64,000 nucleotides of DNA. Origin: an uncultured Bdellovibrionales bacterium (GTDB lineage: Bacteria; Patescibacteriota; Minisyncoccia; Moranbacterales; UBA1568). The translations under genes and the position numbers were made by a program. The notes below the pieces were generated by a model. The model did not search any database. It was not told the origin of the DNA and worked only from the letters and a program-made list of their open reading frames with translations. Location: the NCBI GenBank assembly GCA_964530135.1, contig CAZGXN010000001.1:4110-68109 (forward strand). Reading direction: 5' to 3'. How positions within the stretch are numbered: the first letter of the stretch is position 1; each line of letters begins with the position of its first letter. Shown here piece by piece: positions 1 through 64,000 of the stretch.

Positions 1-615
1 CTTTCCCAGGAAACAGATACCTTGACTATCCTTGCGTTGAGCATTTGGCAGCGCGAATTTTTCAGCCAATGCCCGAACTTCCCGCTTCGTATACTGGCCG
101 ATGGGAAACAATGTGCGCGACAGTTGAGCCCGTGACAATTGAGAGAGGAAATAGGTCTGGTCTTTCACCTGGTCCGGCGTCTTTTTTAAGTAAACCGTCC
201 CGTTCTTGGCTTCCACCTGCGCATAGTGCCCCGTCGCGATCTTTGTATATTTCGTCCCGATCGAATCCCAAAACGCACCAAATTTGATTCGCGCATTACA
301 AAGCATATCCGGATTGGGTGTCCGGCCTGACTGCACCTCTTGAACCGCCGCCGCGACAACACGATCCCAGTACTCTTTCTGAAGCGGCACGATTTCCAAT
401 GGCACACTGAGTTGCTCTGTCACGGCTCGGACAAAGGTGAGATCTTCTTCCCACGGACAATCCCCGAGAAATGCCAATTCATCCTCCAGCCAGATCTTGA
501 TGTAGAACGCAGTTACATCAAAACCCGCCTCTTTGAGGAGAGCGAGAGCGACGGAACTATCCACACCGCCCGAGACTAGCACGGCAATTTTTTCTAATTT
601 CTTTTCGACAAACAT
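1..615 (-). CDS. mnmA: tRNA-specific 2-thiouridylase MnmA, N-terminal part (gene continues past window start)
   Basis: Minus-strand reading from 615 gives MFVEKKLEKIAVLVSGGVDSSVALALL... (PP-loop SGGxDSS) and continues in frame to position 1. It is absent from the ORF track because it reaches the window edge. Confidence 0.8.
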   Translation of the reverse strand, partial: MFVEKKLEKIAVLVSGGVDSSVALALLKEAGFDVTAFYIKIWLEDELAFLGDCPWEEDLTFVRAVTEQLSVPLEIVPLQKEYWDRVVAAAVQEVQSGRTPNPDMLCNARIKFGAFWDSIGTKYTKIATGHYAQVEAKNGTVYLKKTPDQVKDQTYFLSQLSRAQLSRTLFPIGQYTKREVRALAEKFALPNAQRKDSQGICFLGK

Positions 616-940
616 ATGCCTACTCTAACAGATAGAGCGAAACTCTCTCGGGCATATACTGTATCGGTAATAAACGAACTCGTCAATCAGGTATTTCGGA
701 AATTTTTTGAGCGAGCCGCCACCCATTCCACCACCCCTCGAATACTCTCAAGGTTGTATCGTATGCGGGACAGAGAAGTCCACAAACTCAAAACACCAAC
801 GCATTATATTTTTTTGAAAATAAAGCGGCACACTAGCTGAAGAAAGTTCCGCAACTACTCTGGCACATTTCACTTCCAGTATCCTGGCCTTTCAGCCGTA
901 GCCGAAAGAAGTTTCCACCATACGCTTCTATATTGAGCAA

Positions 941-985
941 AACAAAAACCCTTGGTCACTACATGGTAGTTTCCAAGGGTCCGAG
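941..985 (-). terminator. Rho-independent terminator for the minus-strand gene ending at 1038
   Basis: cccttgg(tcactacatggtagttt)ccaaggg stem with a nested actac/gtagt palindrome. On the minus strand it is followed by a T-run (plus-strand aaaaa at 945-949). Confidence 0.55.
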
Positions 986-1037
986 GGTCTAGGTGTCCGA
1001 GGGTCTTTTGCCTAATGGACTCCAAGAGACGAAAGCG

Positions 1038-1709
1038 TCAGAGTGCCGCGTTGCCGGGGCAGAGAACCTGGCCGTCAGCATCCCAGTAACCAAGCTCGCC
1101 GAGCTCCCAGTCGATGACGTTCCACTCGCGGTCGTTAAAGTCCCAGCCGACACTCACGGTGAAAATTTCACCGTTTTTGCCCTCGACGTAGAAGATATTC
1201 GCGTAGCCGTTGTTGAGGAGCAAACCCGACTGGCCGCCCGGCTGTGCCTCGATCAAGGCTGCGATGTCTTCCAGCGTGGAGAGGTGGTTTTCCGGCAGTT
1301 CCTCCCTGATGTCTCGGTCGTAGGCGTTCGCTTTGAGGAGCGAGGCTACATAGGGACATGCCGGGGTCGAATCCACCGTCTGCCTGGCGTGGATGTCGAG
1401 GCGATCGGCGAAGGTGTCGTGGATGTAGAGGCCGGCGCCGGTCTGGTAGAACTCGGACGCTACGAAGGGCTTCGTCCGTGCCGGAACGGTCGCTTGGGCG
1501 ACGGGCTTGAGGAGCCGGGTTTCCGTGAGTTGCGGGTAGCGGGAACCACGATTGATGATGGACTGAACCATATTCGCCACCTTAGTCGGATCCAGGGATC
1601 CCTTGAGAACCCGCTGCATCCAATCGTGTTGTTGGCGGGCGAATCGCCCGATGACTTCGTCGGCGACAGGATATGTCATGACGTTCTCCATTGCCCATAG
1701 CCTAACCAA
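1038..1709 (-). CDS. hypothetical protein (beta-rich C-terminus). Likely true start is the ATG at 1691 (MENVMTYP...).
   Basis: Protein-like composition. The overlapping plus ORF 993-1700 is G/A/V/R-rich antisense noise. A terminator hairpin lies downstream. Confidence 0.45.
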   Translation of the reverse strand: MVRLWAMENVMTYPVADEVIGRFARQQHDWMQRVLKGSLDPTKVANMVQSIINRGSRYPQLTETRLLKPVAQATVPARTKPFVASEFYQTGAGLYIHDTFADRLDIHARQTVDSTPACPYVASLLKANAYDRDIREELPENHLSTLEDIAALIEAQPGGQSGLLLNNGYANIFYVEGKNGEIFTVSVGWDFNDREWNVIDWELGELGYWDADGQVLCPGNAAL

Positions 1710-1718
1710 ATGGTTAAG

Positions 1719-1801
1719 TTTGCCAGAGCATCAAATATTCTTGCTATCCTGAGTTCTGTCGAAGAAGAACAAGAAACAAAAAGACTTGATGCTCTGGCAA
1801 A
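1719..1801. repeat. 16-bp perfect inverted repeat (tttgccagagcatcaa / ttgatgctctggcaaa) with a 51-nt spacer
   Basis: Arms at 1719-1734 and 1786-1801. It sits in the 5' leader/promoter region of the 1038-1709 gene. Confidence 0.6.
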
Positions 1802-2088
1802 AGTGTCAGTTTTTAAACAACAGATCATTATACACCTTTTAAGTGGTTTTGTAAAGAGTGATGAATAGCCCTGTTTTGAGCCTTCCATTCACACTTCTTA
1901 CTCAATTTCTTTCTTCCCTCTCGGTTGTATAGTCCTCATTTCAGCACGAAACGACGGCCATCAGGATACATCGAAAGAGAGAATACAGGTATCGGAAAAC
2001 TATAGTTTTTCTTTCGTTTTTAATTTTTTGGGAAGTATCTGCCCGGCGAGGAATGACTTACACTTTTCATCACAATAATACAGCTTTG

Positions 2089-4161
2089 TTATTTGCCCTT
2101 TTCCTGCCGCGCGCCATCAATAAGTGCCCGAACAGCGTTCACATTAATATCGGGCTTGCGGCGGAGTGCTTTAAATCTTTTCGGCTCAATATGCTGGGTC
2201 TGTGATAGCTTCATCGGCGGCTCAGGTGCAGTGTATGCACGGAGCTCGGTGGACTGACGGCGCTCTGGACTCAGTGGCTTCTCAGTCAGCCGCTGCTGAG
2301 GAACAGGAGCGGCAGATTTCGTTTGTGCCACAACCTGATTCCGCTCCCGAGCGATCGCCCGCTGGTAATCACGCAGACAATCCTTACAAAATGTTGGGCG
2401 AGAAGCGTCGGGGGCAAAGGGTACTTCAATATCAATGCCACAAGTTGCACAAACTGCTGGATACAATACTTTTTCAGGGACCACTGCCGGTAACTCAGTC
2501 TCAAACATGTTTTCTGCCTCTTCAGGTGTTGCACTGTCCGGTACAACTTCAGGGGTTGGTGTAATGGGTCGCTGAGTTGAAGAAGCTTTCGGTAGTTTCG
2601 ATGTACTAGCTGATACAGTAATTGACTCAGTCGGTTCAGAAACTGTTTCAATACTCGGCTTGGGTAATTGCACAGGAATCGGTCTCGGTGCGATCGGCCG
2701 AGCCACTGGCTTGGGACGCGCTGGCTCGGTTATTTGTTCTCGCTTTGCGATCGTTTCGGTGCCGTGCAGTGGTGCTATTCGTTCCCGCGAGGTCGGACGT
2801 GGTGCTGTAGTCAACGGAGTAGTCTTTGGAGCTGCTGTTGCAGGTGTTCGCAGTGCCTGCTTTTCTTCTTCGGTCAACATCCCCGTCCAACGCCGGATCT
2901 TTTCTTCAACCTCTGCTTGTGAGGAAGCATAGCGTTCGCGAGTCGCCGCAATCACTTTCTCATTGATCCCGGGCGTTTCAATAAGAATCGGTGGAAGTGT
3001 CGTCGCCGAGAAAGCGTCCCCCGCGATACCATCTATCATCAGCTTGAGATAGATCTGATATTTCGGCAGATTCACCATGTCGTTCATCATGAACACTGGC
3101 TCGAATTCCTTTTCGAGGAACTCAGCATCCTGCGCTCCGACGCGGAAAGAAATAATCGTGCCCGCGTTGCCAAAAATTGCATCCCGAACTGGCTCTTCGA
3201 GCTGTGTAATATACTGATTGGCCAGAATGAGTGAAAGGCGATATTTCCGCGCTTCTGAGAGAATGTTGGCAAATGAGTCTGTCGCAAAGTTCTGAAATTC
3301 ATCGACATAAAGATAAAAATCCTTGCGGTCTTCCTCCGGTGTGTCCACGCGGCCCATGGCGGCGAGCTGGATCTTTGTGATCATCATCGCGCCGAGGAGT
3401 GCGCTTGAATCCTCACCGATCTTACCTTTAGCGAGGTTCATGATAAGGATTTTCTTTGAATCCATCACTTCACGGACATCGAATGCGCTCGTCGCCTGAC
3501 CGATAATATTGCGTATCAGACTGTTTGAAGTAAATTGACCGACTTTATTCTGAATCGGAGAAATGACTTCTTGAAGTACGCGTTCATTCCATCCCGCAAA
3601 TTCAACCGTCCAAAATTGTTTTACGACTGGATCAGTTACCTTCTCCATCACCCGCTCACGATAGCTCTTGTCGACGAGAATCCGCATGACACCCAACAAA
3701 CTCGCACCCGGGTATTCCAAGAGAGCAAGAATCGCATTTCGGAGAATATATTCCAGGCGTGGGCCCCAAGAATCCGCCCAGATTTTTTTAAACACCCCAA
3801 CCAAGCCAGATGCCACAAGCGAACGCTGATCGGCTCCAACTTGTTCCAATACATTAAAAGCAATCGGGAAGGCTTGGTCAGCCGGATCAAAGTAGATCAC
3901 ATCATTAATGCGTTCCGGCGGAATGGCTTTGATGAGTTTGAGAGCGACATCACCGTGCGGATCGATGAAACAAATGCCATGCCCCTGTTGGATATCCTGA
4001 ATTGCCAGGTTCTCGAGCAGATTTGTTTTCCCCATGCCGGTCTTGCCGATGAGGTACATGTGCCGACGACGGTCATCGGCCTTGATACCAAAAACCCGTT
4101 CTTGATTGCGGAAATTCGTCTTGGCGAACACGGTAATTTGATTGTCAGCGGACTCGGGCAT
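2089..4161 (-). CDS. type IV secretion coupling-protein-like P-loop ATPase (TrwB/TraD/VirD4 family). Soluble, with a Pro-rich linker and a C-terminal CxxC...CxxC zinc ribbon.
   Basis: Walker A IGKTGMGKTNLLENL followed by the FIDPHGD motif (the DPxGD signature of T4CPs). Walker B YLYVDEFQNF. There are no N-terminal TM helices. The C-terminus contains CATCG...FCKDC. Confidence 0.6.
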   Translation of the reverse strand: MPESADNQITVFAKTNFRNQERVFGIKADDRRRHMYLIGKTGMGKTNLLENLAIQDIQQGHGICFIDPHGDVALKLIKAIPPERINDVIYFDPADQAFPIAFNVLEQVGADQRSLVASGLVGVFKKIWADSWGPRLEYILRNAILALLEYPGASLLGVMRILVDKSYRERVMEKVTDPVVKQFWTVEFAGWNERVLQEVISPIQNKVGQFTSNSLIRNIIGQATSAFDVREVMDSKKILIMNLAKGKIGEDSSALLGAMMITKIQLAAMGRVDTPEEDRKDFYLYVDEFQNFATDSFANILSEARKYRLSLILANQYITQLEEPVRDAIFGNAGTIISFRVGAQDAEFLEKEFEPVFMMNDMVNLPKYQIYLKLMIDGIAGDAFSATTLPPILIETPGINEKVIAATRERYASSQAEVEEKIRRWTGMLTEEEKQALRTPATAAPKTTPLTTAPRPTSRERIAPLHGTETIAKREQITEPARPKPVARPIAPRPIPVQLPKPSIETVSEPTESITVSASTSKLPKASSTQRPITPTPEVVPDSATPEEAENMFETELPAVVPEKVLYPAVCATCGIDIEVPFAPDASRPTFCKDCLRDYQRAIARERNQVVAQTKSAAPVPQQRLTEKPLSPERRQSTELRAYTAPEPPMKLSQTQHIEPKRFKALRRKPDINVNAVRALIDGARQEKGK

Positions 4162-4214
4162 AAGATGCGTTGATCTAAAGCGAAAAAACGGTTTGAGTAC
4201 AAGCCTCAGTGAAC

Positions 4215-5492
4215 CTATTGTACTGGCAAATTGTTGGGGGCGCCACCACGCTTAGTCATGACGCGTGAAAGGGCTGGCGCGAGCACCTGCATATCCGGCA
4301 GATGAAACACTGTCGCCAGTTCTTCTGAAGAGAACATGAAACAGTTACTCGGTGGGTCAGAATCACGAGTAATATAGCGACGAAATAACCGACGCTGACG
4401 ATACCGCGTCCGCTGATCGACCAATAGATAACTCGCATAGGTCTTGGTGAGGTCGTCCGGTACCATGCTGTTTAGATTGAGATCATTGAATTGTTTGATC
4501 GCTCCGATAAAGGCCGAGACACCGGTTGCTTTGGAGAAATGCTCTTTTTGACCGATATACACATGGCGCATTTTCGTCTTGAACATCGGCTTACCAATAT
4601 TGCTTTCCAAGGCCTTCAGTATATCTTTTTGTCCAGGCGTGAGTCGGAACTCAACTGGTTGCTCTTCGGCCGCAGCGGCTTCTGAGAGACTCGTCCACGT
4701 CAATTCCTGTCCCAAGAGACCAGAAAACAAATTGCGGAAGACGTCCACTAAATCATGCCAAACCCGCGCAAAAATACCCAATCCGGCAACTTCTTCGTGT
4801 CCCAAAAACTCCTCGATCGTCGCCTGACCTTTCTTGGCTCCCCAATCCTCTTTCACAGGAGTTACCAAAAATTGGAGCCAGAGATGCTGTCCCGGACCGA
4901 TCTTCCCCATCGTTTCAATCAATCCAGCCAATGGATCAAGCATTTTTCCGGTAACGGATTCTTCAAAAAATTTATATGTCCGAATCGGGTAAAGGTCCGG
5001 TTTGAATAATATAAACTCTGTTCCCCACAAGTCCCAATCTCTGTTTGGCAGTGTCCGCGGCACATGCTTTGTATAATCCTCGGCCTCGACAATCTCGACA
5101 TTCGGATACTGCGCATAAAAATGTGCTTCAACCAAATTCCGAAAGGGTTTCTGAGTCCGAATATACATATGGACCAGTCCTTCGGTACTGACAAGCTCGA
5201 GGCTAAACTTGGCCGGGTATTCACCCGCGATATACTCTTCAAAAACAGTCGGTGATTTAATCACGCCGCCAAACCCCGAAAAAATCATCTCCATCGGATG
5301 TGGACTTTTTTCGAGCTCTTTCGGAGGAATAATCTCGAGTAAGACCCACTCAATGTTGCTTCCAAAGAGTTCATTACGACTGCTCAGCCAGAGAAATATA
5401 AACAACGGGTATAGAACGAACGGGAGTACATAAAACCAAACATCGCTCGCCACAGAAGCAATGGTCAATATGTTGTAAAAAAATTCAATCAT
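4215..5492 (-). CDS. membrane protein (2 N-terminal TM helices plus a ~350-aa soluble domain). Probable partner or anchor of the downstream coupling-like ATPase.
   Basis: Hydrophobic N-terminus VWFYVLPFVLYPLFIFLWL. It is co-directional with the ATPase gene, 54 bp upstream of it. Confidence 0.5.
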   Translation of the reverse strand: MIEFFYNILTIASVASDVWFYVLPFVLYPLFIFLWLSSRNELFGSNIEWVLLEIIPPKELEKSPHPMEMIFSGFGGVIKSPTVFEEYIAGEYPAKFSLELVSTEGLVHMYIRTQKPFRNLVEAHFYAQYPNVEIVEAEDYTKHVPRTLPNRDWDLWGTEFILFKPDLYPIRTYKFFEESVTGKMLDPLAGLIETMGKIGPGQHLWLQFLVTPVKEDWGAKKGQATIEEFLGHEEVAGLGIFARVWHDLVDVFRNLFSGLLGQELTWTSLSEAAAAEEQPVEFRLTPGQKDILKALESNIGKPMFKTKMRHVYIGQKEHFSKATGVSAFIGAIKQFNDLNLNSMVPDDLTKTYASYLLVDQRTRYRQRRLFRRYITRDSDPPSNCFMFSSEELATVFHLPDMQVLAPALSRVMTKRGGAPNNLPVQ

Positions 5493-5673
5493 GCCACTGC
5501 ATCACTCATTACGCGACTCTCAGTCTCTTCTCATAGTATAGAGAGTTTTTGCGCGCGAGGAAACTCTTTCCTCTGGTCCGGAAGGATATAACGGTAAAAA
5601 GATAGGGCGACATATCGAATCATCAAATGGACACGATGCACTCGATCAGACAAGTCTGAAACAAATCACGGAA

Positions 5674-6780
5674 TTACTTCCGCTTATCGGAGAGAGAGTA
5701 GATATTTTTTCCTACCTTTGTGAAAAAACTATTGAGGTTGATGATGACCGTCGAACGCTTTACTTGACGGACCTTCATCACGGCCTTCAAGAGCTCTTCG
5801 CGTGTCATAGGATTAACATTCTCTTGGAGGATAGAAGAAAGGACTTCGCGAACAGTCCCAGGACGAAACCCCCAATCAGAAAGAGCATAGGTACCCCGCC
5901 CAACTAGAACAAAGCGTTCATCTTTGATGAGTTCATTATGCACGGTTTGCGGATGTGTCTTCTTGCCCGTTTTGTAGAGGCCGTGCTCATCAATGAGACG
6001 GGCAATTTCACGGAAATGCAGTGGCTGTTTCATCACCTGGAGTATCAGATGGGCACGCTCGCGAGTCCCACGGGGACGGATAGTACTCCAATGGACAAGT
6101 CCGTAACGACCAAAAACATTTTTCTCAATTTCAACAGCTGGAACAAGCAACGACTCAAACATTTCTTTCGTCATATCAGTCGCTCCGGATTTCTTTATAT
6201 ATCGAGCATAGAGATCGTCCAATGACTGAGTCTCAGCCGCCTCCTTGAGAATACCAACGACCAATACTACGAATGCTTCCCATTCTTGAAGAGAAAAATC
6301 ATCCGTCATAATAATCGCTTTGTGTCGCGTGTTCGCCTTGCTCATCCGGCATCCAGGAAAAGCTGAGAGTAGGGCGAGGAGCGCCTTTTCTTCCGAGACA
6401 CTGCCATTTCCCAAGTCTGCGAGAACCGCATCGATCGTCATGATCCCACCTCGTTGTCTCACTCGCTCAATGACACGATTCACCAATGCATGATCTGCTT
6501 CATGGGCCATAATTTCCCGAATCCGCCGCATGATGACATCGACGATCTGACGGACTCGCTCGCGCGTGATACCATGTGTTTTCCCAATTTCTTCGAGTGT
6601 CTTTTCGGTACCATCTGTAATACCAAAACGCGCGCGTGTAATGACACCCGAACGCTCAGGGAAAGACGCCAATAAAGCATCAAAAAGATCTTCGGCCGTA
6701 CGCGTACTTGACAGACGAGCAGAATCAATAGTTTTCCTTCGTTCGGACATAAAAAAATCAATAATTATGATCTCTAACAA
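5674..6780 (-). CDS. DNA-binding protein with a sigma-70 region-4-like HTH and a C-terminal HARE-HTH domain
   Basis: TLEEIGKTHGITRERVRQI is a classic sigma70 r4.2 HTH. The C-terminal PLHFREIARLIDEHGLYKTGKKTHPQTVHNELIKDERFVLVGRGTYAL matches the HARE-HTH pattern. The likely start is the second Met (MSERRK). Confidence 0.6.
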   Translation of the reverse strand: MLEIIIIDFFMSERRKTIDSARLSSTRTAEDLFDALLASFPERSGVITRARFGITDGTEKTLEEIGKTHGITRERVRQIVDVIMRRIREIMAHEADHALVNRVIERVRQRGGIMTIDAVLADLGNGSVSEEKALLALLSAFPGCRMSKANTRHKAIIMTDDFSLQEWEAFVVLVVGILKEAAETQSLDDLYARYIKKSGATDMTKEMFESLLVPAVEIEKNVFGRYGLVHWSTIRPRGTRERAHLILQVMKQPLHFREIARLIDEHGLYKTGKKTHPQTVHNELIKDERFVLVGRGTYALSDWGFRPGTVREVLSSILQENVNPMTREELLKAVMKVRQVKRSTVIINLNSFFTKVGKNIYSLSDKRK

Positions 6781-6882
6781 CGCTTCATATTAACGCATAT
6801 TACCATATTTTGTCAAGAGTTGACGAAGAGTGAGGCACCTCAGACCAACTACCGTGTCTATCATCCTTAATCTTGGATTTGT

Positions 6883-6911
6883 TTGCCATTGATAAGTATG
6901 TCTTGTATAAT
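6883..6911 (+). promoter_or_regulatory. sigma70-like promoter (TTGCCA-N17-TATAAT) for the 6964 gene
   Basis: ttgcca at 6883-6888 and tataat at 6906-6911. It lies 52 nt upstream of the ATG. Confidence 0.45.
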
Positions 6912-6963
6912 TTGATCAGGAGAATACAAAGAATTCTCACAAACACGGAAAGAAATAAAAAAT

Positions 6964-7728
6964 ATGACTGATGTTTCTACTGAACCAAGTCTTCAACCCG
7001 TTCCAGATGGGGGCGCTAAGATTCAGGCCCTTCGGGAAATGATTCTCAATGCTGAACGCACTATTCAAAGTGCCAAGGCGATGCTCCTTCAGATTGAAGG
7101 GAAGAAGAAAACTGGTCGCCCCAAGAAATCAGAAGATTCTGCACTCGGCACAATCATTGAGGGCACTTTCGATGGACAAATCATGCTCGGTACTGATGGG
7201 AAGCAATACCCCGTCCCAGCAAACTATGCCTCCAAATCGAAACTCGTCGAAGGCGACATGCTAAAGCTCACTATCACGCCGGATGGATCGTTTATCTACA
7301 AACAAATCGGCCCCATCGATCGTCGCCATGCTATCGGTATCGTGAGTCAAGATGAAAACGGAAATTATCACATCGTCGTCGATGGTGAACCCTATCGCGT
7401 ACTCTTTGCTTCAATTACCTATTTCCGCGCTGAACCAGGCGATGAAGTCGCTGTCATGCTCCCACGAGGACTTTCCGCCTCCTGGGTCGCTATAGAAAAT
7501 ATCCTCCAAAAAGGCACGCTCGGTACACCCGTCCCACCCGTGAAGCCAGCGAGCGAACGCCATCTCCACGCCGACTGGAAAAAAGATCTCGCTGAGGAAA
7601 AAATGCCTGACTCTGATACCGCGACGACAATGACCCCGGCAGCGACCGCAACAGCCGATCTCTCACCGCTCGATGCCTGGGTGAAAGACATGGAAGCGAT
7701 CGAAAAAGAAATTGCCGAAGGTCGCTAA
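6964..7728 (+). CDS. hypothetical protein with two ~55-aa beta-rich internal repeats and a basic GKKKTGRPKK segment
   Basis: Internal repeat GQIMLGTDGKQYPV...LVEGDMLKL versus GNYHIVVDGEPYRV...EPGDEVAVML. Composition is clean. Confidence 0.5.
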   Translation: MTDVSTEPSLQPVPDGGAKIQALREMILNAERTIQSAKAMLLQIEGKKKTGRPKKSEDSALGTIIEGTFDGQIMLGTDGKQYPVPANYASKSKLVEGDMLKLTITPDGSFIYKQIGPIDRRHAIGIVSQDENGNYHIVVDGEPYRVLFASITYFRAEPGDEVAVMLPRGLSASWVAIENILQKGTLGTPVPPVKPASERHLHADWKKDLAEEKMPDSDTATTMTPAATATADLSPLDAWVKDMEAIEKEIAEGR

Positions 7729-7766
7729 TCACAAATCCAACTCTTAACCCAATCGACAATTATTCT

Positions 7767-8246
7767 ATGGACACTAATTCCGTGCCGAATCCTGAAGTTA
7801 CCCGCTTCTCCAAGGCCTGGTTCATCCGGACAATAAAGCAGTTTTCAAAGTTTATTATCGTAGGTGGCGTAAACACCGGCATTGATGTCGTTATTTTGCG
7901 GATACTCGTCGGCGTTACTGGTATTGTCGGTGGCGGCGGTATCGTCGTTCTCAACGCTATTTCATTCTCAGTAGCTGTCGTCAACAGTTACTTCATGAAT
8001 AAGCTGTGGACATTTGAAGACAAGACTCGTACCGAAAAGGAGCCTTTCAAATTTTCTCAGTTCTTCATCGTCAGTCTCATCGGCATCAGCATCAACAGCG
8101 GCGTTGTATATGTCATCACGACATTTACCCAACCCATACTCGGCATCTCCGAAGCGAACTGGGTCGTTGTCGCCAAGCTTTTCGCCACTGGATTCTCGCT
8201 CGTTTGGAACTTTATTGGTTACAAACTCTTCGTCTTCAAAAAATAA
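7767..8246 (+). CDS. GtrA-family membrane protein
   Basis: FSKFIIVGGVNTGIDVVIL...VNSYFMNKLWTFEDK is the GtrA-like signature. About 4 TM helices. Confidence 0.7.
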   Translation: MDTNSVPNPEVTRFSKAWFIRTIKQFSKFIIVGGVNTGIDVVILRILVGVTGIVGGGGIVVLNAISFSVAVVNSYFMNKLWTFEDKTRTEKEPFKFSQFFIVSLIGISINSGVVYVITTFTQPILGISEANWVVVAKLFATGFSLVWNFIGYKLFVFKK

Positions 8247-8263
8247 TCAGTGTTTCTCCTGCC

Positions 8264-8295
8264 AAACCCCATCTCCCTTTTATGGGGTTTTGTTT
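8264..8295 (+). terminator. Rho-independent terminator after the gtrA-like gene
   Basis: ccccat(ctccctttt)atgggg followed by ttttgttt. Confidence 0.6.
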
Positions 8296-8316
8296 CGTTC
8301 GTGAGAAAGGTATAAT
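8289..8316 (+). promoter_or_regulatory. putative promoter for dnaX (-10 tataat at 8311-8316, weak -35 ttgttt)
   Basis: tataat is followed by the aggagg RBS at 8318-8323. Confidence 0.35.
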
Positions 8317-8334
8317 AGGAGGCACTGCCATCCA

Positions 8335-9978
8335 TTGAAGCAATCTATGTCCGAAACCTTCTACCGCAAATACCGACCCCTCCAGTTTAAAGACATCATC
8401 GGCCAAGAAACCGCTGTCGCAGTTTTAACCCAAAGTCTCATCACGAGGAAGATTGCCCATGCCTATCTCCTCACTGGGTCACGCGGAACAGGCAAGACAA
8501 CCCTCGCCCGACTCTTTGCCAAAGCGCTGAACTGTTCGGAGCGTACAGGGGTTGAACCCTGTGGACACTGCCCACACTGTCTCGCTCTCGCTGATGGCCG
8601 CTCTCTCGATGTCATCGAGATCGATGCCGCCTCCCACACCGGCGTCGATAATATCCGTGAGCTGCGTGAAACAATCGCGAGTGCGCCAGTAATCGGAACC
8701 TATAAAATCTATATTATCGATGAAGCGCATATGCTCTCCATCGGGGCTTGGAATGCCCTCTTGAAAACACTTGAGGAGCCGCCCGCCCACGCCGTCTTTA
8801 TCCTGGCCACAACGAATGTAGCCAAAGTTCCCGAAACTATTCTCTCACGGACTCTTCGCCTTGATCTCCGCCGCTTTCCGGTTGAGCTGATCGTTACCAA
8901 ACTTGAAAAGATTGCACGGGCCGAAAAATTAAAGATCGACAAAGAAGCCCTCACCCTCATCGCGCGCACCGCTCAAGGTGGTATGCGCGATGCTGAAGTG
9001 CTATTCACACAGATCGCAACACTCGAGGCATCCCCCATCGATGCGGCCCGCGTCGCCCTCCTCCTCGGGACAACAACGCTCGCGGCCAATCACACACTCC
9101 TCACCGCGATCGCCGAGCGCGACCTCACTCGCGCTTTCACCACCATCGCCGAATTGAAAGACACTGGTGCCCAACTCGCGGGTTTCACTCTGTCGCTCCT
9201 CGAATACTGTCGAAAACTCCTCTTCGCCTCAGTGGACCGAGATACGGCCAACAAACTCATCGATGATTTCACACCTGAAGAAAAGTCTGAGCTCTTCGCG
9301 CTCGCCACAGCCCTCGGTTCGGACCGCATTGTCGAATGCCTCGAGCGTTTCCAAGAAGCAGACCGGCTTATCAAGGTCTCGCCCTTGCCCGAGCTCCCGA
9401 TCGAAATCGCAGTCGTCAAGCTTATCCAAAACGATCAACCAAGCGCCACTCACCTCCCTGTAGCTCCAACGATCGCACCCAAAGCCCCCACACCCCATAC
9501 TCCAGCGAACCCAAAACCCACCGCTCCAAAAAAAGTAAAGCCTGACTCAACAAAACAATTCACTTCCCTAGAATCTACTTCTGTTATAGCACCACTGCAG
9601 GAACTAAAGGCGATCACTCCCGATATGACTGTCGATCTGGAACTCGCTCTCCGTCAATGGCAGGCTATCAAGCTGCATGCCCTCCGACTAAACGCTTCGC
9701 TCGGTGTTGCTCTCTCGACGGCGACCCCGATCATCCAGGATCATCGGCTCATACTCCAGGTAAAGTACCCCTTCCATAAAGACCGTCTCACTCAACCAGC
9801 AAACCGATTGACACTCGACCAAGCCTTTGTTACGATTTTGGGGTTTCGTACACCCTGGGGCATCACCACTGAAAAAGAAGCGACTGAGGCGAAGCCAAAA
9901 GTTACCGCTGAACGGCCCGCCGTCATCGACGAAGCGATAGCTATGCTCGGGGGACAGCTCGTTACCGAAACCAATTAG
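8335..9978 (+). CDS. dnaX: DNA polymerase III subunit gamma/tau
   Basis: KYRPLQFKDIIGQE, GSRGTGKTT and the zinc module CGHCPHC are present, followed by clamp-loader motifs. Confidence 0.85.
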   Translation: MKQSMSETFYRKYRPLQFKDIIGQETAVAVLTQSLITRKIAHAYLLTGSRGTGKTTLARLFAKALNCSERTGVEPCGHCPHCLALADGRSLDVIEIDAASHTGVDNIRELRETIASAPVIGTYKIYIIDEAHMLSIGAWNALLKTLEEPPAHAVFILATTNVAKVPETILSRTLRLDLRRFPVELIVTKLEKIARAEKLKIDKEALTLIARTAQGGMRDAEVLFTQIATLEASPIDAARVALLLGTTTLAANHTLLTAIAERDLTRAFTTIAELKDTGAQLAGFTLSLLEYCRKLLFASVDRDTANKLIDDFTPEEKSELFALATALGSDRIVECLERFQEADRLIKVSPLPELPIEIAVVKLIQNDQPSATHLPVAPTIAPKAPTPHTPANPKPTAPKKVKPDSTKQFTSLESTSVIAPLQELKAITPDMTVDLELALRQWQAIKLHALRLNASLGVALSTATPIIQDHRLILQVKYPFHKDRLTQPANRLTLDQAFVTILGFRTPWGITTEKEATEAKPKVTAERPAVIDEAIAMLGGQLVTETN

Positions 9979-9983
9979 TCTCT

Positions 9984-10055
9984 TGGGGAGTAGCCAAGCG
10001 GTAAGGCAGGGGCCTTTGAAGCCTCCATGCGATGGTTCGATCCCATCCTCCCCAG
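9984..10055 (+). tRNA. tRNA-Gln (anticodon TTG)
   Basis: Hand-folded cloverleaf. Acceptor tggggag/ctcccca, D-arm gcc..ggc, anticodon stem ggggc/gcctc with loop ctTTGaa, T-arm gatgg-ttcgatc-ccatc. It is near-identical to the E. coli tRNA-Gln 5' half. CCA is not encoded. Confidence 0.85.
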
Positions 10056-10058
10056 CTA
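10041..10058 (+). repeat. direct repeat copy 1 (tcccatcctccccagcta), the 3' end of tRNA-Gln
   Basis: Exact 18-bp match to 10825-10842. Confidence 0.8.
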
Positions 10059-10334
10059 AAGCGAAAGAGTTGTCCTTTTGGGCAGCTTTTTGGTTTTAAT
10101 GTAGGATGATATGGGAGCAAACGGTAAAGGGGGTCGGGAAAGTGGGGGGTTTTCCCGTAGCGGAGAGCAACGAGTTCCGAGTGTTGAGAACCGATGGGTT
10201 CTCAAAGAGCGAAGCGATTGAGATTCCCATCAGCCCTAGCATTGGATCTTTAGAGTGCTACTTAGTAAATAGATAAGCTTCCACAGCGTCCCAGCGGCTC
10301 AATAAATATATTTTAAGTTTAAAATACTACTGTT

Positions 10335-10811
10335 ATGGCTCACCTAAATTATTATGTCGATCTTTGTACGAATGCATACATTGTGAATAATGGTGCAGTA
10401 CTTTTACGTTTACACGAGAAGTATAATTTTTGGATTGCTCCGGGCGGTCATGTAGACCCAGGAGAAGATGTCAACCAAGCAGCACTTCGAGAAGTCTGGG
10501 AAGAAGTTGGTTTGAAGGTGGAATTAGTCGGACCAAGTACATGGATCAAGCAGGACTTTGACATCAATAAAGATTTGGTACCGCCAATCTTTGTGAATAG
10601 ACACTCAATCAATGAGCACCACGATCACTCCTCTTTTATTTTTGTTGCAAAGTCGGACAGTCGTGAAATTAACCCACAAGAAGAAGCCAGTAAAAATGCC
10701 GAGTGTGTTTGGGTAACTCAAGAAGAATTAGATCAAATGCACAGAGACGACAGTCGTCTGCGTAAGGATGTATATCGCTATGCGTCTATGGCTCTTGAAC
10801 TCATCAAATAG
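10335..10811 (+). CDS. NUDIX hydrolase
   Basis: Nudix box GGHVDPGEDVNQAALREVWEEVGL. AT-rich codon usage. Confidence 0.75.
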   Translation: MAHLNYYVDLCTNAYIVNNGAVLLRLHEKYNFWIAPGGHVDPGEDVNQAALREVWEEVGLKVELVGPSTWIKQDFDINKDLVPPIFVNRHSINEHHDHSSFIFVAKSDSREINPQEEASKNAECVWVTQEELDQMHRDDSRLRKDVYRYASMALELIK

Positions 10812-10824
10812 ATTCCCACTTGCG

Positions 10825-10842
10825 TCCCATCCTCCCCAGCTA
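10825..10842 (+). repeat. direct repeat copy 2 (tcccatcctccccagcta)
   Basis: Exact copy of the tRNA-Gln 3' end. It lies 3 nt upstream of the hydrolase ATG at 10846. Confidence 0.8.
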
Positions 10843-10845
10843 TTT

Positions 10846-11522
10846 ATGAATCCCTCTCGCCAACATGTCATCATTTACTCCCACGGTTTCGGTGTCGAGC
10901 GCGATGCCCGCGGAATGTTTACGGAAACTTCAGCCGCCTTTCCTGACGCCGAAAACATCTTGTTTGATTACAATATTCCAAATCGGACGGAAAATTCGAT
11001 CATGGTCCGGCCACTGAGTGAGCAAAAGGATATCCTCCTCGCCGAGTTAGCTCGCGTGAAAGAACGATCGCCTGCAGCTATGATCGACATCGTCGCCCAC
11101 TCACTAGGTTGCGTCGTCGTCGCGCTTGCAGAGCCCCTAGGCATACGCAAAACCATCTTCTTGGCTCCGCCACTTGAAATGAGTTCTGCTTCACTCAAAT
11201 TCAAACGATTCACCGATCGCCCTGATTCCATTATCAATCCCGATGGGATATCTCGTCTCGCCCGAAGCGATGGTAGCATGACGCTCGTCCCAGCCGAATT
11301 CTGGAAAGAACGTGAGACGATTGACCTGTTGCGCTCTTCAATGCCTATTCGGCATATATCGAGCTTACTCTCATCCGAGCGAAGAATGATACGGTCGTCA
11401 GTACCCGCGATTTCCCTGCTCTCTCGTCGCGCATCAACAGCATCAGTCTTGCTGGCGACCATGATTTCCGATTCGAATCAAGAGCTGGTCTTATTAAAAA
11501 AATGAAGGAACTGCTCCAATAA
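10846..11522 (+). pseudogene. alpha/beta-hydrolase-fold serine hydrolase carrying a frameshift near 11320-11343 (authentic pseudogene or sequencing indel)
   Basis: MNPSRQHVIIYSHGFGV...VAHSLGCVV (GxSxG-type nucleophile elbow). The annotated frame degenerates into S/L-rich low complexity after ~11340. Shifting one frame restores a protein-like AYSAYIELTLIRAKNDTVVSTRDFPALSSRINSISLAGDHDF...KKMKELLQ that ends at 11522. Confidence 0.5.
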
Positions 11523-11986
11523 AAAAGAGCCGCATCAATCGACACGGCACCCAGTCTGCGGGTCAAAGCCCAAATACTTCGCGAGATGACGGAATGTTGG
11601 AAATTCTTCCCGATTCCAATGACCAAGCTTGTATTCTTTTTTTGAATGGCGAGAAACTTCTTCTTAGCTGCGGTGGCAGCTTCCCAGATGAGCATCGAAT
11701 GATGCAACCACTTCACCTGTAACACACGGGGTGGGCAATGAGGGTGTTTCATCTGGCGACAGTCGTAACGCACGAGATAGACGAGACAGTCTTCCCCTGT
11801 AACACCAGCATCAACAACATGCTGCACCACCCAGAGCTGATCATTGGGACGCTCAACCCAAACCTGGTTCGGTATCGGAAAGACTTTCGTCCCCCGACTG
11901 AGGTCCGTCTCTGGATGGCCTTCGGGCCGCTCCCCTTTGAGTCTCCGCAGTCGATACGGCCGCAGTTTCCCTGGCACTCTCTTCAT
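11345..11986 (-). CDS. hypothetical protein. Only the N-terminal ~155 aa (11523-11986) look genuine. The 3' part overlaps the hydrolase.
   Basis: MKRVPGKLRPYRLRRLKGERPEGH...LVYLVRYDCRQMKHPHCPP is protein-like. The overlap portion is low-complexity. Confidence 0.3.
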   Translation of the reverse strand: MKRVPGKLRPYRLRRLKGERPEGHPETDLSRGTKVFPIPNQVWVERPNDQLWVVQHVVDAGVTGEDCLVYLVRYDCRQMKHPHCPPRVLQVKWLHHSMLIWEAATAAKKKFLAIQKKNTSLVIGIGKNFQHSVISRSIWALTRRLGAVSIDAALFYWSSSFIFLIRPALDSNRKSWSPARLMLLMRDERAGKSRVLTTVSFFARMRVSSIYAE

Positions 11987-12073
11987 GGTTCACCTCTTTT
12001 GGTAAGTTGCAGTGTCCCTGTTATAGCTTTTTTCTCTCTACCAGTCAACATAACAAGAGGTATGTTATCCTGA

Positions 12074-12703
12074 GTGAGTATGAAAAAAACTATCATTTTT
12101 GATCTCGACGGCACAGTTGCTGATTCCGAGTCAATGTTTTTCGATATTGTAAATGAGCTCGCCCCCCGTTTTGGCTATGCTGCCATCACCGTTGATACAT
12201 CCGACGAGTTAAAGCAACTACATCTCAGGGACTTTCTCCTCCACCGGCTCGGCTGGCGTATCGTGCTGCTCCCACTCATCCTGCACGCCGGTCGAGCACG
12301 CTATCACGCCCGCGCGCATGAAGTATCAGTTTTCTCGGGGACAAAAGAAATTTTTGCAACACTCCGCGAGCACGGTTGTCGGATCGGGATGGTTTCATCA
12401 AGCGAGGAACGCACGATCCAGACTATCCTTGCAGCCAACGGTCTCACGGTTGACTTCATCGCTCATAGCAATCTTTTTGGTAAAGCGCAGGCCCTGAAAA
12501 GAACGCTCCGTGAACAATCACTCACCGCCACAGACACCCTGTATGTCGGCGATGAGGTACGGGATGTCGAAGCCTGCCAGAAAGCCGGTATAAAAATCAT
12601 CGCCGTTACTTGGGGGCTCAACTCAAAAGCTGCGCTCCAAAAAGCCGGAGCTGAAACCGTCGACACCCGAGAAGCATTACTCGCGCGATTACTCACAGAA
12701 TAG
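12074..12703 (+). CDS. HAD-superfamily hydrolase (phosphoglycolate-phosphatase-like)
   Basis: The IIFDLDGTVADSE motif I and the YVGDEVRDVEAC motif IV region are present. Confidence 0.8.
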   Translation: MSMKKTIIFDLDGTVADSESMFFDIVNELAPRFGYAAITVDTSDELKQLHLRDFLLHRLGWRIVLLPLILHAGRARYHARAHEVSVFSGTKEIFATLREHGCRIGMVSSSEERTIQTILAANGLTVDFIAHSNLFGKAQALKRTLREQSLTATDTLYVGDEVRDVEACQKAGIKIIAVTWGLNSKAALQKAGAETVDTREALLARLLTE

Positions 12704-12724
12704 CCGAAGGAACCGATGAGGCCT

Positions 12725-13078
12725 TTACCAATTCTTCCCATCAAACGGTGTCAGCGTGAGTTTTGAAATATCTACACCACTGAGCGTTCGGACATTGAGA
12801 GCGACTGTCTCCGTGCCCGTGGCTGGGTCCTTCCCCTTTCCAAACGGCTCTACACCACAAATACGGCAGAAGAGATGAGCGATGAATTTTTTATTGAAAC
12901 AGTACTCCGTAAGTTCCGACTCACCGGACAAGAGCTTGAACTGCGCCGCCGGAACAAAGTTTAGAATGAGGCTTTTCACCGCACAGTGCGAGCAATTACA
13001 CTCCAAAATCGAACCTAAATCACTCTCCACTTCAAAAGTTACGGCCCCACAGTGGCATTTTCCCTGATATTTAGCCAT
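12725..13078 (-). CDS. GFA/CENP-V-family zinc protein (glutathione-dependent formaldehyde-activating-like)
   Basis: The GKCHCGAV...CNCSHC...CRICG cysteine pattern is typical of the GFA domain. Confidence 0.7.
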   Translation of the reverse strand: MAKYQGKCHCGAVTFEVESDLGSILECNCSHCAVKSLILNFVPAAQFKLLSGESELTEYCFNKKFIAHLFCRICGVEPFGKGKDPATGTETVALNVRTLSGVDISKLTLTPFDGKNW

Positions 13079-13233
13079 AGCGTTGTATTATGTGCCCTCA
13101 GCATAGCATATTGAGACTTGATACTAGGACTTGCTTTTTCCCTGGAAACCTGTTAGGATAGGCATATAGAAGTCGAGGAATATAGTCGAGTTTCCCGCAT
13201 TCTAGATTAATTGAAATTTAGAGCAGCACCATT

Positions 13234-13431
13234 ATGACTGGTACTATCAAGACGCTCACGGATCGTGGATTCGGTTTCATCGCTCGCGAAGGCGAGACGA
13301 AGGACCTGTTCTTCCACTCCAAAGAGCTCTCCGGTGTAACATTCGATGAGCTCAAAGTTGGCGACACTGTCAGCTTTGAAGTCGTTGATGGCGAAAAAGG
13401 TCCGGCCGCGGTCAATGTGACTCGCGCCTAA
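13234..13431 (+). CDS. cold-shock protein (CspA family)
   Basis: MTGTIKTLTDRGFGFIAREGETKDLFFH contains the RNP1/RNP2 motifs. 65 aa. Confidence 0.9.
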   Translation: MTGTIKTLTDRGFGFIAREGETKDLFFHSKELSGVTFDELKVGDTVSFEVVDGEKGPAAVNVTRA

Positions 13432-13450
13432 GGCGTCTTTCCCCAAGTAA

Positions 13451-13486
13451 AAACCGCCCCCAGAGAAATCGAAGGGCGGTTTTTGT
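13451..13486 (+). terminator. Rho-independent terminator after csp
   Basis: aaaccgccc(ccagagaaatcgaa)gggcggttttt. Confidence 0.75.
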
Positions 13487-13768
13487 TATCCAAAAAATAG
13501 TAGTCTGAAGTACGACATCATCAATAAACCAGACTATCGCTCCCCAGGGATAATTAGAGGGAACACTGCCAGAAATGACTCCGTGTTGAAAAATATTCCT
13601 CCCTGAAAATTGTCGGATTGATCAACTAACACCTAAAAACACCGTACAACTACTCCGAATCCTTATACACTCGAACATGAACCTGCGCCCGCATTGAACC
13701 CCCGCTGTAGAGAGGTGCCCTTTTGGATGTTTTCACAAAAGAGGAGGTGAGTGATCTGTCAAAAAGAA

Positions 13769-15355
13769 TTAGAGATCATTGCCTGAATAGGAAAGATTGA
13801 AGCTCTTATTGATCAATGGAAAATCCGGCACCATATCACTCGTTACAAGATATGGAAAAACCGGCCAATTCAAGAAAGATGGGTCCCGCACCTTCACGCG
13901 TGTAACCGCGCCGACAGAATCCGTAGCAATGAAGTAAACAATATCCCCGCGCCAACCTTCGACGAGACCAACTGCATGCGCATTGGGCGTGAGCGAATTG
14001 ACTGTGGCAGCAATGGGTCCATTCTTTGAAGCCTCTTGTTCAATCGCTTGATGCAAGATTTTGAAAGATTGGTACACTTCGCGCTCCCGAATCTTGTATC
14101 GAGCAAAGACATCGCCAGCCGTCTCAGTAGGGACAGAAAATTGAATCCTCTCATACGCCGCATATGAAAAGTCTGTCCGCGCATCGGCTTTGATACCGAT
14201 GGCCCGTGCGCCGATCCCCACAATCCCATGATCTATCCCAATAGAACGTTCTATTCGACCCGTGTTTTGAAGTCGATTGAGCAGTGAGAGGCTTTCCGAC
14301 ACTGCCTCCATTATTTCCCGAAAATCCTGTTCGAGATCCATACTATCTGCCTTGAGAGCTATTAGTTGGTCATTGGAGATATCCTGTGTCAATCCGCCTG
14401 GGAGGAGCATGCCCCGCAGAAAACGGTGGCCGGTGAGTCGCTCGTTCCATTCCATTACTCGTTCACGAAGACGCGTCCCTTGACTCCCCCCAAATGCGAG
14501 GCCCGTGTCAAGCATGATAAACGCAAGATCATTGAAATGATTGGCTAATCGTTCGAGCTCAGCGAGTATTGTCCGGAGATAGATCGCCCGCCGAGGTACT
14601 TCCACTGATGCGAGCGTCTCAATAGCCTGACAATAAGCCAGGGCATGATGAAATGAACTATCACCTGAAATGCGTTCCGCTAATGCCACTCGTTTTTCAG
14701 ATGAGAGCACTTCAAAAAGTTTTTCCGTTCCTTTGTGGACATAACCCAGGCGTGATTCGAGACGGAGGATCTCTTCACCCAGGACACTGAAACGAAAGTG
14801 CCCGGGCTCAATAATGCCAGCATGGACGGGACCGACGGGTATTTCATACACCCCTTCGCCCTCATAGCGCTTGAAAGTCGCCCATTCCTTTTCCTGAGGC
14901 TCAGTGATCACCGTGTTCCACTGAAACTCTTTCCTGAGCGGATAGATATCTTTGGGAAAATTTTCAGCATGGAGAGTTATCCGTTCTGGTTGAGGGTGTC
15001 CATCTGGATTAAGCCCAAAAAAAGTCAAAATCTCGCGCTCATACATGGCAAATTCTTGGTCTTCGGGCGTGAGTGAAGGAAATGAAGGCTTGTCAGCATC
15101 CACTGTGAGGTATGGTATAAGAAAACAATTTTCCTTTGGCACACCAAAGACATAGTAGATTCGAAAATTCCTGTTACTTGCTCGCTCATCGGTAGCAGAA
15201 ACTGTTTTGAGCGGGAGACTGTGTGTTTTCTTCAAAGTACGGATAACTTGAGGAAGAGCCTCTGCAGATACCTCAAATAACACCCGATTTCCTTCGACTG
15301 TTGGGTTGGGAATATCGAGACCAAAACGCTGGAATACGCGGAGTGAGTCAATCAT
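13769..15355 (-). CDS. NuoC-NuoD / [NiFe]-hydrogenase large-subunit-like protein (Ehr-type) lacking both Ni-Fe cysteine motifs
   Basis: An N-terminal 30-kDa (NuoC-like) domain is fused to a NuoD/HycE-like domain. Where RxCGxCxxxH is expected it reads RISGDSSFHHALAYCQAIE. The C-terminus is SFNLSYSGNDL with no DPCxxC motif. Confidence 0.8.
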   Translation of the reverse strand: MIDSLRVFQRFGLDIPNPTVEGNRVLFEVSAEALPQVIRTLKKTHSLPLKTVSATDERASNRNFRIYYVFGVPKENCFLIPYLTVDADKPSFPSLTPEDQEFAMYEREILTFFGLNPDGHPQPERITLHAENFPKDIYPLRKEFQWNTVITEPQEKEWATFKRYEGEGVYEIPVGPVHAGIIEPGHFRFSVLGEEILRLESRLGYVHKGTEKLFEVLSSEKRVALAERISGDSSFHHALAYCQAIETLASVEVPRRAIYLRTILAELERLANHFNDLAFIMLDTGLAFGGSQGTRLRERVMEWNERLTGHRFLRGMLLPGGLTQDISNDQLIALKADSMDLEQDFREIMEAVSESLSLLNRLQNTGRIERSIGIDHGIVGIGARAIGIKADARTDFSYAAYERIQFSVPTETAGDVFARYKIREREVYQSFKILHQAIEQEASKNGPIAATVNSLTPNAHAVGLVEGWRGDIVYFIATDSVGAVTRVKVRDPSFLNWPVFPYLVTSDMVPDFPLINKSFNLSYSGNDL

Positions 15356-15360
15356 ATAAT

Positions 15361-16812
15361 TTAGTCAGTGAGATCTTGACGAATAGATTCGAGGAGTGCT
15401 GAGAGTGGCTCAGGGAGATGCCAGCTAAGGACAAGCAGGGTCACAAGAATTAGTACTGCTGGGAGCTGTGTGAGGAAAGAACTCTCTCCGCGTTCGATCC
15501 CCTCCGACACCGACCCATACATCAAAGCGGTTACGAAACGGAGGAGTCCAAAAAACATGATACTGAGTGCTCCAAGGAGTGCCACTGCAAGCCAAGGTGA
15601 AAACTGAATGGCAGCTGAAAGGATAAGAAACTTCGTCGTGAAAAGCGCGAAGGGTGGCAGTCCAGCGAGGATAAGGATACCAACGAAGAAAAGTGGCCCA
15701 GAAAGTGGGAGCGCTGTGAGGACACCCCTGACATTCTTGAGCTTGGTCGAACTGTAACAAAGGAAAATGTTGCCCGCGAGCAGGAAAAGCATCGACTTGA
15801 TCAGCGCATGATAGAGCATATGGAAAAGGCTCGCGAGAATTCCAACACCTCCTAAACCAAAACCAAGAGTGATGAGGCCCATATGCTCAATGCTTGAATA
15901 CGCCAACAAACGCTTGTAATTCTTCTGGATAAATATAATGAAGGCTGCAAGGAAAATTGAGAGTATCCCGAAAAAAATAAAGAGGCTACTGGTAAAGTGA
16001 GCATCGTCACCCAGGGCAATATCTGTAACCAACTTCCACCGCAACACTGCAAAAAGCGCGACATTGAGGAGTACGCCTGACAAAAGGGCTGAGATCGGCG
16101 AAGGTGCTTTGCTGTGCGCATCTGGAAGCCAAGTATGGAGAGGTGCCAGACCAATCTTGGTCCCATAACCGATAAATACTAAAACAAAGGCAATTTTGAC
16201 GGCTCCTGATGGCAATGTTCCTGCCGCCGCAATAAAACCAGCCCAATCAGTCGCACTCGAACGCTCGCCCTGAAGCGCGATAAAAATAAGTGTCCCCAAG
16301 AGACCAATCAGAAGACCGAGTGCATTGATGATGAGGTATTTCCAGGCAGCCTCGGTCGCACTGGGCTTATTATAAAAACTGATAAGAAAGACTGTTGCTA
16401 GCGTCGTGGCTTCAATAGCGATCCAGGTAACGATTGGATTTGTGGTTGAAACGGCCAGATACATGGCAAAAAGAAACAGCTCCAACAAAACAAAAAACTG
16501 ACGCACCCGGCGTGGTCCAATGATCCCCTTGGCTACCTCAGCGCGAAGATACCCCACTGAATAGAGTGAGACAAAAAAACCAACCAACGCGATCAAGAGT
16601 ACGAGGTACACTGATAAATTATCCAGTGCCAGGCCGCCCGGGTGAATTGTCGGCGTGTTCGCTGACGGCGAAATCACGAGTCGAACAGCGAGTGTGAGTG
16701 CAATACCCGCGGCCGCAATAACACTTCCTTCTATGAGACGAATTTTCTTTGCTGGTAAAAGAAATACAAAGAGGGCAATCAATGCAGGGAGGAAGTTCAG
16801 GATAAATATCAT
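15361..16812 (-). CDS. NuoM/NuoN/MrpD-like antiporter-type membrane subunit
   Basis: Polytopic membrane protein carrying GLAPLHTWLPDAHSKAPSPISALLSG, the conserved motif of the NuoL/M/N-MrpA/D-HyfB/F family. Confidence 0.8.
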   Translation of the reverse strand: MIFILNFLPALIALFVFLLPAKKIRLIEGSVIAAAGIALTLAVRLVISPSANTPTIHPGGLALDNLSVYLVLLIALVGFFVSLYSVGYLRAEVAKGIIGPRRVRQFFVLLELFLFAMYLAVSTTNPIVTWIAIEATTLATVFLISFYNKPSATEAAWKYLIINALGLLIGLLGTLIFIALQGERSSATDWAGFIAAAGTLPSGAVKIAFVLVFIGYGTKIGLAPLHTWLPDAHSKAPSPISALLSGVLLNVALFAVLRWKLVTDIALGDDAHFTSSLFIFFGILSIFLAAFIIFIQKNYKRLLAYSSIEHMGLITLGFGLGGVGILASLFHMLYHALIKSMLFLLAGNIFLCYSSTKLKNVRGVLTALPLSGPLFFVGILILAGLPPFALFTTKFLILSAAIQFSPWLAVALLGALSIMFFGLLRFVTALMYGSVSEGIERGESSFLTQLPAVLILVTLLVLSWHLPEPLSALLESIRQDLTD

Positions 16813-16823
16813 ATAAGAGAGGA

Positions 16824-17483
16824 TTAGTCTTCGGTAAGGTGGCGCATCTCACGAGTATCAAGCGATCCAAATTGACGGTACACGAGACTCAAAAATGTAT
16901 AGGCGATCATCATCCAGATAAGAATATCGAAAATGATACCCATCTCAAGTGCGAAGGTCTGCTTCACGCCAAGGAAAACAGCAAAGAGTATGATGCCATT
17001 CTCAAGTGCCAGGACAGCGATAATCTGTGCGAGTGCCCCTTGTCGATTGATAAGGAGAAAGATAGCGATGAGTACCATCGCGATATTGAAGACAAAAACA
17101 TCCGGCGTAACGGATGACACCACCCACAACGAACTAAAGGTTGAGGAAGCTGCAAAGATGATGAGGCCGAGAAGTACAACCAATGTCAGTGGCATCGAGA
17201 GATAACTCGCACTTGCAACGAGATAACCGAAGCGCTGAATGAGACGCGTGAAAAAGTACGGCGCCAGAATCACTTTAGCGATGAGTGTAATACTACCCAC
17301 AGCTATCAAACTGCGTTCCCCTTCTGCTAGACCAAGAAGTATGAGTACGCCCGCCACCGACGCTGACTGCAGCGCATACAGACGAATGGTATACTTTGTG
17401 CTCCGCACCAGATGCAAAAGTACCACTGTGAGAAAAGCCACGAGATTGAGAATAAGTGCAAGATTGAGGAGAGAAGCTTCCAT
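16824..17483 (-). CDS. small polytopic membrane subunit (HyfE/NuoK-like, tentative)
   Basis: 219 aa with ~6 TM helices, embedded in the operon. Its size is similar to hydrogenase-4 component E. Confidence 0.5.
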   Translation of the reverse strand: MEASLLNLALILNLVAFLTVVLLHLVRSTKYTIRLYALQSASVAGVLILLGLAEGERSLIAVGSITLIAKVILAPYFFTRLIQRFGYLVASASYLSMPLTLVVLLGLIIFAASSTFSSLWVVSSVTPDVFVFNIAMVLIAIFLLINRQGALAQIIAVLALENGIILFAVFLGVKQTFALEMGIIFDILIWMMIAYTFLSLVYRQFGSLDTREMRHLTED

Positions 17484-17487
17484 ATAT

Positions 17488-18468
17488 TTACAGTGTCAAT
17501 GAGACCGTGAGTACCACAGCAACCATACCGAGTACAAATGAAGTAAAGAGTAAATCTGGAACACGGAAGATACGGAATTTTGCCATCAGCGATTCGATGA
17601 GCGCAATAGCGCCGAGAAAACAAACGGTTTTACCAGCAAAAATAAATGCTGGGAGGAAAAGTGTTTGAAATGAAACAAACTCAACTGCGACCCCCCAAGG
17701 AAAGAAAATATTAGCTCCCAATGCGATAAATATAAGAAGTTTATTCGCACTTGCCCATTCCATGAGCGCGAGCCGTTTGCCGGAATATTCCAGCAACATC
17801 GCTTCATGAATCATCGTCAGCTCAAGATGAGTCGCTGGATTGTCTACTGGAAAACGGGAATTTTCAGCAAGGAGAGCGAGCGCAAAAGCGAGGAAAGCAA
17901 CAAAGAGCGGAAAAATTACAGAGAGCGGAAGTGTGCCGAGCTGCGCTACAATATCGAGGACATATCCGGTCCCCGCAAGAAATGAAGCCGGAAGAAATGA
18001 AAAGATGAGTCCTGCTTCAGCCAAGGCTGCTACCATCATCTCTCGGCTTGAACCAAAACCACCAAAGCCACTTCCCGCATCGAGACCAGCCAATGCCAGA
18101 AAGAATGTCATCAGCCCAAAGAGGTAAACAATGATGAGAAAATCACCCGTAGCAGTCAGAGCCCACTCCGGATAGCCTGGAATCGCTGGGGCAATTGCCG
18201 TTACCAGCGGCACAGTCGCACCAAGCAGAAGTGTGATAGCAAAGATGATGTAAGGAGCAAAACGCGTAATCCACGAAGCATCCTCTGAGAGGACTTCATC
18301 TTTTGCGAAGAGCTTGCGCAAATTGCGATACGGTTGAAAGATGTCGGCTCCGACCCGACCTTGGAGACGCGCTTTCAGACGACGAATAATCCCAATACAC
18401 AGCGGCGACAAAACTGGAACCGCAACGATTTGAAGAATAAAGAAAAAGAATTCCATAGGTAGAGTCAT
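17488..18468 (-). CDS. NuoH/HycD/EchB-family membrane subunit
   Basis: ~8 TM helices. Its length and hydrophobicity match the complex-I subunit-1 family. The stop overlaps the upstream gene (18468). Confidence 0.7.
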   Translation of the reverse strand: MTLPMEFFFFILQIVAVPVLSPLCIGIIRRLKARLQGRVGADIFQPYRNLRKLFAKDEVLSEDASWITRFAPYIIFAITLLLGATVPLVTAIAPAIPGYPEWALTATGDFLIIVYLFGLMTFFLALAGLDAGSGFGGFGSSREMMVAALAEAGLIFSFLPASFLAGTGYVLDIVAQLGTLPLSVIFPLFVAFLAFALALLAENSRFPVDNPATHLELTMIHEAMLLEYSGKRLALMEWASANKLLIFIALGANIFFPWGVAVEFVSFQTLFLPAFIFAGKTVCFLGAIALIESLMAKFRIFRVPDLLFTSFVLGMVAVVLTVSLTL

Positions 18469-20531
18469 CAGGATTGCGCCGCCCAGAGCAAGGCACCGAT
18501 GAGGGTGAGGGCGAAATAAAAAATATACATATTCACATTCCCCGTCTGGACACGCCGCACTCGATCCGCGAAATAATGAATGGATCGGCCGATTGGTCTG
18601 TATATCCGCTCATGGTATATGTCATGTAAACCCGTCTCAATCCCAACTGTCCGAATAAAATACCGCGTCCGTTCATCGTGATATTCCACTGTCGACTGCC
18701 TCGTTGGTCGGAGAATACCTTGGAAAATCGTTACGAGTGAACGAGAGAAACTCGTCGCTGTAATCTCGCTTCGACCGGAAAGCGGAAAACCACAGTCCCA
18801 GGTCGGACCAATAACTACCCGCCGTTCCCGAGTCATGAAACGAACAACCAAGTACAAAAGTCCTGTAATAAGTCCTAGGAGAACCGCTACTGTCATCAAT
18901 GGAAGAATATCGGCAAAGGCGTGCCGGGAAGCAACAATTTCACGAAAAGGAAAGTACAGCGTTGCTGAATCGGTCAATCCAATACTCGCTACTATACCCG
19001 TCAAACCAGCCAAAACAGCGGGTGATGACAAACCAAAAAGTAGGGCCAAACCCGCGAGGAGGCCCATAGGCAGGAGCATCGGCCAAGCGACCTCGGTTCT
19101 GGCTTCTGCAACCACCACTCGTGGCCGGGCCAAAAATACTGTTCCAAAAACTTTGACAAAACAGGCGATGGCCAAACCGCTGGTGAAAACAAGGCTTGAG
19201 AGAGCAATAAGGAAGGTGATTTTCACCGCTAGGGGTGCGCCCAATACGCCAGCAAAAAGAACTTGGAAAACCAGCCACTCACTCACAAATCCATTGAGGG
19301 GTGGGAGAGCAGCAATCGCGAGTGATCCCACCAAGAAAAAAGCCGCTGTATATGGCATGACGCGTATGAGTCCACCATAAGACTCCATGTTCCGCGTCCC
19401 AGTAACACTGACGAGTGCTCCGGCGCCAAAGAAGAGGAGTGATTTGAAGATCGCATGATTCACCATGTGATAGAGAGCGGCTGCCAGTGCGAAAAGCGCC
19501 ACCTGTTCCTGACCCAATGCAAAGAGCGTCAGCCCAGCCCCAAAGGCAATCGTGATAATTCCAACATTTTCTACCGTACTGTATGCGAGGAGACGCTTGA
19601 GATCACGCTCCGCGTTCGCGTAGAGAATACCGAGCAATGCCGATACCGAACCGATAAGCAGAAATGTCACACCCCATTCAACCCGCGCGCCCTGAAAAAA
19701 ATCAAAGAAAAACCGAAACAGCATAAACAGCGCGGTTTTTACCATGATGCCCGACATAAGCGCCGAAACATGCGACGGCGCCGCAGGATGCGCTTCTGGA
19801 AGCCAGGTATGAAGTGGGATGAGGCCAGCCTTAGTGGAAAATCCGATGAGGGCAAACCCGAGAATAAAAAGTTCGAGCTTCGGCGGTACCGTTCCAAAAA
19901 CCGTACGCCACACATCAAAGGAAAGTGATCCTGTTGCTTTATATGCCAAGAGACAAGCGAGCATGATGAACGCCGTGCCAAAATGTGTCATGAGGAAGTA
20001 GAGAAATCCAGCTCGAACACTTTCAGCCTTCTCACGTTCAAAAACAACAAGAAAGTATGAGGCGAGCGACATCAACTCCCACACCAGAAGGAAAAAAAGT
20101 GCCTGATTGGCTATCGGTACGAGTAAGAGACTCCCGACAAAAAGATTGTAAAAAAATCCAAATGAACCAAGTCGACCACTCCCGATATACTGCTGCTGGT
20201 ACTGATAACCATACACTGAAGCAAGGAGTACCAGGCTAGAGGCTAGTCCCAGAAAAAAAGATCCCATTCCGTCGATACGGAACGAGAGTTCAAGCAATGG
20301 CAATGGCCCCATATACACCCAAGACAGTCCCCGACCCTGCAGGAGCACTGTTGCCGCTATTGCAAGACCAACCAGTGATCCGAGTGCCGCGAAACCGTGA
20401 GCGAGAATATTCGCGAGCCGACCACCATCCTGTCGCCTCGCTTCGGCCAAAAGCGACGCCACTGCGCCAAAGAGGAACAGTCCGACAAGGAGAAACAATG
20501 CATTTTCAGTCATGAAGAATTCCATAATCAC
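18468..20531 (-). CDS. NuoL/HyfB/HycC-like antiporter-type membrane subunit
   Basis: 687 aa. GLIPLHTWLPEAHPAAPSHVSALMSGIMVKT is the family motif. Confidence 0.8.
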   Translation of the reverse strand: MIMEFFMTENALFLLVGLFLFGAVASLLAEARRQDGGRLANILAHGFAALGSLVGLAIAATVLLQGRGLSWVYMGPLPLLELSFRIDGMGSFFLGLASSLVLLASVYGYQYQQQYIGSGRLGSFGFFYNLFVGSLLLVPIANQALFFLLVWELMSLASYFLVVFEREKAESVRAGFLYFLMTHFGTAFIMLACLLAYKATGSLSFDVWRTVFGTVPPKLELFILGFALIGFSTKAGLIPLHTWLPEAHPAAPSHVSALMSGIMVKTALFMLFRFFFDFFQGARVEWGVTFLLIGSVSALLGILYANAERDLKRLLAYSTVENVGIITIAFGAGLTLFALGQEQVALFALAAALYHMVNHAIFKSLLFFGAGALVSVTGTRNMESYGGLIRVMPYTAAFFLVGSLAIAALPPLNGFVSEWLVFQVLFAGVLGAPLAVKITFLIALSSLVFTSGLAIACFVKVFGTVFLARPRVVVAEARTEVAWPMLLPMGLLAGLALLFGLSSPAVLAGLTGIVASIGLTDSATLYFPFREIVASRHAFADILPLMTVAVLLGLITGLLYLVVRFMTRERRVVIGPTWDCGFPLSGRSEITATSFSRSLVTIFQGILRPTRQSTVEYHDERTRYFIRTVGIETGLHDIYHERIYRPIGRSIHYFADRVRRVQTGNVNMYIFYFALTLIGALLWAAQS

Positions 20532-21070
20532 GCAGCCTGAATTGTCCGATTATGATCGATGGTCTCCAATATCTCGAGAACTGCTTTGAGTATAACTTTT
20601 GGTGCCGGTGGATCACCCGAAATTTTAAAATCTACCGGAATGACATCGGCTACCCGATCATACACGGCGTATGAACCGCGATAGATGCCACCATCGATCG
20701 CGCCATCCCCGACCGCGACGACCCACTTAGGTGTCGGCATCGCAGCATAGGTCCGCCGAAGACCTTCAGCCATATTGCGGCTCACTGGGCCGGTCACAAA
20801 GAGCATGTCCGCGTGCCGAGGCGAAGCCACAAATTGCACGCCAAAACGCTCAATATCGTAATAGGCATTGGTGAGCGCAACGAGTTCCTGTTCTTCAGCA
20901 TTACTCGAACCAGCGGCGACCTCACGAATCGCGATAGAACCACCGAACAGTTTATTGGCACGTTCTTTAATCGCTTTGCCGAGAGTCTCAATCTCGCTGA
21001 TTCCACGAATATCACGCTCACTTTTCACCTTGAGCGGTGTCGTAAAGATTTTTTTCAGCATCTGATACAT
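20528..21070 (-). CDS. NuoB / hydrogenase small-subunit-like protein with no cysteines at all (no Fe-S cluster N2 ligands)
   Basis: YDIERFGVQFVASPRHADMLFVTGPVSRNMAEGLRRTYAAMPTPKWVVAVGDGAIDGG aligns to the NuoB core YDxxRFG...SPRQAD...MPEPKWVISMGSCANGGG. All four Cys positions (CC, C, CPP) are replaced: AAGSS, GDG, DPP. Confidence 0.75.
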   Translation of the reverse strand: MYQMLKKIFTTPLKVKSERDIRGISEIETLGKAIKERANKLFGGSIAIREVAAGSSNAEEQELVALTNAYYDIERFGVQFVASPRHADMLFVTGPVSRNMAEGLRRTYAAMPTPKWVVAVGDGAIDGGIYRGSYAVYDRVADVIPVDFKISGDPPAPKVILKAVLEILETIDHNRTIQAA

Positions 21071-21175
21071 AACAACAGCTTTTTCAATTGAGAAAAACCA
21101 AACACTCCACGGAAACCTCCGAGATTTTTACTCGGCTATGGTACTCCCTTTAGTGTTTTTTGTCCACACCCACAC

Positions 21176-21793
21176 CTACAAGAGACTCTCTCTCCGATCA
21201 CGCCGATCACGCCAGTACTCAAACACTCCTGGCAAAACCGAAAGAAAAATGATCAATACGACAATCGGTAAGAGGTAACGATCAATATCTTCAATGAGGC
21301 TCCCCAAATAATAGGCAATGAGCGTGAGACCAACCGACCAAAGTACAGCACCGATAAAATTAAAAAAGGCAAAAGTCCCATAATGCATCCGTGCTACGCC
21401 AGCGACGATCGGCGCAAAGGTCCGAACAATCGGAATGAAACGAGCCAGAACAATAGTCTTGCCGCCATAGCGCTCATAGAATGCTTGTGCTTTCAAGATG
21501 TGCGACTTGCGGAACAGGAGCGAGTCCTCACGGGTAAAAATCTTGGGCCCGACGAATGCACCAAACCAATATCCAACCATATTACCTGTGAAAGCCGCTA
21601 TAAAGAGAATGATAAGTAGGAGCGGGAGGGAGAAAAATCCCTGCGCTGCAAGCACGCCCGCGACAAAGAGGAGACTATCACCTGGGAAGAAGAACCCAAG
21701 AAAAAGGCCAGTTTCCGCAAAAACGATCGCGAAAAGCCCAACATACCCGATCGTCTTTATCGCCTGCACCATGTCGATACCAAAAAATTCCAT
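21176..21793 (-). CDS. DedA-family membrane protein
   Basis: The FFPGDSLLFVAGVLA and GKTIVLARFIPIVRTFAPIVAGVARM DedA/SNARE-associated motifs are present. Confidence 0.75.
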   Translation of the reverse strand: MEFFGIDMVQAIKTIGYVGLFAIVFAETGLFLGFFFPGDSLLFVAGVLAAQGFFSLPLLLIILFIAAFTGNMVGYWFGAFVGPKIFTREDSLLFRKSHILKAQAFYERYGGKTIVLARFIPIVRTFAPIVAGVARMHYGTFAFFNFIGAVLWSVGLTLIAYYLGSLIEDIDRYLLPIVVLIIFLSVLPGVFEYWRDRRDRRESLL

Positions 21794-21803
21794 ATAGTTA
21801 ATC

Positions 21804-23894
21804 CTAGATCGAGTACGCCTCGTCTTTCAGTTTATTATAGAGCATATTCGCTACTTTGCGCGGCAACATCGCGTTCTCCAGAAGCTCGCCCAGCATCCGC
21901 TCTTCGGTTTTGAAGAGCGCATAGCGACCGAAAGACTCATTTAGGTAGGCAAGTTCGGTGCCTATCTTGGTAGCTACTGCATCGCGTTTCTGCTCAGCAT
22001 CGGCCCGAAGCCCCTCGTAGAGCGCGATCACGGATTGGATCGAGGCATCATCCCCGTAAAGCCCGGGGAAGCGTCCCGAGATCGACTTTAGGCGTCGGAG
22101 TACCTTGGCCAACACTACTTCCTGAGCGCGGTAATAACGATATTCCTCGAGGAGCTCCTGCTTCGGGGTCTTCGGGTAGAATTTCTTTCGTAACCTCATA
22201 ATAAGCGTCTCAAACCAATCCTGCTGGAACCGCTCGGCATGACCCATCACCTGCTCTTTCCCCTCCTCGACACGGTCGGTCTGAATAGCGATCTTATTCA
22301 GGATTTCCTTGTATTCCGATTCCGAAATCTCCTGATAAATGTACAACTCCTTCAGAAAGCGTTTTTCCATACCAAGCGCATATACCTGGAGCGCACGGCC
22401 CATATCGGCGGGGATTGCGTCAAAGAGGGATTTGCAAGAAGCAGCTGATTGCTCATAGCGCTCCGTATACTCGCGTTTCAAACGCTCAAAGATCTCATTC
22501 TTTACATACCCCTTGCTATGGAAGTCCCCGAGTTTCTCGAGCGCCTCCTGATAAACCAGAGCCGAACACTCATGATACTCCACAGTCTCAAGCGGCGTCA
22601 GGTCGGATAACTTCATTTTTTTGATCATCGTTCCGATCGAGGTCGCTTTGATGCAAAGCGTGAAGTAGATGCAGCCGATCGTGATCGCTGCGATAAACTC
22701 CTTCACGGTAAAGTCATAACTCCAGCCCGGAAGTGTGAGCGTATCCGGGATGAGGAGCACCATCGTAACTGCAAGCGCACCACGCAAACTCCCCCACGCG
22801 AGAAGATGCTGCCAGGAGATTGGGATCGGTTTTTCCTTTTTCAATCGATTGACCATCGCCACCACCGGATAGATCGAGAGCGCACGCCCAATGAGAACGA
22901 CGACGACTGTGATGAGCATCGGAGCGATGAATTGATCGAACTGTATCGGGAGGTCAGCGAAAAGAAGCCCCATGAGAATGAAGACTAGTGAATTGGCCAC
23001 GAAAGCGAAATAACCCCAGAACTTCTCCATATATTCCTCGACGCGTGGCGAGATCTTGAAACGACCGTAATTGCCAATCACCATCGATGCCATAACCGTC
23101 GCGATGATCGATGAGAACTTGATTTCTTGTCCGAAAAGCACGAGATGATGCGATATGAGTTCGGAAAGGATGAAAGTGAGGTGTGCCACAAGCATGGTCA
23201 GTGTAATCTCGATATGCTCATTATCCTTCACTTTGCCGATGATTTTTGAAAAGATGAAGCCCATGAAAAGGCCAAAAGCGACACCCCCCAGGACCATAGT
23301 CGTAAACATGAAGAGTCCGCCGAGAATACTGCCGAATCCGGTAAATCCCGCAACCGCTACTTCAAGGACGATGAGGAAAAGAGCAAGCGAGGTTCCATCA
23401 TTAAAAAGACTCTCCCCTTCGAAAATGAGTGAGAGCCGGCGCGGTACACCAAACTCCTTGAAGAGTGCGAGCACTGCTACCGGATCTGTCGCTGAGATGA
23501 GCGCACCGAATATAAGGGTTGCCATGAACGGTACCGGAAAGCCGATGAGTGTCAGACCCACGTACAATGCAAAAGCAACAAAAAACGCCGAGATGAGTAG
23601 GCTCACAATCGAGAGCCACGAGATCGAACGAATGTTCTCGGCCATCTCCCGCATATTCATGTTGTAAGCCGACTCAAAGATAAGTATCGGCAGAAAGACG
23701 AAGAAGAGAAGTTCCGGTGTCAGCTGGAAACTCTTAATGAAATGGAAAAGAGGGAAGTTTGAGAGCGGGACTAAGACCGAACCGACGATGACCAAAAGCA
23801 CCGTGTACGGAACTTTCAAACGGCCAGCGACAAAATATGTCCCGATACAAATAAGCATAAGCACCGCGACCGCGAGGACGACTTCGAGCGACAT
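21804..23894 (-). CDS. CPA1-family Na+/H+ antiporter (NhaP-type) with a large C-terminal cytoplasmic domain
   Basis: The ATDPVAVLALFKEFGVPRRLSLIFEGESLFNDGTSLALF signature is present. ~12 TM helices. Confidence 0.8.
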   Translation of the reverse strand: MSLEVVLAVAVLMLICIGTYFVAGRLKVPYTVLLVIVGSVLVPLSNFPLFHFIKSFQLTPELLFFVFLPILIFESAYNMNMREMAENIRSISWLSIVSLLISAFFVAFALYVGLTLIGFPVPFMATLIFGALISATDPVAVLALFKEFGVPRRLSLIFEGESLFNDGTSLALFLIVLEVAVAGFTGFGSILGGLFMFTTMVLGGVAFGLFMGFIFSKIIGKVKDNEHIEITLTMLVAHLTFILSELISHHLVLFGQEIKFSSIIATVMASMVIGNYGRFKISPRVEEYMEKFWGYFAFVANSLVFILMGLLFADLPIQFDQFIAPMLITVVVVLIGRALSIYPVVAMVNRLKKEKPIPISWQHLLAWGSLRGALAVTMVLLIPDTLTLPGWSYDFTVKEFIAAITIGCIYFTLCIKATSIGTMIKKMKLSDLTPLETVEYHECSALVYQEALEKLGDFHSKGYVKNEIFERLKREYTERYEQSAASCKSLFDAIPADMGRALQVYALGMEKRFLKELYIYQEISESEYKEILNKIAIQTDRVEEGKEQVMGHAERFQQDWFETLIMRLRKKFYPKTPKQELLEEYRYYRAQEVVLAKVLRRLKSISGRFPGLYGDDASIQSVIALYEGLRADAEQKRDAVATKIGTELAYLNESFGRYALFKTEERMLGELLENAMLPRKVANMLYNKLKDEAYSI

Positions 23895-23985
23895 ATATTT
23901 TTAGGGCTGATTTTTTTACCAAACAAAAGAGGCCTTCGGAGCCTATTCAGAATCTCTCTTTCTTTACGAGAAACTGATATTTCGA

Positions 23986-24075
23986 GCGAAAAATATAAAG
24001 ACTGAGGAGGGCTACTCAGAGAGTAACGCGACGAGGCCTGAACCTTTTGCAGCCGAAAGAGCAGTTTCGGAGTAG
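23986..24075 (+). repeat. conserved intergenic element, copy A (core ctgaggagggctactcagagagtaacgcgacgaggcctgaa)
   Basis: ~60-90 nt highly similar to 35601-35670 in the same orientation. Not an open reading frame (in-frame stops). Confidence 0.7.
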
Positions 24076-24147
24076 AATACGGAGATTTTGAAGCGGCTCC
24101 TTAGCCAGATTTGATACCCCACCATCCTACTCCTCTCTTGTTTTTTG

Positions 24148-24182
24148 TCAAAACAAAAGACCCCTTTCAGGGCCTTTTTTGG
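24148..24182 (-). terminator. hairpin with flanking A/T runs downstream of rplL (bidirectional-terminator-like)
   Basis: aaaagacccctttcagggcctttttt. Confidence 0.5.
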
Positions 24183-24200
24183 ATCTCTGGAAAAGCGAGA

Positions 24201-24602
24201 TTACTTCAGAGTTACAGTCGCACCAGCCTCCTCGAGCTTCTTCTTCATTACTTCGGCATCGGCCTTAGAGACCTTCTCCTTGATGACTTTTGGAGCAGCA
24301 TCAACGAGGTCCTTGGCTTCCTTCAGACCGAGACCGGTCACTTCACGAACCGCCTTGATGGCGTTGATCTTCTGCTGACCAGCGGCGGTGAGCTCGACAT
24401 CGAAGTCGGTCTTTTCCTCGACGGCTTCAGCAGCGGCAGCTGGCGCAGCACCCATCATCATCGGGGCAGCGGCTGAGACACCAAACTTTTCCTCGAGCAC
24501 CGTAACGAGCTCCGAGAGATCGAGTACACTCATCTTCTCGATTTCAGCGACGAGCTTCTCGAACTTGGCTGGCACAACGACATCTTTCTTCTCTTCTGAC
24601 AT
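24201..24602 (-). CDS. rplL: 50S ribosomal protein L7/L12
   Basis: Ala-rich hinge and the C-terminal [24 protein letters not shown] motif. Confidence 0.9.
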
Positions 24603-24632
24603 ATGCGTAATGATTATGTGATTACAAATAAA

Positions 24633-25157
24633 TTAAACACTCTTTCCGTCCCGCACGGCTGCAAGTACCCTGACGAAACCACTGATATTGCCAGACAGGG
24701 TACGGACAAATCCTGCGATCGGTGCCTGGAGCGTCCCTACGAGCTGAGCCCGAAGCTCATCACGCGATGGCAACTTAGCAAGTGCCTTGACTGCGTCCAC
24801 CGAAAGCGATTCCGTACCGAGCGAACCACCAACAATTGAGAGTGTTGATGTCTTGTTCGTCTTCAAAAATTCAGCAATCGTTTTGGCCGCCGAAACCTCA
24901 TCGCTCGAGAATGCAACACCCACCTGACCATCAAGATCGCGAGCATTCACCTTCACGCCAGCTTCATCCAAAGCTCGATTGAGCAGTGTTTTTTTCAACA
25001 CTTGCCAACCTGATCCAGTCTCACGCAAACTGCGCCGCAAAACCGAAATATCCTTCACCGAAACCCCTTTGAAGTTGGCAAAGACAAGGGCCTTGGAACC
25101 TTTCGCCTTGGCTGCAACACTGGCGATGAGCTCGGTCTTCTGTAATTTATTCTGCAT
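24633..25157 (-). CDS. rplJ: 50S ribosomal protein L10 (start taken at MQNKLQK; the ORF-track start at 25208 is less likely)
   Basis: L10 family pattern. It sits immediately upstream of rplL. Confidence 0.8.
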   Translation of the reverse strand: MQNKLQKTELIASVAAKAKGSKALVFANFKGVSVKDISVLRRSLRETGSGWQVLKKTLLNRALDEAGVKVNARDLDGQVGVAFSSDEVSAAKTIAEFLKTNKTSTLSIVGGSLGTESLSVDAVKALAKLPSRDELRAQLVGTLQAPIAGFVRTLSGNISGFVRVLAAVRDGKSV

Positions 25158-25367
25158 AATATATATGTGGCTAAAAAACAAAATCTCCTGTTTCCAAGAG
25201 ACAAACAAATGAGCCGCGGCTCGAAATCGTTCCTGCTAAGGATTTATGAAGTCTTGCGACAACTACCTTAGGTCTCTGGACCTACTCACCCAAACTCAAG
25301 AGAGTAGGGTGAAAATATTCAGTTATAGAATCAGCGTACCCAAAGAACGGATTCTCGTCAACCCCAA

Positions 25368-25766
25368 TTACTCAACTTTCGGGGCTTCGGTCGGAACGGC
25401 TTCAGCAACCGCTGGCGCTACCTCAGATGAAGGAACCTCAGCGACCGGTGTAGTTTCTGCAGGATTTTCTTCAGTCTTCGGAGCCTCTTCTTTCTTCACT
25501 GGTCGGGGCATACGTTTCGCGATGACTTTCCCCTCGATGACGCCCTCCTTGACGAGCATATTATGGACTCGATCAGAGGGCTGAGCACCCTGGCCAATCC
25601 AGTACAAGATACGATCCTTCTTCAATATCGTTACTTTGGAATGCGGGTTGTGACTGCCAAGCATCTCAACATGACGATGACCCGGCGCTTTGGTCTTTTC
25701 CTGAAGAACGACCCGGAATTGGGCTTGGTTTCTCTTACCAAAACGATTGAGGCGAATGACGAGCAT
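25368..25766 (-). CDS. rpsP: 30S ribosomal protein S16 with an Ala/Pro/Glu-rich C-terminal extension
   Basis: MLVIRLNRFGKRNQAQFRVV is the S16 N-terminus. Confidence 0.85.
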   Translation of the reverse strand: MLVIRLNRFGKRNQAQFRVVLQEKTKAPGHRHVEMLGSHNPHSKVTILKKDRILYWIGQGAQPSDRVHNMLVKEGVIEGKVIAKRMPRPVKKEEAPKTEENPAETTPVAEVPSSEVAPAVAEAVPTEAPKVE

Positions 25767-25907
25767 AATTTCTGTAAAAAGCGTAAAATCTGATACCTGT
25801 CCGCCCGAAGGAGGATACGAAAGCCATTCTAGCCCGATTCTCCGTAGCTGTCAACAAAAAAAGTGGGCTCCGCGATGGAAGCCCTAATGGGGGGGTAGAA
25901 ATTACCT

Positions 25908-26381
25908 CTACCGACCATGGAGTTTGCGTTCGATGAGGCAAGCGTAGCCGCGAAGTAACTGGGCATAGTCCGGCTCGAGGTCATCCTCAAGACACGCATT
26001 CGCGAAAGCCCGGGACCATGGGATGATGTAGCAGCCGTCTGCACGCCAAGTTGCCTGATTCTTAGCCACATATTGCCAGAAAAGATCGATGCTCCCGATA
26101 TTGTTCGCTCCGACAGCAAAGGCAATTCGTCGGTACGCGCGAGTCTTCCCTTGATCGTCTTTCTGCTTGAAATACTCTGCCACACGCCGAGCATGCCGGT
26201 GGATGATCCCAAGCCCCTGATTGAGTCGCCAATTGGGTTCGTATCGCATCCAAAGTTCCGATACTCCCCGCGCAGAGAGGGCTTTCATGAAGTCACCCAC
26301 AAAAGATGCCGAGCCACCGTCCCCGGGAAGCTTTGCTAAATACCCGAAGCCTGTCTTCTCTCGTTCCAGATGTATGGCCAT
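25908..26381 (-). CDS. hypothetical protein
   Basis: 157 aa with protein-like composition. It lies between the smc-like gene and rpsP. Confidence 0.4.
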   Translation of the reverse strand: MAIHLEREKTGFGYLAKLPGDGGSASFVGDFMKALSARGVSELWMRYEPNWRLNQGLGIIHRHARRVAEYFKQKDDQGKTRAYRRIAFAVGANNIGSIDLFWQYVAKNQATWRADGCYIIPWSRAFANACLEDDLEPDYAQLLRGYACLIERKLHGR

Positions 26382-26444
26382 GTTTTAGCCCTCCTAAAAA
26401 GTACAGTGTCTGAAAGATACGCCAACACTGCGTACGCTGTCAAC

Positions 26445-28775
26445 TTAGGCCGCAGCCTCAACTTTTCCATCCTCCTTCACCTGATCAAGCCGGATCGAAA
26501 GAAGTTTCGATACCCCATCCTGCGCCATCGTTACACCATAGAGCAGTCCAGCCTGGGCCATCGTGGCGCGATTGTGCGTGATGGCGATAAATTGCGTATG
26601 TTCCGAGAGCTCGGCGAGCATTTTCGAGAAACGGCGAGAATTGGCTTCGTCAAGCGCGGCCTCCACTTCATCGAGGACAGCAAACGGCGGCGGGTTGTGC
26701 GAGATGATCGCAAAGAGAAGTGCCAGAGAAGTGAGCGAACGCTCGCCGCCCGAGAGCATGGAAAGATTGTGAATACGCTTGCCGGGCGGGCAGGCAGTGA
26801 TTTCAATGCCGACTTCATAGGCTTCTGGGGTAGTTTCAGCATCGCCGAGATCATCTTCTTCGACCATTTCGTCAGCTGACTTCCGCACTTTCACCTTCAC
26901 AATTTCCAAGCTTGCCTTGCCGCCACCAAAAATTATTTTGAAATACTCAGCAAATTGCCGATTGATCTCCTTGAAGGCCTCTTTGAAAGCTGCATCGATC
27001 TTGTGATCCATCTCCTTGATCACTTCCTTGAGGGATTCAGCCGCCTTTTTCAGATCTTCAGATTCGGTTGAAAGAAAAGTAAAACGCTTTTCTGTTTCCT
27101 GGAATTCATCCACAACAAGAGGATCAATGGTTCCAACATGTTCGACTTCTACTTTGAGGCGTGCGACTTCACGCTCTAGTTTTTCTCGCTCCACTGGCGT
27201 ACCATCGTACTGGAGTGCTTCCGGGGCAAGCGAGAGTTCTTCGCGGACCAAACTCGTCAAATCTTCCTCGCGTACCTCGACCCGAGCCAACCCGACCTTC
27301 AGATCATTCAATTCATCTTTTTTCCGCTGGAGAAGATGTTCCTTCTCACGAAATTCCTTCTCCGCTACAAAGTAGGACTCCCGCTCAGCTCGGCCTGATT
27401 CACGTACCGCTGTAAGGGCACTACTCGCCTCAGCAATCTTGGATTCAAATAAACGCGCGCGTTCACGCAGTGTGACCAATTGTGATTCAACCTCGGCCAG
27501 GCGGGCCATCGCCGCCGCACGCTCCGTATCTGGTAATGCCATCACTTTTTTCATCTTCACACTCCCCTCACCAGCTTGCGAGTATAAATCGGTAATCCGC
27601 TGACGGACAATAGTCGCACACTCTTGGATCGCTTGGAGATCTTCAAGTTTTGCGACATTCGCGAGATTTTCGATGAATTCCGCCTGAAGCTTGGAAATCT
27701 CTTCGAGCCGTGCCTGAATAAAACGCAGATCAACTGGGATAATCTCAACCTCCTCACGCTCCTTCTGCTTCTCGATCTCGGCCTCGCGCCGACCTTCAAG
27801 GATGCTCGTCTCACGGATAATCGCATTCAGTTCTTCACGAAGCTTTCCAAGCTCAGTTTCGATGGCATCTTCACGATCATTCGTTTCCATCGCTATTGCC
27901 GCGCGCTTTGACTGAGCCTCAAGTGCGATTGCCTCACGCTCGAGCGTTGAGAGTGCCTCTTCAATAGCTGTCCGCCGGGTAACCAAACCATTGCGCTCTT
28001 CACGAAACGCATGCCAGAGAAATCCATAGAGTAGTTCCTGTTTTGCTCGAAGCTTCAGAGCGATATCCTTTGCCTGTGAGGCTTTCTCAGCTTGACGGCG
28101 GAGATTCTTCAAGTGCGGCTCGATTTCAATCACTAACGAATCGACGCGAACGAGATTTTCACGCGTGTTCTCAAGTTTCCGGAGGGCGCGCTCTTTCTCA
28201 ATCTGATATTGTTTCACTCCGGCAGCATCCTCAAAGATGGTCCGCCGCTCAATGGGGGTTGCATTCAACACAGCATCACTCATACCCTGATTGATAACGC
28301 AGTAGCTATCTTTGCCGACACCAGACTTAGCCAAAAGATCAACAATGTCGAGCAACCGAACACGCGAACCATTAATGAAGTATTCGCCAGTGCCATCGCG
28401 GTAGACCTTGCGAGTAATCACAACTTCAGAAAACTCAATGGGGATACGCTTATCGGTATTATCGAAATACAGACTCACTGAAGCTGTGCCCAGCCGAGCT
28501 TTATTCTCAGTCCCAGAAAAAATAACATCTTCGGACTTCTTGCCGCGGAGATTCTTCGATGACTGCTCGCCGATCGCCCAGCGGATCGCATCCGCGACAT
28601 TCGACTTGCCAGAACCATTCGGTCCAACGATGGCCGTGATGCCACACTTGCCGCCATTCGAGATGTCGCAGTCCGGTAGAAAATCCAAAACAGTCTTTGT
28701 CGCAAAAGACTTAAAACCATTCAGTTCGAGCTTCTTTAAATACATGAGATAACTTTTGAAAAAGGGTTGCGCCAA
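26445..28775 (-). CDS. smc: SMC-like chromosome-partition ATPase. Unusually short at 776 aa, with no recognisable hinge domain.
   Basis: N-terminal head LELNGFKSF...IVGPNGSGKSNVADAIRWAIGEQS. C-terminal head LSGGERSLTSLALLFAI...AVLDEVEAALD. The ~370 residues between the heads are entirely coiled-coil-like. Confidence 0.7.
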   Translation of the reverse strand: MAQPFFKSYLMYLKKLELNGFKSFATKTVLDFLPDCDISNGGKCGITAIVGPNGSGKSNVADAIRWAIGEQSSKNLRGKKSEDVIFSGTENKARLGTASVSLYFDNTDKRIPIEFSEVVITRKVYRDGTGEYFINGSRVRLLDIVDLLAKSGVGKDSYCVINQGMSDAVLNATPIERRTIFEDAAGVKQYQIEKERALRKLENTRENLVRVDSLVIEIEPHLKNLRRQAEKASQAKDIALKLRAKQELLYGFLWHAFREERNGLVTRRTAIEEALSTLEREAIALEAQSKRAAIAMETNDREDAIETELGKLREELNAIIRETSILEGRREAEIEKQKEREEVEIIPVDLRFIQARLEEISKLQAEFIENLANVAKLEDLQAIQECATIVRQRITDLYSQAGEGSVKMKKVMALPDTERAAAMARLAEVESQLVTLRERARLFESKIAEASSALTAVRESGRAERESYFVAEKEFREKEHLLQRKKDELNDLKVGLARVEVREEDLTSLVREELSLAPEALQYDGTPVEREKLEREVARLKVEVEHVGTIDPLVVDEFQETEKRFTFLSTESEDLKKAAESLKEVIKEMDHKIDAAFKEAFKEINRQFAEYFKIIFGGGKASLEIVKVKVRKSADEMVEEDDLGDAETTPEAYEVGIEITACPPGKRIHNLSMLSGGERSLTSLALLFAIISHNPPPFAVLDEVEAALDEANSRRFSKMLAELSEHTQFIAITHNRATMAQAGLLYGVTMAQDGVSKLLSIRLDQVKEDGKVEAAA

Positions 28776-28871
28776 ACCCTCTCATTTACCGTTTCAGTAT
28801 AGCTTTTCCCGAACTAAAAGAAAAAGAAGCTTTCCGGCCCCAATCTTTAATCAAGAGAGCTGCGGGCTCCA

Positions 28872-29564
28872 TTACCACCCCTTCTTTTCGAGTCCGTTCT
28901 TGGCGGCATTGCGCTGAGCATCCTGTTTAGACAGCCCCTCACCCTCCGCGATAAGATCGTCACCGATAAAGACGCCTGCAATAAAGCGACGATCATGATC
29001 CGGACCAGATTCACGGAGCACCCGATATTGGGGTGTGATACCCAGCTTCTCTTGGGAAATTTCCTGAAAACGACTTTTTGGATCAGTATAGAGTTTCGAA
29101 TCGAGCACTTCCTGGGTACGAGTCAATACGCGTGCCTCAATGAATGCCTGAGCGGCTTTGTACCCCTGATCGAGATACAGGGCACCAATGATCGCCTCGA
29201 CAGCATTCGCAACGAGAAATTGTCGCGCTCGACCAGTATCCTTCGCTTCACCCCTACTCATAAGGAGAAAATGCTCGATACCGAGGTCACGGCCGATCTT
29301 TGCTAGCATGTCGCTATTCACCAATGCCGCCCGAAGTGCAGTAAGTTCACCTTCGGGGCGATCTGGAAAGTCCGCATATAACCGTTCTGTCACGGCAAGC
29401 TCAAGCACCGCATCACCCAAAAACTCGAGTCGTTCGTTGTGCGGCACCGGATGCGTTTTGTGCTCATTCAAATAAGAGCGATGTGTTACCGCCTCCTGAA
29501 AGAGTGCCGTATTCCCTATTTTGATGTCGAGCGTCGTCGAAATTTTTTTTGCATCAAATGTCAT
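28872..29564 (-). CDS. rnc: ribonuclease III
   Basis: The ERLEFLGDAVLELAV signature and a C-terminal dsRBD are present. Confidence 0.9.
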   Translation of the reverse strand: MTFDAKKISTTLDIKIGNTALFQEAVTHRSYLNEHKTHPVPHNERLEFLGDAVLELAVTERLYADFPDRPEGELTALRAALVNSDMLAKIGRDLGIEHFLLMSRGEAKDTGRARQFLVANAVEAIIGALYLDQGYKAAQAFIEARVLTRTQEVLDSKLYTDPKSRFQEISQEKLGITPQYRVLRESGPDHDRRFIAGVFIGDDLIAEGEGLSKQDAQRNAAKNGLEKKGW

Positions 29565-29596
29565 AACGCGTATCAGTACTTTTTCAAGAAAAGCAC

Positions 29597-30145
29597 CTAT
29601 TCGGTGCTCTTCGCAGATTTTTTCTTTACTTTCTTTGTTGGCTGAGGAGCATCATCTGTAGATTCAACCTCCAATTCCTCAGCCCGTTTCGCCTTATGTT
29701 TTTCACTCGTATCATCTTTCATCGGTTCTCCCATCTCACGATAGATCGTCCCGAGTACGCCGTTTACAAAGCGCGGAGTAGCGTCACTGCCAAAACTTTT
29801 TCCGAGTTCAATCGCCTCATTAATCGCAACTTTCGGTGGTACCTCTTCATAGTTCCCAAACATCAATTCCGCGATACCGATGCGGAGAATATTCCGATCA
29901 ACCACGGTCACCTGTTCAAGCGGCCATTCTGGAGCACACTTCTCAATAAGTTGATCAATGATCGCCCGTTCCCGCAAGACACTTTCCATGAGATAACGAG
30001 CAAACGCATAGTCTTCAAGCCCGGGCGCAAACTCATCCATGTTCTTACGAAGCACCATGAGAGCTTTTTCATCATGACACCCCTGAAAGTCCCATTCAAA
30101 GAGAGATTGCATGACAACTGAACGCTGAAGATGTCTATTAGCCAT
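29597..30145 (-). CDS. nusB: transcription antitermination factor NusB with an acidic/basic C-terminal tail
   Basis: The [19 protein letters not shown] NusB N-terminus is present. Confidence 0.75.
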
Positions 30146-30324
30146 GGCGACAAAGAACTACTTGATTATGTTCAGGTTCAGTATAGCATTTCTCACTCCG
30201 GCGTACAGACGCGCCGTGCCACAATATGTCTTTTAACATCACAAAGCGTAGCCTGCAGCGCCCCTCTTGACTCAAGATTTTTATGCCATAACCCCCCACC
30301 CATACAAAAGCAAAAGGCTGCCCT

Positions 30325-30528
30325 TTAGGCAGCTTTTGGAGTTTTCAGTTTTGGAGCCATCTTCACGACTTCACGCCCCTTGTAGTAACCGCACTCTTTG
30401 CAGGCACGATGCGGGAGTGCGTCAGCGCCGCACTTCGAGCATTTGGTCGTCGAGACAGGCTTCATCTCGAGAAATTTTCGAGCACGATCACGGCGATGGT
30501 GGGTATGTCGTTGTTTGGGGAGAGCCAT
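30325..30528 (-). CDS. rpmF: 50S ribosomal protein L32
   Basis: MALPKQRHTHHRRDRARKF...CSKCG...CKECGYYKGREV is the L32 zinc-ribbon pattern. Confidence 0.8.
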   Translation of the reverse strand: MALPKQRHTHHRRDRARKFLEMKPVSTTKCSKCGADALPHRACKECGYYKGREVVKMAPKLKTPKAA

Positions 30529-30683
30529 AAGGACGGCATTTAGCTTATAGAAAAAGCCTTGAGAAGGCCCTCATAGGCTATCAGATAGACCGCTTCTTGG
30601 CAAGTCTAACAGTGGTCCATAAAAAATTCAAACGGGCAGCACTGATTTACCAACACTGCCCGTTCTTGTTCCCTTCCAAAAAT

Positions 30684-31088
30684 TCAGGGTGCCTTTATAT
30701 AAGGACCCAAAAAGACCAGGTTGGTCGGTCTGACATCGCGGGAGATTTCCCCGGCGGCCGGTCCCGTCAGGAGCTTCAGGTCCACGCTCTTCCGACGAAT
30801 TTTCACCACCTCGGCTTCTTGTCCATGATAGAGACGATGGTGGCGGTACGAGTCCGGATCATCATGATCCGGGAAATTTATAGCGCACCGATCACCGACA
30901 GAAATGAGACACCGGGCCATTACGGTAAAAGTGTTGCAGTCTCGCTGCGAATCACCAAGTACTCGGCCAGTCGACTGAACTACTAACGTATTCATAGAAA
31001 CCTCCAAAGGTACGAGTTCGCTTACACTCGCACACTTCATCATCAGCGTCAAGGAATTTTTTTCTCTGCCTCTTTCCTCGTTGCTCAT
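30684..31088 (-). CDS. hypothetical protein
   Basis: 134 aa, co-directional, between rnhB and rpmF. Weak L19-like feel only. Confidence 0.3.
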   Translation of the reverse strand: MSNEERGREKNSLTLMMKCASVSELVPLEVSMNTLVVQSTGRVLGDSQRDCNTFTVMARCLISVGDRCAINFPDHDDPDSYRHHRLYHGQEAEVVKIRRKSVDLKLLTGPAAGEISRDVRPTNLVFLGPYIKAP

Positions 31089-31097
31089 TATTCCGTA

Positions 31098-31811
31098 TCA
31101 TCTTTTTCTTTTCTTGGGCGTGAGATCGCGGGCAAACCGTCGATTGACCGTTTCAGGATTGGCTAATTGGACCGGCCGGAAGCTTTTGCGGTGAATCGGG
31201 GTCGGACCGTATTTCCGGAGTGCGTCCATGTGTTCACGGGTCCCATAACCTTTGTGCCGGGCAAATCCGTACGCCGGATACTCGTGGTCAGCCAAGATGA
31301 TGAGCCGATCACGCGTTACTTTGGCGATAATAGAGGCCGCCGCAATCGACTTTACCTGCCCGTCGCCATCAACAATAGTTTCTTGTTTGAGTGAGAGATT
31401 TGGTAGTTCTTGGTTGCCATCGATGAGGAGCACGAGCGAGGCTCCTCGGCCGCGTAGTCCCGCTACCCGTTCGAGTTCGGAGAACGCTGACTTCATAGCG
31501 AGGAAAGTCGCCTGGAGAATATTCACTCGGTCGATGGTCTCAGCACTGACGATTCCGACGCCAACATGGAAAAATTCCTGCACGAGCGCAAAGGCTGTCT
31601 CGCGCTGCTTTTCAGAGAGCTTCTTCGAATCGCGGATGAGATTAAATTCTTTCTCACGACCTTCAGGAATCCTGAAATCACCGGACTTGAAGAGGACAGC
31701 CGCTGCCACGACTGGTCCGGCAAGTGGCCCCCTCCCCGCCTCATCGATGCCGATCGGGATGCGTCCGGCACCGACAATAGCTACTTCTCGTAAAAAATCC
31801 GCTGTGTGCAT
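31098..31811 (-). CDS. rnhB: ribonuclease HII
   Basis: GIDEAGRGPLAGPVV is the RNase HII active-site motif. Confidence 0.85.
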   Translation of the reverse strand: MHTADFLREVAIVGAGRIPIGIDEAGRGPLAGPVVAAAVLFKSGDFRIPEGREKEFNLIRDSKKLSEKQRETAFALVQEFFHVGVGIVSAETIDRVNILQATFLAMKSAFSELERVAGLRGRGASLVLLIDGNQELPNLSLKQETIVDGDGQVKSIAAASIIAKVTRDRLIILADHEYPAYGFARHKGYGTREHMDALRKYGPTPIHRKSFRPVQLANPETVNRRFARDLTPKKRKR

Positions 31812-32020
31812 AGGTTGCCGCTAGCATATCGGGAATCAGACAAAGACGAAAGGGGTCGCTTTTTTTATTCCACTGAAAGCGCTATAGTAAGAGTAGATAA
31901 TTTCCCTGCGGAGTCCAGAGCGCGAGCCGGACATTTGAGGGAATCCAAAGCTATGAACCTGCTGTCCTTCATCTTTCCGCTCCACAATTCCCGTGGTTTT
32001 TTTATTGCCAAAAAATAATT

Positions 32021-35000
32021 ATGGGTTTCGTCCATCTTCACACCCACTCACACTATACGCTCCTGACGGCGCTCCCGACGCCCGATGATCTCCTCGCCCG
32101 CGCCAAAGAGCTCGGGATGACCGCACTCGCCCTCACCGATACTTCGGCTCTGTATGGTGCCGTGGAGTTTTATAGCCACGCCCGCGATCTCGGCATCAAA
32201 CCGATCCTCGGTGCTGAAGTCTGGGTGTCCAAAGACCTCCGGAGCAAGAACAATACCGCCGAAGACCGCCGACGCAATCAGCTCGTATTACTCGTGAAAA
32301 ATGAAACTGGGTACAAGAATCTACTGAAAATCATCTCGATCGCCCAACTTGAAGGCTTTTACTACAAAGCGCGGACCGATAAAGTACTCTTGCGCCAGTA
32401 TCACGAGGGACTCATCGCGCTATCCGGCTCGCTCCAAGGAGAAGTCCCGGCTGAAACACTCTATGGCAATATCGAACGCGCCAAAGCAGTTGCCCTCGAG
32501 TATCAGGACATCTTCGGTCCGGGTAATTTCTACCTCGAGATCCAGCCACATCTCAATTACGAAAATCAGGTAGTCGTCAATCAAGGCCTCGTCCATATTT
32601 CTCGCGAAACCGGCATCCCACTTGTTGCAACAAACGATATCCACTATCTCCGTCCTGAAGATGCCGAAACACAAGATGTCCTCCTCGCTATCCGCGACAA
32701 CAAAAAGGTAACCGACAACGAGCGGTTCAGTATGAAGGCCTTTGATTTATCGTTTCGGAGTGAAACCGAAATGCGCGAACTCTTCCGCGACATTCCAGAA
32801 GCTATCGACAATACAGAAAAAATTGCAAATCAATGCGACTTCATACTCAAAATGGGTGAGAATCAACTTCCCTCTTTTCCTCTCCCTGATGGAATCACTC
32901 CTGATAACTATCTGCGTGAACTCTGCGAAGCTGGATTGACCAAGCGTTATCCAGGTGAAACCATCACGCCCGAGCAACGGGAACGCATGGACTATGAACT
33001 CTCAGTCATCGCGAGTACCGGCTTCGCATCGTACTTCCTCATCGTCCAGGACTTCGTGAACTGGGCTAAAAACAATGGCGTCGTGGTCGGTCCGGGTCGT
33101 GGTTCGGCGGCCGGCTCCTTTGTCGCCTACCTCACCGGCATTACCAACCTCGACCCAATTAAATACGACCTTCTCTTCGAACGCTTTCTCAATCCCGAAC
33201 GAATTTCCATGCCCGATGTCGATATGGATTTTGCTGATACCCGCCGCGAGGATGTCTTGAATTATGTGCGTCAGAAATATGGCGCGGATCATGTCGCACA
33301 AATCATCACCTTTGGCACGATGGCCGCGCGAGGAAGTATTCGAGATGTTGGTCGAGCCCTTGGTATTCCACTCGAGCTTTGTGACAAGACAGCCAAGATG
33401 ATCCCGATGTTTACTTCGATTCAGGGGGCTCTGGATGGCGTGCCGGAATTCCAGGCGCATTACAATAGTTCGAGCGATGTAAAACGACTCGTCGATGCCG
33501 CCAAGAAAATCGAAGGGTTGGCCAGGCACGCATCCATGCATGCCTGCGGAGTCGTCATCACCAAAGACCCCGTAACGGAGTATACGCCGCTTCAGCGGGT
33601 CGCAGGGGGTGAGAATACTGTCGTCACACAATATGCAGCTAGCACCAAGTCCAATGCCGTGGAAAAAATCGGGCTACTCAAGATGGACTTCCTCGGGCTA
33701 AAAAACCTGACTATCATCGAAAACACACTCAAAATTGCCAAAAAAATTGGAAAGGAAGTACCCGATATCGAAAAGCTACCCATGGATGACGCTGCCAGTT
33801 ATAAAGTCCTCCAAGATGCCCACACCACTGGCGTCTTTCAATTGGAATCTACCGGCATGAAACGCTATCTGAAACAGCTCAAGCCAACGGTCTTCGAAGA
33901 CATCATCGCAATGGTTGCCCTCTACCGACCTGGTCCGATGGAGTACATCCCCGACTTTATCGCTGGAAAACACGGCACCCGAGAAGTGAAGTATCTTCAC
34001 CCCTTGCTCGAACCGATTCTGAAAAACACCTACGGTGTCGCCGTCTATCAGGAACAGCTTATGCAAATTGCCCGTGATTTGGCCGGCTTCTCACTGGGCG
34101 AAGCCGATGTGCTCCGTAAAGCGGTCGGAAAAAAAATCAAAGAGCTCGTCGACGGCCAGCGGGTGAAGTTTGTCGAAGGCTGCGAAAAAACTGGCGTCGG
34201 ACGGGCGATTGGTGAAAAGGTCTTCGCCTTTATCGAACCCTTTGCTGGTTATGGTTTCAACCGTTCCCATGCTGCCTGCTATGCGCTCATTGGCTACCAA
34301 ACTGCCTATCTGAAAGCACACTTTCCGGCTGAATTCATGGCCGCGCTCCTCACGAGCGATCAGGGAGACACTGACCGCATCGCTATCGAAGTCCGTGAAG
34401 CACGTGAAATCGGCATCGATGTCCTCCCACCGGATGTGAACGAGAGTTTCGACTCCTTTGCTGTCATTCAGGGTGAAGATGGCAAAGAGCACATCCGTTT
34501 CGGGCTGAGCGCCATCAAAAATGTCGGTACACTTGCGGCCGAAGAGATTGTTGCTGAACGAAAGCGCAACGGAAAATACACATCGCTCGAGGACTTCATG
34601 AACCGTGTCCAGACCAAAGACCTGAACAAACGGACAATCGAGGCCCTCGCTAAAGTCGGTGCGTTCGACAGTCTCTCAGAACGAAAAATAGTTCTCGAAA
34701 ACCTCGATGCGATTCTCAGACACGGCAAAGAGCTCCGAACACTCAAGGAAACCCATGGCCAGAGCCTTTTCGGCGACATGCCGCTTCCGGAGATGAAGAT
34801 CCCATTGAAGGAAACTGTCCATTCGACCAAGAGTGAACGCCTGGCGTGGGAGAAAGAACTCCTTGGCCTCTATGTGACTGACCATCCGATGACAGAATAC
34901 ACGGAGTATCTGAAAAAAGCCGCGACCGAAATCGGACAGCTCGAGAAAGAGTCCGATGGCAAACGCGTTACAATCGGTGGTGTTATTACAAGTGTCCGCA

Positions 35001-35509
35001 AATCACTTTCGAAATCCGGCCAACCACTCTACTTTGTTACCCTCGAAGACATGAGTGGCCGCATCGATGTCCTCGTCTTTGGAAAAACTGCCGAACGCGT
35101 CGCCGGACTCCTCGTCGAAGATGAAATCATCATGATGGACCTAAAGATCGGGCACAAAGACGGACTGCTCCGGCTCGCAGCAGATGATGTCCGTCGGATG
35201 AACCTGGACACGGTTTCTGATTTCGGCCGGGTCACCAAAACACATCAGAAATACCAATATGGTCAAACTGAAGCGCCAAAGCCAATCCAAGCCGGCATCA
35301 TCATCCACTGTGATGACTCGGCCGATGCTCGGCTCTTTGATGAGATCGGGAAAACCCTCCGCCATCTCCCAACTGGGCCAGTTGCCGTAACGCTCCAACT
35401 GCTCGGTCAGACCATCGCCACTTCTTTCTCTATCGAAAAAAACCCTGCTGCAATCACCGCACTCTCCACTCTCCCGGGAGTAACACAGGTCGAGGAACAG
35501 GTGGCTTAA
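32021..35509 (+). CDS. dnaE: DNA polymerase III alpha subunit
   Basis: FVHLHTHSHYTLL is the PHP-domain start. 1162 aa. The OB fold is near the C-terminus. Confidence 0.9.
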   Translation: MGFVHLHTHSHYTLLTALPTPDDLLARAKELGMTALALTDTSALYGAVEFYSHARDLGIKPILGAEVWVSKDLRSKNNTAEDRRRNQLVLLVKNETGYKNLLKIISIAQLEGFYYKARTDKVLLRQYHEGLIALSGSLQGEVPAETLYGNIERAKAVALEYQDIFGPGNFYLEIQPHLNYENQVVVNQGLVHISRETGIPLVATNDIHYLRPEDAETQDVLLAIRDNKKVTDNERFSMKAFDLSFRSETEMRELFRDIPEAIDNTEKIANQCDFILKMGENQLPSFPLPDGITPDNYLRELCEAGLTKRYPGETITPEQRERMDYELSVIASTGFASYFLIVQDFVNWAKNNGVVVGPGRGSAAGSFVAYLTGITNLDPIKYDLLFERFLNPERISMPDVDMDFADTRREDVLNYVRQKYGADHVAQIITFGTMAARGSIRDVGRALGIPLELCDKTAKMIPMFTSIQGALDGVPEFQAHYNSSSDVKRLVDAAKKIEGLARHASMHACGVVITKDPVTEYTPLQRVAGGENTVVTQYAASTKSNAVEKIGLLKMDFLGLKNLTIIENTLKIAKKIGKEVPDIEKLPMDDAASYKVLQDAHTTGVFQLESTGMKRYLKQLKPTVFEDIIAMVALYRPGPMEYIPDFIAGKHGTREVKYLHPLLEPILKNTYGVAVYQEQLMQIARDLAGFSLGEADVLRKAVGKKIKELVDGQRVKFVEGCEKTGVGRAIGEKVFAFIEPFAGYGFNRSHAACYALIGYQTAYLKAHFPAEFMAALLTSDQGDTDRIAIEVREAREIGIDVLPPDVNESFDSFAVIQGEDGKEHIRFGLSAIKNVGTLAAEEIVAERKRNGKYTSLEDFMNRVQTKDLNKRTIEALAKVGAFDSLSERKIVLENLDAILRHGKELRTLKETHGQSLFGDMPLPEMKIPLKETVHSTKSERLAWEKELLGLYVTDHPMTEYTEYLKKAATEIGQLEKESDGKRVTIGGVITSVRKSLSKSGQPLYFVTLEDMSGRIDVLVFGKTAERVAGLLVEDEIIMMDLKIGHKDGLLRLAADDVRRMNLDTVSDFGRVTKTHQKYQYGQTEAPKPIQAGIIIHCDDSADARLFDEIGKTLRHLPTGPVAVTLQLLGQTIATSFSIEKNPAAITALSTLPGVTQVEEQVA

Positions 35510-35600
35510 AGAGATCCGGAGCCTTCCCAAAATCACCTTTTTAGGACATACTGGAGCTCATCGCAAAAAAGAGCTTTAGGCGGTTCTGCAGCAATCTTCG

Positions 35601-35670
35601 GCGAAAACTATGAAGCATGAGGAGGGCTACTCAGCGAGTAACCCGACGATGGCTGAATGGTTCGGAGCTA
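35601..35670 (+). repeat. conserved intergenic element, copy B (core atgaggagggctactcagcgagtaacccgacgatggctgaa)
   Basis: Matches copy A at 23986-24075. It lies in the miaA 5' leader. Confidence 0.7.
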
Positions 35671-35725
35671 AGATTGATAAGAAGCAGTCAAAGATTGTTT
35701 TTTGCGATAAACTCTCACGCTACCT

Positions 35726-36622
35726 ATGGAAAAACCACCCATCATTGTCATCGTCGGACCGACCGCGTCCGGCAAGTCCAACCTCGCCATTGTACTCGCC
35801 CGAGAACTTGGTGCTGAAATCATATCCGCTGACAGTCGACAAGTGTACCGTGGTATGGATATCGGCACCGGCAAGGTAACGCGCGAGGAGCAGCGCCAGG
35901 CACGCCATCACCTCCTTGATGTTGCCAACCCGAAAATTGAATACAATGTCTCACATTTCCTCAAGGATGCGACAGCGGCCATCGCCGATATCGAAGCGCG
36001 CGGGAAACGCGTCATTCTCTGCGGTGGGACGACCTTTTGGATCGAATCACTCCTTTTAGGTATTCCCCTTCCGAAAGTGGTGCCGGATCAGGCTTTCCGT
36101 GAAAAATGGGGCAGGAAAGAGGCCGGCGAACTCTACGGCTATCTGAAGCGTCTCGATCCAGAACGAGCCAAAACGATTGATCGACAGAATAAGGTTCGGC
36201 TCCTCCGGGCGATTGAAATCGCGAAGGCGCTCGGTAAAGTGCCCGTGATCGATCCATCGCTCCGACCCGATCTCTCACGCTATGTCGTCATCGGCCTCAA
36301 TCCGCCTGTCGAGGAATTGAATAAAAAGATCCGTGAACGGCTCATGGGTTGGATGAAAGCTGGGCTCGTGAACGAAGTCATAAAACTGAACCGGAGTGGT
36401 GTATCTTATGAACGGCTCGAGTCGTTCGGACTCGAATACCGTGCCGTCACTCGATACATTCAAAAAAAGATTACCGATACCGAACTCTATACCGAGCTTC
36501 CCTACGATATCATCCACTATGCCAAGCGCCAGCGTTCGTCCCTCCGCCGCCTCGAAAAACAAGGTGTGAAAATCCACTGGGTGAAAGACGCTGCCGAAGC
36601 ACTGAAAATCACAAGAGGATAA
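35726..36622 (+). CDS. miaA: tRNA dimethylallyltransferase
   Basis: IIVIVGPTASGKSNLAI, then ISADSRQVYRGMDIGTGK. Confidence 0.9.
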   Translation: MEKPPIIVIVGPTASGKSNLAIVLARELGAEIISADSRQVYRGMDIGTGKVTREEQRQARHHLLDVANPKIEYNVSHFLKDATAAIADIEARGKRVILCGGTTFWIESLLLGIPLPKVVPDQAFREKWGRKEAGELYGYLKRLDPERAKTIDRQNKVRLLRAIEIAKALGKVPVIDPSLRPDLSRYVVIGLNPPVEELNKKIRERLMGWMKAGLVNEVIKLNRSGVSYERLESFGLEYRAVTRYIQKKITDTELYTELPYDIIHYAKRQRSSLRRLEKQGVKIHWVKDAAEALKITRG

Positions 36623-36672
36623 AAAATGGCACCCGGGAGCAGTTGCTCACGAGTGCCGACGGCAGATCCGAT

Positions 36673-37011
36673 CTAGTCGGTATCGCGGTTTCGGTACGCC
36701 GTAACTTGGTCACGGTAATGGGGAAAGTACGGATTAAAGGAGACCCCACACTGCTTGCAATGGCAGGAAGTATTTTCTTCCGTCTGATTTCGTCCACCCA
36801 GACGGACTTCACCAACGAAGCGAAACTCCGAGAGGTACTCGATCTCGCCGCCACAACCGTCATGCATTCCCACCACAAGTGTGATCTTCTCAGACTGACA
36901 TTGCTCCCGTGCCTCCGCTTCACGTTGCACATCTTCTTGTACTGCCATCCAACGTGCGATCTCCACTTCCGGTACTGGCACTCCAGGAGGTTTCCATTGG
37001 GGTTGAGACAC
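36673..37011 (-). CDS. possible small Cys-rich protein
   Basis: HDGCGG...CHCKQCG. The competing plus-strand ORF looks worse. Weak call. Confidence 0.2.
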   Translation of the reverse strand: MSQPQWKPPGVPVPEVEIARWMAVQEDVQREAEAREQCQSEKITLVVGMHDGCGGEIEYLSEFRFVGEVRLGGRNQTEENTSCHCKQCGVSFNPYFPHYRDQVTAYRNRDTD

Positions 37012-37091
37012 TATTTTCTCCTTAGTTTCCGGGAAATTCCCACCTAGAAACTACACCTGGAGCTGAAAAATGGCAAGTGCCGATCCGTCCT

Positions 37092-37694
37092 TTATGAAAG
37101 CGAGCGAATATCCTCAACGAGTTCCGGAAAGTCTTCTTGGAGAAAATGTCCACGATCAGCGAAAATATGTGGGGTTGCGAACGGCAGTGCTTGAATGTAT
37201 TGCTCGATGTTCGAGAAAGAAACAATCGGATCATCTTTGCTTTGGTACAGATGAATAGGTACGCCTGATGCAGTGAGATCTTTCAGTCCCTCAGTAAGCG
37301 AAAAATCAACGAGCGAATACCCCGCTTCGCTTACGTACGGAGCCGCGATAAGAAAGAGGGCTTTGGCCTGCTCGAATCTTTTCTCTTCAGAAAAATATTT
37401 CGCGAGAAAAATCCCGCCAAGCGAATGACCAACGAAAACGGCCGGCTCTGGAAGCAACGAAAGAAGCTGTTCGAAGACGATTTTCCATTCGAGATACTTC
37501 GCATTGTCCGGACATGGCATGCGAAGAGACAAAACCTCGTACCCGTCGCTCAGCGCTTCGCCGAGATCGGACTTCCAGCCCTTGCCCCTCAGCCGGTCAA
37601 GTGTGAGCACCCGTCCGCGGAGCGCATCGAGATACTCGTTATACGTTTCGAATACGTCACCTCCGCCGATCACGACAACTGTTTGCATAAACAA
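37092..37694 (-). CDS. alpha/beta-hydrolase-fold serine hydrolase (YdeN/RBBP9-like)
   Basis: The VGHSLGG nucleophile elbow is present. ~200 aa. Confidence 0.65.
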   Translation of the reverse strand: MFMQTVVVIGGGDVFETYNEYLDALRGRVLTLDRLRGKGWKSDLGEALSDGYEVLSLRMPCPDNAKYLEWKIVFEQLLSLLPEPAVFVGHSLGGIFLAKYFSEEKRFEQAKALFLIAAPYVSEAGYSLVDFSLTEGLKDLTASGVPIHLYQSKDDPIVSFSNIEQYIQALPFATPHIFADRGHFLQEDFPELVEDIRSLS

Positions 37695-37697
37695 GAA

Positions 37698-39173
37698 CTA
37701 GGTCGCCAGTTTCTTCTCGAGCAATTCCTTCACAATACCAGGATTGGCCTTGCCTTTTGTGGCTTTCATCACCTGACCAACCAAGTACTGAAGCGCATTC
37801 TGTTTGCCGGCCCTAAAATCCGCAACGGACTGCGTGTTGGCAGCCAGGACCGCATCTACAACTCCCTCGAGTTCACCGCTATCGCTCATCTGCGCGAGGT
37901 TGAGCCGCTCGATGATATGCGACGGATCATTATCTTCACCCTTGTACATTTCTGCGAGGACTGTCTGAGCCGCACTCGAGTTGATTACCCCGTCAGTAAC
38001 GACGACAACAAACTCAGCGAAGTTTTCTGGCGTAATAACGAACTCAGAAATCGGTTGGTCTATTTCGGCCAAATGTTTTCGGACTTCAGTGATGAAGTAA
38101 TTCGCCGCCAGCTTGATCGCTTTCGGGAGCGCTGCCTTGAGTTCACCGCCGTCCTGCTTGGCGCCGAGCTCGCTCACAACTGCCTCAAAGTACCCAGCAA
38201 TGTCTTTGTCTTCGGTAATAATATTGGCATCCATATCCAAGAGACCAAACTCTGTCATAAACCGTGCACGCTTCGCATCAGGTAACTCTGGCAGAGACTC
38301 TTTCAACGCTTTGATATACTCACCCGTAAAATCAAACGGCGGAATATCCGGTTCGGGAAAATAGCGGTAATCATGGGCCGATTCCTTTTTCCGCTGTGAG
38401 ACCGTCATGTTACGGTTCTCGTCCCAACCGCGCGTCTCTTGAATTATTTTTTCTCCATTTTCAAGTGCTTCGGTCTGCCGTTTAATCTCGTACTCGATCG
38501 CACGCTCGACCGCTTTAAATGAATTGATGTTCTTCACTTCTACCTTGGTTCCTGACAAACGATCCGCTCCGACTTCATGAAGCGAGATATTTACCTCACA
38601 GCGCATCTGTCCTTTCTCCATATCAGCATCCGAAACCTCAAGAGAGCGAAGAATCTGGCGCAGTTTCTGGCAAAATGCACGGGCATCCTTGGCTGTACTG
38701 AAGTCCGGCTCGGTTACGAGCTCCATGAGCGGCACTCCAGCGCGATTATAATCGATCAGCGTATAATCAGCTCCGTCCGGATGAATGAGTTTTCCGGTAT
38801 CCTCCTCAAGATGGATGCGGGTAATATTGAACGGCTTACCGTCGATCTCCATCGTCCCACGCTCGCAGAACGGCTCGTCGAACTGTGAGATCTGATAGCC
38901 CTTCGGCAAGTCGGGATAGAAATAATTCTTGCGGTCGAATTTGGAATGGAAACGCAACGCGCAGTTGAGTGCGAGGCCAACTTTCTGGACGGAGCGGATC
39001 GCCTCCACATTCGGCACCGGAAGCGCTCCCGGCTGTCCGGTACAAACATGGCAGACATGAACATTCGGCTCCGTCTCAAGACCGAGACTGTTCGTGCAGC
39101 GACAAAACATCTTGGAGCGTGTTTTGAGCTCCGCGTGAACTTCCATGCCAATTGTCGGTTCGTACTGTGCCAT
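37698..39173 (-). CDS. gatB: Asp/Glu-tRNA(Asn/Gln) amidotransferase subunit B
   Basis: YEPTIGMEVHAELKT...MFCRC is the GatB N-terminus. Confidence 0.9.
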   Translation of the reverse strand: MAQYEPTIGMEVHAELKTRSKMFCRCTNSLGLETEPNVHVCHVCTGQPGALPVPNVEAIRSVQKVGLALNCALRFHSKFDRKNYFYPDLPKGYQISQFDEPFCERGTMEIDGKPFNITRIHLEEDTGKLIHPDGADYTLIDYNRAGVPLMELVTEPDFSTAKDARAFCQKLRQILRSLEVSDADMEKGQMRCEVNISLHEVGADRLSGTKVEVKNINSFKAVERAIEYEIKRQTEALENGEKIIQETRGWDENRNMTVSQRKKESAHDYRYFPEPDIPPFDFTGEYIKALKESLPELPDAKRARFMTEFGLLDMDANIITEDKDIAGYFEAVVSELGAKQDGGELKAALPKAIKLAANYFITEVRKHLAEIDQPISEFVITPENFAEFVVVVTDGVINSSAAQTVLAEMYKGEDNDPSHIIERLNLAQMSDSGELEGVVDAVLAANTQSVADFRAGKQNALQYLVGQVMKATKGKANPGIVKELLEKKLAT

Positions 39174-39188
39174 AACCTTTATGATGTA

Positions 39189-39614
39189 TCAGTGTACCCC
39201 AGTTGAACCGAAACCTCCAGTCCCGCGGGTTGTCTCATCCAATTCGGCTACTTCCTCAATGTCCGGCCGCTCGACACGCTGGATGAGAAGCTGAGCGATT
39301 TTCTGCCCCTTCTTGACCTCGAATAGTTCCTGCCCGAGATTGACGAGACCAATCAGGTATTCGCCCCGGTAGCCACTATCAATGACGCCACCGAGCGTCT
39401 TCACGCCGAACTTGTGTGATAGCCCACTCTTGTCCCAGACCAAGCTGACATAGCCATCCGGAAGAGCTATCGCTATTCCGGTTGCGACCGAGCGTCGTTC
39501 TCCAGGCTTCAACACAAAATCCTCGACGGAGTACAGATCCATTCCCGCATCACCAGAGTGCGCGAAAGAAGGCATGATAGCGTCCGGATGCAGTTTTTTT
39601 ACTCTGATATTCAT
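39189..39614 (-). CDS. dut: dUTP diphosphatase (start taken at MNIRVKK)
   Basis: The GDAGMDL and GVIDSGYRGE dUTPase motifs are present. Confidence 0.85.
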   Translation of the reverse strand: MNIRVKKLHPDAIMPSFAHSGDAGMDLYSVEDFVLKPGERRSVATGIAIALPDGYVSLVWDKSGLSHKFGVKTLGGVIDSGYRGEYLIGLVNLGQELFEVKKGQKIAQLLIQRVERPDIEEVAELDETTRGTGGFGSTGVH

Positions 39615-40303
39615 AGCTTTTTCTGAATAACATTCCAGACTTTTTCTGCAATTGTTTCGCGCGAGAGCATTTCCCCTTTTCGCGCACAATCAATTTTTGT
39701 CCAAGCATTCAACTTCTTCACCAATTTGAGCGCATTCTCCCGACTCTCAGTGAGATGCTTGGGATTACTTTCGGCTTGATCTTTCTGTCCTTTTTTCAAG
39801 TACACCTTTTTCCGTTTCTGTCCCTCGAGGTCGAGAAGTTTCTGCGACACTTCAACTGATACATCGAGATAAATAATTGTGTCCGGACGTGGAAGGCCGA
39901 AGACGCCGTGTTCCATCTGATCGAGCCACTGGAGGAACTCTTTCTGCTTTTTCGGATCGTGGATCTTGCCACCTTGATGAATCTGATTCGCGCTCACGTA
40001 ACGGTCGAGCACGACGACATATCCTACCTTGAGCCAAGCCTCGATCTTGGACTTTGATTCGAATCGATCTGCCGCATAGAGTACCGATACGATATGCGGA
40101 TCGAGTGCGATGAAGTCGCCAAAGTCCCCAGCGAGACAGCGACCGATAAGCTGACCGAAATGATTTGCTTCGTACTGTGGAAAGTCGAGTGTTTTCGTTT
40201 TGTACCCCTCGGCTTTCAAACGCGACAGAAGCAATCGAGTCTGGGTCGCTTTGCCCGAACCGTCTGAGCCATCGATCACGATGAGCTTGCCATGTTTCGC
40301 CAT
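39611..40303 (-). CDS. tmk: thymidylate kinase
   Basis: KLIVIDGSDGSGKATQ P-loop and DRY-like motif. Confidence 0.85.
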   Translation of the reverse strand: MAKHGKLIVIDGSDGSGKATQTRLLLSRLKAEGYKTKTLDFPQYEANHFGQLIGRCLAGDFGDFIALDPHIVSVLYAADRFESKSKIEAWLKVGYVVVLDRYVSANQIHQGGKIHDPKKQKEFLQWLDQMEHGVFGLPRPDTIIYLDVSVEVSQKLLDLEGQKRKKVYLKKGQKDQAESNPKHLTESRENALKLVKKLNAWTKIDCARKGEMLSRETIAEKVWNVIQKKL

Positions 40304-40304
40304 A

Positions 40305-40859
40305 CTATTCGTGCATAATCATTTCAACCGCCGTATCAAGCTTGGCCTGGAGCTCGGTCAGCTCACCCTCATTCACAATCATAAAATCAGCGAGGGCAAT
40401 CGGCGTCCCCTGACTAAGCCGATTGAGTTGCGCCCAGTCGCGCTCCTCGGCTGCTTGTCGGTCGAGTGGCCGTTCGGGTCGGGTCGCTAATCGAGCATGA
40501 CGGATGCTCGGTCGTGCATGGATTGCAATCGCATAGAAATCATCGTGGAAACGCTCCTTGAACACCCTGTATTCGGATGCTGTATACAATCCGTCGGCTA
40601 ACACAACATCATTCACGCCAAGCGCCTCGATCATCCGGATGACCTCCTGAGCGTAGTAGTCTTCGCCATGGAGATTCCGGAGGTCTTCGCGAACCAGTCG
40701 CTCATTGGCCTGATTGCGTTCCAGCCCGCGACGTTTCATTTCATCCAGCGTTACGCCGCCGAAATACACCTTTGGCCAGCCATACTTTCCTTGTAGGTAC
40801 TGCACCACCTCAGACTTTCCGCTTCCTGGCATTCCGAGTACAGCAACGATTTTTGGCAT
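40305..40859 (-). CDS. P-loop NTPase, probable nucleoside/nucleotide kinase (start taken at MPKIVAVLG)
   Basis: Walker A GMPGSGKS. Small at ~185 aa. It is embedded in the dNTP-metabolism cluster. Confidence 0.5.
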   Translation of the reverse strand: MPKIVAVLGMPGSGKSEVVQYLQGKYGWPKVYFGGVTLDEMKRRGLERNQANERLVREDLRNLHGEDYYAQEVIRMIEALGVNDVVLADGLYTASEYRVFKERFHDDFYAIAIHARPSIRHARLATRPERPLDRQAAEERDWAQLNRLSQGTPIALADFMIVNEGELTELQAKLDTAVEMIMHE

Positions 40860-40885
40860 AGACGATATTCGTTTGATTTTCTTTA

Positions 40886-41764
40886 TTACTGTCCAACTGA
40901 CCACTCCACTTTTGCACTCTCCACGAGAGCGGCAAATGCTCGATCACGCAGCATCAGATCGACGATCTGTCGGGCGAGGATTCGGCCCGCTGCCGAGTCG
41001 CTCGGATAGTGCACCCCCGCGATTTCACGATTGACAGCCACCCGCAATGCATCGCTTTCGAACTCTGTCTGCCGTTCTGGTGCAATAACCGTCAAGACGA
41101 AAGCGATGGCATGTGCCTGTGTCGAATGACCACTTGGATACGCTGGATGTTCGGGCACATCGATAGCTGGTGCGAGTGTCGGATCAAGTTTATGCGCACG
41201 GACACGATCATACTTTGTCTTTATCCGCATGACGATTGGAGTGATCTCGTCAAACAGCTGGCTGATAACTTTTCCAGTCAACGGGTAGCGCGGATCGGAC
41301 ATATACGCGGTGATGGTTTCGGGTCCGATCTTTATCCCATCTGCTACCTGCTCGGCCTTGATCTGTTTGATCCGTTCTGGTGTCCGGAGCAGGACATACG
41401 CGTGAAGTAGTTTCAATTCTTCCGCCGTCCGAAGCGAAGAATTCGCGGGAAAATCTGGAAGTCCGATACGCTGTTCATTCACACCGATGATTGGGGTTAC
41501 ATCGTCCAAAAAGGCACGGTATTCATCCCCGAGTCGCATCGTATTTGAAAACCGGAGCCCCTCAACCGGCGCATCAGGTGTCCGCACCGCACCCGACACA
41601 CCGTCAAATGGGTCGATGACATCACGCGGCGCCTTCGAGATATCAACCGTCTTTTCGATAGTCGCCGTAATCGGCGTCTTCTTCGCTGCATCCTGAGAAT
41701 TGATATAGAACAGTACCCCGATAACTCCAACGAGCACCAACACAATCAGCTTTCCCATAGACAT
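40886..41764 (-). CDS. PAP2-family phosphatase, membrane-anchored
   Basis: N-terminal TM. The PSGHS and AGVHYPSD motifs of PAP2 (acid phosphatase / haloperoxidase family) are present. Confidence 0.7.
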   Translation of the reverse strand: MSMGKLIVLVLVGVIGVLFYINSQDAAKKTPITATIEKTVDISKAPRDVIDPFDGVSGAVRTPDAPVEGLRFSNTMRLGDEYRAFLDDVTPIIGVNEQRIGLPDFPANSSLRTAEELKLLHAYVLLRTPERIKQIKAEQVADGIKIGPETITAYMSDPRYPLTGKVISQLFDEITPIVMRIKTKYDRVRAHKLDPTLAPAIDVPEHPAYPSGHSTQAHAIAFVLTVIAPERQTEFESDALRVAVNREIAGVHYPSDSAAGRILARQIVDLMLRDRAFAALVESAKVEWSVGQ

Positions 41765-41767
41765 GCA

Positions 41768-42295
41768 TTAATGATTTCGTTCCAATGTCAGATATGTGAG
41801 CCGATAACCTGCCTCTTCATATTCTTCTGATTCCACTACTTTTTCGAAATGATCAGCGTACTCCGGAAAAAAAGTATCTCCATCTATTATGGCGTGAACG
41901 AGCGTCAGATACAAGCAATCCGCCACTGGCAATGCTTCAGTATAGATCTGTCCGCCACCACAGACAAAGATCTCCTCGGATTCAATCGTTCGGGCCTTTT
42001 CCAAGGCCGCTTCGAAGCTCTCCACGACGATACAACCCGGGATTTCCCGATAAATATCACGGGTAATGACGATATTCGTCCGTCCCGGCAAAGGACGCCC
42101 AATCGACTCATGTGTTTTCCGGCCCATGATGAGCACATGGCCGAGGGTACGCTCCTTGAAGCGACGAAAGTCATCCGCAAGATGCCACGGGATCTTGCCC
42201 TGGTTTCCGATCACTCGGTTTTCGGAGAGTGCAGCAATGAGACTGATGCGAGGCTGTGGCATTTCAGATGTTTGGAAAATATTCACAACAGACAC
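41768..42295 (-). CDS. folA: dihydrofolate reductase
   Basis: ISLIAALSENRVIGNQGKIPWHLADDFRRFKERTLGHVLIMGRKT. Confidence 0.85.
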   Translation of the reverse strand: MSVVNIFQTSEMPQPRISLIAALSENRVIGNQGKIPWHLADDFRRFKERTLGHVLIMGRKTHESIGRPLPGRTNIVITRDIYREIPGCIVVESFEAALEKARTIESEEIFVCGGGQIYTEALPVADCLYLTLVHAIIDGDTFFPEYADHFEKVVESEEYEEAGYRLTYLTLERNH

Positions 42296-43212
42296 TAAAC
42301 GGCAATTGGTGCCTTGATCGGCGGATGTGGATCATATCCTTCAAGCGTAAAGTCCTCAAAGGTAAAGGCGAAGAGGTCTTTTATTTCGGGATTGATGCGG
42401 AGTGTTGGGAGCTTCTTCGGCTCGCGGGTCAACTGTTCTTTCACCTGTTCGAAATGATTGTTATAGAGATGTGTATCTCCACCCGTCCAGATAAATTCAC
42501 CAGGCTGAAGCCCCGTTACCTGCGCAATCATCAGAGTGAGCAATGCATATGAAGCGATATTGAACGGCACACCGAGAAAAGTATCGCAGCTTCGCTGATA
42601 CAGCTGGCAAGATAATTTTCCACGAGCGACATAAAACTGAAAGAGGCAGTGGCACGGTGGCAATCCAGCCTTCGCCATCTCCTCAAGATCAGCTGGATTC
42701 CAGGCTGAAACAATCAACCGCCGAGAATCAGGGTTCTGTTTAATCTGCTCGACGACATCTTTGAGTTGGTCAATCTCTCTGCCATCTGGTGTTGGCCAAT
42801 GTCGCCACTGATACCCATACACTGGACCGAGATTGCCATAATCCGCTGCAAAAATTTCATCGGTCTTGATTCGCTCGATAAATGACTGAATGCCGACATT
42901 CCACTCATTCGAACCAGTCTGGGGTACGGGTAACCCACTCCGGATGAGGTAAGCTTTGTACGGCCACTCATCCCAAATATGGACATCTTTCATGGCAAGC
43001 GTCCGCAGTTGCGTATCGCCGCGCACGAACCAAAGCAACTCTTCGGCGATAAGACGGAAAGGTACTTTTTTCGTCGTGAGCAATGGGAATCCCTGCGCAA
43101 GATCAAAACGCATCTGGTACCCGAAAACGCTCCGTGTCCCGACTCCAGTCCGGTCGCTCTTGTCGATGCCGGTATCCATGATATGAGTGAGCAAATCGAG
43201 GTATTGGCGCAT
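42295..43212 (-). CDS. thyA: thymidylate synthase (ThyA type) with an internal ~45-aa insertion
   Basis: Near-colinear with E. coli ThyA: [22 protein letters not shown] and [24 protein letters not shown]. Confidence 0.9.
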
Positions 43213-43287
43213 AAAGATTATTATTGTCTCTAAGAATTACCCGACTGTATTCTGAGACACTCGCTCCTCATCAGATAGAGAATAGGG

Positions 43288-43881
43288 TCATTTCTTCTTG
43301 ATCGGTTTTTTCTTGGGAGGAGTGAAGTTCAGGTGCATCTTGGACGCGACAGGTTTGCTATCCCCTTTATATTTTGAATTGAGGCCTTTGGAGCCATAGG
43401 GACGCTCACAAGCACTTGAGAGATATTCAAACGCCATCTGACCGATCGGCATACCATAATAGAGCTTGATTGGTATCTTGCCAGCATTGTAAAGTTCGAG
43501 TGTCATCTTGAGTGAGTTGCCTGGATCGAGAAAACCAGCGGTTGTATGGATAATAAGACCAAGACGACCAAGCGAAGATTTTCCTTCGAGCCGACCAACG
43601 AGCCGATCTGAGACACCTGTTTCCTCCAGAAGGACACCGAGTGCAAATTCGCCCGGGTGCAGGATAAATGGCTCATCCGGAGCGATATCAATTTTTTTCA
43701 TGAGCTCAAGAGAAATGTCTTTGGGATCGATGACAAAGTTGTGATTGATATCGAAGATCAGAAAGTGTCGGTCGAGATGTACATCATAACTCGCCGGCTG
43801 AACATATTCTGCCTTATACGGCTTGATAGTAATTTGTCCGGCCTTGCGTTCTTTCTTGATGTCGCGGTCTGAGAGAATCAT
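43288..43881 (-). CDS. dcd: dCTP deaminase
   Basis: MILSDRDIKK, then the typical Dcd/dUTPase-fold segment GRLEGKSSLGRLGL. Confidence 0.8.
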   Translation of the reverse strand: MILSDRDIKKERKAGQITIKPYKAEYVQPASYDVHLDRHFLIFDINHNFVIDPKDISLELMKKIDIAPDEPFILHPGEFALGVLLEETGVSDRLVGRLEGKSSLGRLGLIIHTTAGFLDPGNSLKMTLELYNAGKIPIKLYYGMPIGQMAFEYLSSACERPYGSKGLNSKYKGDSKPVASKMHLNFTPPKKKPIKKK

Positions 43882-43976
43882 AGGAGAGATAAAAAGTATG
43901 CACTTTTAGCTAGTATACCGGAAATCTCGGGTAAAGAAAAAGCCCTGATTGAGGGCTTTTTCTGGTCTCATAATAC

Positions 43977-44666
43977 TTACTTCGTGATACGGAGACCGGG
44001 GCCCATAGTAGAGCTCAGTGTCATCGAGAGGATGAAACGCCCCTTGAGACCATCCGGTTTCCCTTTTTCGATAGCCTCGATGAAGGTCCGGATATTTTCT
44101 TCAAGCGCCTGTGCAGCAAACGAGAGTTTACCGACGACCTGATGAATATTCCCCGTATCATCATTTTTGTAACTCGCTTTTTTCCCTTTTTGGAGCATTT
44201 CAACCGCCTCAGCGATTTTTTGAGTAACGGTTTCATTTTTTGGCGATGGCATCATACCCTTTGGTCCGAGGATCTTTGCGACGGTTGCAAGCTTTGGCAT
44301 CATTTCCGGTGTCGCGAGCACGAGGTCGAAATGCGTGCCAGGATTAACCTTGCCACTCTTTATGTCAGCGATGAGTTCCTCACCCCCTGCTTGGGCGGCA
44401 CCTGCGTCCTGTGCCTCCTTGAGCTTGGTCGATGTAACGACCGCAACTTTCTGCGTCCGGCCAGTACCATGCGGCAGGATAACAATACCGCGAACATTCT
44501 CATCTGATTTCTTAGCGGAAATACCTAGTTTGAAATGCATCTCGACAGACTCATCAAACTTCGCCGTTTTGTTTGCCTGAAAAAATGCGACCGCTTCCGT
44601 TATCGTATAGACCTTACCCAACTCAAGCTGTTCAAATGCTGCCCGATATTTCTTCCCGTGTGTCAT
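43977..44666 (-). CDS. rplA: 50S ribosomal protein L1
   Basis: KKYRAAFEQLELGKVYTITEA, then GTGRTQKVAV. Confidence 0.9.
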   Translation of the reverse strand: MTHGKKYRAAFEQLELGKVYTITEAVAFFQANKTAKFDESVEMHFKLGISAKKSDENVRGIVILPHGTGRTQKVAVVTSTKLKEAQDAGAAQAGGEELIADIKSGKVNPGTHFDLVLATPEMMPKLATVAKILGPKGMMPSPKNETVTQKIAEAVEMLQKGKKASYKNDDTGNIHQVVGKLSFAAQALEENIRTFIEAIEKGKPDGLKGRFILSMTLSSTMGPGLRITK

Positions 44667-44733
44667 ACTGTTTCGTGGTACAAGCCTTAATCCTCGCTTC
44701 GAGTATTAAGTCCCACAAATTATGTGAATAAAA

Positions 44734-45081
44734 TTATTGCCGGTCTAAACTGTCTTTCAGTGTTTCCAAATGGCTGCTGCGAATTTCCCACTCCACCAGT
44801 TTCTTTGGGTCAGTTTCAATACTCTGCTCTCGATAGGCTTTTTCTATTTCTTGGTCCAAATAGACGCTTGCAGCTTCGAAATCACCAACTTCGAGTGCTT
44901 CGAGTGCCTGAGCCGCCTCATGTGTACCATCGAAACTCTCATGCTCCGATCCTGCGAGCCCCTCGATTTCGGTCCGCGTTGCCTCAGCGAGGAGGAAACT
45001 TCTCAGTTTTCCAAGCGCTACTTCCCAAGCACGGTCTTCATCTCCTTCCACCAATGACTCAAAACCCGACATATGCCTCAT
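44734..45081 (-). CDS. possible small acidic protein inserted between rplK and rplA
   Basis: 115 aa, very acidic, co-directional. It fills an otherwise unusual 440-bp rplK-rplA gap. Confidence 0.35.
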   Translation of the reverse strand: MRHMSGFESLVEGDEDRAWEVALGKLRSFLLAEATRTEIEGLAGSEHESFDGTHEAAQALEALEVGDFEAASVYLDQEIEKAYREQSIETDPKKLVEWEIRSSHLETLKDSLDRQ

Positions 45082-45108
45082 ATGTTAATGATGAAGTCAC
45101 TCTCGCTT

Positions 45109-45534
45109 TCACCCCTCAACCTTTATACCCATCGAGCGGGCAGTGCCTTTGATGATATTCATCGCTGCCTCCACATCGTTCGCGTTGAGGTCAGGAAGCT
45201 TTTTTTCAGCGATCTCACGCACCTGAGCTGCGGTAATCGAACCAGCCTTATCTTTCAATGGGTTGGCCGCAGCCTTTTCAATTTTCGCAGCTTTTTTCAA
45301 GAGGTCCGAAGCCGGTGGAGTCTTCATTACAAAGGTGAACGACCGATCCTCAAAAACCGTGATCTCCACTGGAATAATGTCGCCCATCATCTCGCGGGTC
45401 GCTTCATTATACTTGCTGCAAAAATCCTGAATATTTAACCCGTGCGGTCCGAGAGCGGTACCGACCGGTGGAGCTGGGGTTGCCTTGCCTGCTGGGATCT
45501 GCAACTTCACGAGTGCCTTGATTGCTTTCGCCAT
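45109..45534 (-). CDS. rplK: 50S ribosomal protein L11
   Basis: [29 protein letters not shown]. Confidence 0.9.
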
Positions 45535-45554
45535 ATGCGTCTGATTCTCTCAAA

Positions 45555-46100
45555 TTAGTCTTTTTTGATCTGGAGGAAGTCGAGCTCTACCGGCGTCTCC
45601 CGACCAAAGATCGATACGAGTACCTTCACCTTACCCTTCTCATCATCCACCTCCTGGATTTTGCCTTCGAAATTCTTAAATGGACCATCCACAATGCGGA
45701 CGGATTCGCCGATCTTCACATCAATCTTGTACTTCGGTTCGGCCACACCCATACGCTTCTTCAGACCTTCGATCTCGGCGGGATCAATCGGAGTCGGCGT
45801 GGTACCGAGACCAATAAAACCGGTAACATTTGGGGTGTTTCGCACTACATACCACGACGCATCCGTAACCACCATATCCACCAGGACATACCCTGGGTAG
45901 ATGCGCTCCTCAACGACCACTCGCTTACCCGCCTTAATCTTGATTTTCTTTTCTTTAGGAACAAGAACATCGAAGATGAGGCTCTGCATATCCATCGATT
46001 CGATACGCTGCTTGAGGTTGCGAGATACATTGTCCTCATATCCTGAATAGGTATGAAGCACATACCAAGCGCGCCCATGATGTTGACTCTGTTTAGCCAT
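45555..46100 (-). CDS. nusG: transcription termination/antitermination factor NusG
   Basis: WYVLHTYSGYE NGN domain and a C-terminal KOW motif (GPFKNFEGKIQEVD). Confidence 0.9.
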   Translation of the reverse strand: MAKQSQHHGRAWYVLHTYSGYEDNVSRNLKQRIESMDMQSLIFDVLVPKEKKIKIKAGKRVVVEERIYPGYVLVDMVVTDASWYVVRNTPNVTGFIGLGTTPTPIDPAEIEGLKKRMGVAEPKYKIDVKIGESVRIVDGPFKNFEGKIQEVDDEKGKVKVLVSIFGRETPVELDFLQIKKD

Positions 46101-46121
46101 AGATCTGAAACAAAATGATGA

Positions 46122-46310
46122 TTATTGCGTCAAGAGAAACCGCTCGACGAGATAACTGAAAAGTGTATCAAGGAGTCCGAGAAACATGGCCACTACGAGA
46201 CTGATCACGACAACTAAGAGCGTATAGCGAACCAATTCCTTCTGCGTTGGCCAGTTCACCTTCAAAAGTTCACCTTTGGCTTCTGTGAAGAAGCGAATGA
46301 CCTTGTTCAT
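46122..46310 (-). CDS. secE: preprotein translocase subunit SecE
   Basis: 62 aa: FFTEAKGELLKVNWPT plus a single TM. Located immediately upstream of nusG. Confidence 0.75.
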   Translation of the reverse strand: MNKVIRFFTEAKGELLKVNWPTQKELVRYTLLVVVISLVVAMFLGLLDTLFSYLVERFLLTQ

Positions 46311-46335
46311 GGCTTTTTTAAGCTATTTTCTGGTC

Positions 46336-46357
46336 TAAAAAAAGCCCCGAGGGCTTA
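46336..46357 (-). terminator. intrinsic-terminator-like hairpin plus U-run on the minus strand, ~30 nt upstream of secE
   Basis: Minus strand reads aagccc-tcg-gggctt followed by ttttttt. Confidence 0.4.
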
Positions 46358-46446
46358 TGCACCCACTGTAGAGCAAATTCAAATGTATGTCAATTATCTT
46401 TAAACTCCATATAAAGTCTGTCAGACGATAATACCCCCGCTACCCC

Positions 46447-46475
46447 TTGACAAATTTGTCATAATAATCTATTGT
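46447..46475 (+). promoter_or_regulatory. sigma70-like promoter TTGACA-N17-TATTGT for the 46516/46722 genes
   Basis: Consensus -35 at 46447-46452 with a 17-nt spacer. Confidence 0.35.
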
Positions 46476-46515
46476 AATAAGTTCATACAACTTTTATCTC
46501 ACGAACTGGCACATC

Positions 46516-46710
46516 ATGGCTCCCGCCGCCCAAATCATCGTCTCAGCCCTCCTCTTTACTTTCGGAATCATTACCCCCGAAAGCCTTTTTACCTCGCCCA
46601 ATACCCCTGTCTCCGCTTCCATCCTCTCGGCAACAGCGCTCGCATTCGGTACACTCATTCTCAGCAGCTTTGTGATAAGCCGAATCCTCAGCTGGCTGAT
46701 ACATCGATAG
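46516..46710 (+). CDS. small hydrophobic membrane protein
   Basis: 64 aa with two predicted TM helices, 11 nt upstream of the GT2 gene. Confidence 0.35.
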   Translation: MAPAAQIIVSALLFTFGIITPESLFTSPNTPVSASILSATALAFGTLILSSFVISRILSWLIHR

Positions 46711-46721
46711 TAACAGTCAAT

Positions 46722-47987
46722 ATGGATACCTACGGCTATATCATTACTTCACTCATCGTATTCTTCGGACTTGCGAATATTCTTCGCATAGCATTTTTCA
46801 TGATCGGATCAGATGTCTACACGGTAAAACAGGCACTTCGCACAAAACGAAAGAGGCATATTACATTTGGTCTGCCAAGTATAAGTGTCATCATCCCCGC
46901 CCACAATGAGGAAAACACCATCATCCGCACTATCGAGTCCGTCCTAAATGTACGCTATCCTACGGAACTCCTTGAGGTTGTGGTTGTGGACGATGGCTCG
47001 ACTGATCTCACCTACCAGATGGCCGAACGCTATCGACTACTCGTCGATGGCAATTTCAAACTCATCCACCAGACGAACGCCGGCAAAGCCCACGCACTCA
47101 ACAACGGCATGCGCCATCACGCAACCGGCGAACTCATGATGTGCCTCGATGCCGACTCAAGTCTAGACCCTGATGCGCTCCTCAATGCAGCCAGCTACTT
47201 CGTCGATCCGCGCGTCGTCGCACTCTCCGCCAATGTGAAAATCCGCCCGACCGGCACTCTCTTCAATCTGATCCAGGTCTTCGAATACCTCATCTGCTAC
47301 CAGATGAAGCGCGCCCAAACCGTCTTCAATATCGAATACATCATTGGTGGCATCGGTTCTACCTTCCGCCGTTCGGCTTTGATCAATGTCGGCTTCTACG
47401 ATACCGATACCATTACCGAAGACATTGACCTGACAATGAAACTGCTCCGGCTCGGCGGAAAAGACAATCGCGTCATTTACGGCGCAGATGTCATCGCTTA
47501 CACCGAATCTGTTCTTGATTTGACCGGCCTCATTCGCCAGCGCTTCCGCTGGAAATACGGCCGTGCTCAGACCTTCATCAAGAACCGTACACTGTTCTTC
47601 GCCACACACGAGAAGCACTCACGGTGGCTGACCTGGCTCTACCTCCCCTACGCCCTCTTTTCCGATCTCGCGTTCTTCTTCGAGCCGTTCATGGTGTCGT
47701 ACATCGCCTATCTCGTCATCGCGTACGGCGATCTCGCCACGCTTCTCTCCGCTTTCGCGATCGTTGGAAGCTATCTCACACTAAACATCCTGGCTGAAGA
47801 CACGCTTCCTGTGAAACAGAAACTTGCTTTCGCCGCGCTTGCACCATTTATGTATTTCTTCTTTTATATCTTGAGCTATGTCGAATACCTCGCTCTCTTA
47901 AAGACCTATGTAAAGTTTTGGGAGATCCCAGCGAGCATCGCAGCTAAAAACTGCGGCTGGACCCATGTCGAACGCGCCAAAGCCTAA
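46722..47987 (+). CDS. family-2 glycosyltransferase with C-terminal TM helices (processive synthase-like)
   Basis: VIIPAHNEENTI...VVDDGSTDLT (GT-A DXD region) and a QxxRW-like RFRWKYGR motif. Confidence 0.8.
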   Translation: MDTYGYIITSLIVFFGLANILRIAFFMIGSDVYTVKQALRTKRKRHITFGLPSISVIIPAHNEENTIIRTIESVLNVRYPTELLEVVVVDDGSTDLTYQMAERYRLLVDGNFKLIHQTNAGKAHALNNGMRHHATGELMMCLDADSSLDPDALLNAASYFVDPRVVALSANVKIRPTGTLFNLIQVFEYLICYQMKRAQTVFNIEYIIGGIGSTFRRSALINVGFYDTDTITEDIDLTMKLLRLGGKDNRVIYGADVIAYTESVLDLTGLIRQRFRWKYGRAQTFIKNRTLFFATHEKHSRWLTWLYLPYALFSDLAFFFEPFMVSYIAYLVIAYGDLATLLSAFAIVGSYLTLNILAEDTLPVKQKLAFAALAPFMYFFFYILSYVEYLALLKTYVKFWEIPASIAAKNCGWTHVERAKA

Positions 47988-48035
47988 TGTCTCAAACAAA
48001 AACAATACACCGGCCAAAATGACGGTTTTTCACTC

Positions 48036-48962
48036 TTATTGTAATAATGTCCCGAACTTCTTCAATATTTCTTTGCGGAGCCAGAGGCGGTCAGAGGTAG
48101 CATAGTCCCCTGCGAATTTTATCCCCAGTCCGCGCTCGAACAATGCTTTCACTTCGGGGTGCTCGGTATAGAAATGATTGCGCCGCTCTGACAAGCTCGG
48201 AATGCTCATGATCCAATGTGGGTGGCCAAAAGTCTCGAGGGCTGATTTCACCGCCGCGCTCTCGCGTTTCAAAAAGCTACTCCCATCCCAGAGCTCGAGC
48301 TGGCCGATCGTGAACGGAAAGGAGATACCCGCAATAGCGAAGACCTTTGTGTCATCGATAATCGCCTGCGCGACATTCCCTGTAACCGCTGCTTCCTGTT
48401 CGGCGAAGTATTCGGGTATCCAGGTGTCCGATAGGTCGCTCCGCTGCCAGAGAGTGTCAAACGCGCGCCGGTCGCGCTCATGAGTGATAATGGCACCGAA
48501 ATTCAGCGTGTTGGAGAGAATCGCCACCGCAAGGAGCCGCGCGGAAACTGTACTGATTTCACTCCCCTTTCCTCGCTTTTCGAATTCCTCCCAGATAAGG
48601 GTCGCGCACGCGCCTATGGGTTCGATATGCGAGCGCTCTCCGATTTTTTCCTGCCAGTATGCTTCGAAGCCCGGGTGATGGTCATAGACTTCCGTGATGG
48701 TGCCAGTAGTTGCTGCAGTGGCGATGTAGTTCGGATCCGAGACATCCATGACGACGAATTCCGCGGCTGTCGTGCTCGGCTCGGTCCGGTACTCGAGGCC
48801 CCACGCGCGGACCGAACGGGTGACGCTGTTGTTCAGTGCGCCCGGGAGGAGCGCCTCGGCGGTCCGGCCCTCGAGCCGTAGGAGTTCCGCATAGGCGATG
48901 ACGCACGCCACCGCATCGATATCGGCGAACGCCCCGCCAGTAGTAACTATCGTGTGTTTCAC
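48036..48962 (-). CDS. DHH-family phosphoesterase (NrnA-like)
   Basis: YDHHPGF is the DHH motif. A DHHA1-like C-terminus is present. Confidence 0.7.
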   Translation of the reverse strand: MKHTIVTTGGAFADIDAVACVIAYAELLRLEGRTAEALLPGALNNSVTRSVRAWGLEYRTEPSTTAAEFVVMDVSDPNYIATAATTGTITEVYDHHPGFEAYWQEKIGERSHIEPIGACATLIWEEFEKRGKGSEISTVSARLLAVAILSNTLNFGAIITHERDRRAFDTLWQRSDLSDTWIPEYFAEQEAAVTGNVAQAIIDDTKVFAIAGISFPFTIGQLELWDGSSFLKRESAAVKSALETFGHPHWIMSIPSLSERRNHFYTEHPEVKALFERGLGIKFAGDYATSDRLWLRKEILKKFGTLLQ

Positions 48963-49044
48963 AGAGATTCAGAAAAAAGGCCCGGCTAACTTCAAGAGAA
49001 CAATTCCAATTCGACTAAGGGAGCCTTGTATCTGGGAAAAATGA

Positions 49045-49713
49045 TTAGCCACCCATACCGCCGCCGTCACCACCCATCATTTCTTCTTTCTCTTCTTCTG
49101 CCCAGGCATCCAGCACGCTCATCGGCGAATAGCAGCCATCGATTCCGACACCACCATCACTTGTTTTTTTCAGGGCTAAAATTTCCAACGGAGTGTCCTT
49201 GTCTGAATTCAAGAGTAATTTTTTCTTTGCCTCGTCCAGAGTTGAGTAGTCAATTGCCACTACCATCTGGCCATCATTGTCTTTTGAATAACCGTTCCGT
49301 TGGTCGGCAGCTTCAGCGAAAAAATCTGTTAGTTTGCTCGAACCGCTTGTAACCGTGAGAGAGTCACACATGAGAACTTTGCTGCTCATTATCTGTTTCG
49401 TCGTCGAATGATAACCGTATATAGTAGCGATGCCATAGGGCTCATTACTCTCAAATGTTCCTGGAGTAAGACAGTCATTTATCGTACACCGGACTTGATT
49501 TTTGATTCCCTGAGCAATTTTTTCAATGATTACATCTTCACGCTTCTGTGTCTGACGAGACGCCTGCTCTTGAAGTGCGAATGCCATATTATGCTCCCGA
49601 ACTAATCTTTCTACTCGTCCACTTTCTAAGATTTCAAGATTGAGATAAACAAGCCAAGCAATGATTCCGACAGCAAACAGTACGAATGCTACTTCTATTT
49701 TTTTTGAAATCAT
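49045..49713 (-). CDS. hypothetical membrane-anchored protein with a GroEL-like Gly/Met tail (MMGGDGGGMGG)
   Basis: N-terminal TM. 4 Cys in the ectodomain. Unusual C-terminal GGM-type tail. Confidence 0.5.
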   Translation of the reverse strand: MISKKIEVAFVLFAVGIIAWLVYLNLEILESGRVERLVREHNMAFALQEQASRQTQKREDVIIEKIAQGIKNQVRCTINDCLTPGTFESNEPYGIATIYGYHSTTKQIMSSKVLMCDSLTVTSGSSKLTDFFAEAADQRNGYSKDNDGQMVVAIDYSTLDEAKKKLLLNSDKDTPLEILALKKTSDGGVGIDGCYSPMSVLDAWAEEEKEEMMGGDGGGMGG

Positions 49714-49722
49714 AGCTTCTCT

Positions 49723-50259
49723 TTACGAAAACAACTCCAGCTCAACCAGGAGGGCTTTGTATTTTTCGAGGTAGTCCCGCGCTTGCTCGCGGTCGAGCGT
49801 AAAGGCTGGCTCATTCACGATACGATTGCGAATGGCATGAGCCTCGGCGAGTCCAGCATAGCTCTGGAGCTGACCCGGGTGCATATTGGCAAGCCGCTCA
49901 GACATATTTTCACCGTCAAAACCAGACTCCCTGAGAAGCTCATCGGCAAAATGATCAGCCTCTAATATCGCGACCTTGTAATGACTGAGATTTTCACTTT
50001 CCAACCGATGTTCAATAGATTCCCACTTTTTCGTGGCCTCGTTCTTCTTTATCAGCGGGCGCGTCGTACCATAGAGTTGAACTTTCAGATTACCAGTGAT
50101 ACCCCGCATCAGAAGAAGCATAGTAACATTGGCGAGCATGACAAGTGAATAGATGATGAGAAAGGCTTTGAGCACAGCAAAGAGAGCCGATTGGCTAATA
50201 ATGTTCCACAATGCGGGAACGAGGCCGATGACACCCAGTGCGTCAAATTCAGTACTCAT
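49723..50259 (-). CDS. hypothetical membrane protein (2 TM plus a helical cytoplasmic domain)
   Basis: Clean composition. Co-directional with gatCA. Confidence 0.5.
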   Translation of the reverse strand: MSTEFDALGVIGLVPALWNIISQSALFAVLKAFLIIYSLVMLANVTMLLLMRGITGNLKVQLYGTTRPLIKKNEATKKWESIEHRLESENLSHYKVAILEADHFADELLRESGFDGENMSERLANMHPGQLQSYAGLAEAHAIRNRIVNEPAFTLDREQARDYLEKYKALLVELELFS

Positions 50260-50286
50260 ATTGTATATAGTATACCCAATGAACGA

Positions 50287-51747
50287 CTAAAGACTCACTC
50301 GCTTGCCAGCCAACTCGAAAGCATGTGCCATTTGTAGCATGATTTCTTCTTTAAACCAGTCTCCCATAAATTGGCCGCCAATCGGCAAGGCTTTACCCTC
50401 AGTCTCAATAGTACCAATCGGGAACGACAGGGCGGGAACACCGACGAGATTCGCCGTTACCGTATAGATGTCCGAGAAATACATTTTGAGCGGATCTTGC
50501 GTCTTGGCACCCAGTGTAAATGCCACTTCCGGAGTCGTGGGTGAGAAGATAACATCCACCGCTGCAAAGGCGCGCTGAAAATCCTGCCTCAATAACGCCC
50601 GCACTGCTAATGCTTTCTTATAGTAGGCCTCATAATACCCCGCCGACAAAGCATAGGTACCCAGCATGATACGGCGTTTGACTTCGGGACCAAGCCCAAC
50701 TTTGCGTGTATCGAGATAGGTTTCAAGGAGGGTTGAGGTTTTTTCCAGTGAATCCTCTTGATCATTCACCGAGAGACCGTAGCGAATCCCATCGAAGCGC
50801 GACAGGTTGGACGAAAGTTCAGATGGCTGCACAATGTAATAGATCGGGAGGGCAAGGTGTGAATGCGGCAGACTGATAGGAATAATCTCGGCACCGAGCG
50901 ATTGAAACACATCGAGAGCAGCCAGCGCCGCTGATTTTATTTTCGGATCGAGATCATCTGTAAAGTACTCCTTCGGAACGCCGATTTTCTTGCCAGTGAT
51001 GTTACCAGTGAGCTGATCTGCGTATGCCGGAACTGGACGATCAGAGGTAGTGCTGTCGAGTCTGTCTTGTCCGGCGATACGAGACAAAACAAGGGCGACA
51101 TCCTCAACCGAATGAGCGAGAATGCCAATTTGATCGAGACTGGAAGCCGAAGCAATAAGACCTGAACGAGACACACGCCCATAGGTTGGCTTCAGGCCAT
51201 ACACACCACAGAAAGCGGCTGGCTGGCGGATAGAACCACCTGTATCCGAACCGAGCGCCCAAACCGCCATATCCGATGCCACGGCAACAGCCGAACCACC
51301 AGAAGTACCGCCCGCAACGCGCGTTTCATCGATCGGGTTTCTCGTCGGACCATAGGCCGAGAGCTCGGTCGAAGAACCAAGGGCGAATTCATCCAGATTT
51401 GTCTTGCCCAAGATGACCGCTTGGTTACCACGAAGCTTTGTGATAACACTCGCATCATACGGCGAAACATAGTTGTCGAGGATTTTCGAGCCCGCGGTAG
51501 TCCGCTCTCCAGCCATCACGATATTGTCTTTCACAGCACCCGGAATCCCCGCCAAGAGATCGATTGTTTCACCATTTTTCACCGCCCGATCAACAGCTTC
51601 AGCTTCACGGAGTGCCTGTGCTTCACGCACCGTGAGAAAGGCATGCAGAGAATCATCGCGTTCTCTGATACGAGCAAAATACTCGGCCGCAAGCTCGGTC
51701 GCTTTTTTCTCTCCACTTTGAATTTTCTGATGCAGTTCTCGAATCAT
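50287..51747 (-). CDS. gatA: Glu-tRNA(Gln) amidotransferase subunit A
   Basis: Amidase signature GGSSGGSAVAVAS. Confidence 0.9.
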   Translation of the reverse strand: MIRELHQKIQSGEKKATELAAEYFARIRERDDSLHAFLTVREAQALREAEAVDRAVKNGETIDLLAGIPGAVKDNIVMAGERTTAGSKILDNYVSPYDASVITKLRGNQAVILGKTNLDEFALGSSTELSAYGPTRNPIDETRVAGGTSGGSAVAVASDMAVWALGSDTGGSIRQPAAFCGVYGLKPTYGRVSRSGLIASASSLDQIGILAHSVEDVALVLSRIAGQDRLDSTTSDRPVPAYADQLTGNITGKKIGVPKEYFTDDLDPKIKSAALAALDVFQSLGAEIIPISLPHSHLALPIYYIVQPSELSSNLSRFDGIRYGLSVNDQEDSLEKTSTLLETYLDTRKVGLGPEVKRRIMLGTYALSAGYYEAYYKKALAVRALLRQDFQRAFAAVDVIFSPTTPEVAFTLGAKTQDPLKMYFSDIYTVTANLVGVPALSFPIGTIETEGKALPIGGQFMGDWFKEEIMLQMAHAFELAGKRVSL

Positions 51748-51825
51748 ACTAGCAACCTACAATATCCGGTTTTGCTGTCTATACGCTGTTCACTGTTCAA
51801 TGCTGTATGTTCCATGTTCTATACC

Positions 51826-52107
51826 TTAAAACACTGACTTCACTTTGAAAGAACCATCCTGTTTGTCTGGAGCATTCTCGAGGATACGGGCTGCTTCACC
51901 AGAAAGCTGTTCGATATCCGCTGCGGCGTGATGTGGGCCAGACGCCATCGAAGTCTCGGCTGGTGCATCAGAGATATCAACATTTTTTAATTCCTCAAAC
52001 CACTCGAGTACGGCGGAGAGGTCTTTTTGAAAATGTGCCACCTCCGCGCTGGTCAAGCCAATACGGGCGAGGGTGGCAATATGTTTCACTTCATCGGTCG
52101 AAAGCAT
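51826..52107 (-). CDS. gatC: Glu-tRNA(Gln) amidotransferase subunit C
   Basis: VKHIATLARIGLTSAEVAHFQKDLSAVLEWFEEL. Confidence 0.8.
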   Translation of the reverse strand: MLSTDEVKHIATLARIGLTSAEVAHFQKDLSAVLEWFEELKNVDISDAPAETSMASGPHHAAADIEQLSGEAARILENAPDKQDGSFKVKSVF

Positions 52108-52130
52108 AGTCTGAAATCCAGATTTAGAGA

Positions 52131-54796
<2,666 letters not shown>

Positions 54797-54799
54797 AAT

Positions 54800-55402
54800 T
54801 TATTTCCAAGCTGAAAGAAAAAGTTCCGTATATACGCATTTATTCGTCGCAGTACACCAATTTATCGCACCGCCACCATTCAGATTTGACCCAGGATTTT
54901 GCCAGGCGACAAAGCTCTGCACGCGCGCTGTATCGCTCGCCGTGTGATCGATCTTTATCAAGCGATAGTATCGGGTGCTCGTTCCAACAGCATGTTTGTA
55001 CAAACCTGACCCGTCCAGCACCAATTCTAGGGACACGGGCGGACATGTAAAATCAGTACTGTCATAGCTCGCTGTGCAATTCCGATTGACTCCGACCGGG
55101 AAATAGCGAAACGGATCGCAATTCCCGCTCGTCGAAGTCTGACACATATCACCCGTTGACCAATTCTCAAGCCGATAGGCACTATTATTATCCCGAATAT
55201 TACGCGCCACTTCCACTCCTTCCTGGGCAAGTTCCGACGCGATGATAACGCGTTGTGAATCCAATGAATTCCGGTGCGAAGCCGAAAAGAAACTCAGAAT
55301 CACAGCAATCCCTGCCGAAAGCAAGAAACTCGCAATGATCACTTCAACGATCGTGAATGCCCGAACATGGCGAGGTTGAGAAGAGAGTTTCATAGGATAC
55401 AT
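54800..55402 (-). CDS. minor pilin (PilV/GspI-like)
   Basis: RAFTIVEVIIASFLLS. Confidence 0.7.
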   Translation of the reverse strand: MYPMKLSSQPRHVRAFTIVEVIIASFLLSAGIAVILSFFSASHRNSLDSQRVIIASELAQEGVEVARNIRDNNSAYRLENWSTGDMCQTSTSGNCDPFRYFPVGVNRNCTASYDSTDFTCPPVSLELVLDGSGLYKHAVGTSTRYYRLIKIDHTASDTARVQSFVAWQNPGSNLNGGGAINWCTATNKCVYTELFLSAWK

Positions 55403-55405
55403 AAT

Positions 55406-55906
55406 TTACGGACAAGCACTGGGTCCATTTTCGAGGATTCGGCCACTCGGGTACACACAAACAAAGTATGTCGCGCCGCCCTTGGTCAGCCCGATACTCG
55501 TCGTGCCCGATGTTACCTCGCCACGCGGCAGGGAAAATGAGACTGTCGCCGAAGCACTGAAGGTAACCCCCGTCGTTAAACTATAATTCGCCAGCGGACC
55601 GGTCGCCGAACAACTCCCTCCCGAACGATAGAGGTGTGAGAGGCTGTAGCCCGTACTGCCACCAACTACTTGGACACTGAACGCGCAATTATCTTCACCG
55701 ATACTCGTACTCCGACCCGTCAGTGCATAATTTTGGGCTTCCCGTAGTGCAGCGACAATTTCGCGTGATGATCGATCGAGATCGCGTGTTCCACGCGCAC
55801 TCGAGAGTGAGACGAGCGTGATGACACTCACAACACCGATAATCGCGAGGACTATGATGAGCTCGATGAGAGTGAAGCCAGATGCGTCTCTTGGGTGCTT
55901 GTACAT
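55406..55906 (-). CDS. minor pilin (FimT/GspH-like)
   Basis: SGFTLIELIIVLAIIGVV. Confidence 0.7.
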   Translation of the reverse strand: MYKHPRDASGFTLIELIIVLAIIGVVSVITLVSLSSARGTRDLDRSSREIVAALREAQNYALTGRSTSIGEDNCAFSVQVVGGSTGYSLSHLYRSGGSCSATGPLANYSLTTGVTFSASATVSFSLPRGEVTSGTTSIGLTKGGATYFVCVYPSGRILENGPSACP

Positions 55907-55937
55907 ACCCTTCTATTGTACCGCACAACTCGAGAAA

Positions 55938-56747
55938 CTAGACAGGGGGGAAATGGAGCAGCGACAGCCACCATGGGTCGAGTAACTGGAGAAAGAGTGT
56001 TACCAGAGTGCCAAGAGCAAGAAATGGTGCGAAGGGAATCTGACTTTTCAAACCGCGTTTTCCCGACATCAACAGTCCGATACCCGCGATCGCACCAAAG
56101 AAGAATGAGAGGGTGCAGAGCAAGAGGAGAGTGGGGAGTCCGACAGCCGCACCAACCATGCCCGCCAACCAGACATCTCCCATCCCCATCCAGGTTTCTC
56201 GGGAAAAATACACGAGTGCATAAAAAAAGGCTGCGGCGATACCCCCGCCCCACAACATCTCGCGCCACGGTGCGGCTGCGTCAAACCAGGGATAAGGCGC
56301 CAGGTATGTGGCGATCCCAGCATATATGACAACACCGATGACACCAACCAAAAGGAGGACGAGTGGGATCTCCATGTTGCGTGTATCATACAGCGCGATC
56401 GCAAGGAGGAGCGCTCCGAGAAAGAGATGCCAGACCGTGAGGGCTATCTCGGCACTCGTGCCCCCGCCAAATGATAGCGTTCCAAAAAGTGCGAACAGGG
56501 ATCCGGTCGCAATCTCTACCATCGGGTACTGCCAAGCGATGGGAAAACGGCAGTGCCGGCAGTGCCGGCCGAGGAGCAGAAAGGATAGCACTGGAATATT
56601 GTCATACCAACGGATGATCGCATAACAAGATGGGCACTTTGAGCGGCCGCCAAGCGACAGACCGGTCTCGAGGCGCAAAACCACGACATTCAAAAAGCTC
56701 CCAATGATGAGACCAGAGAGAAAAAAGGCAAGTGCCATCAAAAACAT
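55938..56747 (-). CDS. pilD: prepilin peptidase (A24 family)
   Basis: Zn-binding CPSCYAI...CRHCRF and polytopic peptidase core. Confidence 0.85.
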   Translation of the reverse strand: MFLMALAFFLSGLIIGSFLNVVVLRLETGLSLGGRSKCPSCYAIIRWYDNIPVLSFLLLGRHCRHCRFPIAWQYPMVEIATGSLFALFGTLSFGGGTSAEIALTVWHLFLGALLLAIALYDTRNMEIPLVLLLVGVIGVVIYAGIATYLAPYPWFDAAAPWREMLWGGGIAAAFFYALVYFSRETWMGMGDVWLAGMVGAAVGLPTLLLLCTLSFFFGAIAGIGLLMSGKRGLKSQIPFAPFLALGTLVTLFLQLLDPWWLSLLHFPPV

Positions 56748-56793
56748 ATGTATTCAAAAAACATCACGCACGGCCAAATGCTCGCAAGATTAT

Positions 56794-57198
56794 TTAACAA
56801 CCAACGAATGCGGTAATGCCCGTTTCATCCAGCGTCGCCATGCACGGTGTAGTCAAGAGCGCCGACGGGACATCGACCGAAAATGTCTGGCTTGCTGCAG
56901 GACCGCAATCCTGGACGTCATTTGTGATTCCAGCTGCATTGACATCACTCGGAAATGTTCCAAATGACCCCGTAGCATCTGTGTAATCAATCGCACCATC
57001 ATCACATGCTGCAAGTGCCTGTGTCTGGATCGAATGAACGACTGCTTTAAACCGTCCCACCTTCGCTTTTTCCCGAGCACCCGAGAGCGAGACGAGCACC
57101 ACCGAGGCGAGAATGCCGATGATCGCGATGACGATGAGGAGTTCGATCAAGGTGAAACCCCGCTGCCCCACAGACCACTTTTTAAATGCTGTATTCAT
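56794..57198 (-). CDS. type IV major pilin, variant 1 (shared leader and N-helix, distinct C-terminal domain)
   Basis: [14 protein letters not shown]|[20 protein letters not shown]. Confidence 0.8.
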   Translation of the reverse strand: MNTAFKKWSVGQRGFTLIELLIVIAIIGILASVVLVSLSGAREKAKVGRFKAVVHSIQTQALAACDDGAIDYTDATGSFGTFPSDVNAAGITNDVQDCGPAASQTFSVDVPSALLTTPCMATLDETGITAFVGC

Positions 57199-58214
57199 AC
57201 ATCTTTATGTTTATTTACACTACACCCTCATTATATACCGCCGGAAAAAAAAGACAAGGCTTCCGCCCTGCCTTTATTGTTCACACTGCCATCAGACTAG
57301 CAACCTGCTGGAAATGTAACACCATTCTGATCGATAGTCGTGCCGTTGGCTCCTTCACAAGCCGTCGCCACAGTTCCGGTACCCAGATCAAGCGAGTTTG
57401 TCGTGATCTGAAATGTCCCAGCACCGTTGGCTCCACAGCTCGAACCAGCGACCAATGTGAGCGTCCCTACCCAGTTGCTGCTCGCCGGAACCGACACATT
57501 GGTCCCGATGGTGATATCCGCACTGTCGCAGACAAGCACCGCATTGGCCTGGATGGAATGCACCTGCGCCTTGTAGGCTGCGGCCTTCGCTTTTTCCCGA
57601 GCACCCGAGAGCGAGACGAGCACCACCGAGGCGAGAATGCCGATGATCGCGATGACGATGAGGAGTTCGATCAAGGTGAAACCCCGCTGCCCCACAGACC
57701 ACTTTTTAAATGCTGTATTCATACATCTTTATGTTTATTTACACTACACCCTCATTATATACCGCCGGAAAAAAAAGACAAGGCTTCCGCCCTGCCTTTA
57801 TTGTTCACACTGCCATCAGACTAGCAACCTGCTGGAAATGTAACACCATTCTGATCGATAGTCGTGCCGTTGGCTCCTTCACAAGCCGTCGCCACAGTTC
57901 CGGTACCCAGATCAAGCGAGTTTGTCGTGATCTGAAATGTCCCAGCACCGTTGGCTCCACAGCTCGAACCAGCGACCAATGTGAGCGTCCCTACCCAGTT
58001 GCTGCTCGCCGGAACCGACACATTGGTCCCGATGGTGATATCCGCACTGTCGCAGACAAGCACCGCATTGGCCTGGATGGAATGCACCTGCGCCTTGTAG
58101 GCTGCGGCCTTCGCTTTTTCCCGAGCACCCGAGAGCGAGACGAGCACCACCGAGGCGAGAATGCCGATGATCGCGATGACGATGAGGAGTTCGATCAAGG
58201 TGAAACCTTTGTAT
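57060..58214. repeat. tandem direct repeat, period 524 bp (two complete, essentially identical copies plus one partial), spanning the pilin genes
   Basis: The antisense ORFs 57186-57824 and 57710-58303 translate identically over ~165 aa. Pilin 2 and pilin 3 mature sequences are identical. Pilin 1 and pilin 2 share leader and N-helix. Confidence 0.85.
57297..57722 (-). CDS. type IV major pilin, variant 2
   Basis: Same leader as variant 1. Mature domain identical to variant 3. Confidence 0.8.
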
Positions 58215-58234
58215 GTTTTATTCATAATTCTCAC
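57821..58234 (-). CDS. type IV major pilin, variant 3 (different short leader [10 protein letters not shown])
   Basis: [10 protein letters not shown]|FTLIELLIV. Preceded by the RBS aggagg. Confidence 0.8.
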
Positions 58235-58410
58235 CTCCTTTCTTGTTTGTTTTTGTTATGTTCGCACATTTTTATTGTATCGTATTTTTCACTCATACGG
58301 TAGATTTCTGTCAAGCGACTACACAACACACATTCAACACTCTCTCCTCAGTTGTGTGTCAAATGTGATATCTTGACCAGTCCCCAGGCCCGGCTGTGTG
58401 TTCCTTTGCA

Positions 58411-59628
58411 TTACAATTGCCCCGCGATATTGTACACCGGCATAAGGATACCAATCGTGAGGATACCAACGCCGATCCCAAGACCGACGATGAGGATCGG
58501 CTCGATGAGCGATGTCAGATTGCGTGTCATGACTTCGACTTCCTGATTATAAAACTTTCCAATACCTTCGAGCACATGTGCCATACTTCCTGTTTCCTCC
58601 CCGATACGCACCATCTGTGACACGATCGGCGGGATTTCATTGGGGTAGCGCTGAAACACGCCACTCATCACACCACCCGACTTCACTTCTTCTGCCGCCT
58701 TCAGCATGATCTGAGCATAGACCGTATTGCCGATAACATCGCTCGTGATCATGAGAGCGCGGACGACCGGAATTCCCCCCGCCATCAACGCTGCGAGATT
58801 TTCGGAAAAACGCGTGATAAACACATTTTTTGCCAGAGTCTTCATCACCGGAATATGGAGCACAATGACATCCCATTCTCGTTTGCCACTCTCTGATTTG
58901 AGATAATAAAAGAGGCCGACTGCCATTCCAAAAAGTCCGATGGCTACAGCCCACCAGTAGGCATTCATGAAATCACTGAGGCGGATTAGGACACTGGTAT
59001 ACCAGGGGACAGCGACTCCCAGGTCTTTGATGAGGACGGTGATTTTTGGGAGGATAAATGTGATGACAATAAAACCGATCACCCCCGCTACCGAGAGCAC
59101 AAATGCTGGATAAAAAAGTGCGCCCCTGATTTTTGAGGTTAGATGATAGTTTTTCTCGATGCTGTCCGCCGTAAACAAAATGGCGTGCTGGAGATTACCA
59201 GAAATTTCTCCCGCGCGGATGATATTGATGGTCATCATGTCAAACACCTTTGAGTGCTTTTCGAGTGATTCAGAGAATGACATACCGTCCTCGATATCAT
59301 CTTTCATCTCATTCAAGATGGATCGGAGATAGAAGTTATCCGTCTGTTCACCAATCGTCTTGAGTGATGTTACGACCGGAACATGCGCCTCGATGAGCGT
59401 CGCGAGCTGCCGAAAGATCACCATCAACTCTTTTTGGGAAACACCCTCCCAGAGTTTTTGGAGATCGCGCAACATGCCCTGGAGTCCGCCACTCTTTTCA
59501 GATGTTACCTGAAGTGGAATGAGGCCATTCTTTTGGAGAATTTCGATCGCCACCTCGCGCGACAGTGCCTCAACCAAACCTTCTTTGAGGTCTCCGGCTT
59601 CAGTCTTCGCTTTGAAATTAAATTTCAT
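58411..59628 (-). CDS. pilC: type IV pilus inner-membrane platform protein (GspF/PilC family)
   Basis: Two T2SSF repeats. 405 aa. Confidence 0.85.
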   Translation of the reverse strand: MKFNFKAKTEAGDLKEGLVEALSREVAIEILQKNGLIPLQVTSEKSGGLQGMLRDLQKLWEGVSQKELMVIFRQLATLIEAHVPVVTSLKTIGEQTDNFYLRSILNEMKDDIEDGMSFSESLEKHSKVFDMMTINIIRAGEISGNLQHAILFTADSIEKNYHLTSKIRGALFYPAFVLSVAGVIGFIVITFILPKITVLIKDLGVAVPWYTSVLIRLSDFMNAYWWAVAIGLFGMAVGLFYYLKSESGKREWDVIVLHIPVMKTLAKNVFITRFSENLAALMAGGIPVVRALMITSDVIGNTVYAQIMLKAAEEVKSGGVMSGVFQRYPNEIPPIVSQMVRIGEETGSMAHVLEGIGKFYNQEVEVMTRNLTSLIEPILIVGLGIGVGILTIGILMPVYNIAGQL

Positions 59629-59682
59629 ACTCAGGATATTGTATCCATATATTCATCTCCCCGCATCGCCCAACCCACTGAC

Positions 59683-60837
59683 TCAAACATCATCCTTGCG
59701 AACGAGCATTGTAAAGTAATCCTTATTTTTCGCATACGCCGTTGCATCATCGATCGAGACGATACCACGCCGCACGAGATCAGCGAGTGATCGATCAAGT
59801 GAGACCATCCCCTCCTTCATACTCGTCTCAATCACCGAATCCAGCTGATGCACCTTGTTCTCACGGATGAGATTTTCAACGGCGTGATTCTTGAACATGA
59901 TTTCGATCGCTGGTACCCGACCACCCGAGAGTTGTGGCAGGAGCCGTTGTGAGACGACACCCAATAAGACATTGGCAAGTTGGAGACGAATCTGATTCTG
60001 CTGATGTGCCGGAAAGACATCGATGACGCGGTCAATCGTCTGCGGTGCGTCATTCGTATGGAGCGTCGCAAAAATGAGGTGGCCCGTTTCGGCGGCAGTC
60101 ATTGCCGTCGAGATCGTGTCGAGATCACGCAACTCGCCAAGCAGTACGACATTTACATCTTCGCGCAAGACGGCGCGTAGAGCGGTAGCAAAACTCTTGG
60201 CATCCCGACCGATTTCACGCTGATTGATGATGCAGTGATCCTGCTCATAGACGAACTCGATGGGGTCTTCGATCGTTACAATATGCTTCTCCTGAGTGTG
60301 GTTGATGTGGTCGATGAGCGCCGCCAAGGTTGTCGATTTCCCGTGGCCGACAGGACCCGTCATGAGCACGAGACCCTGAGACACATTGGTAAAGTTATAC
60401 AGCGAGGTTGGGACATTGAGCTCTTCGAGCGGCCGAATTTTGTTCATCACGAACCGCATCGCGATCGAGACATAGCCCTTTTGATAGAAAATGTTGACGC
60501 GGAAACGCGCGCGATCTTCAAAATTATATGAGAGGTCCGTCTGCCCGTCTTCGGCGAGCTCGGCTTTCTTATCATCAGTGAGAATAATTTCGGCCAGTGC
60601 TTTTGTATCAGCCGGCGTCAGGATTTTTTCCTGGGTCAGCTGGTGCAGCTTCCCATTGATCCGCAGGGTCGGATACCGACCGATGACAAAGTGGACATCC
60701 GATGCACCCTGCTGTCCCACCAGCATGAGGATCTTTTTCAACCGCGCTTCGACATCAAGTTGCTCCATAAGAAAATATTGGTGTAAGTGTTCTCCTTCTA
60801 CTCTACCATGCTCAAAGAATTTTTCATTCTTCATCAA
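59683..60837 (-). CDS. pilT: type IV pilus retraction ATPase
   Basis: Walker A GPVGHGKSTT. No N-terminal GSPII extension. Confidence 0.8.
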   Translation of the reverse strand: MMKNEKFFEHGRVEGEHLHQYFLMEQLDVEARLKKILMLVGQQGASDVHFVIGRYPTLRINGKLHQLTQEKILTPADTKALAEIILTDDKKAELAEDGQTDLSYNFEDRARFRVNIFYQKGYVSIAMRFVMNKIRPLEELNVPTSLYNFTNVSQGLVLMTGPVGHGKSTTLAALIDHINHTQEKHIVTIEDPIEFVYEQDHCIINQREIGRDAKSFATALRAVLREDVNVVLLGELRDLDTISTAMTAAETGHLIFATLHTNDAPQTIDRVIDVFPAHQQNQIRLQLANVLLGVVSQRLLPQLSGGRVPAIEIMFKNHAVENLIRENKVHQLDSVIETSMKEGMVSLDRSLADLVRRGIVSIDDATAYAKNKDYFTMLVRKDDV

Positions 60838-62503
60838 CCAATGAACCCTCGGTTACGCGTTCGACTTCAGCGATCGTCGTTATCCCTTTCAAAACTTTTA
60901 GCAAGCCATCACTCTTCATCATGAGCATATGTTGTTGGACAGCTTCTTTCAAAAGCTCGGCCTCATTCGCAGATTTGTCAGTAATGATAACCTTGGCGAC
61001 ATCCGTCACCTCAAACACTTCATAGATCGCAATCCGACCCTTGTATCCAGAATTCCCACAGATATCACACCCCTTGCCCTGATATACCTTGAGTGGCGCT
61101 TTCGGATCGAGATCATATGCTTGAAGCTCGGTGAGCGGGATTGCTGTGCGGGCCGCCTCTAGCTGCTTCAGCATACCTGGTGAGAGTGTCGTTTCTTCTT
61201 TGCAATGCTCGCAGATACGCCGCACGAGACGCTGGGCCGCGAGTGCCTGAATTGAAGAAGCGAGCAAGAACGGTTCGGCCCCCATATCGAGAAGTCGCGG
61301 AAGTGCCTTGATCGCATCATTCGTATGGAGCGTCGAGAGGACGAGGTGGCCAGTCAAAGCCGTGTGGATAGCCAGCTCGCTCGTCTCTTTGTCACGGATC
61401 TCACCCACCATGATGATATTCGGGTCCTGACGGAGAATTGAACGCAACCCGTCGGCAAAGTTGTAGCCGATCTCTGGACGAATCTGGCTTTGATTGATCC
61501 CTTCCATAAAGTACTCCACAGGATCCTCAAGCGTGATGATATTGCGTTCCTCTTGATTCAAAATCTGAAGAAAGGCATACAGTGTCGTCGACTTTCCAGA
61601 ACCTGTCGGACCTGTAATAAGGATGATGCCGTACGGCTCTTTGATTTTGCGCAACAGCACTTCTCGATTTCGGCCCCAGAGCCCCAGCTTATCCAAATCA
61701 GCCATGTTATTACTCTTGTCGAGAATTCGCATGACAACCTTTTCCCCATCGATGACTGGAAGCGTCGAAACGCGCAGGTCGACTGTCTTGTCATCTGTAA
61801 CCACTCGAAACCGACCATCTTGCGGCTTCCGCTTTTCATCGATTTTCAAATTGGCAAGAATCTTGATCCGTGAAAGTACGGCCCGACCGACATCATTTGG
61901 AAATACAAGCGTCGCCCGAAGCAATCCATCCACTCGAAAACGCACCCGATAACTGCCATCCACGGGTTCGATGTGAATATCACTGGCCCGCCCCTCGAGC
62001 GCGTGCTTCACGATGACATCGACGAGCTTCGCAATCGGCGCATCCTGAAAAACTTCCGGCGATACATTCTTATCATTTTTTTTCTCCTGTACTTGAAGAC
62101 TGATATCCTGTTCCTTTTTGAGCGAGGTGATCGCGTCTTCGAGGGCCTTGTCTGTCCCCGAGTACGCCTTCAAAATCTCTGCAAATACATTTTCAGACAC
62201 CAATGAAACTTCGATGCCCAGGCGTTCTTTTTCAGCGATAAAACGCAACACATTGAGTGCATCGAAGTCCTGGGGATTCACCATCGCGACAGACAAAATA
62301 TCGTCCTGCCGGCCGAAAATCACCATCTGATATTTTTTGGCCGTGTCTTCTGGAATGATCGAAAACAGCGTCTTGTCAATCGTCGACGGAGCTGCTTCAA
62401 GCAGAGGCACCCCCAAACGCTGAGCCAGCGCATGAACATCCGTCGCCGAAGCAACTCCTGCACTCGGGGTAGTTCCGATCGTAGAGCGAGACTTCTCAGA
62501 CAT
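60824..62503 (-). CDS. pilB: type IV pilus assembly ATPase (GspE/PilB family) with a C-terminal tetracysteine motif
   Basis: GPTGSGKSTTLYA, and the CEHC...CDICGNSGYKGR motif. Confidence 0.9.
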   Translation of the reverse strand: MSEKSRSTIGTTPSAGVASATDVHALAQRLGVPLLEAAPSTIDKTLFSIIPEDTAKKYQMVIFGRQDDILSVAMVNPQDFDALNVLRFIAEKERLGIEVSLVSENVFAEILKAYSGTDKALEDAITSLKKEQDISLQVQEKKNDKNVSPEVFQDAPIAKLVDVIVKHALEGRASDIHIEPVDGSYRVRFRVDGLLRATLVFPNDVGRAVLSRIKILANLKIDEKRKPQDGRFRVVTDDKTVDLRVSTLPVIDGEKVVMRILDKSNNMADLDKLGLWGRNREVLLRKIKEPYGIILITGPTGSGKSTTLYAFLQILNQEERNIITLEDPVEYFMEGINQSQIRPEIGYNFADGLRSILRQDPNIIMVGEIRDKETSELAIHTALTGHLVLSTLHTNDAIKALPRLLDMGAEPFLLASSIQALAAQRLVRRICEHCKEETTLSPGMLKQLEAARTAIPLTELQAYDLDPKAPLKVYQGKGCDICGNSGYKGRIAIYEVFEVTDVAKVIITDKSANEAELLKEAVQQHMLMMKSDGLLKVLKGITTIAEVERVTEGSLVDEE

Positions 62504-62509
62504 CAGGTT

Positions 62510-63301
62510 TTATTCAAAAGGATTGGTCCGGCCGGCTGAGCCGCTTTCGAGAGCCGGCAGCGGATTTGTTACAAAGGAAATCGCGCGTTCGGCCGCTGTA
62601 AAATCAAATAAAGGTGATTGAAAGAGCGGCATATTGAGCACATCATTCGCCTGTTGCTCAGCGATATAGGGATATTTGATTGCCAGCGTACCCACCAAAA
62701 AATTGCTCTGAATACCCTTGGCCGCTTCCTCCTCGGCCTTGCTTGGGTCCCGTTCACGCGAAGCGATAGAGTACTCCAGTGTGGCCTGGAGACGGTCAGC
62801 GTGGCGAATCCGATTAAAAAAATCCTTGATATTTGAATAGTCCCCGAGCACGCTCACCTCGGCAGTGTATGTCTGTGGCAAAGCATGGACGGTCGCCTCT
62901 GCCTGCGCCAATGCCTGATCGGGCGGTATCCCACTATTGATCGCTTCATTGTACAGTGCGTCCGCCGTCCGCGCTGGCAAATTTTTCACAACACTCATTT
63001 CTGTTACGATCACCCCCGATTGCTGAGCCAGGTAATTGTACATATCGACGACACGCTCCTCATCTAGTGTACTTGGGTAATACCGGCTGACAAATTCTCT
63101 TGTTTCCGAATGATTTTCGATTGACTGGGTGAGTGACTGAATGTTTCCGATAACCGTGTCGACTCGAGAAAGCTCATCCTGAGCCTTTGCAATCTCATCG
63201 CGTGTTGCAAAAATAGCATCGACATTGGGTTTGATATAGCCGATAGCAATGATTACATCGAGGATGATGAATGTCGGAAGGATAAAGATTTTCAGGCTCA
63301 T
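62510..63301 (-). CDS. PilO-like pilus assembly protein (N-terminal TM then periplasmic domain)
   Basis: Its position and topology are typical for pilO. Confidence 0.5.
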   Translation of the reverse strand: MSLKIFILPTFIILDVIIAIGYIKPNVDAIFATRDEIAKAQDELSRVDTVIGNIQSLTQSIENHSETREFVSRYYPSTLDEERVVDMYNYLAQQSGVIVTEMSVVKNLPARTADALYNEAINSGIPPDQALAQAEATVHALPQTYTAEVSVLGDYSNIKDFFNRIRHADRLQATLEYSIASRERDPSKAEEEAAKGIQSNFLVGTLAIKYPYIAEQQANDVLNMPLFQSPLFDFTAAERAISFVTNPLPALESGSAGRTNPFE

Positions 63302-63321
63302 AGGTATAGAGAAGTGAATGA

Positions 63322-63984
63322 CTAACGCTCGGGAGAGGCTCCGCCTACCACCGGCGCAAGCGGGAGAGATAATTCGAATTCAACCTGACCGGCACGATTA
63401 TACTCAACTGTTTCTGCGTGTACGGAAATCACTCGGGGTAATTTTTTATACGCGAGCATCTGCTGCGCGAGATATTTCAAATTACTGGTAACTCCTTCGA
63501 TAGTAATGCTGTCTTCTGATTGCGACCAGCTATAGTTGGTAACGGAGATCGTCTGGAGAGTCCGCTGCTCCAGTTCCTGCAGCGCTTCATTCGAAGATGG
63601 ATTGGATTGCAGACCCTTTTCGATAGCTTCCAGACGGAGGTGAAGATCCGCTACCTGATTCGCTTCCCCACCCTTGAGATCAGTGGCCTTCTGAGTCAAC
63701 CCCTGTTTCAGCATATCGCGTTCAGACTCTACGGTTCCGAGATACCATACCGATCCGCCATATATCCCCGCAACCAGCAAAAAAATACCGGCGTTAATGA
63801 AAAACCCTTTATCGAAAAAACTTCCACGAGCGTACGCCTGTTTTTCTTGAATTGACTGCGAGAGATTGATACCAGCCATGACCGTATCTATGTGTGTTGA
63901 TGTGTTATTTTTTCTTGAGCGCTCGATTGGCCCCCTGAAGCGCCAGCCCCAGTGCGACCGAAAAGGATGTCCCCATACGCCCAA
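63322..63984 (-). CDS. PilN-like pilus assembly protein. The start is either 63984 (preceded by gaggagg) or the internal MAGINLS at 63879.
   Basis: Single TM FINAGIFLLVAGIYGG followed by a coiled-coil/periplasmic region. It is the first gene of the visible pilus operon. Confidence 0.5.
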   Translation of the reverse strand: MGVWGHPFRSHWGWRFRGPIERSRKNNTSTHIDTVMAGINLSQSIQEKQAYARGSFFDKGFFINAGIFLLVAGIYGGSVWYLGTVESERDMLKQGLTQKATDLKGGEANQVADLHLRLEAIEKGLQSNPSSNEALQELEQRTLQTISVTNYSWSQSEDSITIEGVTSNLKYLAQQMLAYKKLPRVISVHAETVEYNRAGQVEFELSLPLAPVVGGASPER

Positions 63985-64000
63985 TTGCCTCCTCGAGCTC

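Follow-up and report, generated by a model that had tools for sequence, protein, structure and literature searches.

An Ehr-type complex of CPR bacteria with a cysteine-free small subunit, a candidate redox-independent ion transporter

Energy-converting-hydrogenase-related (Ehr, Hyf-like) complexes were reportedly named by Coppi in 2005 and are said to have been surveyed by Marreiros in 2013. In the Ehr literature that we searched, no function has been assigned to them since that naming, and most authors have assumed a role in electron transfer. Ehr complexes have been reported in Geobacter, Nitrospira, ammonia-oxidising archaea, Chloroflexi, sister lineages of Cyanobacteria and CPR bacteria. 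The CPR clade was pointed out by Jaffe et al. 2020, and its large subunits, being without metal-binding Cys, ‘likely cannot interact with H2’ (PMC7304191). Ehr complexes such as that of Geobacter sulfurreducens (EhrA-D, S and L) are built from six subunit types with no ferredoxin subunit, and the operon described here encodes the same six types. In ordinary Ehr the small subunit carries four cluster Cys and is mostly encoded by the last gene, whereas here the Cys are replaced and the gene comes first. The literature searched, to which Coppi 2005 and Marreiros 2013 do not belong, makes no mention of cluster loss in an Ehr small subunit. Ehr complexes and their CPR clade are thus already known, and the loss of the small-subunit cluster in that clade is apparently new.

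The operon lies in a 64-kb window, by which we mean the whole stretch of DNA analysed. Its six genes are tightly packed, with gaps of -4 to 11 nt, and run in the order B-L-H-E-N-CD over a total of ~7.3 kb, the small-subunit gene being first and its stop overlapping the start of the NuoL-type gene by 4 nt. The operon and the two genes upstream of it are as follows.

20528..21070, minus strand: small subunit (NuoB/PSST/HyfI/MbhJ homologue), free of Fe-S ligands, with D122, E60 and E62 invariant beside the replaced ligands
18468..20531, minus strand: antiporter-like subunit of the NuoL/HyfB/HycC type, 687 aa (HyfB model, 616 bits)
17488..18468, minus strand: NuoH/HycD/HyfC-like membrane subunit, 326 aa, with the Ehr-specific TM5-6 loop VDNPATHLELTMIHEAMLLEYSG
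16824..17483, minus strand: small HyfE-like membrane subunit, 219 aa, NuoK-like in its C-terminal part
15361..16812, minus strand: second antiporter-like subunit, HyfF/NuoN/M type, 483 aa
13769..15355, minus strand: fused NuoC-NuoD / HycE-HyfG-like large subunit, 528 aa
21176..21793, minus strand: DedA/VTT-family membrane protein, 105 nt upstream of the small-subunit gene and on the same strand
21804..23894, minus strand: CPA1 (NhaP-type) Na+/H+ exchanger, extended at its C-terminus, 10 nt upstream of the DedA-family gene

The closest solved or curated match of every subunit is found in Escherichia coli Hyf or the formate hydrogenlyase Hyc (PDB 7Z0S), with E-values of 2.8e-70 for HycE, itself a NuoC-NuoD-type fusion like the large subunit here, 9.8e-38 for HycD and 9.4e-61 for HycC. 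The NCBIfam models for HyfB, HyfF and HyfE also match, the scores of the membrane and large subunits all lying below the equivalog cutoffs. What Hyc and Hyf have and this operon lacks are the NiFe ligands, the small-subunit cluster and the HycF/HyfH and HycB/HyfA ferredoxins; its neighbourhood is also free of genes for formate dehydrogenase and maturation. The large subunit has neither the L1 (RxCGxCxxxH) nor the L2 (DPCxxC) motif of group 4 [NiFe]-hydrogenases and is without all four NiFe Cys, with RISGDSS opposite RVCGICG of HycE and NLSYSGND opposite DPCYSCTD. Compared with complex I (Nuo/Nqo), the operon supplies homologues of NuoB, C, D, H, L and M/N and a K-like subunit, at a similar fold and level of similarity and with the Lys/Glu chain of the antiporter-like subunits. 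It differs in having no NuoE, F, G, I, A or J, no N2 cluster and no His38/Tyr87 quinone ligands (Nqo4 H38 is I182 here, and Y87 is G231). Neither an input module (NuoE/F/G) nor NuoI, NuoA, NuoJ or any other electron-carrying subunit was found in the operon or its flanks, and ferredoxins, subunits of the HycF/EchF/MbhN 2x[4Fe-4S] type, NuoEFG and Hyp maturation genes were likewise absent from the operon, its flanks and the annotated ORFs of the window.

The small-subunit gene is an ATG-to-stop ORF of 180 aa with zero Cys. Its product matches Pfam PF01058 (Oxidored_q6) with an E-value of 2.2e-23 (82.8 bits, cutoff 27; profile positions 5-127 of 128) and the NCBIfam NuoB model NF005012 with 119.3 bits (cutoff 116), and its nearest solved structures are MbhJ (6cfw_J, E 6.5e-24), Nqo6 (2fug_6, 6e-23) and HycG (7z0s_G, 1.7e-20). 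An AlphaFold2 model of the protein has a mean pLDDT of 74, falling below 50 in the loop 54-72, and a Foldseek search of the PDB with this model returned PSST, NuoB and MbhJ chains (E ~1e-13, probability 1.0, TM 0.6-0.77). These matches agree in identifying the product as a genuine member of the NuoB/PSST/[NiFe]-hydrogenase small-subunit family with a predicted flavodoxin-like NuoB fold. They bear out the first-pass annotation, which had called it a NuoB homologue on the strength of a conserved core and had left room for a lack of similarity to the family profile; that similarity is significant, and the core motifs it quoted (YYDIERFG, SPRHAD and MPTPKWV) are all present in the ORF.

Residue-by-residue alignment with MbhJ and Nqo6 places S56, E59, G123 and D153 at the four cluster-ligand positions. 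GSSNAEEQE lies opposite GSCNGCDIE of MbhJ (C to S56 and C to E59), VGDG opposite AIGAC of MbhJ and GAC(111) of Nqo6 (C to G123), and ISGDPP opposite VPGC(140)PP (C to D153). The protein is therefore, as had been claimed, both devoid of Cys and substituted at every Fe-S ligand. The Cys count itself is uninformative as a statistic, because 16 of the 53 window ORFs of at least 150 aa (30%) are Cys-free; at the window Cys frequency of 0.71%, the probability of finding 0 Cys in 180 aa is ~0.28. The non-random signal, as the alignments indicate, is instead that all four otherwise invariant ligand positions have been lost and that their replacements are conserved. The first-pass annotation had proposed counting Cys in orthologues, and across 240 sampled orthologues the replacements of the ligand Cys are conserved. 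Of the 120 closest homologues, all 120 have E59, 119 have D153, 117 G123 and 113 S56, and 112 show the pattern S-E-(D)G-D; E59, E60, E62, D122 and D153 are invariant in 41 aligned small subunits of 61-86% identity. A sister clade carries D-C-D-D at the ligand positions in 81/120 sequences, and 19/120 have A, V, T, G, P or F in place of its lone Cys. Elsewhere in the peripheral module there is one residual Cys position, occupied by Cys in 9/16 sequences, and no other conserved Cys. Having no Cys, the small subunit should be unable to hold the N2/proximal [4Fe-4S] cluster. It is nonetheless the best conserved of the six subunits, with 32% invariant columns versus 6-23% for the others, and is therefore taken to be functional rather than vestigial; the protein and its replacement residues appear to be under strong purifying selection. 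The earlier reading of a conserved structure without electron transfer thus stands, the fold and core being kept and the absence of electron transfer being suggested by the ligand loss. So does its choice of the cysteine-free small subunit as the clearest single diagnostic: the loss of the NiFe Cys from the large subunit appears common to all Ehr, and the loss of the small-subunit cluster specific to the CPR clade.

Charged ion-carrying residues are retained in both antiporter-like subunits, the NuoH-like subunit and the HyfE-like subunit. As read from alignments with MbhH and HycC, the NuoL-type subunit keeps TM5 Glu, TM7 Lys, TM8 Lys, TM11 Lys and TM12 Glu, and the second antiporter-like subunit keeps TM5 Glu, TM7 Lys, TM11 Lys and TM12 Lys, with Asn at the TM8 Lys position. 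In the NuoH-like subunit the GSSRE and AEN motifs each still have their Glu, and of the three Glu in HycD EAEQE one is left in the TM5-6 loop and two are lost; the HyfE-like subunit has two membrane Glu (ALENG and ALEMG). The residues characteristic of MrpA and MrpD (TM5 Glu, TM7 Lys and TM12 Lys/Glu) are all present, the Asn at the TM8 Lys of the second subunit being the one deviation. Like this complex, Mrp antiporters have two MrpA/MrpD-type subunits and a NuoK/MrpC-like piece with no redox cofactors; unlike it, they have no NuoH-like subunit and no NuoB/C/D cap, and MrpB, E, F and G are missing here. By this likeness we propose Mrp as a possible functional analogue.

The operon has the makings of an Ehr complex: a large subunit without both NiFe CxxC motifs, the NuoL-, NuoH-, HyfE- and NuoN-like subunits with the large and small subunits, and no ferredoxin subunit. 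Its large-subunit signatures (HAGIIEPGHFRF, R(I/V)SGD(S/T)(S/T) and NKSFNLSYSGNDL) occur in every Ehr locus type sampled and in 79/80 metagenome loci, and, with the NuoH-like loop VDNPxTHLELTMIHEAM, are the same as in Ehr generally. Judged by these features, the six genes encode the Ehr complex of a CPR bacterium, Moranbacteria-type by its nearest records. The four cluster Cys (CCCC) of the small subunit are found in ~55/61 metagenome Ehr loci, as well as in two further loci (L012 and L013), and are absent from the window locus and its surrounding clade. The small-subunit gene is first in the cluster-less clade and last in ordinary Ehr, some cluster-keeping operons also having it first. The large-subunit residues R314-G315, which align with Nqo4 H169/H170 next to N2, and E227 were considered as compensatory changes and rejected; they looked specific to cluster-less loci only in comparison with L012 and L013, and the same residues occur in at least 49 cluster-keeping Ehr loci.

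All six ORFs are intact in at least 20 loci, from several phylum-level CPR lineages and one actinobacterium, with small-subunit identities of 55-88% and changing neighbours. The actinobacterium is a cultured Cryobacterium, strain sp. Y50, which carries the same operon intact (NZ_PJJM01000102.1, within contig positions 94140-114649) and apparently gained it by recent horizontal transfer. In a large-subunit tree 23 of the 24 cluster-less forms fall into one clade, and in a rough NJ tree of small-subunit representatives the cluster-less forms fall into about four groups, both trees being without support values. Tentatively, these trees suggest one main cluster loss and possibly a few others, in a largely monophyletic clade.

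We favour the reading that the complex is a redox-independent, gradient-coupled ion transporter whose cofactor-free cap has been kept for coupling or gating, and give it a probability of about 50%. The CPR-clade complex would have lost its last redox cofactor, being left with no cluster, NiFe site, quinone ligands, ferredoxin-like subunit or input module. Electron transfer would then have been abandoned in favour of a self-contained, Mrp-like secondary transport of cations and protons, contributing to the pH and ion balance of a fermentative cell. CPR bacteria, to our knowledge, are generally without quinones and respiratory chains. The NuoB-like and NuoCD-like cap would sit on the NuoH-like subunit as the coupling or gating element of the ion path, with an acidic, polar patch (S56, E59, E60, E62, D122 and D153) occupying the former cluster site. 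Several features sit awkwardly with a plain antiporter, which needs no peripheral cap (Mrp has none), yet here the cap is the most constrained part; the Asn at the TM8 Lys and the loss of two of the three EAEQE Glu are further counterpoints. The high constraint on the cap, and above all on the small subunit, hints at an active role in ligand or metal binding or in docking. Ordinary Ehr complexes keep the cluster with near-identical large-subunit motifs, and therefore either the cluster is dispensable for the shared function or the function has changed in this clade.

Of the explanations that would compete with a redox-free transporter, the one that would dissolve the finding altogether is a sequencing or assembly frameshift concealing a Cys-containing frame, a danger that the first-pass annotation had itself named. 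We found no evidence in its favour. The reading frame runs unbroken and stays colinear with the family profile over residues 28 to 178, the ORFs that overlap it on other frames were rejected as short shadows, orthologues of 172-192 aa align with it end to end with identical substitutions, an identical protein is recorded from three contigs and the substitutions recur in hundreds of independent assemblies, leaving this artefact a negligible chance and no hidden Cys reading. Because the replacements are conserved in 240 orthologues, they reflect neither sequencing error nor decay, and a decaying, functionless remnant of a hydrogenase or Ehr is strongly disfavoured and very improbable. That every cofactor ligand has been lost, and that CPR genomes are reduced, would fit such a remnant; against it stand the intact six ORFs across phylum-level lineages, the invariance of the replaced residues in a small subunit still 55-88% identical, the intact operon recently acquired by Cryobacterium and the rarity with which reduced genomes retain 7.3 kb of dead genes. 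Somewhat less remote, if still quite improbable, is a complex that is redox-active or chemically driven through a new site, in which the Ser/Glu/Asp residues (Asp3Cys in the sister clade) would bind another metal (Fe, Mn, Zn, Mg or Ca), or an unlinked enzyme docking on the cap would supply the driving reaction. A [4Fe-4S] cluster bound without any Cys ligand is not known to us, and this counts against such a site, as do the replacement of the sister-clade Cys in 19/120 sequences, the lack of a partner gene common to all inspected Ehr loci, and the missing electron path, since the complex has no ferredoxin-like subunit and its large subunit neither NiFe nor quinone ligands. It draws support from replacements that are acidic or polar and near-invariant in two large clades (S-E-(D)G-D and D-C-D-D), from the small subunit being the most conserved of the six, from a cytochrome c552 family gene lying 20 nt upstream in the same orientation at one locus (L028), and from the oxidoreductase partners proposed for other Ehr complexes (PMC6349859).

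A different kind of partner is suggested by loci in which a CsoSCA-like carbonic anhydrase gene (Pfam PF20686, E 3.4e-10) adjoins the small-subunit gene in divergent orientation (L007/L020, L008, L021 and L025); in a further locus (L024) it lies where the contig ends. Such neighbours occur in several lineages. An alignment with 2FGY shows the Zn ligands and the Asp/Arg dyad conserved in the protein, and the copies at Ehr loci are 52-99% identical to that of L007. In two cluster-keeping Ehr operons (L040 and L051) a SulP permease gene (PF00916) and then a CsoSCA-like gene follow downstream. Complex-I-type modules are known to be coupled to CO2 in NuoL-like DabB with DabA and in NdhD3/F3 with CupA, and the Ehr membrane module might, by analogy, use an ion gradient to drive a partner carbonic anhydrase one way, from CO2 to bicarbonate or the reverse, with the cluster-less cap as a scaffold or coupling piece. 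We regard this as unlikely. The family is rare (13 clusters in a word-indexed search of 5.8 billion proteins, and no match in a metagenome scan with the CsoSCA-like alignment), and of the nine inspected loci that carry it six are Ehr-adjacent and a seventh is cut at a contig edge; this favours a connection. Against it, tblastn found no CsoSCA-like gene in the 64-kb window, none lies near Moranbacteria-type or clade-B loci, the gene at the CPR loci is divergently transcribed and outside the operon, distant homologues (39-42% identity) adjoin genes for AI-2E-family transporters, and only 2/80 metagenome Ehr loci have such a neighbour. In DabAB and cyanobacterial NDH-1MS (CupA/CupS), antiporter-like subunits are linked to a beta-like carbonic anhydrase, whereas the link to Ehr is seen in sister loci only and from gene adjacency, with an enzyme that is CsoSCA-like rather than DabA (PF10070) or CupA and has no gene in the window. 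The broader proposal, that all Ehr, the cluster-free form included, are non-redox, gradient-coupled inorganic-carbon and pH machines working with the CsoSCA-like enzyme, and with SulP as a bicarbonate-type permease in the two cluster-keeping loci, seems to us rather unlikely; on that reading the acidic patch in place of the cluster may bind a cation. If it were true, modules of the complex-I type would have been recruited for vectorial CO2 hydration a third time, independently of NDH-1MS/CupA and DabAB, and the CPR cluster loss would be natural proof that the core Ehr mechanism needs no electron transfer. Genes beside the operon in L009 and L011, suspected of encoding carbonic anhydrases from C-A-D-G and H-x-P-C motifs, had no Pfam match, and hhalign gave them a probability of 0.15 against the CsoSCA-like pair; they were therefore discarded as carbonic anhydrase candidates.

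For the redox-independent transporter, the significance lies in a large conserved clade that is without the sole remaining redox centre and in which the whole complex appears to be under strong selection, as would be expected if this form can do without electron transfer. The shared Ehr core, too, may be independent of it. The complex would represent a natural ‘redox-dead’ machine of the complex-I type, with cap, NuoH-type channel and antiporter-like subunits intact, and thus be useful for asking what a peripheral cap adds to coupling. The operon in a cultured Cryobacterium makes genetics and biochemistry feasible, and the recurrent carbonic anhydrase and SulP neighbours provide a concrete hypothesis.

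The genes around the operon are in part related to ions or pH, with the Na+/H+ exchanger and DedA in the window and the carbonic anhydrase or SulP at other loci. YqjA and YghB, two DedA proteins of E. coli, depend on the PMF and are required for growth tolerance of alkaline conditions. The DedA-family gene occupies the same position in all Moranbacteria-type loci examined, and the NhaP-type exchanger its position in only part of the clade, within a conserved synteny block (RNase HII ... L10-L7/L12-[NhaP]-DedA-Ehr). The arrangement is absent from the other CPR loci inspected, and whether either gene is part of the Ehr system is uncertain, since their adjacency may reflect only vertical inheritance of the syntenic block. 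A promoter scan returned 12 sites against 10.9 in shuffled sequence and thus no excess. From tRNA and Rfam scans of the window came a single feature, a tRNA-Gln at 9984-10056.

The ORF at 20528-21070 on the minus strand runs from ATG to stop and encodes a NuoB/PSST-family small subunit of 180 aa with zero cysteines. It matches PF01058 (NADH:ubiquinone oxidoreductase 20-kDa subunit) over nearly the full Pfam profile (E 2.2e-23) and scores just over the cutoff of the NCBIfam NuoB subfamily model. Among solved structures its nearest matches are the Pyrococcus membrane-bound hydrogenase subunit MbhJ (6.5e-24), PSST subunits of eukaryotes, Nqo6 from Thermus (6e-23) and HycG from E. coli. S56 and E59 stand where MbhJ has its CxxC pair, G123 at the third ligand (Nqo6 C111) and D153 at the fourth (Nqo6 C140). 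The first-pass annotation had described a NuoB homologue without cysteine in which every Fe-S ligand position is substituted, and the profile match and the alignments with Nqo6, MbhJ and HycG bear this out in all details. According to Foldseek, an AlphaFold2 model (mean pLDDT 74, from 41 homologues) has the NuoB/PSST/MbhJ fold (E ~1e-13, TM 0.6-0.77); only loop 54-72, the site of the first two ligands, is poorly predicted. The accompanying interpretation, conserved structure without electron transfer, is likewise supported.

The Cys-free state alone is not remarkable in the window, since cysteine frequency in its ORFs is 0.71%, 16 of 53 long ORFs are Cys-free and the chance of a Cys-free 180-aa protein at that frequency is ~0.28. 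What stands out is the positions affected. In the 120 database proteins nearest to it (61-100% identity; few carry a source name, these being Moranbacteria or Patescibacteria and one Undibacterium), S-E-(D)G-D occupies the ligand positions in 112, with E59 present in 120/120 and D153 in 119/120. Zero cysteines were counted in 110 of these homologues, the other ten carrying one or two at scattered positions. An alignment of 41 small subunits (61-86% identity) shows no variation at E59, E60, Q61, E62, D122 and D153. A frameshift hiding a Cys-containing frame is ruled out by end-to-end colinearity and the many independent assemblies.

Six closely packed genes (gaps -4 to 11 nt) form an operon that opens with the small-subunit gene.

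The six-gene operon and adjoining genes in the window
21804-23894, minus: CPA1 Na+/H+ exchanger, stop 10 nt from the DedA start
20528-21070, minus: operon gene 1, small subunit
minus: operon gene 2, 687 aa, NuoL/HyfB-like
minus: operon gene 3, 326 aa, NuoH/HycD-like
minus: operon gene 4, 219 aa, HyfE-like
minus: operon gene 5, 483 aa, HyfF/NuoN-like
minus: operon gene 6, 528 aa, NuoC-NuoD fusion of HycE/HyfG type (large subunit)
13234-13431, plus: cold-shock protein, immediately downstream of the operon
12725-13078, minus: Cys-rich GFA-family (zinc-binding) protein, immediately downstream of the operon

Aligned with E. coli HycE (2.8e-70), the large subunit has RISGDSS and NLSYSGND at the HycE NiFe motifs RVCGICG and DPCYSCTD; the Thermus Nqo4 quinone ligands His38 and Tyr87 align with I182 and G231. 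A search of the operon and its flanks found no ferredoxin-like subunit, input module or maturation gene. DedA lies 105 nt upstream, followed by the exchanger; a HAD hydrolase gene also lies downstream, and the other annotated window ORFs are housekeeping genes.

This architecture is that named Ehr (energy-converting-hydrogenase-related complex), whose function is given as unknown throughout the literature surveyed. A monophyletic Ehr clade in Candidate Phyla Radiation (CPR) bacteria, with sequences that lack metal-binding cysteines and "likely cannot interact with H2", was already reported (Jaffe et al. 2020, PMC7304191). In two Gammaproteobacteria-labelled loci (L012, L013; small subunit 51-52% identical) the large subunit carries the same Ehr signatures as the window copy, whereas the small subunit keeps all four cysteines, of which the window copy has none. 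Searching metagenome contigs with aligned Ehr large subunits yielded 80 loci: the NiFe cysteines are missing in 79, and the small-subunit gene, present in 61, encodes all four cysteines in ~55 and is cluster-less in six. Ordinary Ehr therefore retains its single [4Fe-4S] cluster, and the window copy falls in a derived minority from which the cluster has been lost.

A search from a Cryobacterium copy found a second large cluster-less group, labelled Vogel-, Staskawicz-, Magasanik- and Levybacteria, Chloroflexi and Firestonebacteria, with D-C-D-D at the ligand positions in 81/120 and the lone Cys replaced by A, V, T, G, P or F in 19/120. A rough neighbour-joining tree built on the NuoD part unites 23 of the 24 cluster-less loci in one clade, with the two groups as subclades, and leaves one (L102) outside. 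Further patterns occur among 50%-identity representatives, including DAAD and SAES in Chloroflexi- or Dehalococcoidia-labelled proteins; together with the position of L102 they make several losses conceivable, so that cluster loss may have been more than one event. Ehr is a known kind of complex, known in CPR bacteria. What we did not find described is this variant, a large, mostly monophyletic clade that has completely lost the small-subunit cluster and conserves acidic or polar residues in place of the ligands; the Ehr literature covered, which did not include Coppi 2005 and Marreiros 2013, has no mention of a cluster-less small subunit. This variant bears directly on the open question of Ehr function. 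Database homologues lacking the four cysteines include P0127, P0143 and P0265, the last with pattern DEDS, 278 aa and the source name 'small subunit/ferredoxin'. Four loci titled 'uncultured Bdellovibrionales' (L003, L005, L006, L014; small subunits 58-70% identical) share the Moranbacteria-type synteny [NhaP]-DedA-Ehr, L006 also its ribosomal protein genes, and their label is probably wrong.

Of the six proteins, the small subunit varies least among 16 cluster-less loci, with a mean identity to the window copy of 65% (46-60% for the other five) and 32% invariant columns (6-23% for the others), and the six-gene block is complete in every locus not interrupted by a contig end. A cluster-less copy also occurs in a cultured actinobacterium, which makes the role of Ehr testable.

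Cluster-less operon in Cryobacterium sp. Y50
10001-17179 of locus L010 (NZ_PJJM01000102.1): cluster-less six-gene operon

Its G+C content is 50.9% against 63-64% in the flanks, which hold typical actinobacterial genes (PNPase, LLM-class oxidoreductase), and this points to horizontal gain as an intact unit, in keeping with a recent event and possibly a CPR donor; the protein database holds only one close relative (96% identity). Given the conserved small subunit, the intact block and this transfer, a decaying remnant is very unlikely.

The proton path of complex I, Mbh and Mrp is defined by charged residues of the antiporter subunits (transmembrane Glu/Lys). Of these, the TM5 Glu, TM7 Lys and TM11 Lys are present in both antiporter-like subunits, and TM12 has Glu in the L-like and Lys in the N-like subunit; only the TM8 Lys of the second subunit deviates, being replaced by Asn. 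Two membrane Glu remain in the HyfE-like protein, and the NuoH-like protein retains the Glu of GSSRE and of AEN. The TM5-6 loop of the latter is Ehr-specific and near-invariant (VDNPxTHLELTMIHEAM(I/L)LEYSG), in contrast to the EAEQE motif of HycD, and the large-subunit beta1-beta2 loop HAGIIEPGHFRF is likewise invariant. The elements that in complex I pass conformational change between cap and membrane domain are thus the most constrained ones here, with all electron-carrying elements gone. Among the loci compared, no consistent neighbour gene accompanies the operon across lineages, which argues for a self-contained machine.

We favour, with a probability of about 0.5, a gradient-coupled translocator of cations and protons that works without redox chemistry in ion and pH homeostasis; its membrane subunits would move ions without electron transfer, and its cofactor-free cap, with an acidic patch in the former cluster site, would serve as gate or coupling element. 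The neighbouring exchanger and DedA fit this theme, but both sit within a long conserved synteny (RNase HII, L32, NusB, RNase III, SMC, S16, L10, L7/L12), so inheritance, not function, may account for their adjacency. As its chief weakness, the translocator model leaves the strong conservation of the cap unexplained. Large-subunit R314 and E227 were considered as co-varying with cluster loss and rejected, as a larger sample has both in cluster-keeping Ehr; R314 aligns with Nqo4 H170, adjacent to H169, the His near cluster N2.

A different reading comes from a gene that divergently adjoins the small-subunit gene in Paceibacterota- and Saccharibacteria-labelled loci (L007/L020, L008) and two unlabelled contigs (L021, L025). 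It matches PF20686, the catalytic domain of carboxysome shell carbonic anhydrase (E 3.4e-10), and keeps the Cys-x-Asp-x-Arg and His...Cys zinc/catalytic residues in alignment with 2FGY.

CsoSCA-like (PF20686) genes and related regions
L007 7375-8418, minus: CsoSCA-like gene
L008 8790-9869, minus: CsoSCA-like gene
L020 7619-8662, minus: CsoSCA-like gene
L021 8610-9668, plus: CsoSCA-like gene
L025 10001-11044, plus: CsoSCA-like gene
L040 12802-15873 and L051 12364-15462: SulP permease (PF00916) and CsoSCA-like gene
L022 8696-10946 and L023 1707-3955: distant homologues, divergent to AI-2E-family transporter genes

Four copies are 52-99% identical to that of L007, so the adjacency has been conserved despite considerable divergence. 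In two metagenome loci (L040, L051) a cluster-keeping Ehr operon is followed directly by a SulP-family permease, a CsoSCA-like gene and two-component regulators, which suggests a link of Ehr with inorganic carbon beyond CPR bacteria. By analogy with DabAB and NDH-1MS/CupA, we regard energy-coupled hydration of CO2 as a novel but improbable reading for Ehr as a whole; for the window locus we rank it as an unlikely rival to the translocator, because no CsoSCA-like gene lies in the window or near the Moranbacteria-type or D-C-D-D loci. The family is rare (13 clusters found), and its distant members (39-42% identity to the L007 copy) adjoin AI-2E-family transporter genes rather than Ehr; in L022, narGHJI and a SLAC1-type channel gene are also nearby. 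Operon neighbours in L009 and L011 were compared with the CsoSCA-like family as possible carbonic anhydrase relatives and proved not to be.

In the Firestonebacteria-labelled L028, a gap of 20 nt separates the end of a cytochrome c552 (NrfA-type) gene (6349-7980) from the cluster-less small-subunit gene, both having one orientation, and a CODH/ACS gene (15256-16543) follows the operon closely. In the related loci L015, L016 and L019, GFA, HAD and CSD genes are again found close to the operon. Promoter, terminator, tRNA and Rfam scans contributed nothing to interpretation, and Pfam at E 1e-4 matched neither of the adjacent window ORFs at 49045-49713 (minus, 222 aa) and 49723-50259 (minus, 178 aa). 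The CPA1 exchanger has a C-terminal part of ~270 aa, its Pfam domain stopping at residue 425 and the TIGR00831 model (a_cpa1) reaching residue 538, and a near-consensus -35/-10 pair (TTGACA-16-TAGGAT) lies by its gene at 24151-24124. A compact deoxynucleotide-metabolism block (37698-43881, minus) encodes dCTP deaminase, thymidylate synthase, DHFR, a PAP2 protein, a kinase-like P-loop protein, thymidylate kinase and dUTPase, and is followed by GatB.

Follow-up and report, generated by a model that had tools for sequence, protein, structure and literature searches.

A probable MITE family with a near-invariant centre in Candidatus Moraniibacteriota

The ERIC (IRU) sequences of enterobacteria are 127-bp imperfect palindromes that lie in transcribed intergenic regions in either orientation, contain a highly conserved central inverted repeat, and occur in variants with internal insertions. 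Y1/HUH transposases of the IS200/IS605 type neither duplicate their target nor require terminal inverted repeats. In ISfinder, 3-bp TNA duplications are linked to the IS1031-like groups of IS5, and Tourist MITEs derive from PIF/Harbinger. Prokaryotic MITEs are defined as small elements that end in terminal inverted repeats, have direct repeats that erode with age, insert into AT-rich intergenic DNA, and give transcripts with stable stem-loops (PMC10969869). Effects of ERIC/IRU elements on mRNA are documented; in Neisseria, Correia elements (NEMIS/CREE) are inserted beside promoters, form part of transcripts as hairpins that RNase III can cleave, and contain a functional interior IHF site (PMC10969869). 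Members of the IS1031 group of the IS5 family insert at three nucleotides (PMC2516522), and canonical Harbinger elements, which are related to IS5, have 3-bp duplications (PMC12730594).

The window analyzed here, a 64,000-nucleotide stretch of DNA, belongs to Candidatus Moraniibacteriota, a CPR/Patescibacteria lineage, as judged by protein matches. The initial annotation drew attention to a repeat that occurs twice in this window, and our analysis confirms two stretches in the same orientation that align without gaps and are 81% identical over 68 nt. A 24-nt core pattern, allowing up to 3 mismatches, has only these two matches in the window (0 expected in 100 shuffles), and an nhmmer profile of the core retrieves both copies with E ~1e-20 and nothing else in the window. 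The gene context was also described correctly. Copy A occupies the spacer between rplL (24602..24201) and a CPA1 Na+/H+ antiporter gene (23894..21804), both on the minus strand; copy B lies between dnaE (ending at 35509) and miaA (starting at 35726), both on the plus strand. The proposed extent holds for the 68-nt core, but this core is only the centre of a larger unit: each core forms the apex of an imperfect palindrome that spans 161 bp in copy A and 147 bp in copy B. A ttcggag motif that had been regarded as a further shared segment is non-homologous, as it is offset from the core by +79 in one copy and +59 in the other.

Comparison with relatives indicates that both window copies are insertions. 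The rplL-antiporter spacer measures 306 nt in the window and in L011, a contig of the same strain, versus 144–146 nt in L007 and L008, which lack the element and whose antiporters are 95% and 93% identical, respectively, to that of the window. The empty site in these two contigs reads, on the antiporter sense strand, as a hairpin GGCTCGCGAGAGCC followed by TGTTTTGTTTG. Similarly, the dnaE-miaA spacer is 216 nt long in the window versus 48–51 nt in L003, L005, L020, and L021, in which the element is absent and MiaA is 81–84% identical to that of the window. The third site at which presence and absence were shown independently is located upstream of lexA in L002, another Moraniibacteriota contig and the only match in a degenerate scan of metagenome contigs. 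The L002 copy is homologous to copy A across 161 bp, well beyond the core. An identical LexA (P0255) is encoded on ten contigs; the lexA site is filled on four of these (L002/L026, L028, L029, and L031) and empty on L025 and L027, while the remaining contigs end beside or inside the element. Without the element, the site is TTTTA-TAA-CACG and has one TAA only (in L025, ...TTTTATAACACG..., ...CAGTTTTATAACACGTGC...), and the filled site reads ...CAGTTTTA-TAA-GAACCTGTTTACAATCTC...GAGATTGTAAACAGGTTC-TAA-CACGTGC... Checked against the empty site, the L002 copy has a perfect 18-bp terminal inverted repeat (18/18) and a 3-bp target duplication, TAA/TAA.

A fourth copy, L014, came to light through P0241, a spurious open reading frame that reads across the element (profile of concatenated frames). 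It is 217 bp long because it carries nested insertions, and it has L002-type ends that are complementary at 15 of 18 positions; its TGA/TGA flanks are read from the filled site alone. Orientation relative to neighbouring genes varies: copy A is antisense, whereas copy B, L002, and L014 are sense. Several independent metagenome contigs break close to the element: L012 and L013 begin immediately outside copy A, 35 nt before the ATG of the antiporter gene, and L030, L032, and L033 begin ~14 nt past the L002-type copy, 97 nt before the ATG of lexA. Breaks of this kind are expected where assemblers encounter repeats or insertions for which the population is polymorphic.

The ends of the two window copies differ (Table 1). 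Copy A aligns end to end with L002 505–665 at ~78% identity, and its left repeat GAGCCTATTCAGAATCTC is homologous to the L002 repeat GAACCTGTTTACAATCTC. Its flanks contain no clean duplication: TCG on the left faces CTT on the right, or TTC faces TTA if the repeat is taken to be one base longer. Two other readings of this site were rejected. Derivation of the copy A arms from an inverted duplication of the target conflicts with their homology to the L002 and L014 arms elsewhere, and a 14-bp duplication of the whole target hairpin conflicts with the unlike flanks and with the L002 homology, which puts the ends further out. Copy B begins with TCGCAAAAAAG and ends with TTTTTTGCGA, which are complementary at 14 of 20 positions, and both its arms and its ends differ from those of copy A. 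Degenerate relics of A-type ends are found inside copy B, CTGCAGCAATCTT at 35585–35597 and AAGATTGATAAGAAGCAG at 35671–35688.

Table 1. Coordinates of the two element copies and adjoining sites in the window.
Feature	Position	Strand	Basis or remark
Copy A, whole element, 161 bp	23939..24099	+	Imperfect palindrome / rod-like hairpin; L002 subfamily, L002 length
Copy A, left terminal inverted repeat GAGCCTATTCAGAATCTC	23939..23956	+	15/18 match to reverse complement of 24082–24099
Copy A, right terminal inverted repeat GAGATTTTGAAGCGGCTC	24082..24099	+	Pairs with left repeat, 15/18
Copy A, 68-nt core common to copy B	23986..24053	+	Pairwise alignment, nhmmer
Copy A, near-invariant apex TGAGGAGGGCTACTCAGAGAGTAACGCGACGA	24003..24034	+	Comparison with L002, pairing scheme
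Copy A, left flank GGCCTTCG, remnant of small target hairpin	23931..23938	+	Empty site in L007/L008
Copy A, right flank CTTAGCC, other half of target hairpin	24100..24106	+	Empty site in L007/L008
Promoter-like site TTGACA-16-TAGGAT, reading through copy A (reverse complement) towards antiporter gene	24124..24151	-	Consensus match only
Copy B, whole element, 147 bp	about 35561..35707	+	Spacer comparison, fold
Copy B, 68-nt core	35601..35668	+	Pairwise alignment, nhmmer
Copy B, apex TGAGGAGGGCTACTCAGCGAGTAACCCGACGA	35618..35649	+	2/32 positions differ from copy A apex
TCA left of copy B, maybe one half of degenerate TNA target duplication	35558..35560	+	L005 empty spacer has TCA at corresponding place
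TAA right of copy B, maybe other half of duplication	35708..35710	+	Inference
-10-like hexamer CATACT of miaA	35547..35552	+	Spacer alignment with relatives; promoter role inferred from conservation

Searches of sequence collections for further copies yielded L002, L014, and two copies known only as spurious open reading frames, P0275 and P0276, which were found by an exhaustive HMMER search with P0241. They yielded nothing further in the window or in the viral, phage, plasmid, and E. coli collections. In the genome contig collection, the apex pattern had one chance match, in a Mucilaginibacter gyrA-like coding sequence (L001 6729–6749, peptide MGRATQGV). The viral contigs contained no match for two apex patterns and four chance matches for the terminal repeat, all inside one phage gene. 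Phage, plasmid, and E. coli collections gave no match, and neither did blastn with 11-nt words against 5,426 E. coli genomes. A covariance model of the core, run over all related loci retrieved (~330 kb), returned the known sites only. In total, only six or seven distinct copies have been seen, two of them, from different subfamilies, within the 64 kb of the window.

The element is a small (147–161 bp; 217 bp in L014), imperfect palindrome over its whole length, with no coding capacity and no transposase gene. These lengths fall in the MITE range of tens to a few hundred bp. Its terminal inverted repeats, its 3-bp target-site duplication relative to an empty site, and its presence or absence at three independent sites support one option offered in the initial annotation, a miniature repeat element. 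These properties fit the published definition of prokaryotic MITEs, which supports the same identity (PMC10969869). We consider it very likely that the repeat forms the conserved middle part of a MITE, a non-autonomous DNA transposon, and that this MITE is specific to Candidatus Moraniibacteriota. As a MITE family it is new, although the kind of selfish DNA is itself ordinary: we found no earlier description of this element family in the literature, and full-text searches for a MITE report in CPR/Patescibacteria returned no relevant paper.

By its TNA duplication, the element recalls the IS5 family (IS1031/IS427-like), the prokaryotic kin of the eukaryotic PIF/Harbinger elements. Copy A starts with GAG and L002 with GAA, which we take to agree with the usual ends of the IS1031 group. 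Tourist-type MITEs, whose parents are of the IS5 (IS1031/IS427)/PIF-Harbinger type, resemble the element in their short non-coding form, terminal inverted repeats, 3-bp TNA duplication (TAA and TGA here), and AT-rich non-coding targets close to genes. The Moraniibacteriota element differs from them in being palindromic throughout and in having a centre that is more conserved than its ends, and its putative link to IS5 draws on the duplication. Correia elements share its approximate size (~100–160 bp), terminal inverted repeats, short target duplication, and promoter-adjacent insertion; they belong to another phylum and show no sequence similarity, no IHF consensus is visible in the apex, and copy number is apparently far lower in the present family. 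The likeness to ERIC lies in the imperfect intergenic palindrome found in either orientation, the conserved centre, and the variants with internal insertions. However, the Moraniibacteriota apex is asymmetric outside a 21-bp near-palindrome and the target duplication is clear; membership in ERIC was rejected on the blastn result, since ERIC is present in every E. coli genome.

We propose a model in which a DDE transposase from a full-length insertion sequence elsewhere would act in trans to cut out or copy the element and insert it into AT-rich spacers next to promoters. The insert would then be co-transcribed, in either orientation, as a long hairpin in a 5' UTR. Its apex would be held constant through service to the element, most likely as a transposase- or host-protein-binding or bending site that joins the two ends of a short element; alternatively, the apex may act in the folded plus strand. 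Among 20 window open reading frames searched with Pfam, none encodes a transposase or belongs to a full-length element with matching ends, and the window holds no further copies of the element ends. Further observations weigh against the MITE reading. Copies A and B, which reside in one genome, share only the core and have unalignable ends, which is unusual for substrates of one enzyme. The centre is better conserved than the ends, the reverse of what the simple model predicts. Finally, clean 3-bp TNA direct repeats flank two copies only (L002 and L014); copy A has none and copy B has the imperfect pair TCA/TAA.

RNA folding of the whole elements gives -65 kcal/mol for copy A (z -4.6), -77 for L002 (z -9.0), and -70.6 for copy B (z -3.3), and all copies fold as a single long rod. 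An alignment of three sequences predicts 60 pairs, with pairing in 88.9% of cells, as opposed to 29–44% when the partners are slid by 1–3 columns. In the suggested check for compensatory changes, 16 pairs have changed on both sides, compared with 0–2 in the slid controls. The plus strand is more stable than the minus strand by 8–20 kcal/mol in all four copies. A short ctgag/ctcag hairpin that had been noted in the core is present in copy A only, the corresponding segment being AUGAG in copy B and UUGAG in L002. The conserved hairpin is instead GGG-C-UACUC-AGM-GAGUA-A-CSC, and it lies within a 32-nt asymmetric apex with the consensus UGAGGAGGGCUACUCAGMGAGUAACSCGACGA (laid out as U-GA-G-GA-GGG-C-UACUC-AGM-GAGUA-A-CSC-GA-C-GA). 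The apex is predicted to fold into two tandem G.A/A.G mismatches around a G-C pair, followed by a GGG/CSC helix, a C.A mismatch, a UACUC/GAGUA helix, and an AGM triloop.

Copy A and L002 differ at 1 of 32 apex positions and at 34 of the 129 positions outside the apex (Fisher p = 0.003). Copy B retains the apex as well, despite arms that are otherwise unalignable, the differences from copy A falling on a loop base and on one base of the GGG/CSC helix, and the apex is kept at the peptide level in P0275 and P0276. It is damaged only in L014, which has two nested small insertions. One of these, a 36-nt hairpin-forming insertion at L014 10218–10253, splits the apex just after UUGAG; the L014 apex also has three base changes and looks like that of a decaying copy. 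The GC-rich motif CCTGCCTGCCGGTAGG, which forms a mini-hairpin, occurs in the 20-nt insertion nested in L014 (10186–10205) and in the P0275 and P0276 copies (peptide DLPAGRLE). On the other strand, the same motif is found upstream of lexA in L028 (841–853 and 974–986), L027 (159–171), and L029 (134–146). It may be a REP-like mini repeat; a search of the window did not find it.

Several of these features could also be accommodated by a mobile palindrome that moves by another mechanism, either through a single-stranded DNA hairpin intermediate (an IS200/IS605-type PATE or a REPIN/RAYT system) or through a structure-specific recombinase that recognizes the apex. The whole-length palindrome with its strand bias in stability, the contrast between a conserved apex and variable ends in copies A and B, and the position of copy A inside a pre-existing small hairpin agree with such a mechanism. 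We nevertheless regard it as quite improbable. The element has 18-bp terminal repeats and clean TAA and TGA duplications, the left flanks of the copies share no common 4–5 nt sequence, and, as single-stranded DNA, the apex on its own shows no significant structure; an IS200/IS605-type PATE or REPIN would lack a duplication, have subterminal hairpins and a fixed 4–5 nt sequence on the left, and depend on a Y1/HUH transposase. REPINs, which are REP doublets moved by RAYT, and the Rickettsia palindromic elements are likewise small mobile palindromes whose hairpin is kept through changes in both arms. However, REPINs have conserved arms, a variable loop, and no TNA duplication, the reverse arrangement of the Moraniibacteriota element, while the Rickettsia elements insert in frame into genes. 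Very improbable, in our view, is a free-standing gene for a structured plus-strand small RNA (for example, a 6S-like or protein-sponging rod) that spread by horizontal transfer or duplication and not by transposition. The rod-like shape with its many two-sided pair changes, the better folding of the plus strand in four copies, and a near-invariant asymmetric apex with two tandem G.A motifs are what such a gene would show. On the other hand, the plus strand of copy A has no promoter-like or terminator-like site, and transcription from a plausible source would reach only its minus strand; the terminal inverted repeats, together with a 3-bp duplication that can be matched to an exact empty site, are typical of DNA transposition; close relatives lack the element at orthologous sites, and it is therefore no conserved gene; and insertions break the apex in L014. 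The covariance search suggested in the initial annotation turned up no relevant Rfam family, the Rfam 15 matches being one tRNA in the whole window at gathering thresholds and two chance snoRNA matches at E <= 10 around copy A. The option of a free-standing small RNA is disfavoured by Rfam, by the copy A plus strand, and by the contrary orientations that the copies take relative to their flanking genes. Particular RNA motifs were considered and discarded as well: a hammerhead (CUGAnGA), of which the C varies and GAA is replaced by GAC; 6S RNA, for which Rfam gives no signal; a C/D-box-like K-turn, whose CUGA is not conserved in L002; and a boxA-like CUCUUU in the arm, which is a resemblance alone.

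A small protein with the hairpin as the fold of its mRNA appears highly improbable. The candidates are a basic peptide of 29 aa, (M/L)RRATQRVTRR... (from 24002 / 35617), and an acidic peptide of ~22 aa, MK(I/H)EEGYSESN... (from 35610, copy B). No copy has a stop in either frame within the core; of the roughly six core differences between copies A and B, three are silent in the RRATQ frame; the stop codon has the same position in copy A, L002, and L014; and five of six copies have an ATG for the MKIEEGYS frame. Yet the RRATQ frame would start with CTG in copy A and TTG in L002 and L014, and the other frame with ATA in copy A; no Shine-Dalgarno sequence stands at a working distance, as GAGGAGG overlaps the start or follows it; and the length of the copy B reading frame is unconserved (66 or 89 codons, running into miaA). 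The dN/dS-like ratios of 0.55–1.07 are no better than those of antisense frames, and between copy A and L002 none of the six frames shows purifying selection (ratios 0.55–1.38). Five candidate peptides have no Pfam match at E <= 10, and exhaustive protein searches lead only to spurious read-through frames. The original statement that the repeat is not coding is thus right in outcome, but the in-frame stops cited for it are an incomplete reason, since two frames are open through the core; the conclusion follows mainly from the missing start codon and Shine-Dalgarno sequence and from the substitution pattern. Interpretation of MRRATQRVTRRWL as a relic of a transposase N-terminus (DUF4096-like) was also unsupported. 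A host cis-regulatory element of the downstream genes (a leader, attenuator, or operator) that was duplicated by chance is barely credible, even though three of the four copies have a predicted -10 hexamer on one side and a start codon on the other and the apex contains the 21-bp near-palindrome GGGCTACTC-N3-GAGTAACCC, which has the look of an operator. The genes that follow the copies are unrelated to one another (antiporter, miaA, lexA, and a DUF1361 gene), orientation varies among copies, and the orthologous genes of close relatives, even of strains with an identical LexA, lack the element. The leader option of the initial annotation is not supported, on the same grounds of differing downstream genes and empty orthologous spacers. 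Its transcription-factor option survives in part: a protein-binding site in the apex is possible, but only as part of the mobile element.

For the MITE that we favour, the constancy of the apex could be explained in our analysis by a binding or bending site that aids synapsis, comparable to the IHF site of Correia elements, by a relic of an untranslated region of the parent, or by a module of the folded plus strand. It is tempting to speculate, though we hold it unlikely, that the 32-nt apex is a functional module under purifying selection, an RNA or DNA protein-binding motif that MITE backbones with different ends carry into 5' UTRs as mobile "cargo." Such a module would explain the shared apex of two subfamilies with unalignable arms, the consistently better folding of the plus strand, and the location of three of four copies between a -10 hexamer and a start codon. 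It may take the form of the two tandem G.A pairs and the triloop hairpin or that of the operator-like near-palindrome, and its protein partner may be cellular or element-encoded. Only in its conserved apex does the element depart from a textbook MITE. A conserved TAGAAT in the 3' arm was considered as part of an outward-facing promoter and set aside as speculation, as there is no usable -35 hexamer.

From the position of the copies between -10 hexamers and start codons, transcription as long 5'-UTR hairpins would be expected. In relatives, the -10-like hexamer of miaA lies 8–19 nt upstream of the ATG (L020 9985–10003, L003 9985–10003), which suggests that their miaA mRNA is leaderless or nearly so. 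In the window, copy B separates this hexamer from the ATG at 35726 and would turn the miaA start into a ~170-nt 5' UTR with no visible Shine-Dalgarno sequence. The TTGACA/TAGGAT hexamers upstream of the antiporter gene are kept in L007 and L008. A ~150-nt hairpin before miaA and an enlarged hairpin before the antiporter gene could change the expression of both genes. CPR/Patescibacteria have very small genomes, which are typically portrayed as containing little mobile DNA; the polymorphism between near-identical strains shows ongoing transposition in Moraniibacteriota. The family can also serve as a marker to type strains, and it helps to account for broken contigs in metagenome assemblies.

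Other features were seen alongside the element. On the minus strand of the window, two hairpins between rplL and the antiporter gene (24124–24185 and 23920–23950) are each followed by TTTTGTTTTG or TTTTGTTTG; the TTGACA-16-TAGGAT site lies between them, and copy A sits in the second. About 20 nt to the left of the L002-type site is a second, unrelated GC-rich palindromic element, CTTGTCATTGCGAGGAAGCGAAGCGACCGAAGCAATCCAGG...GGGATCGCAATGACAG, with inverted ends GTCATTGCGA and TCGCAATGAC. It occupies L028 903–1020, recurs in L025, L027, and L002 (~380–480), and is found in filled and empty contigs. A hairpin at window 1719–1801, in the spacer after the open reading frame 993–1700, has 25-nt arms (88% complementary) and a 33-nt loop and is unrelated in sequence to the MITE. 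Window 2089–4161 encodes, on the minus strand, a 690-aa protein with TrwB/TraG/VirD4-type coupling-protein domains and a treble-clef zinc finger, which is predicted to be a component of type IV secretion or conjugation in this CPR genome. Three tandem direct repeats of 524 nt, 89–95% identical, span window 57025–58207 and overlap the open reading frames 57186–57824 and 57710–58303. Finally, L022 (CP064974.1) contains at 2112–6330 a LAGLIDADG endonuclease gene (4257–4691) and a gene for a 296-aa reverse transcriptase (RVT_1, 5440–6330), adjoining a 2-kb stretch devoid of called genes; this could be an rRNA intron or retroelement region.
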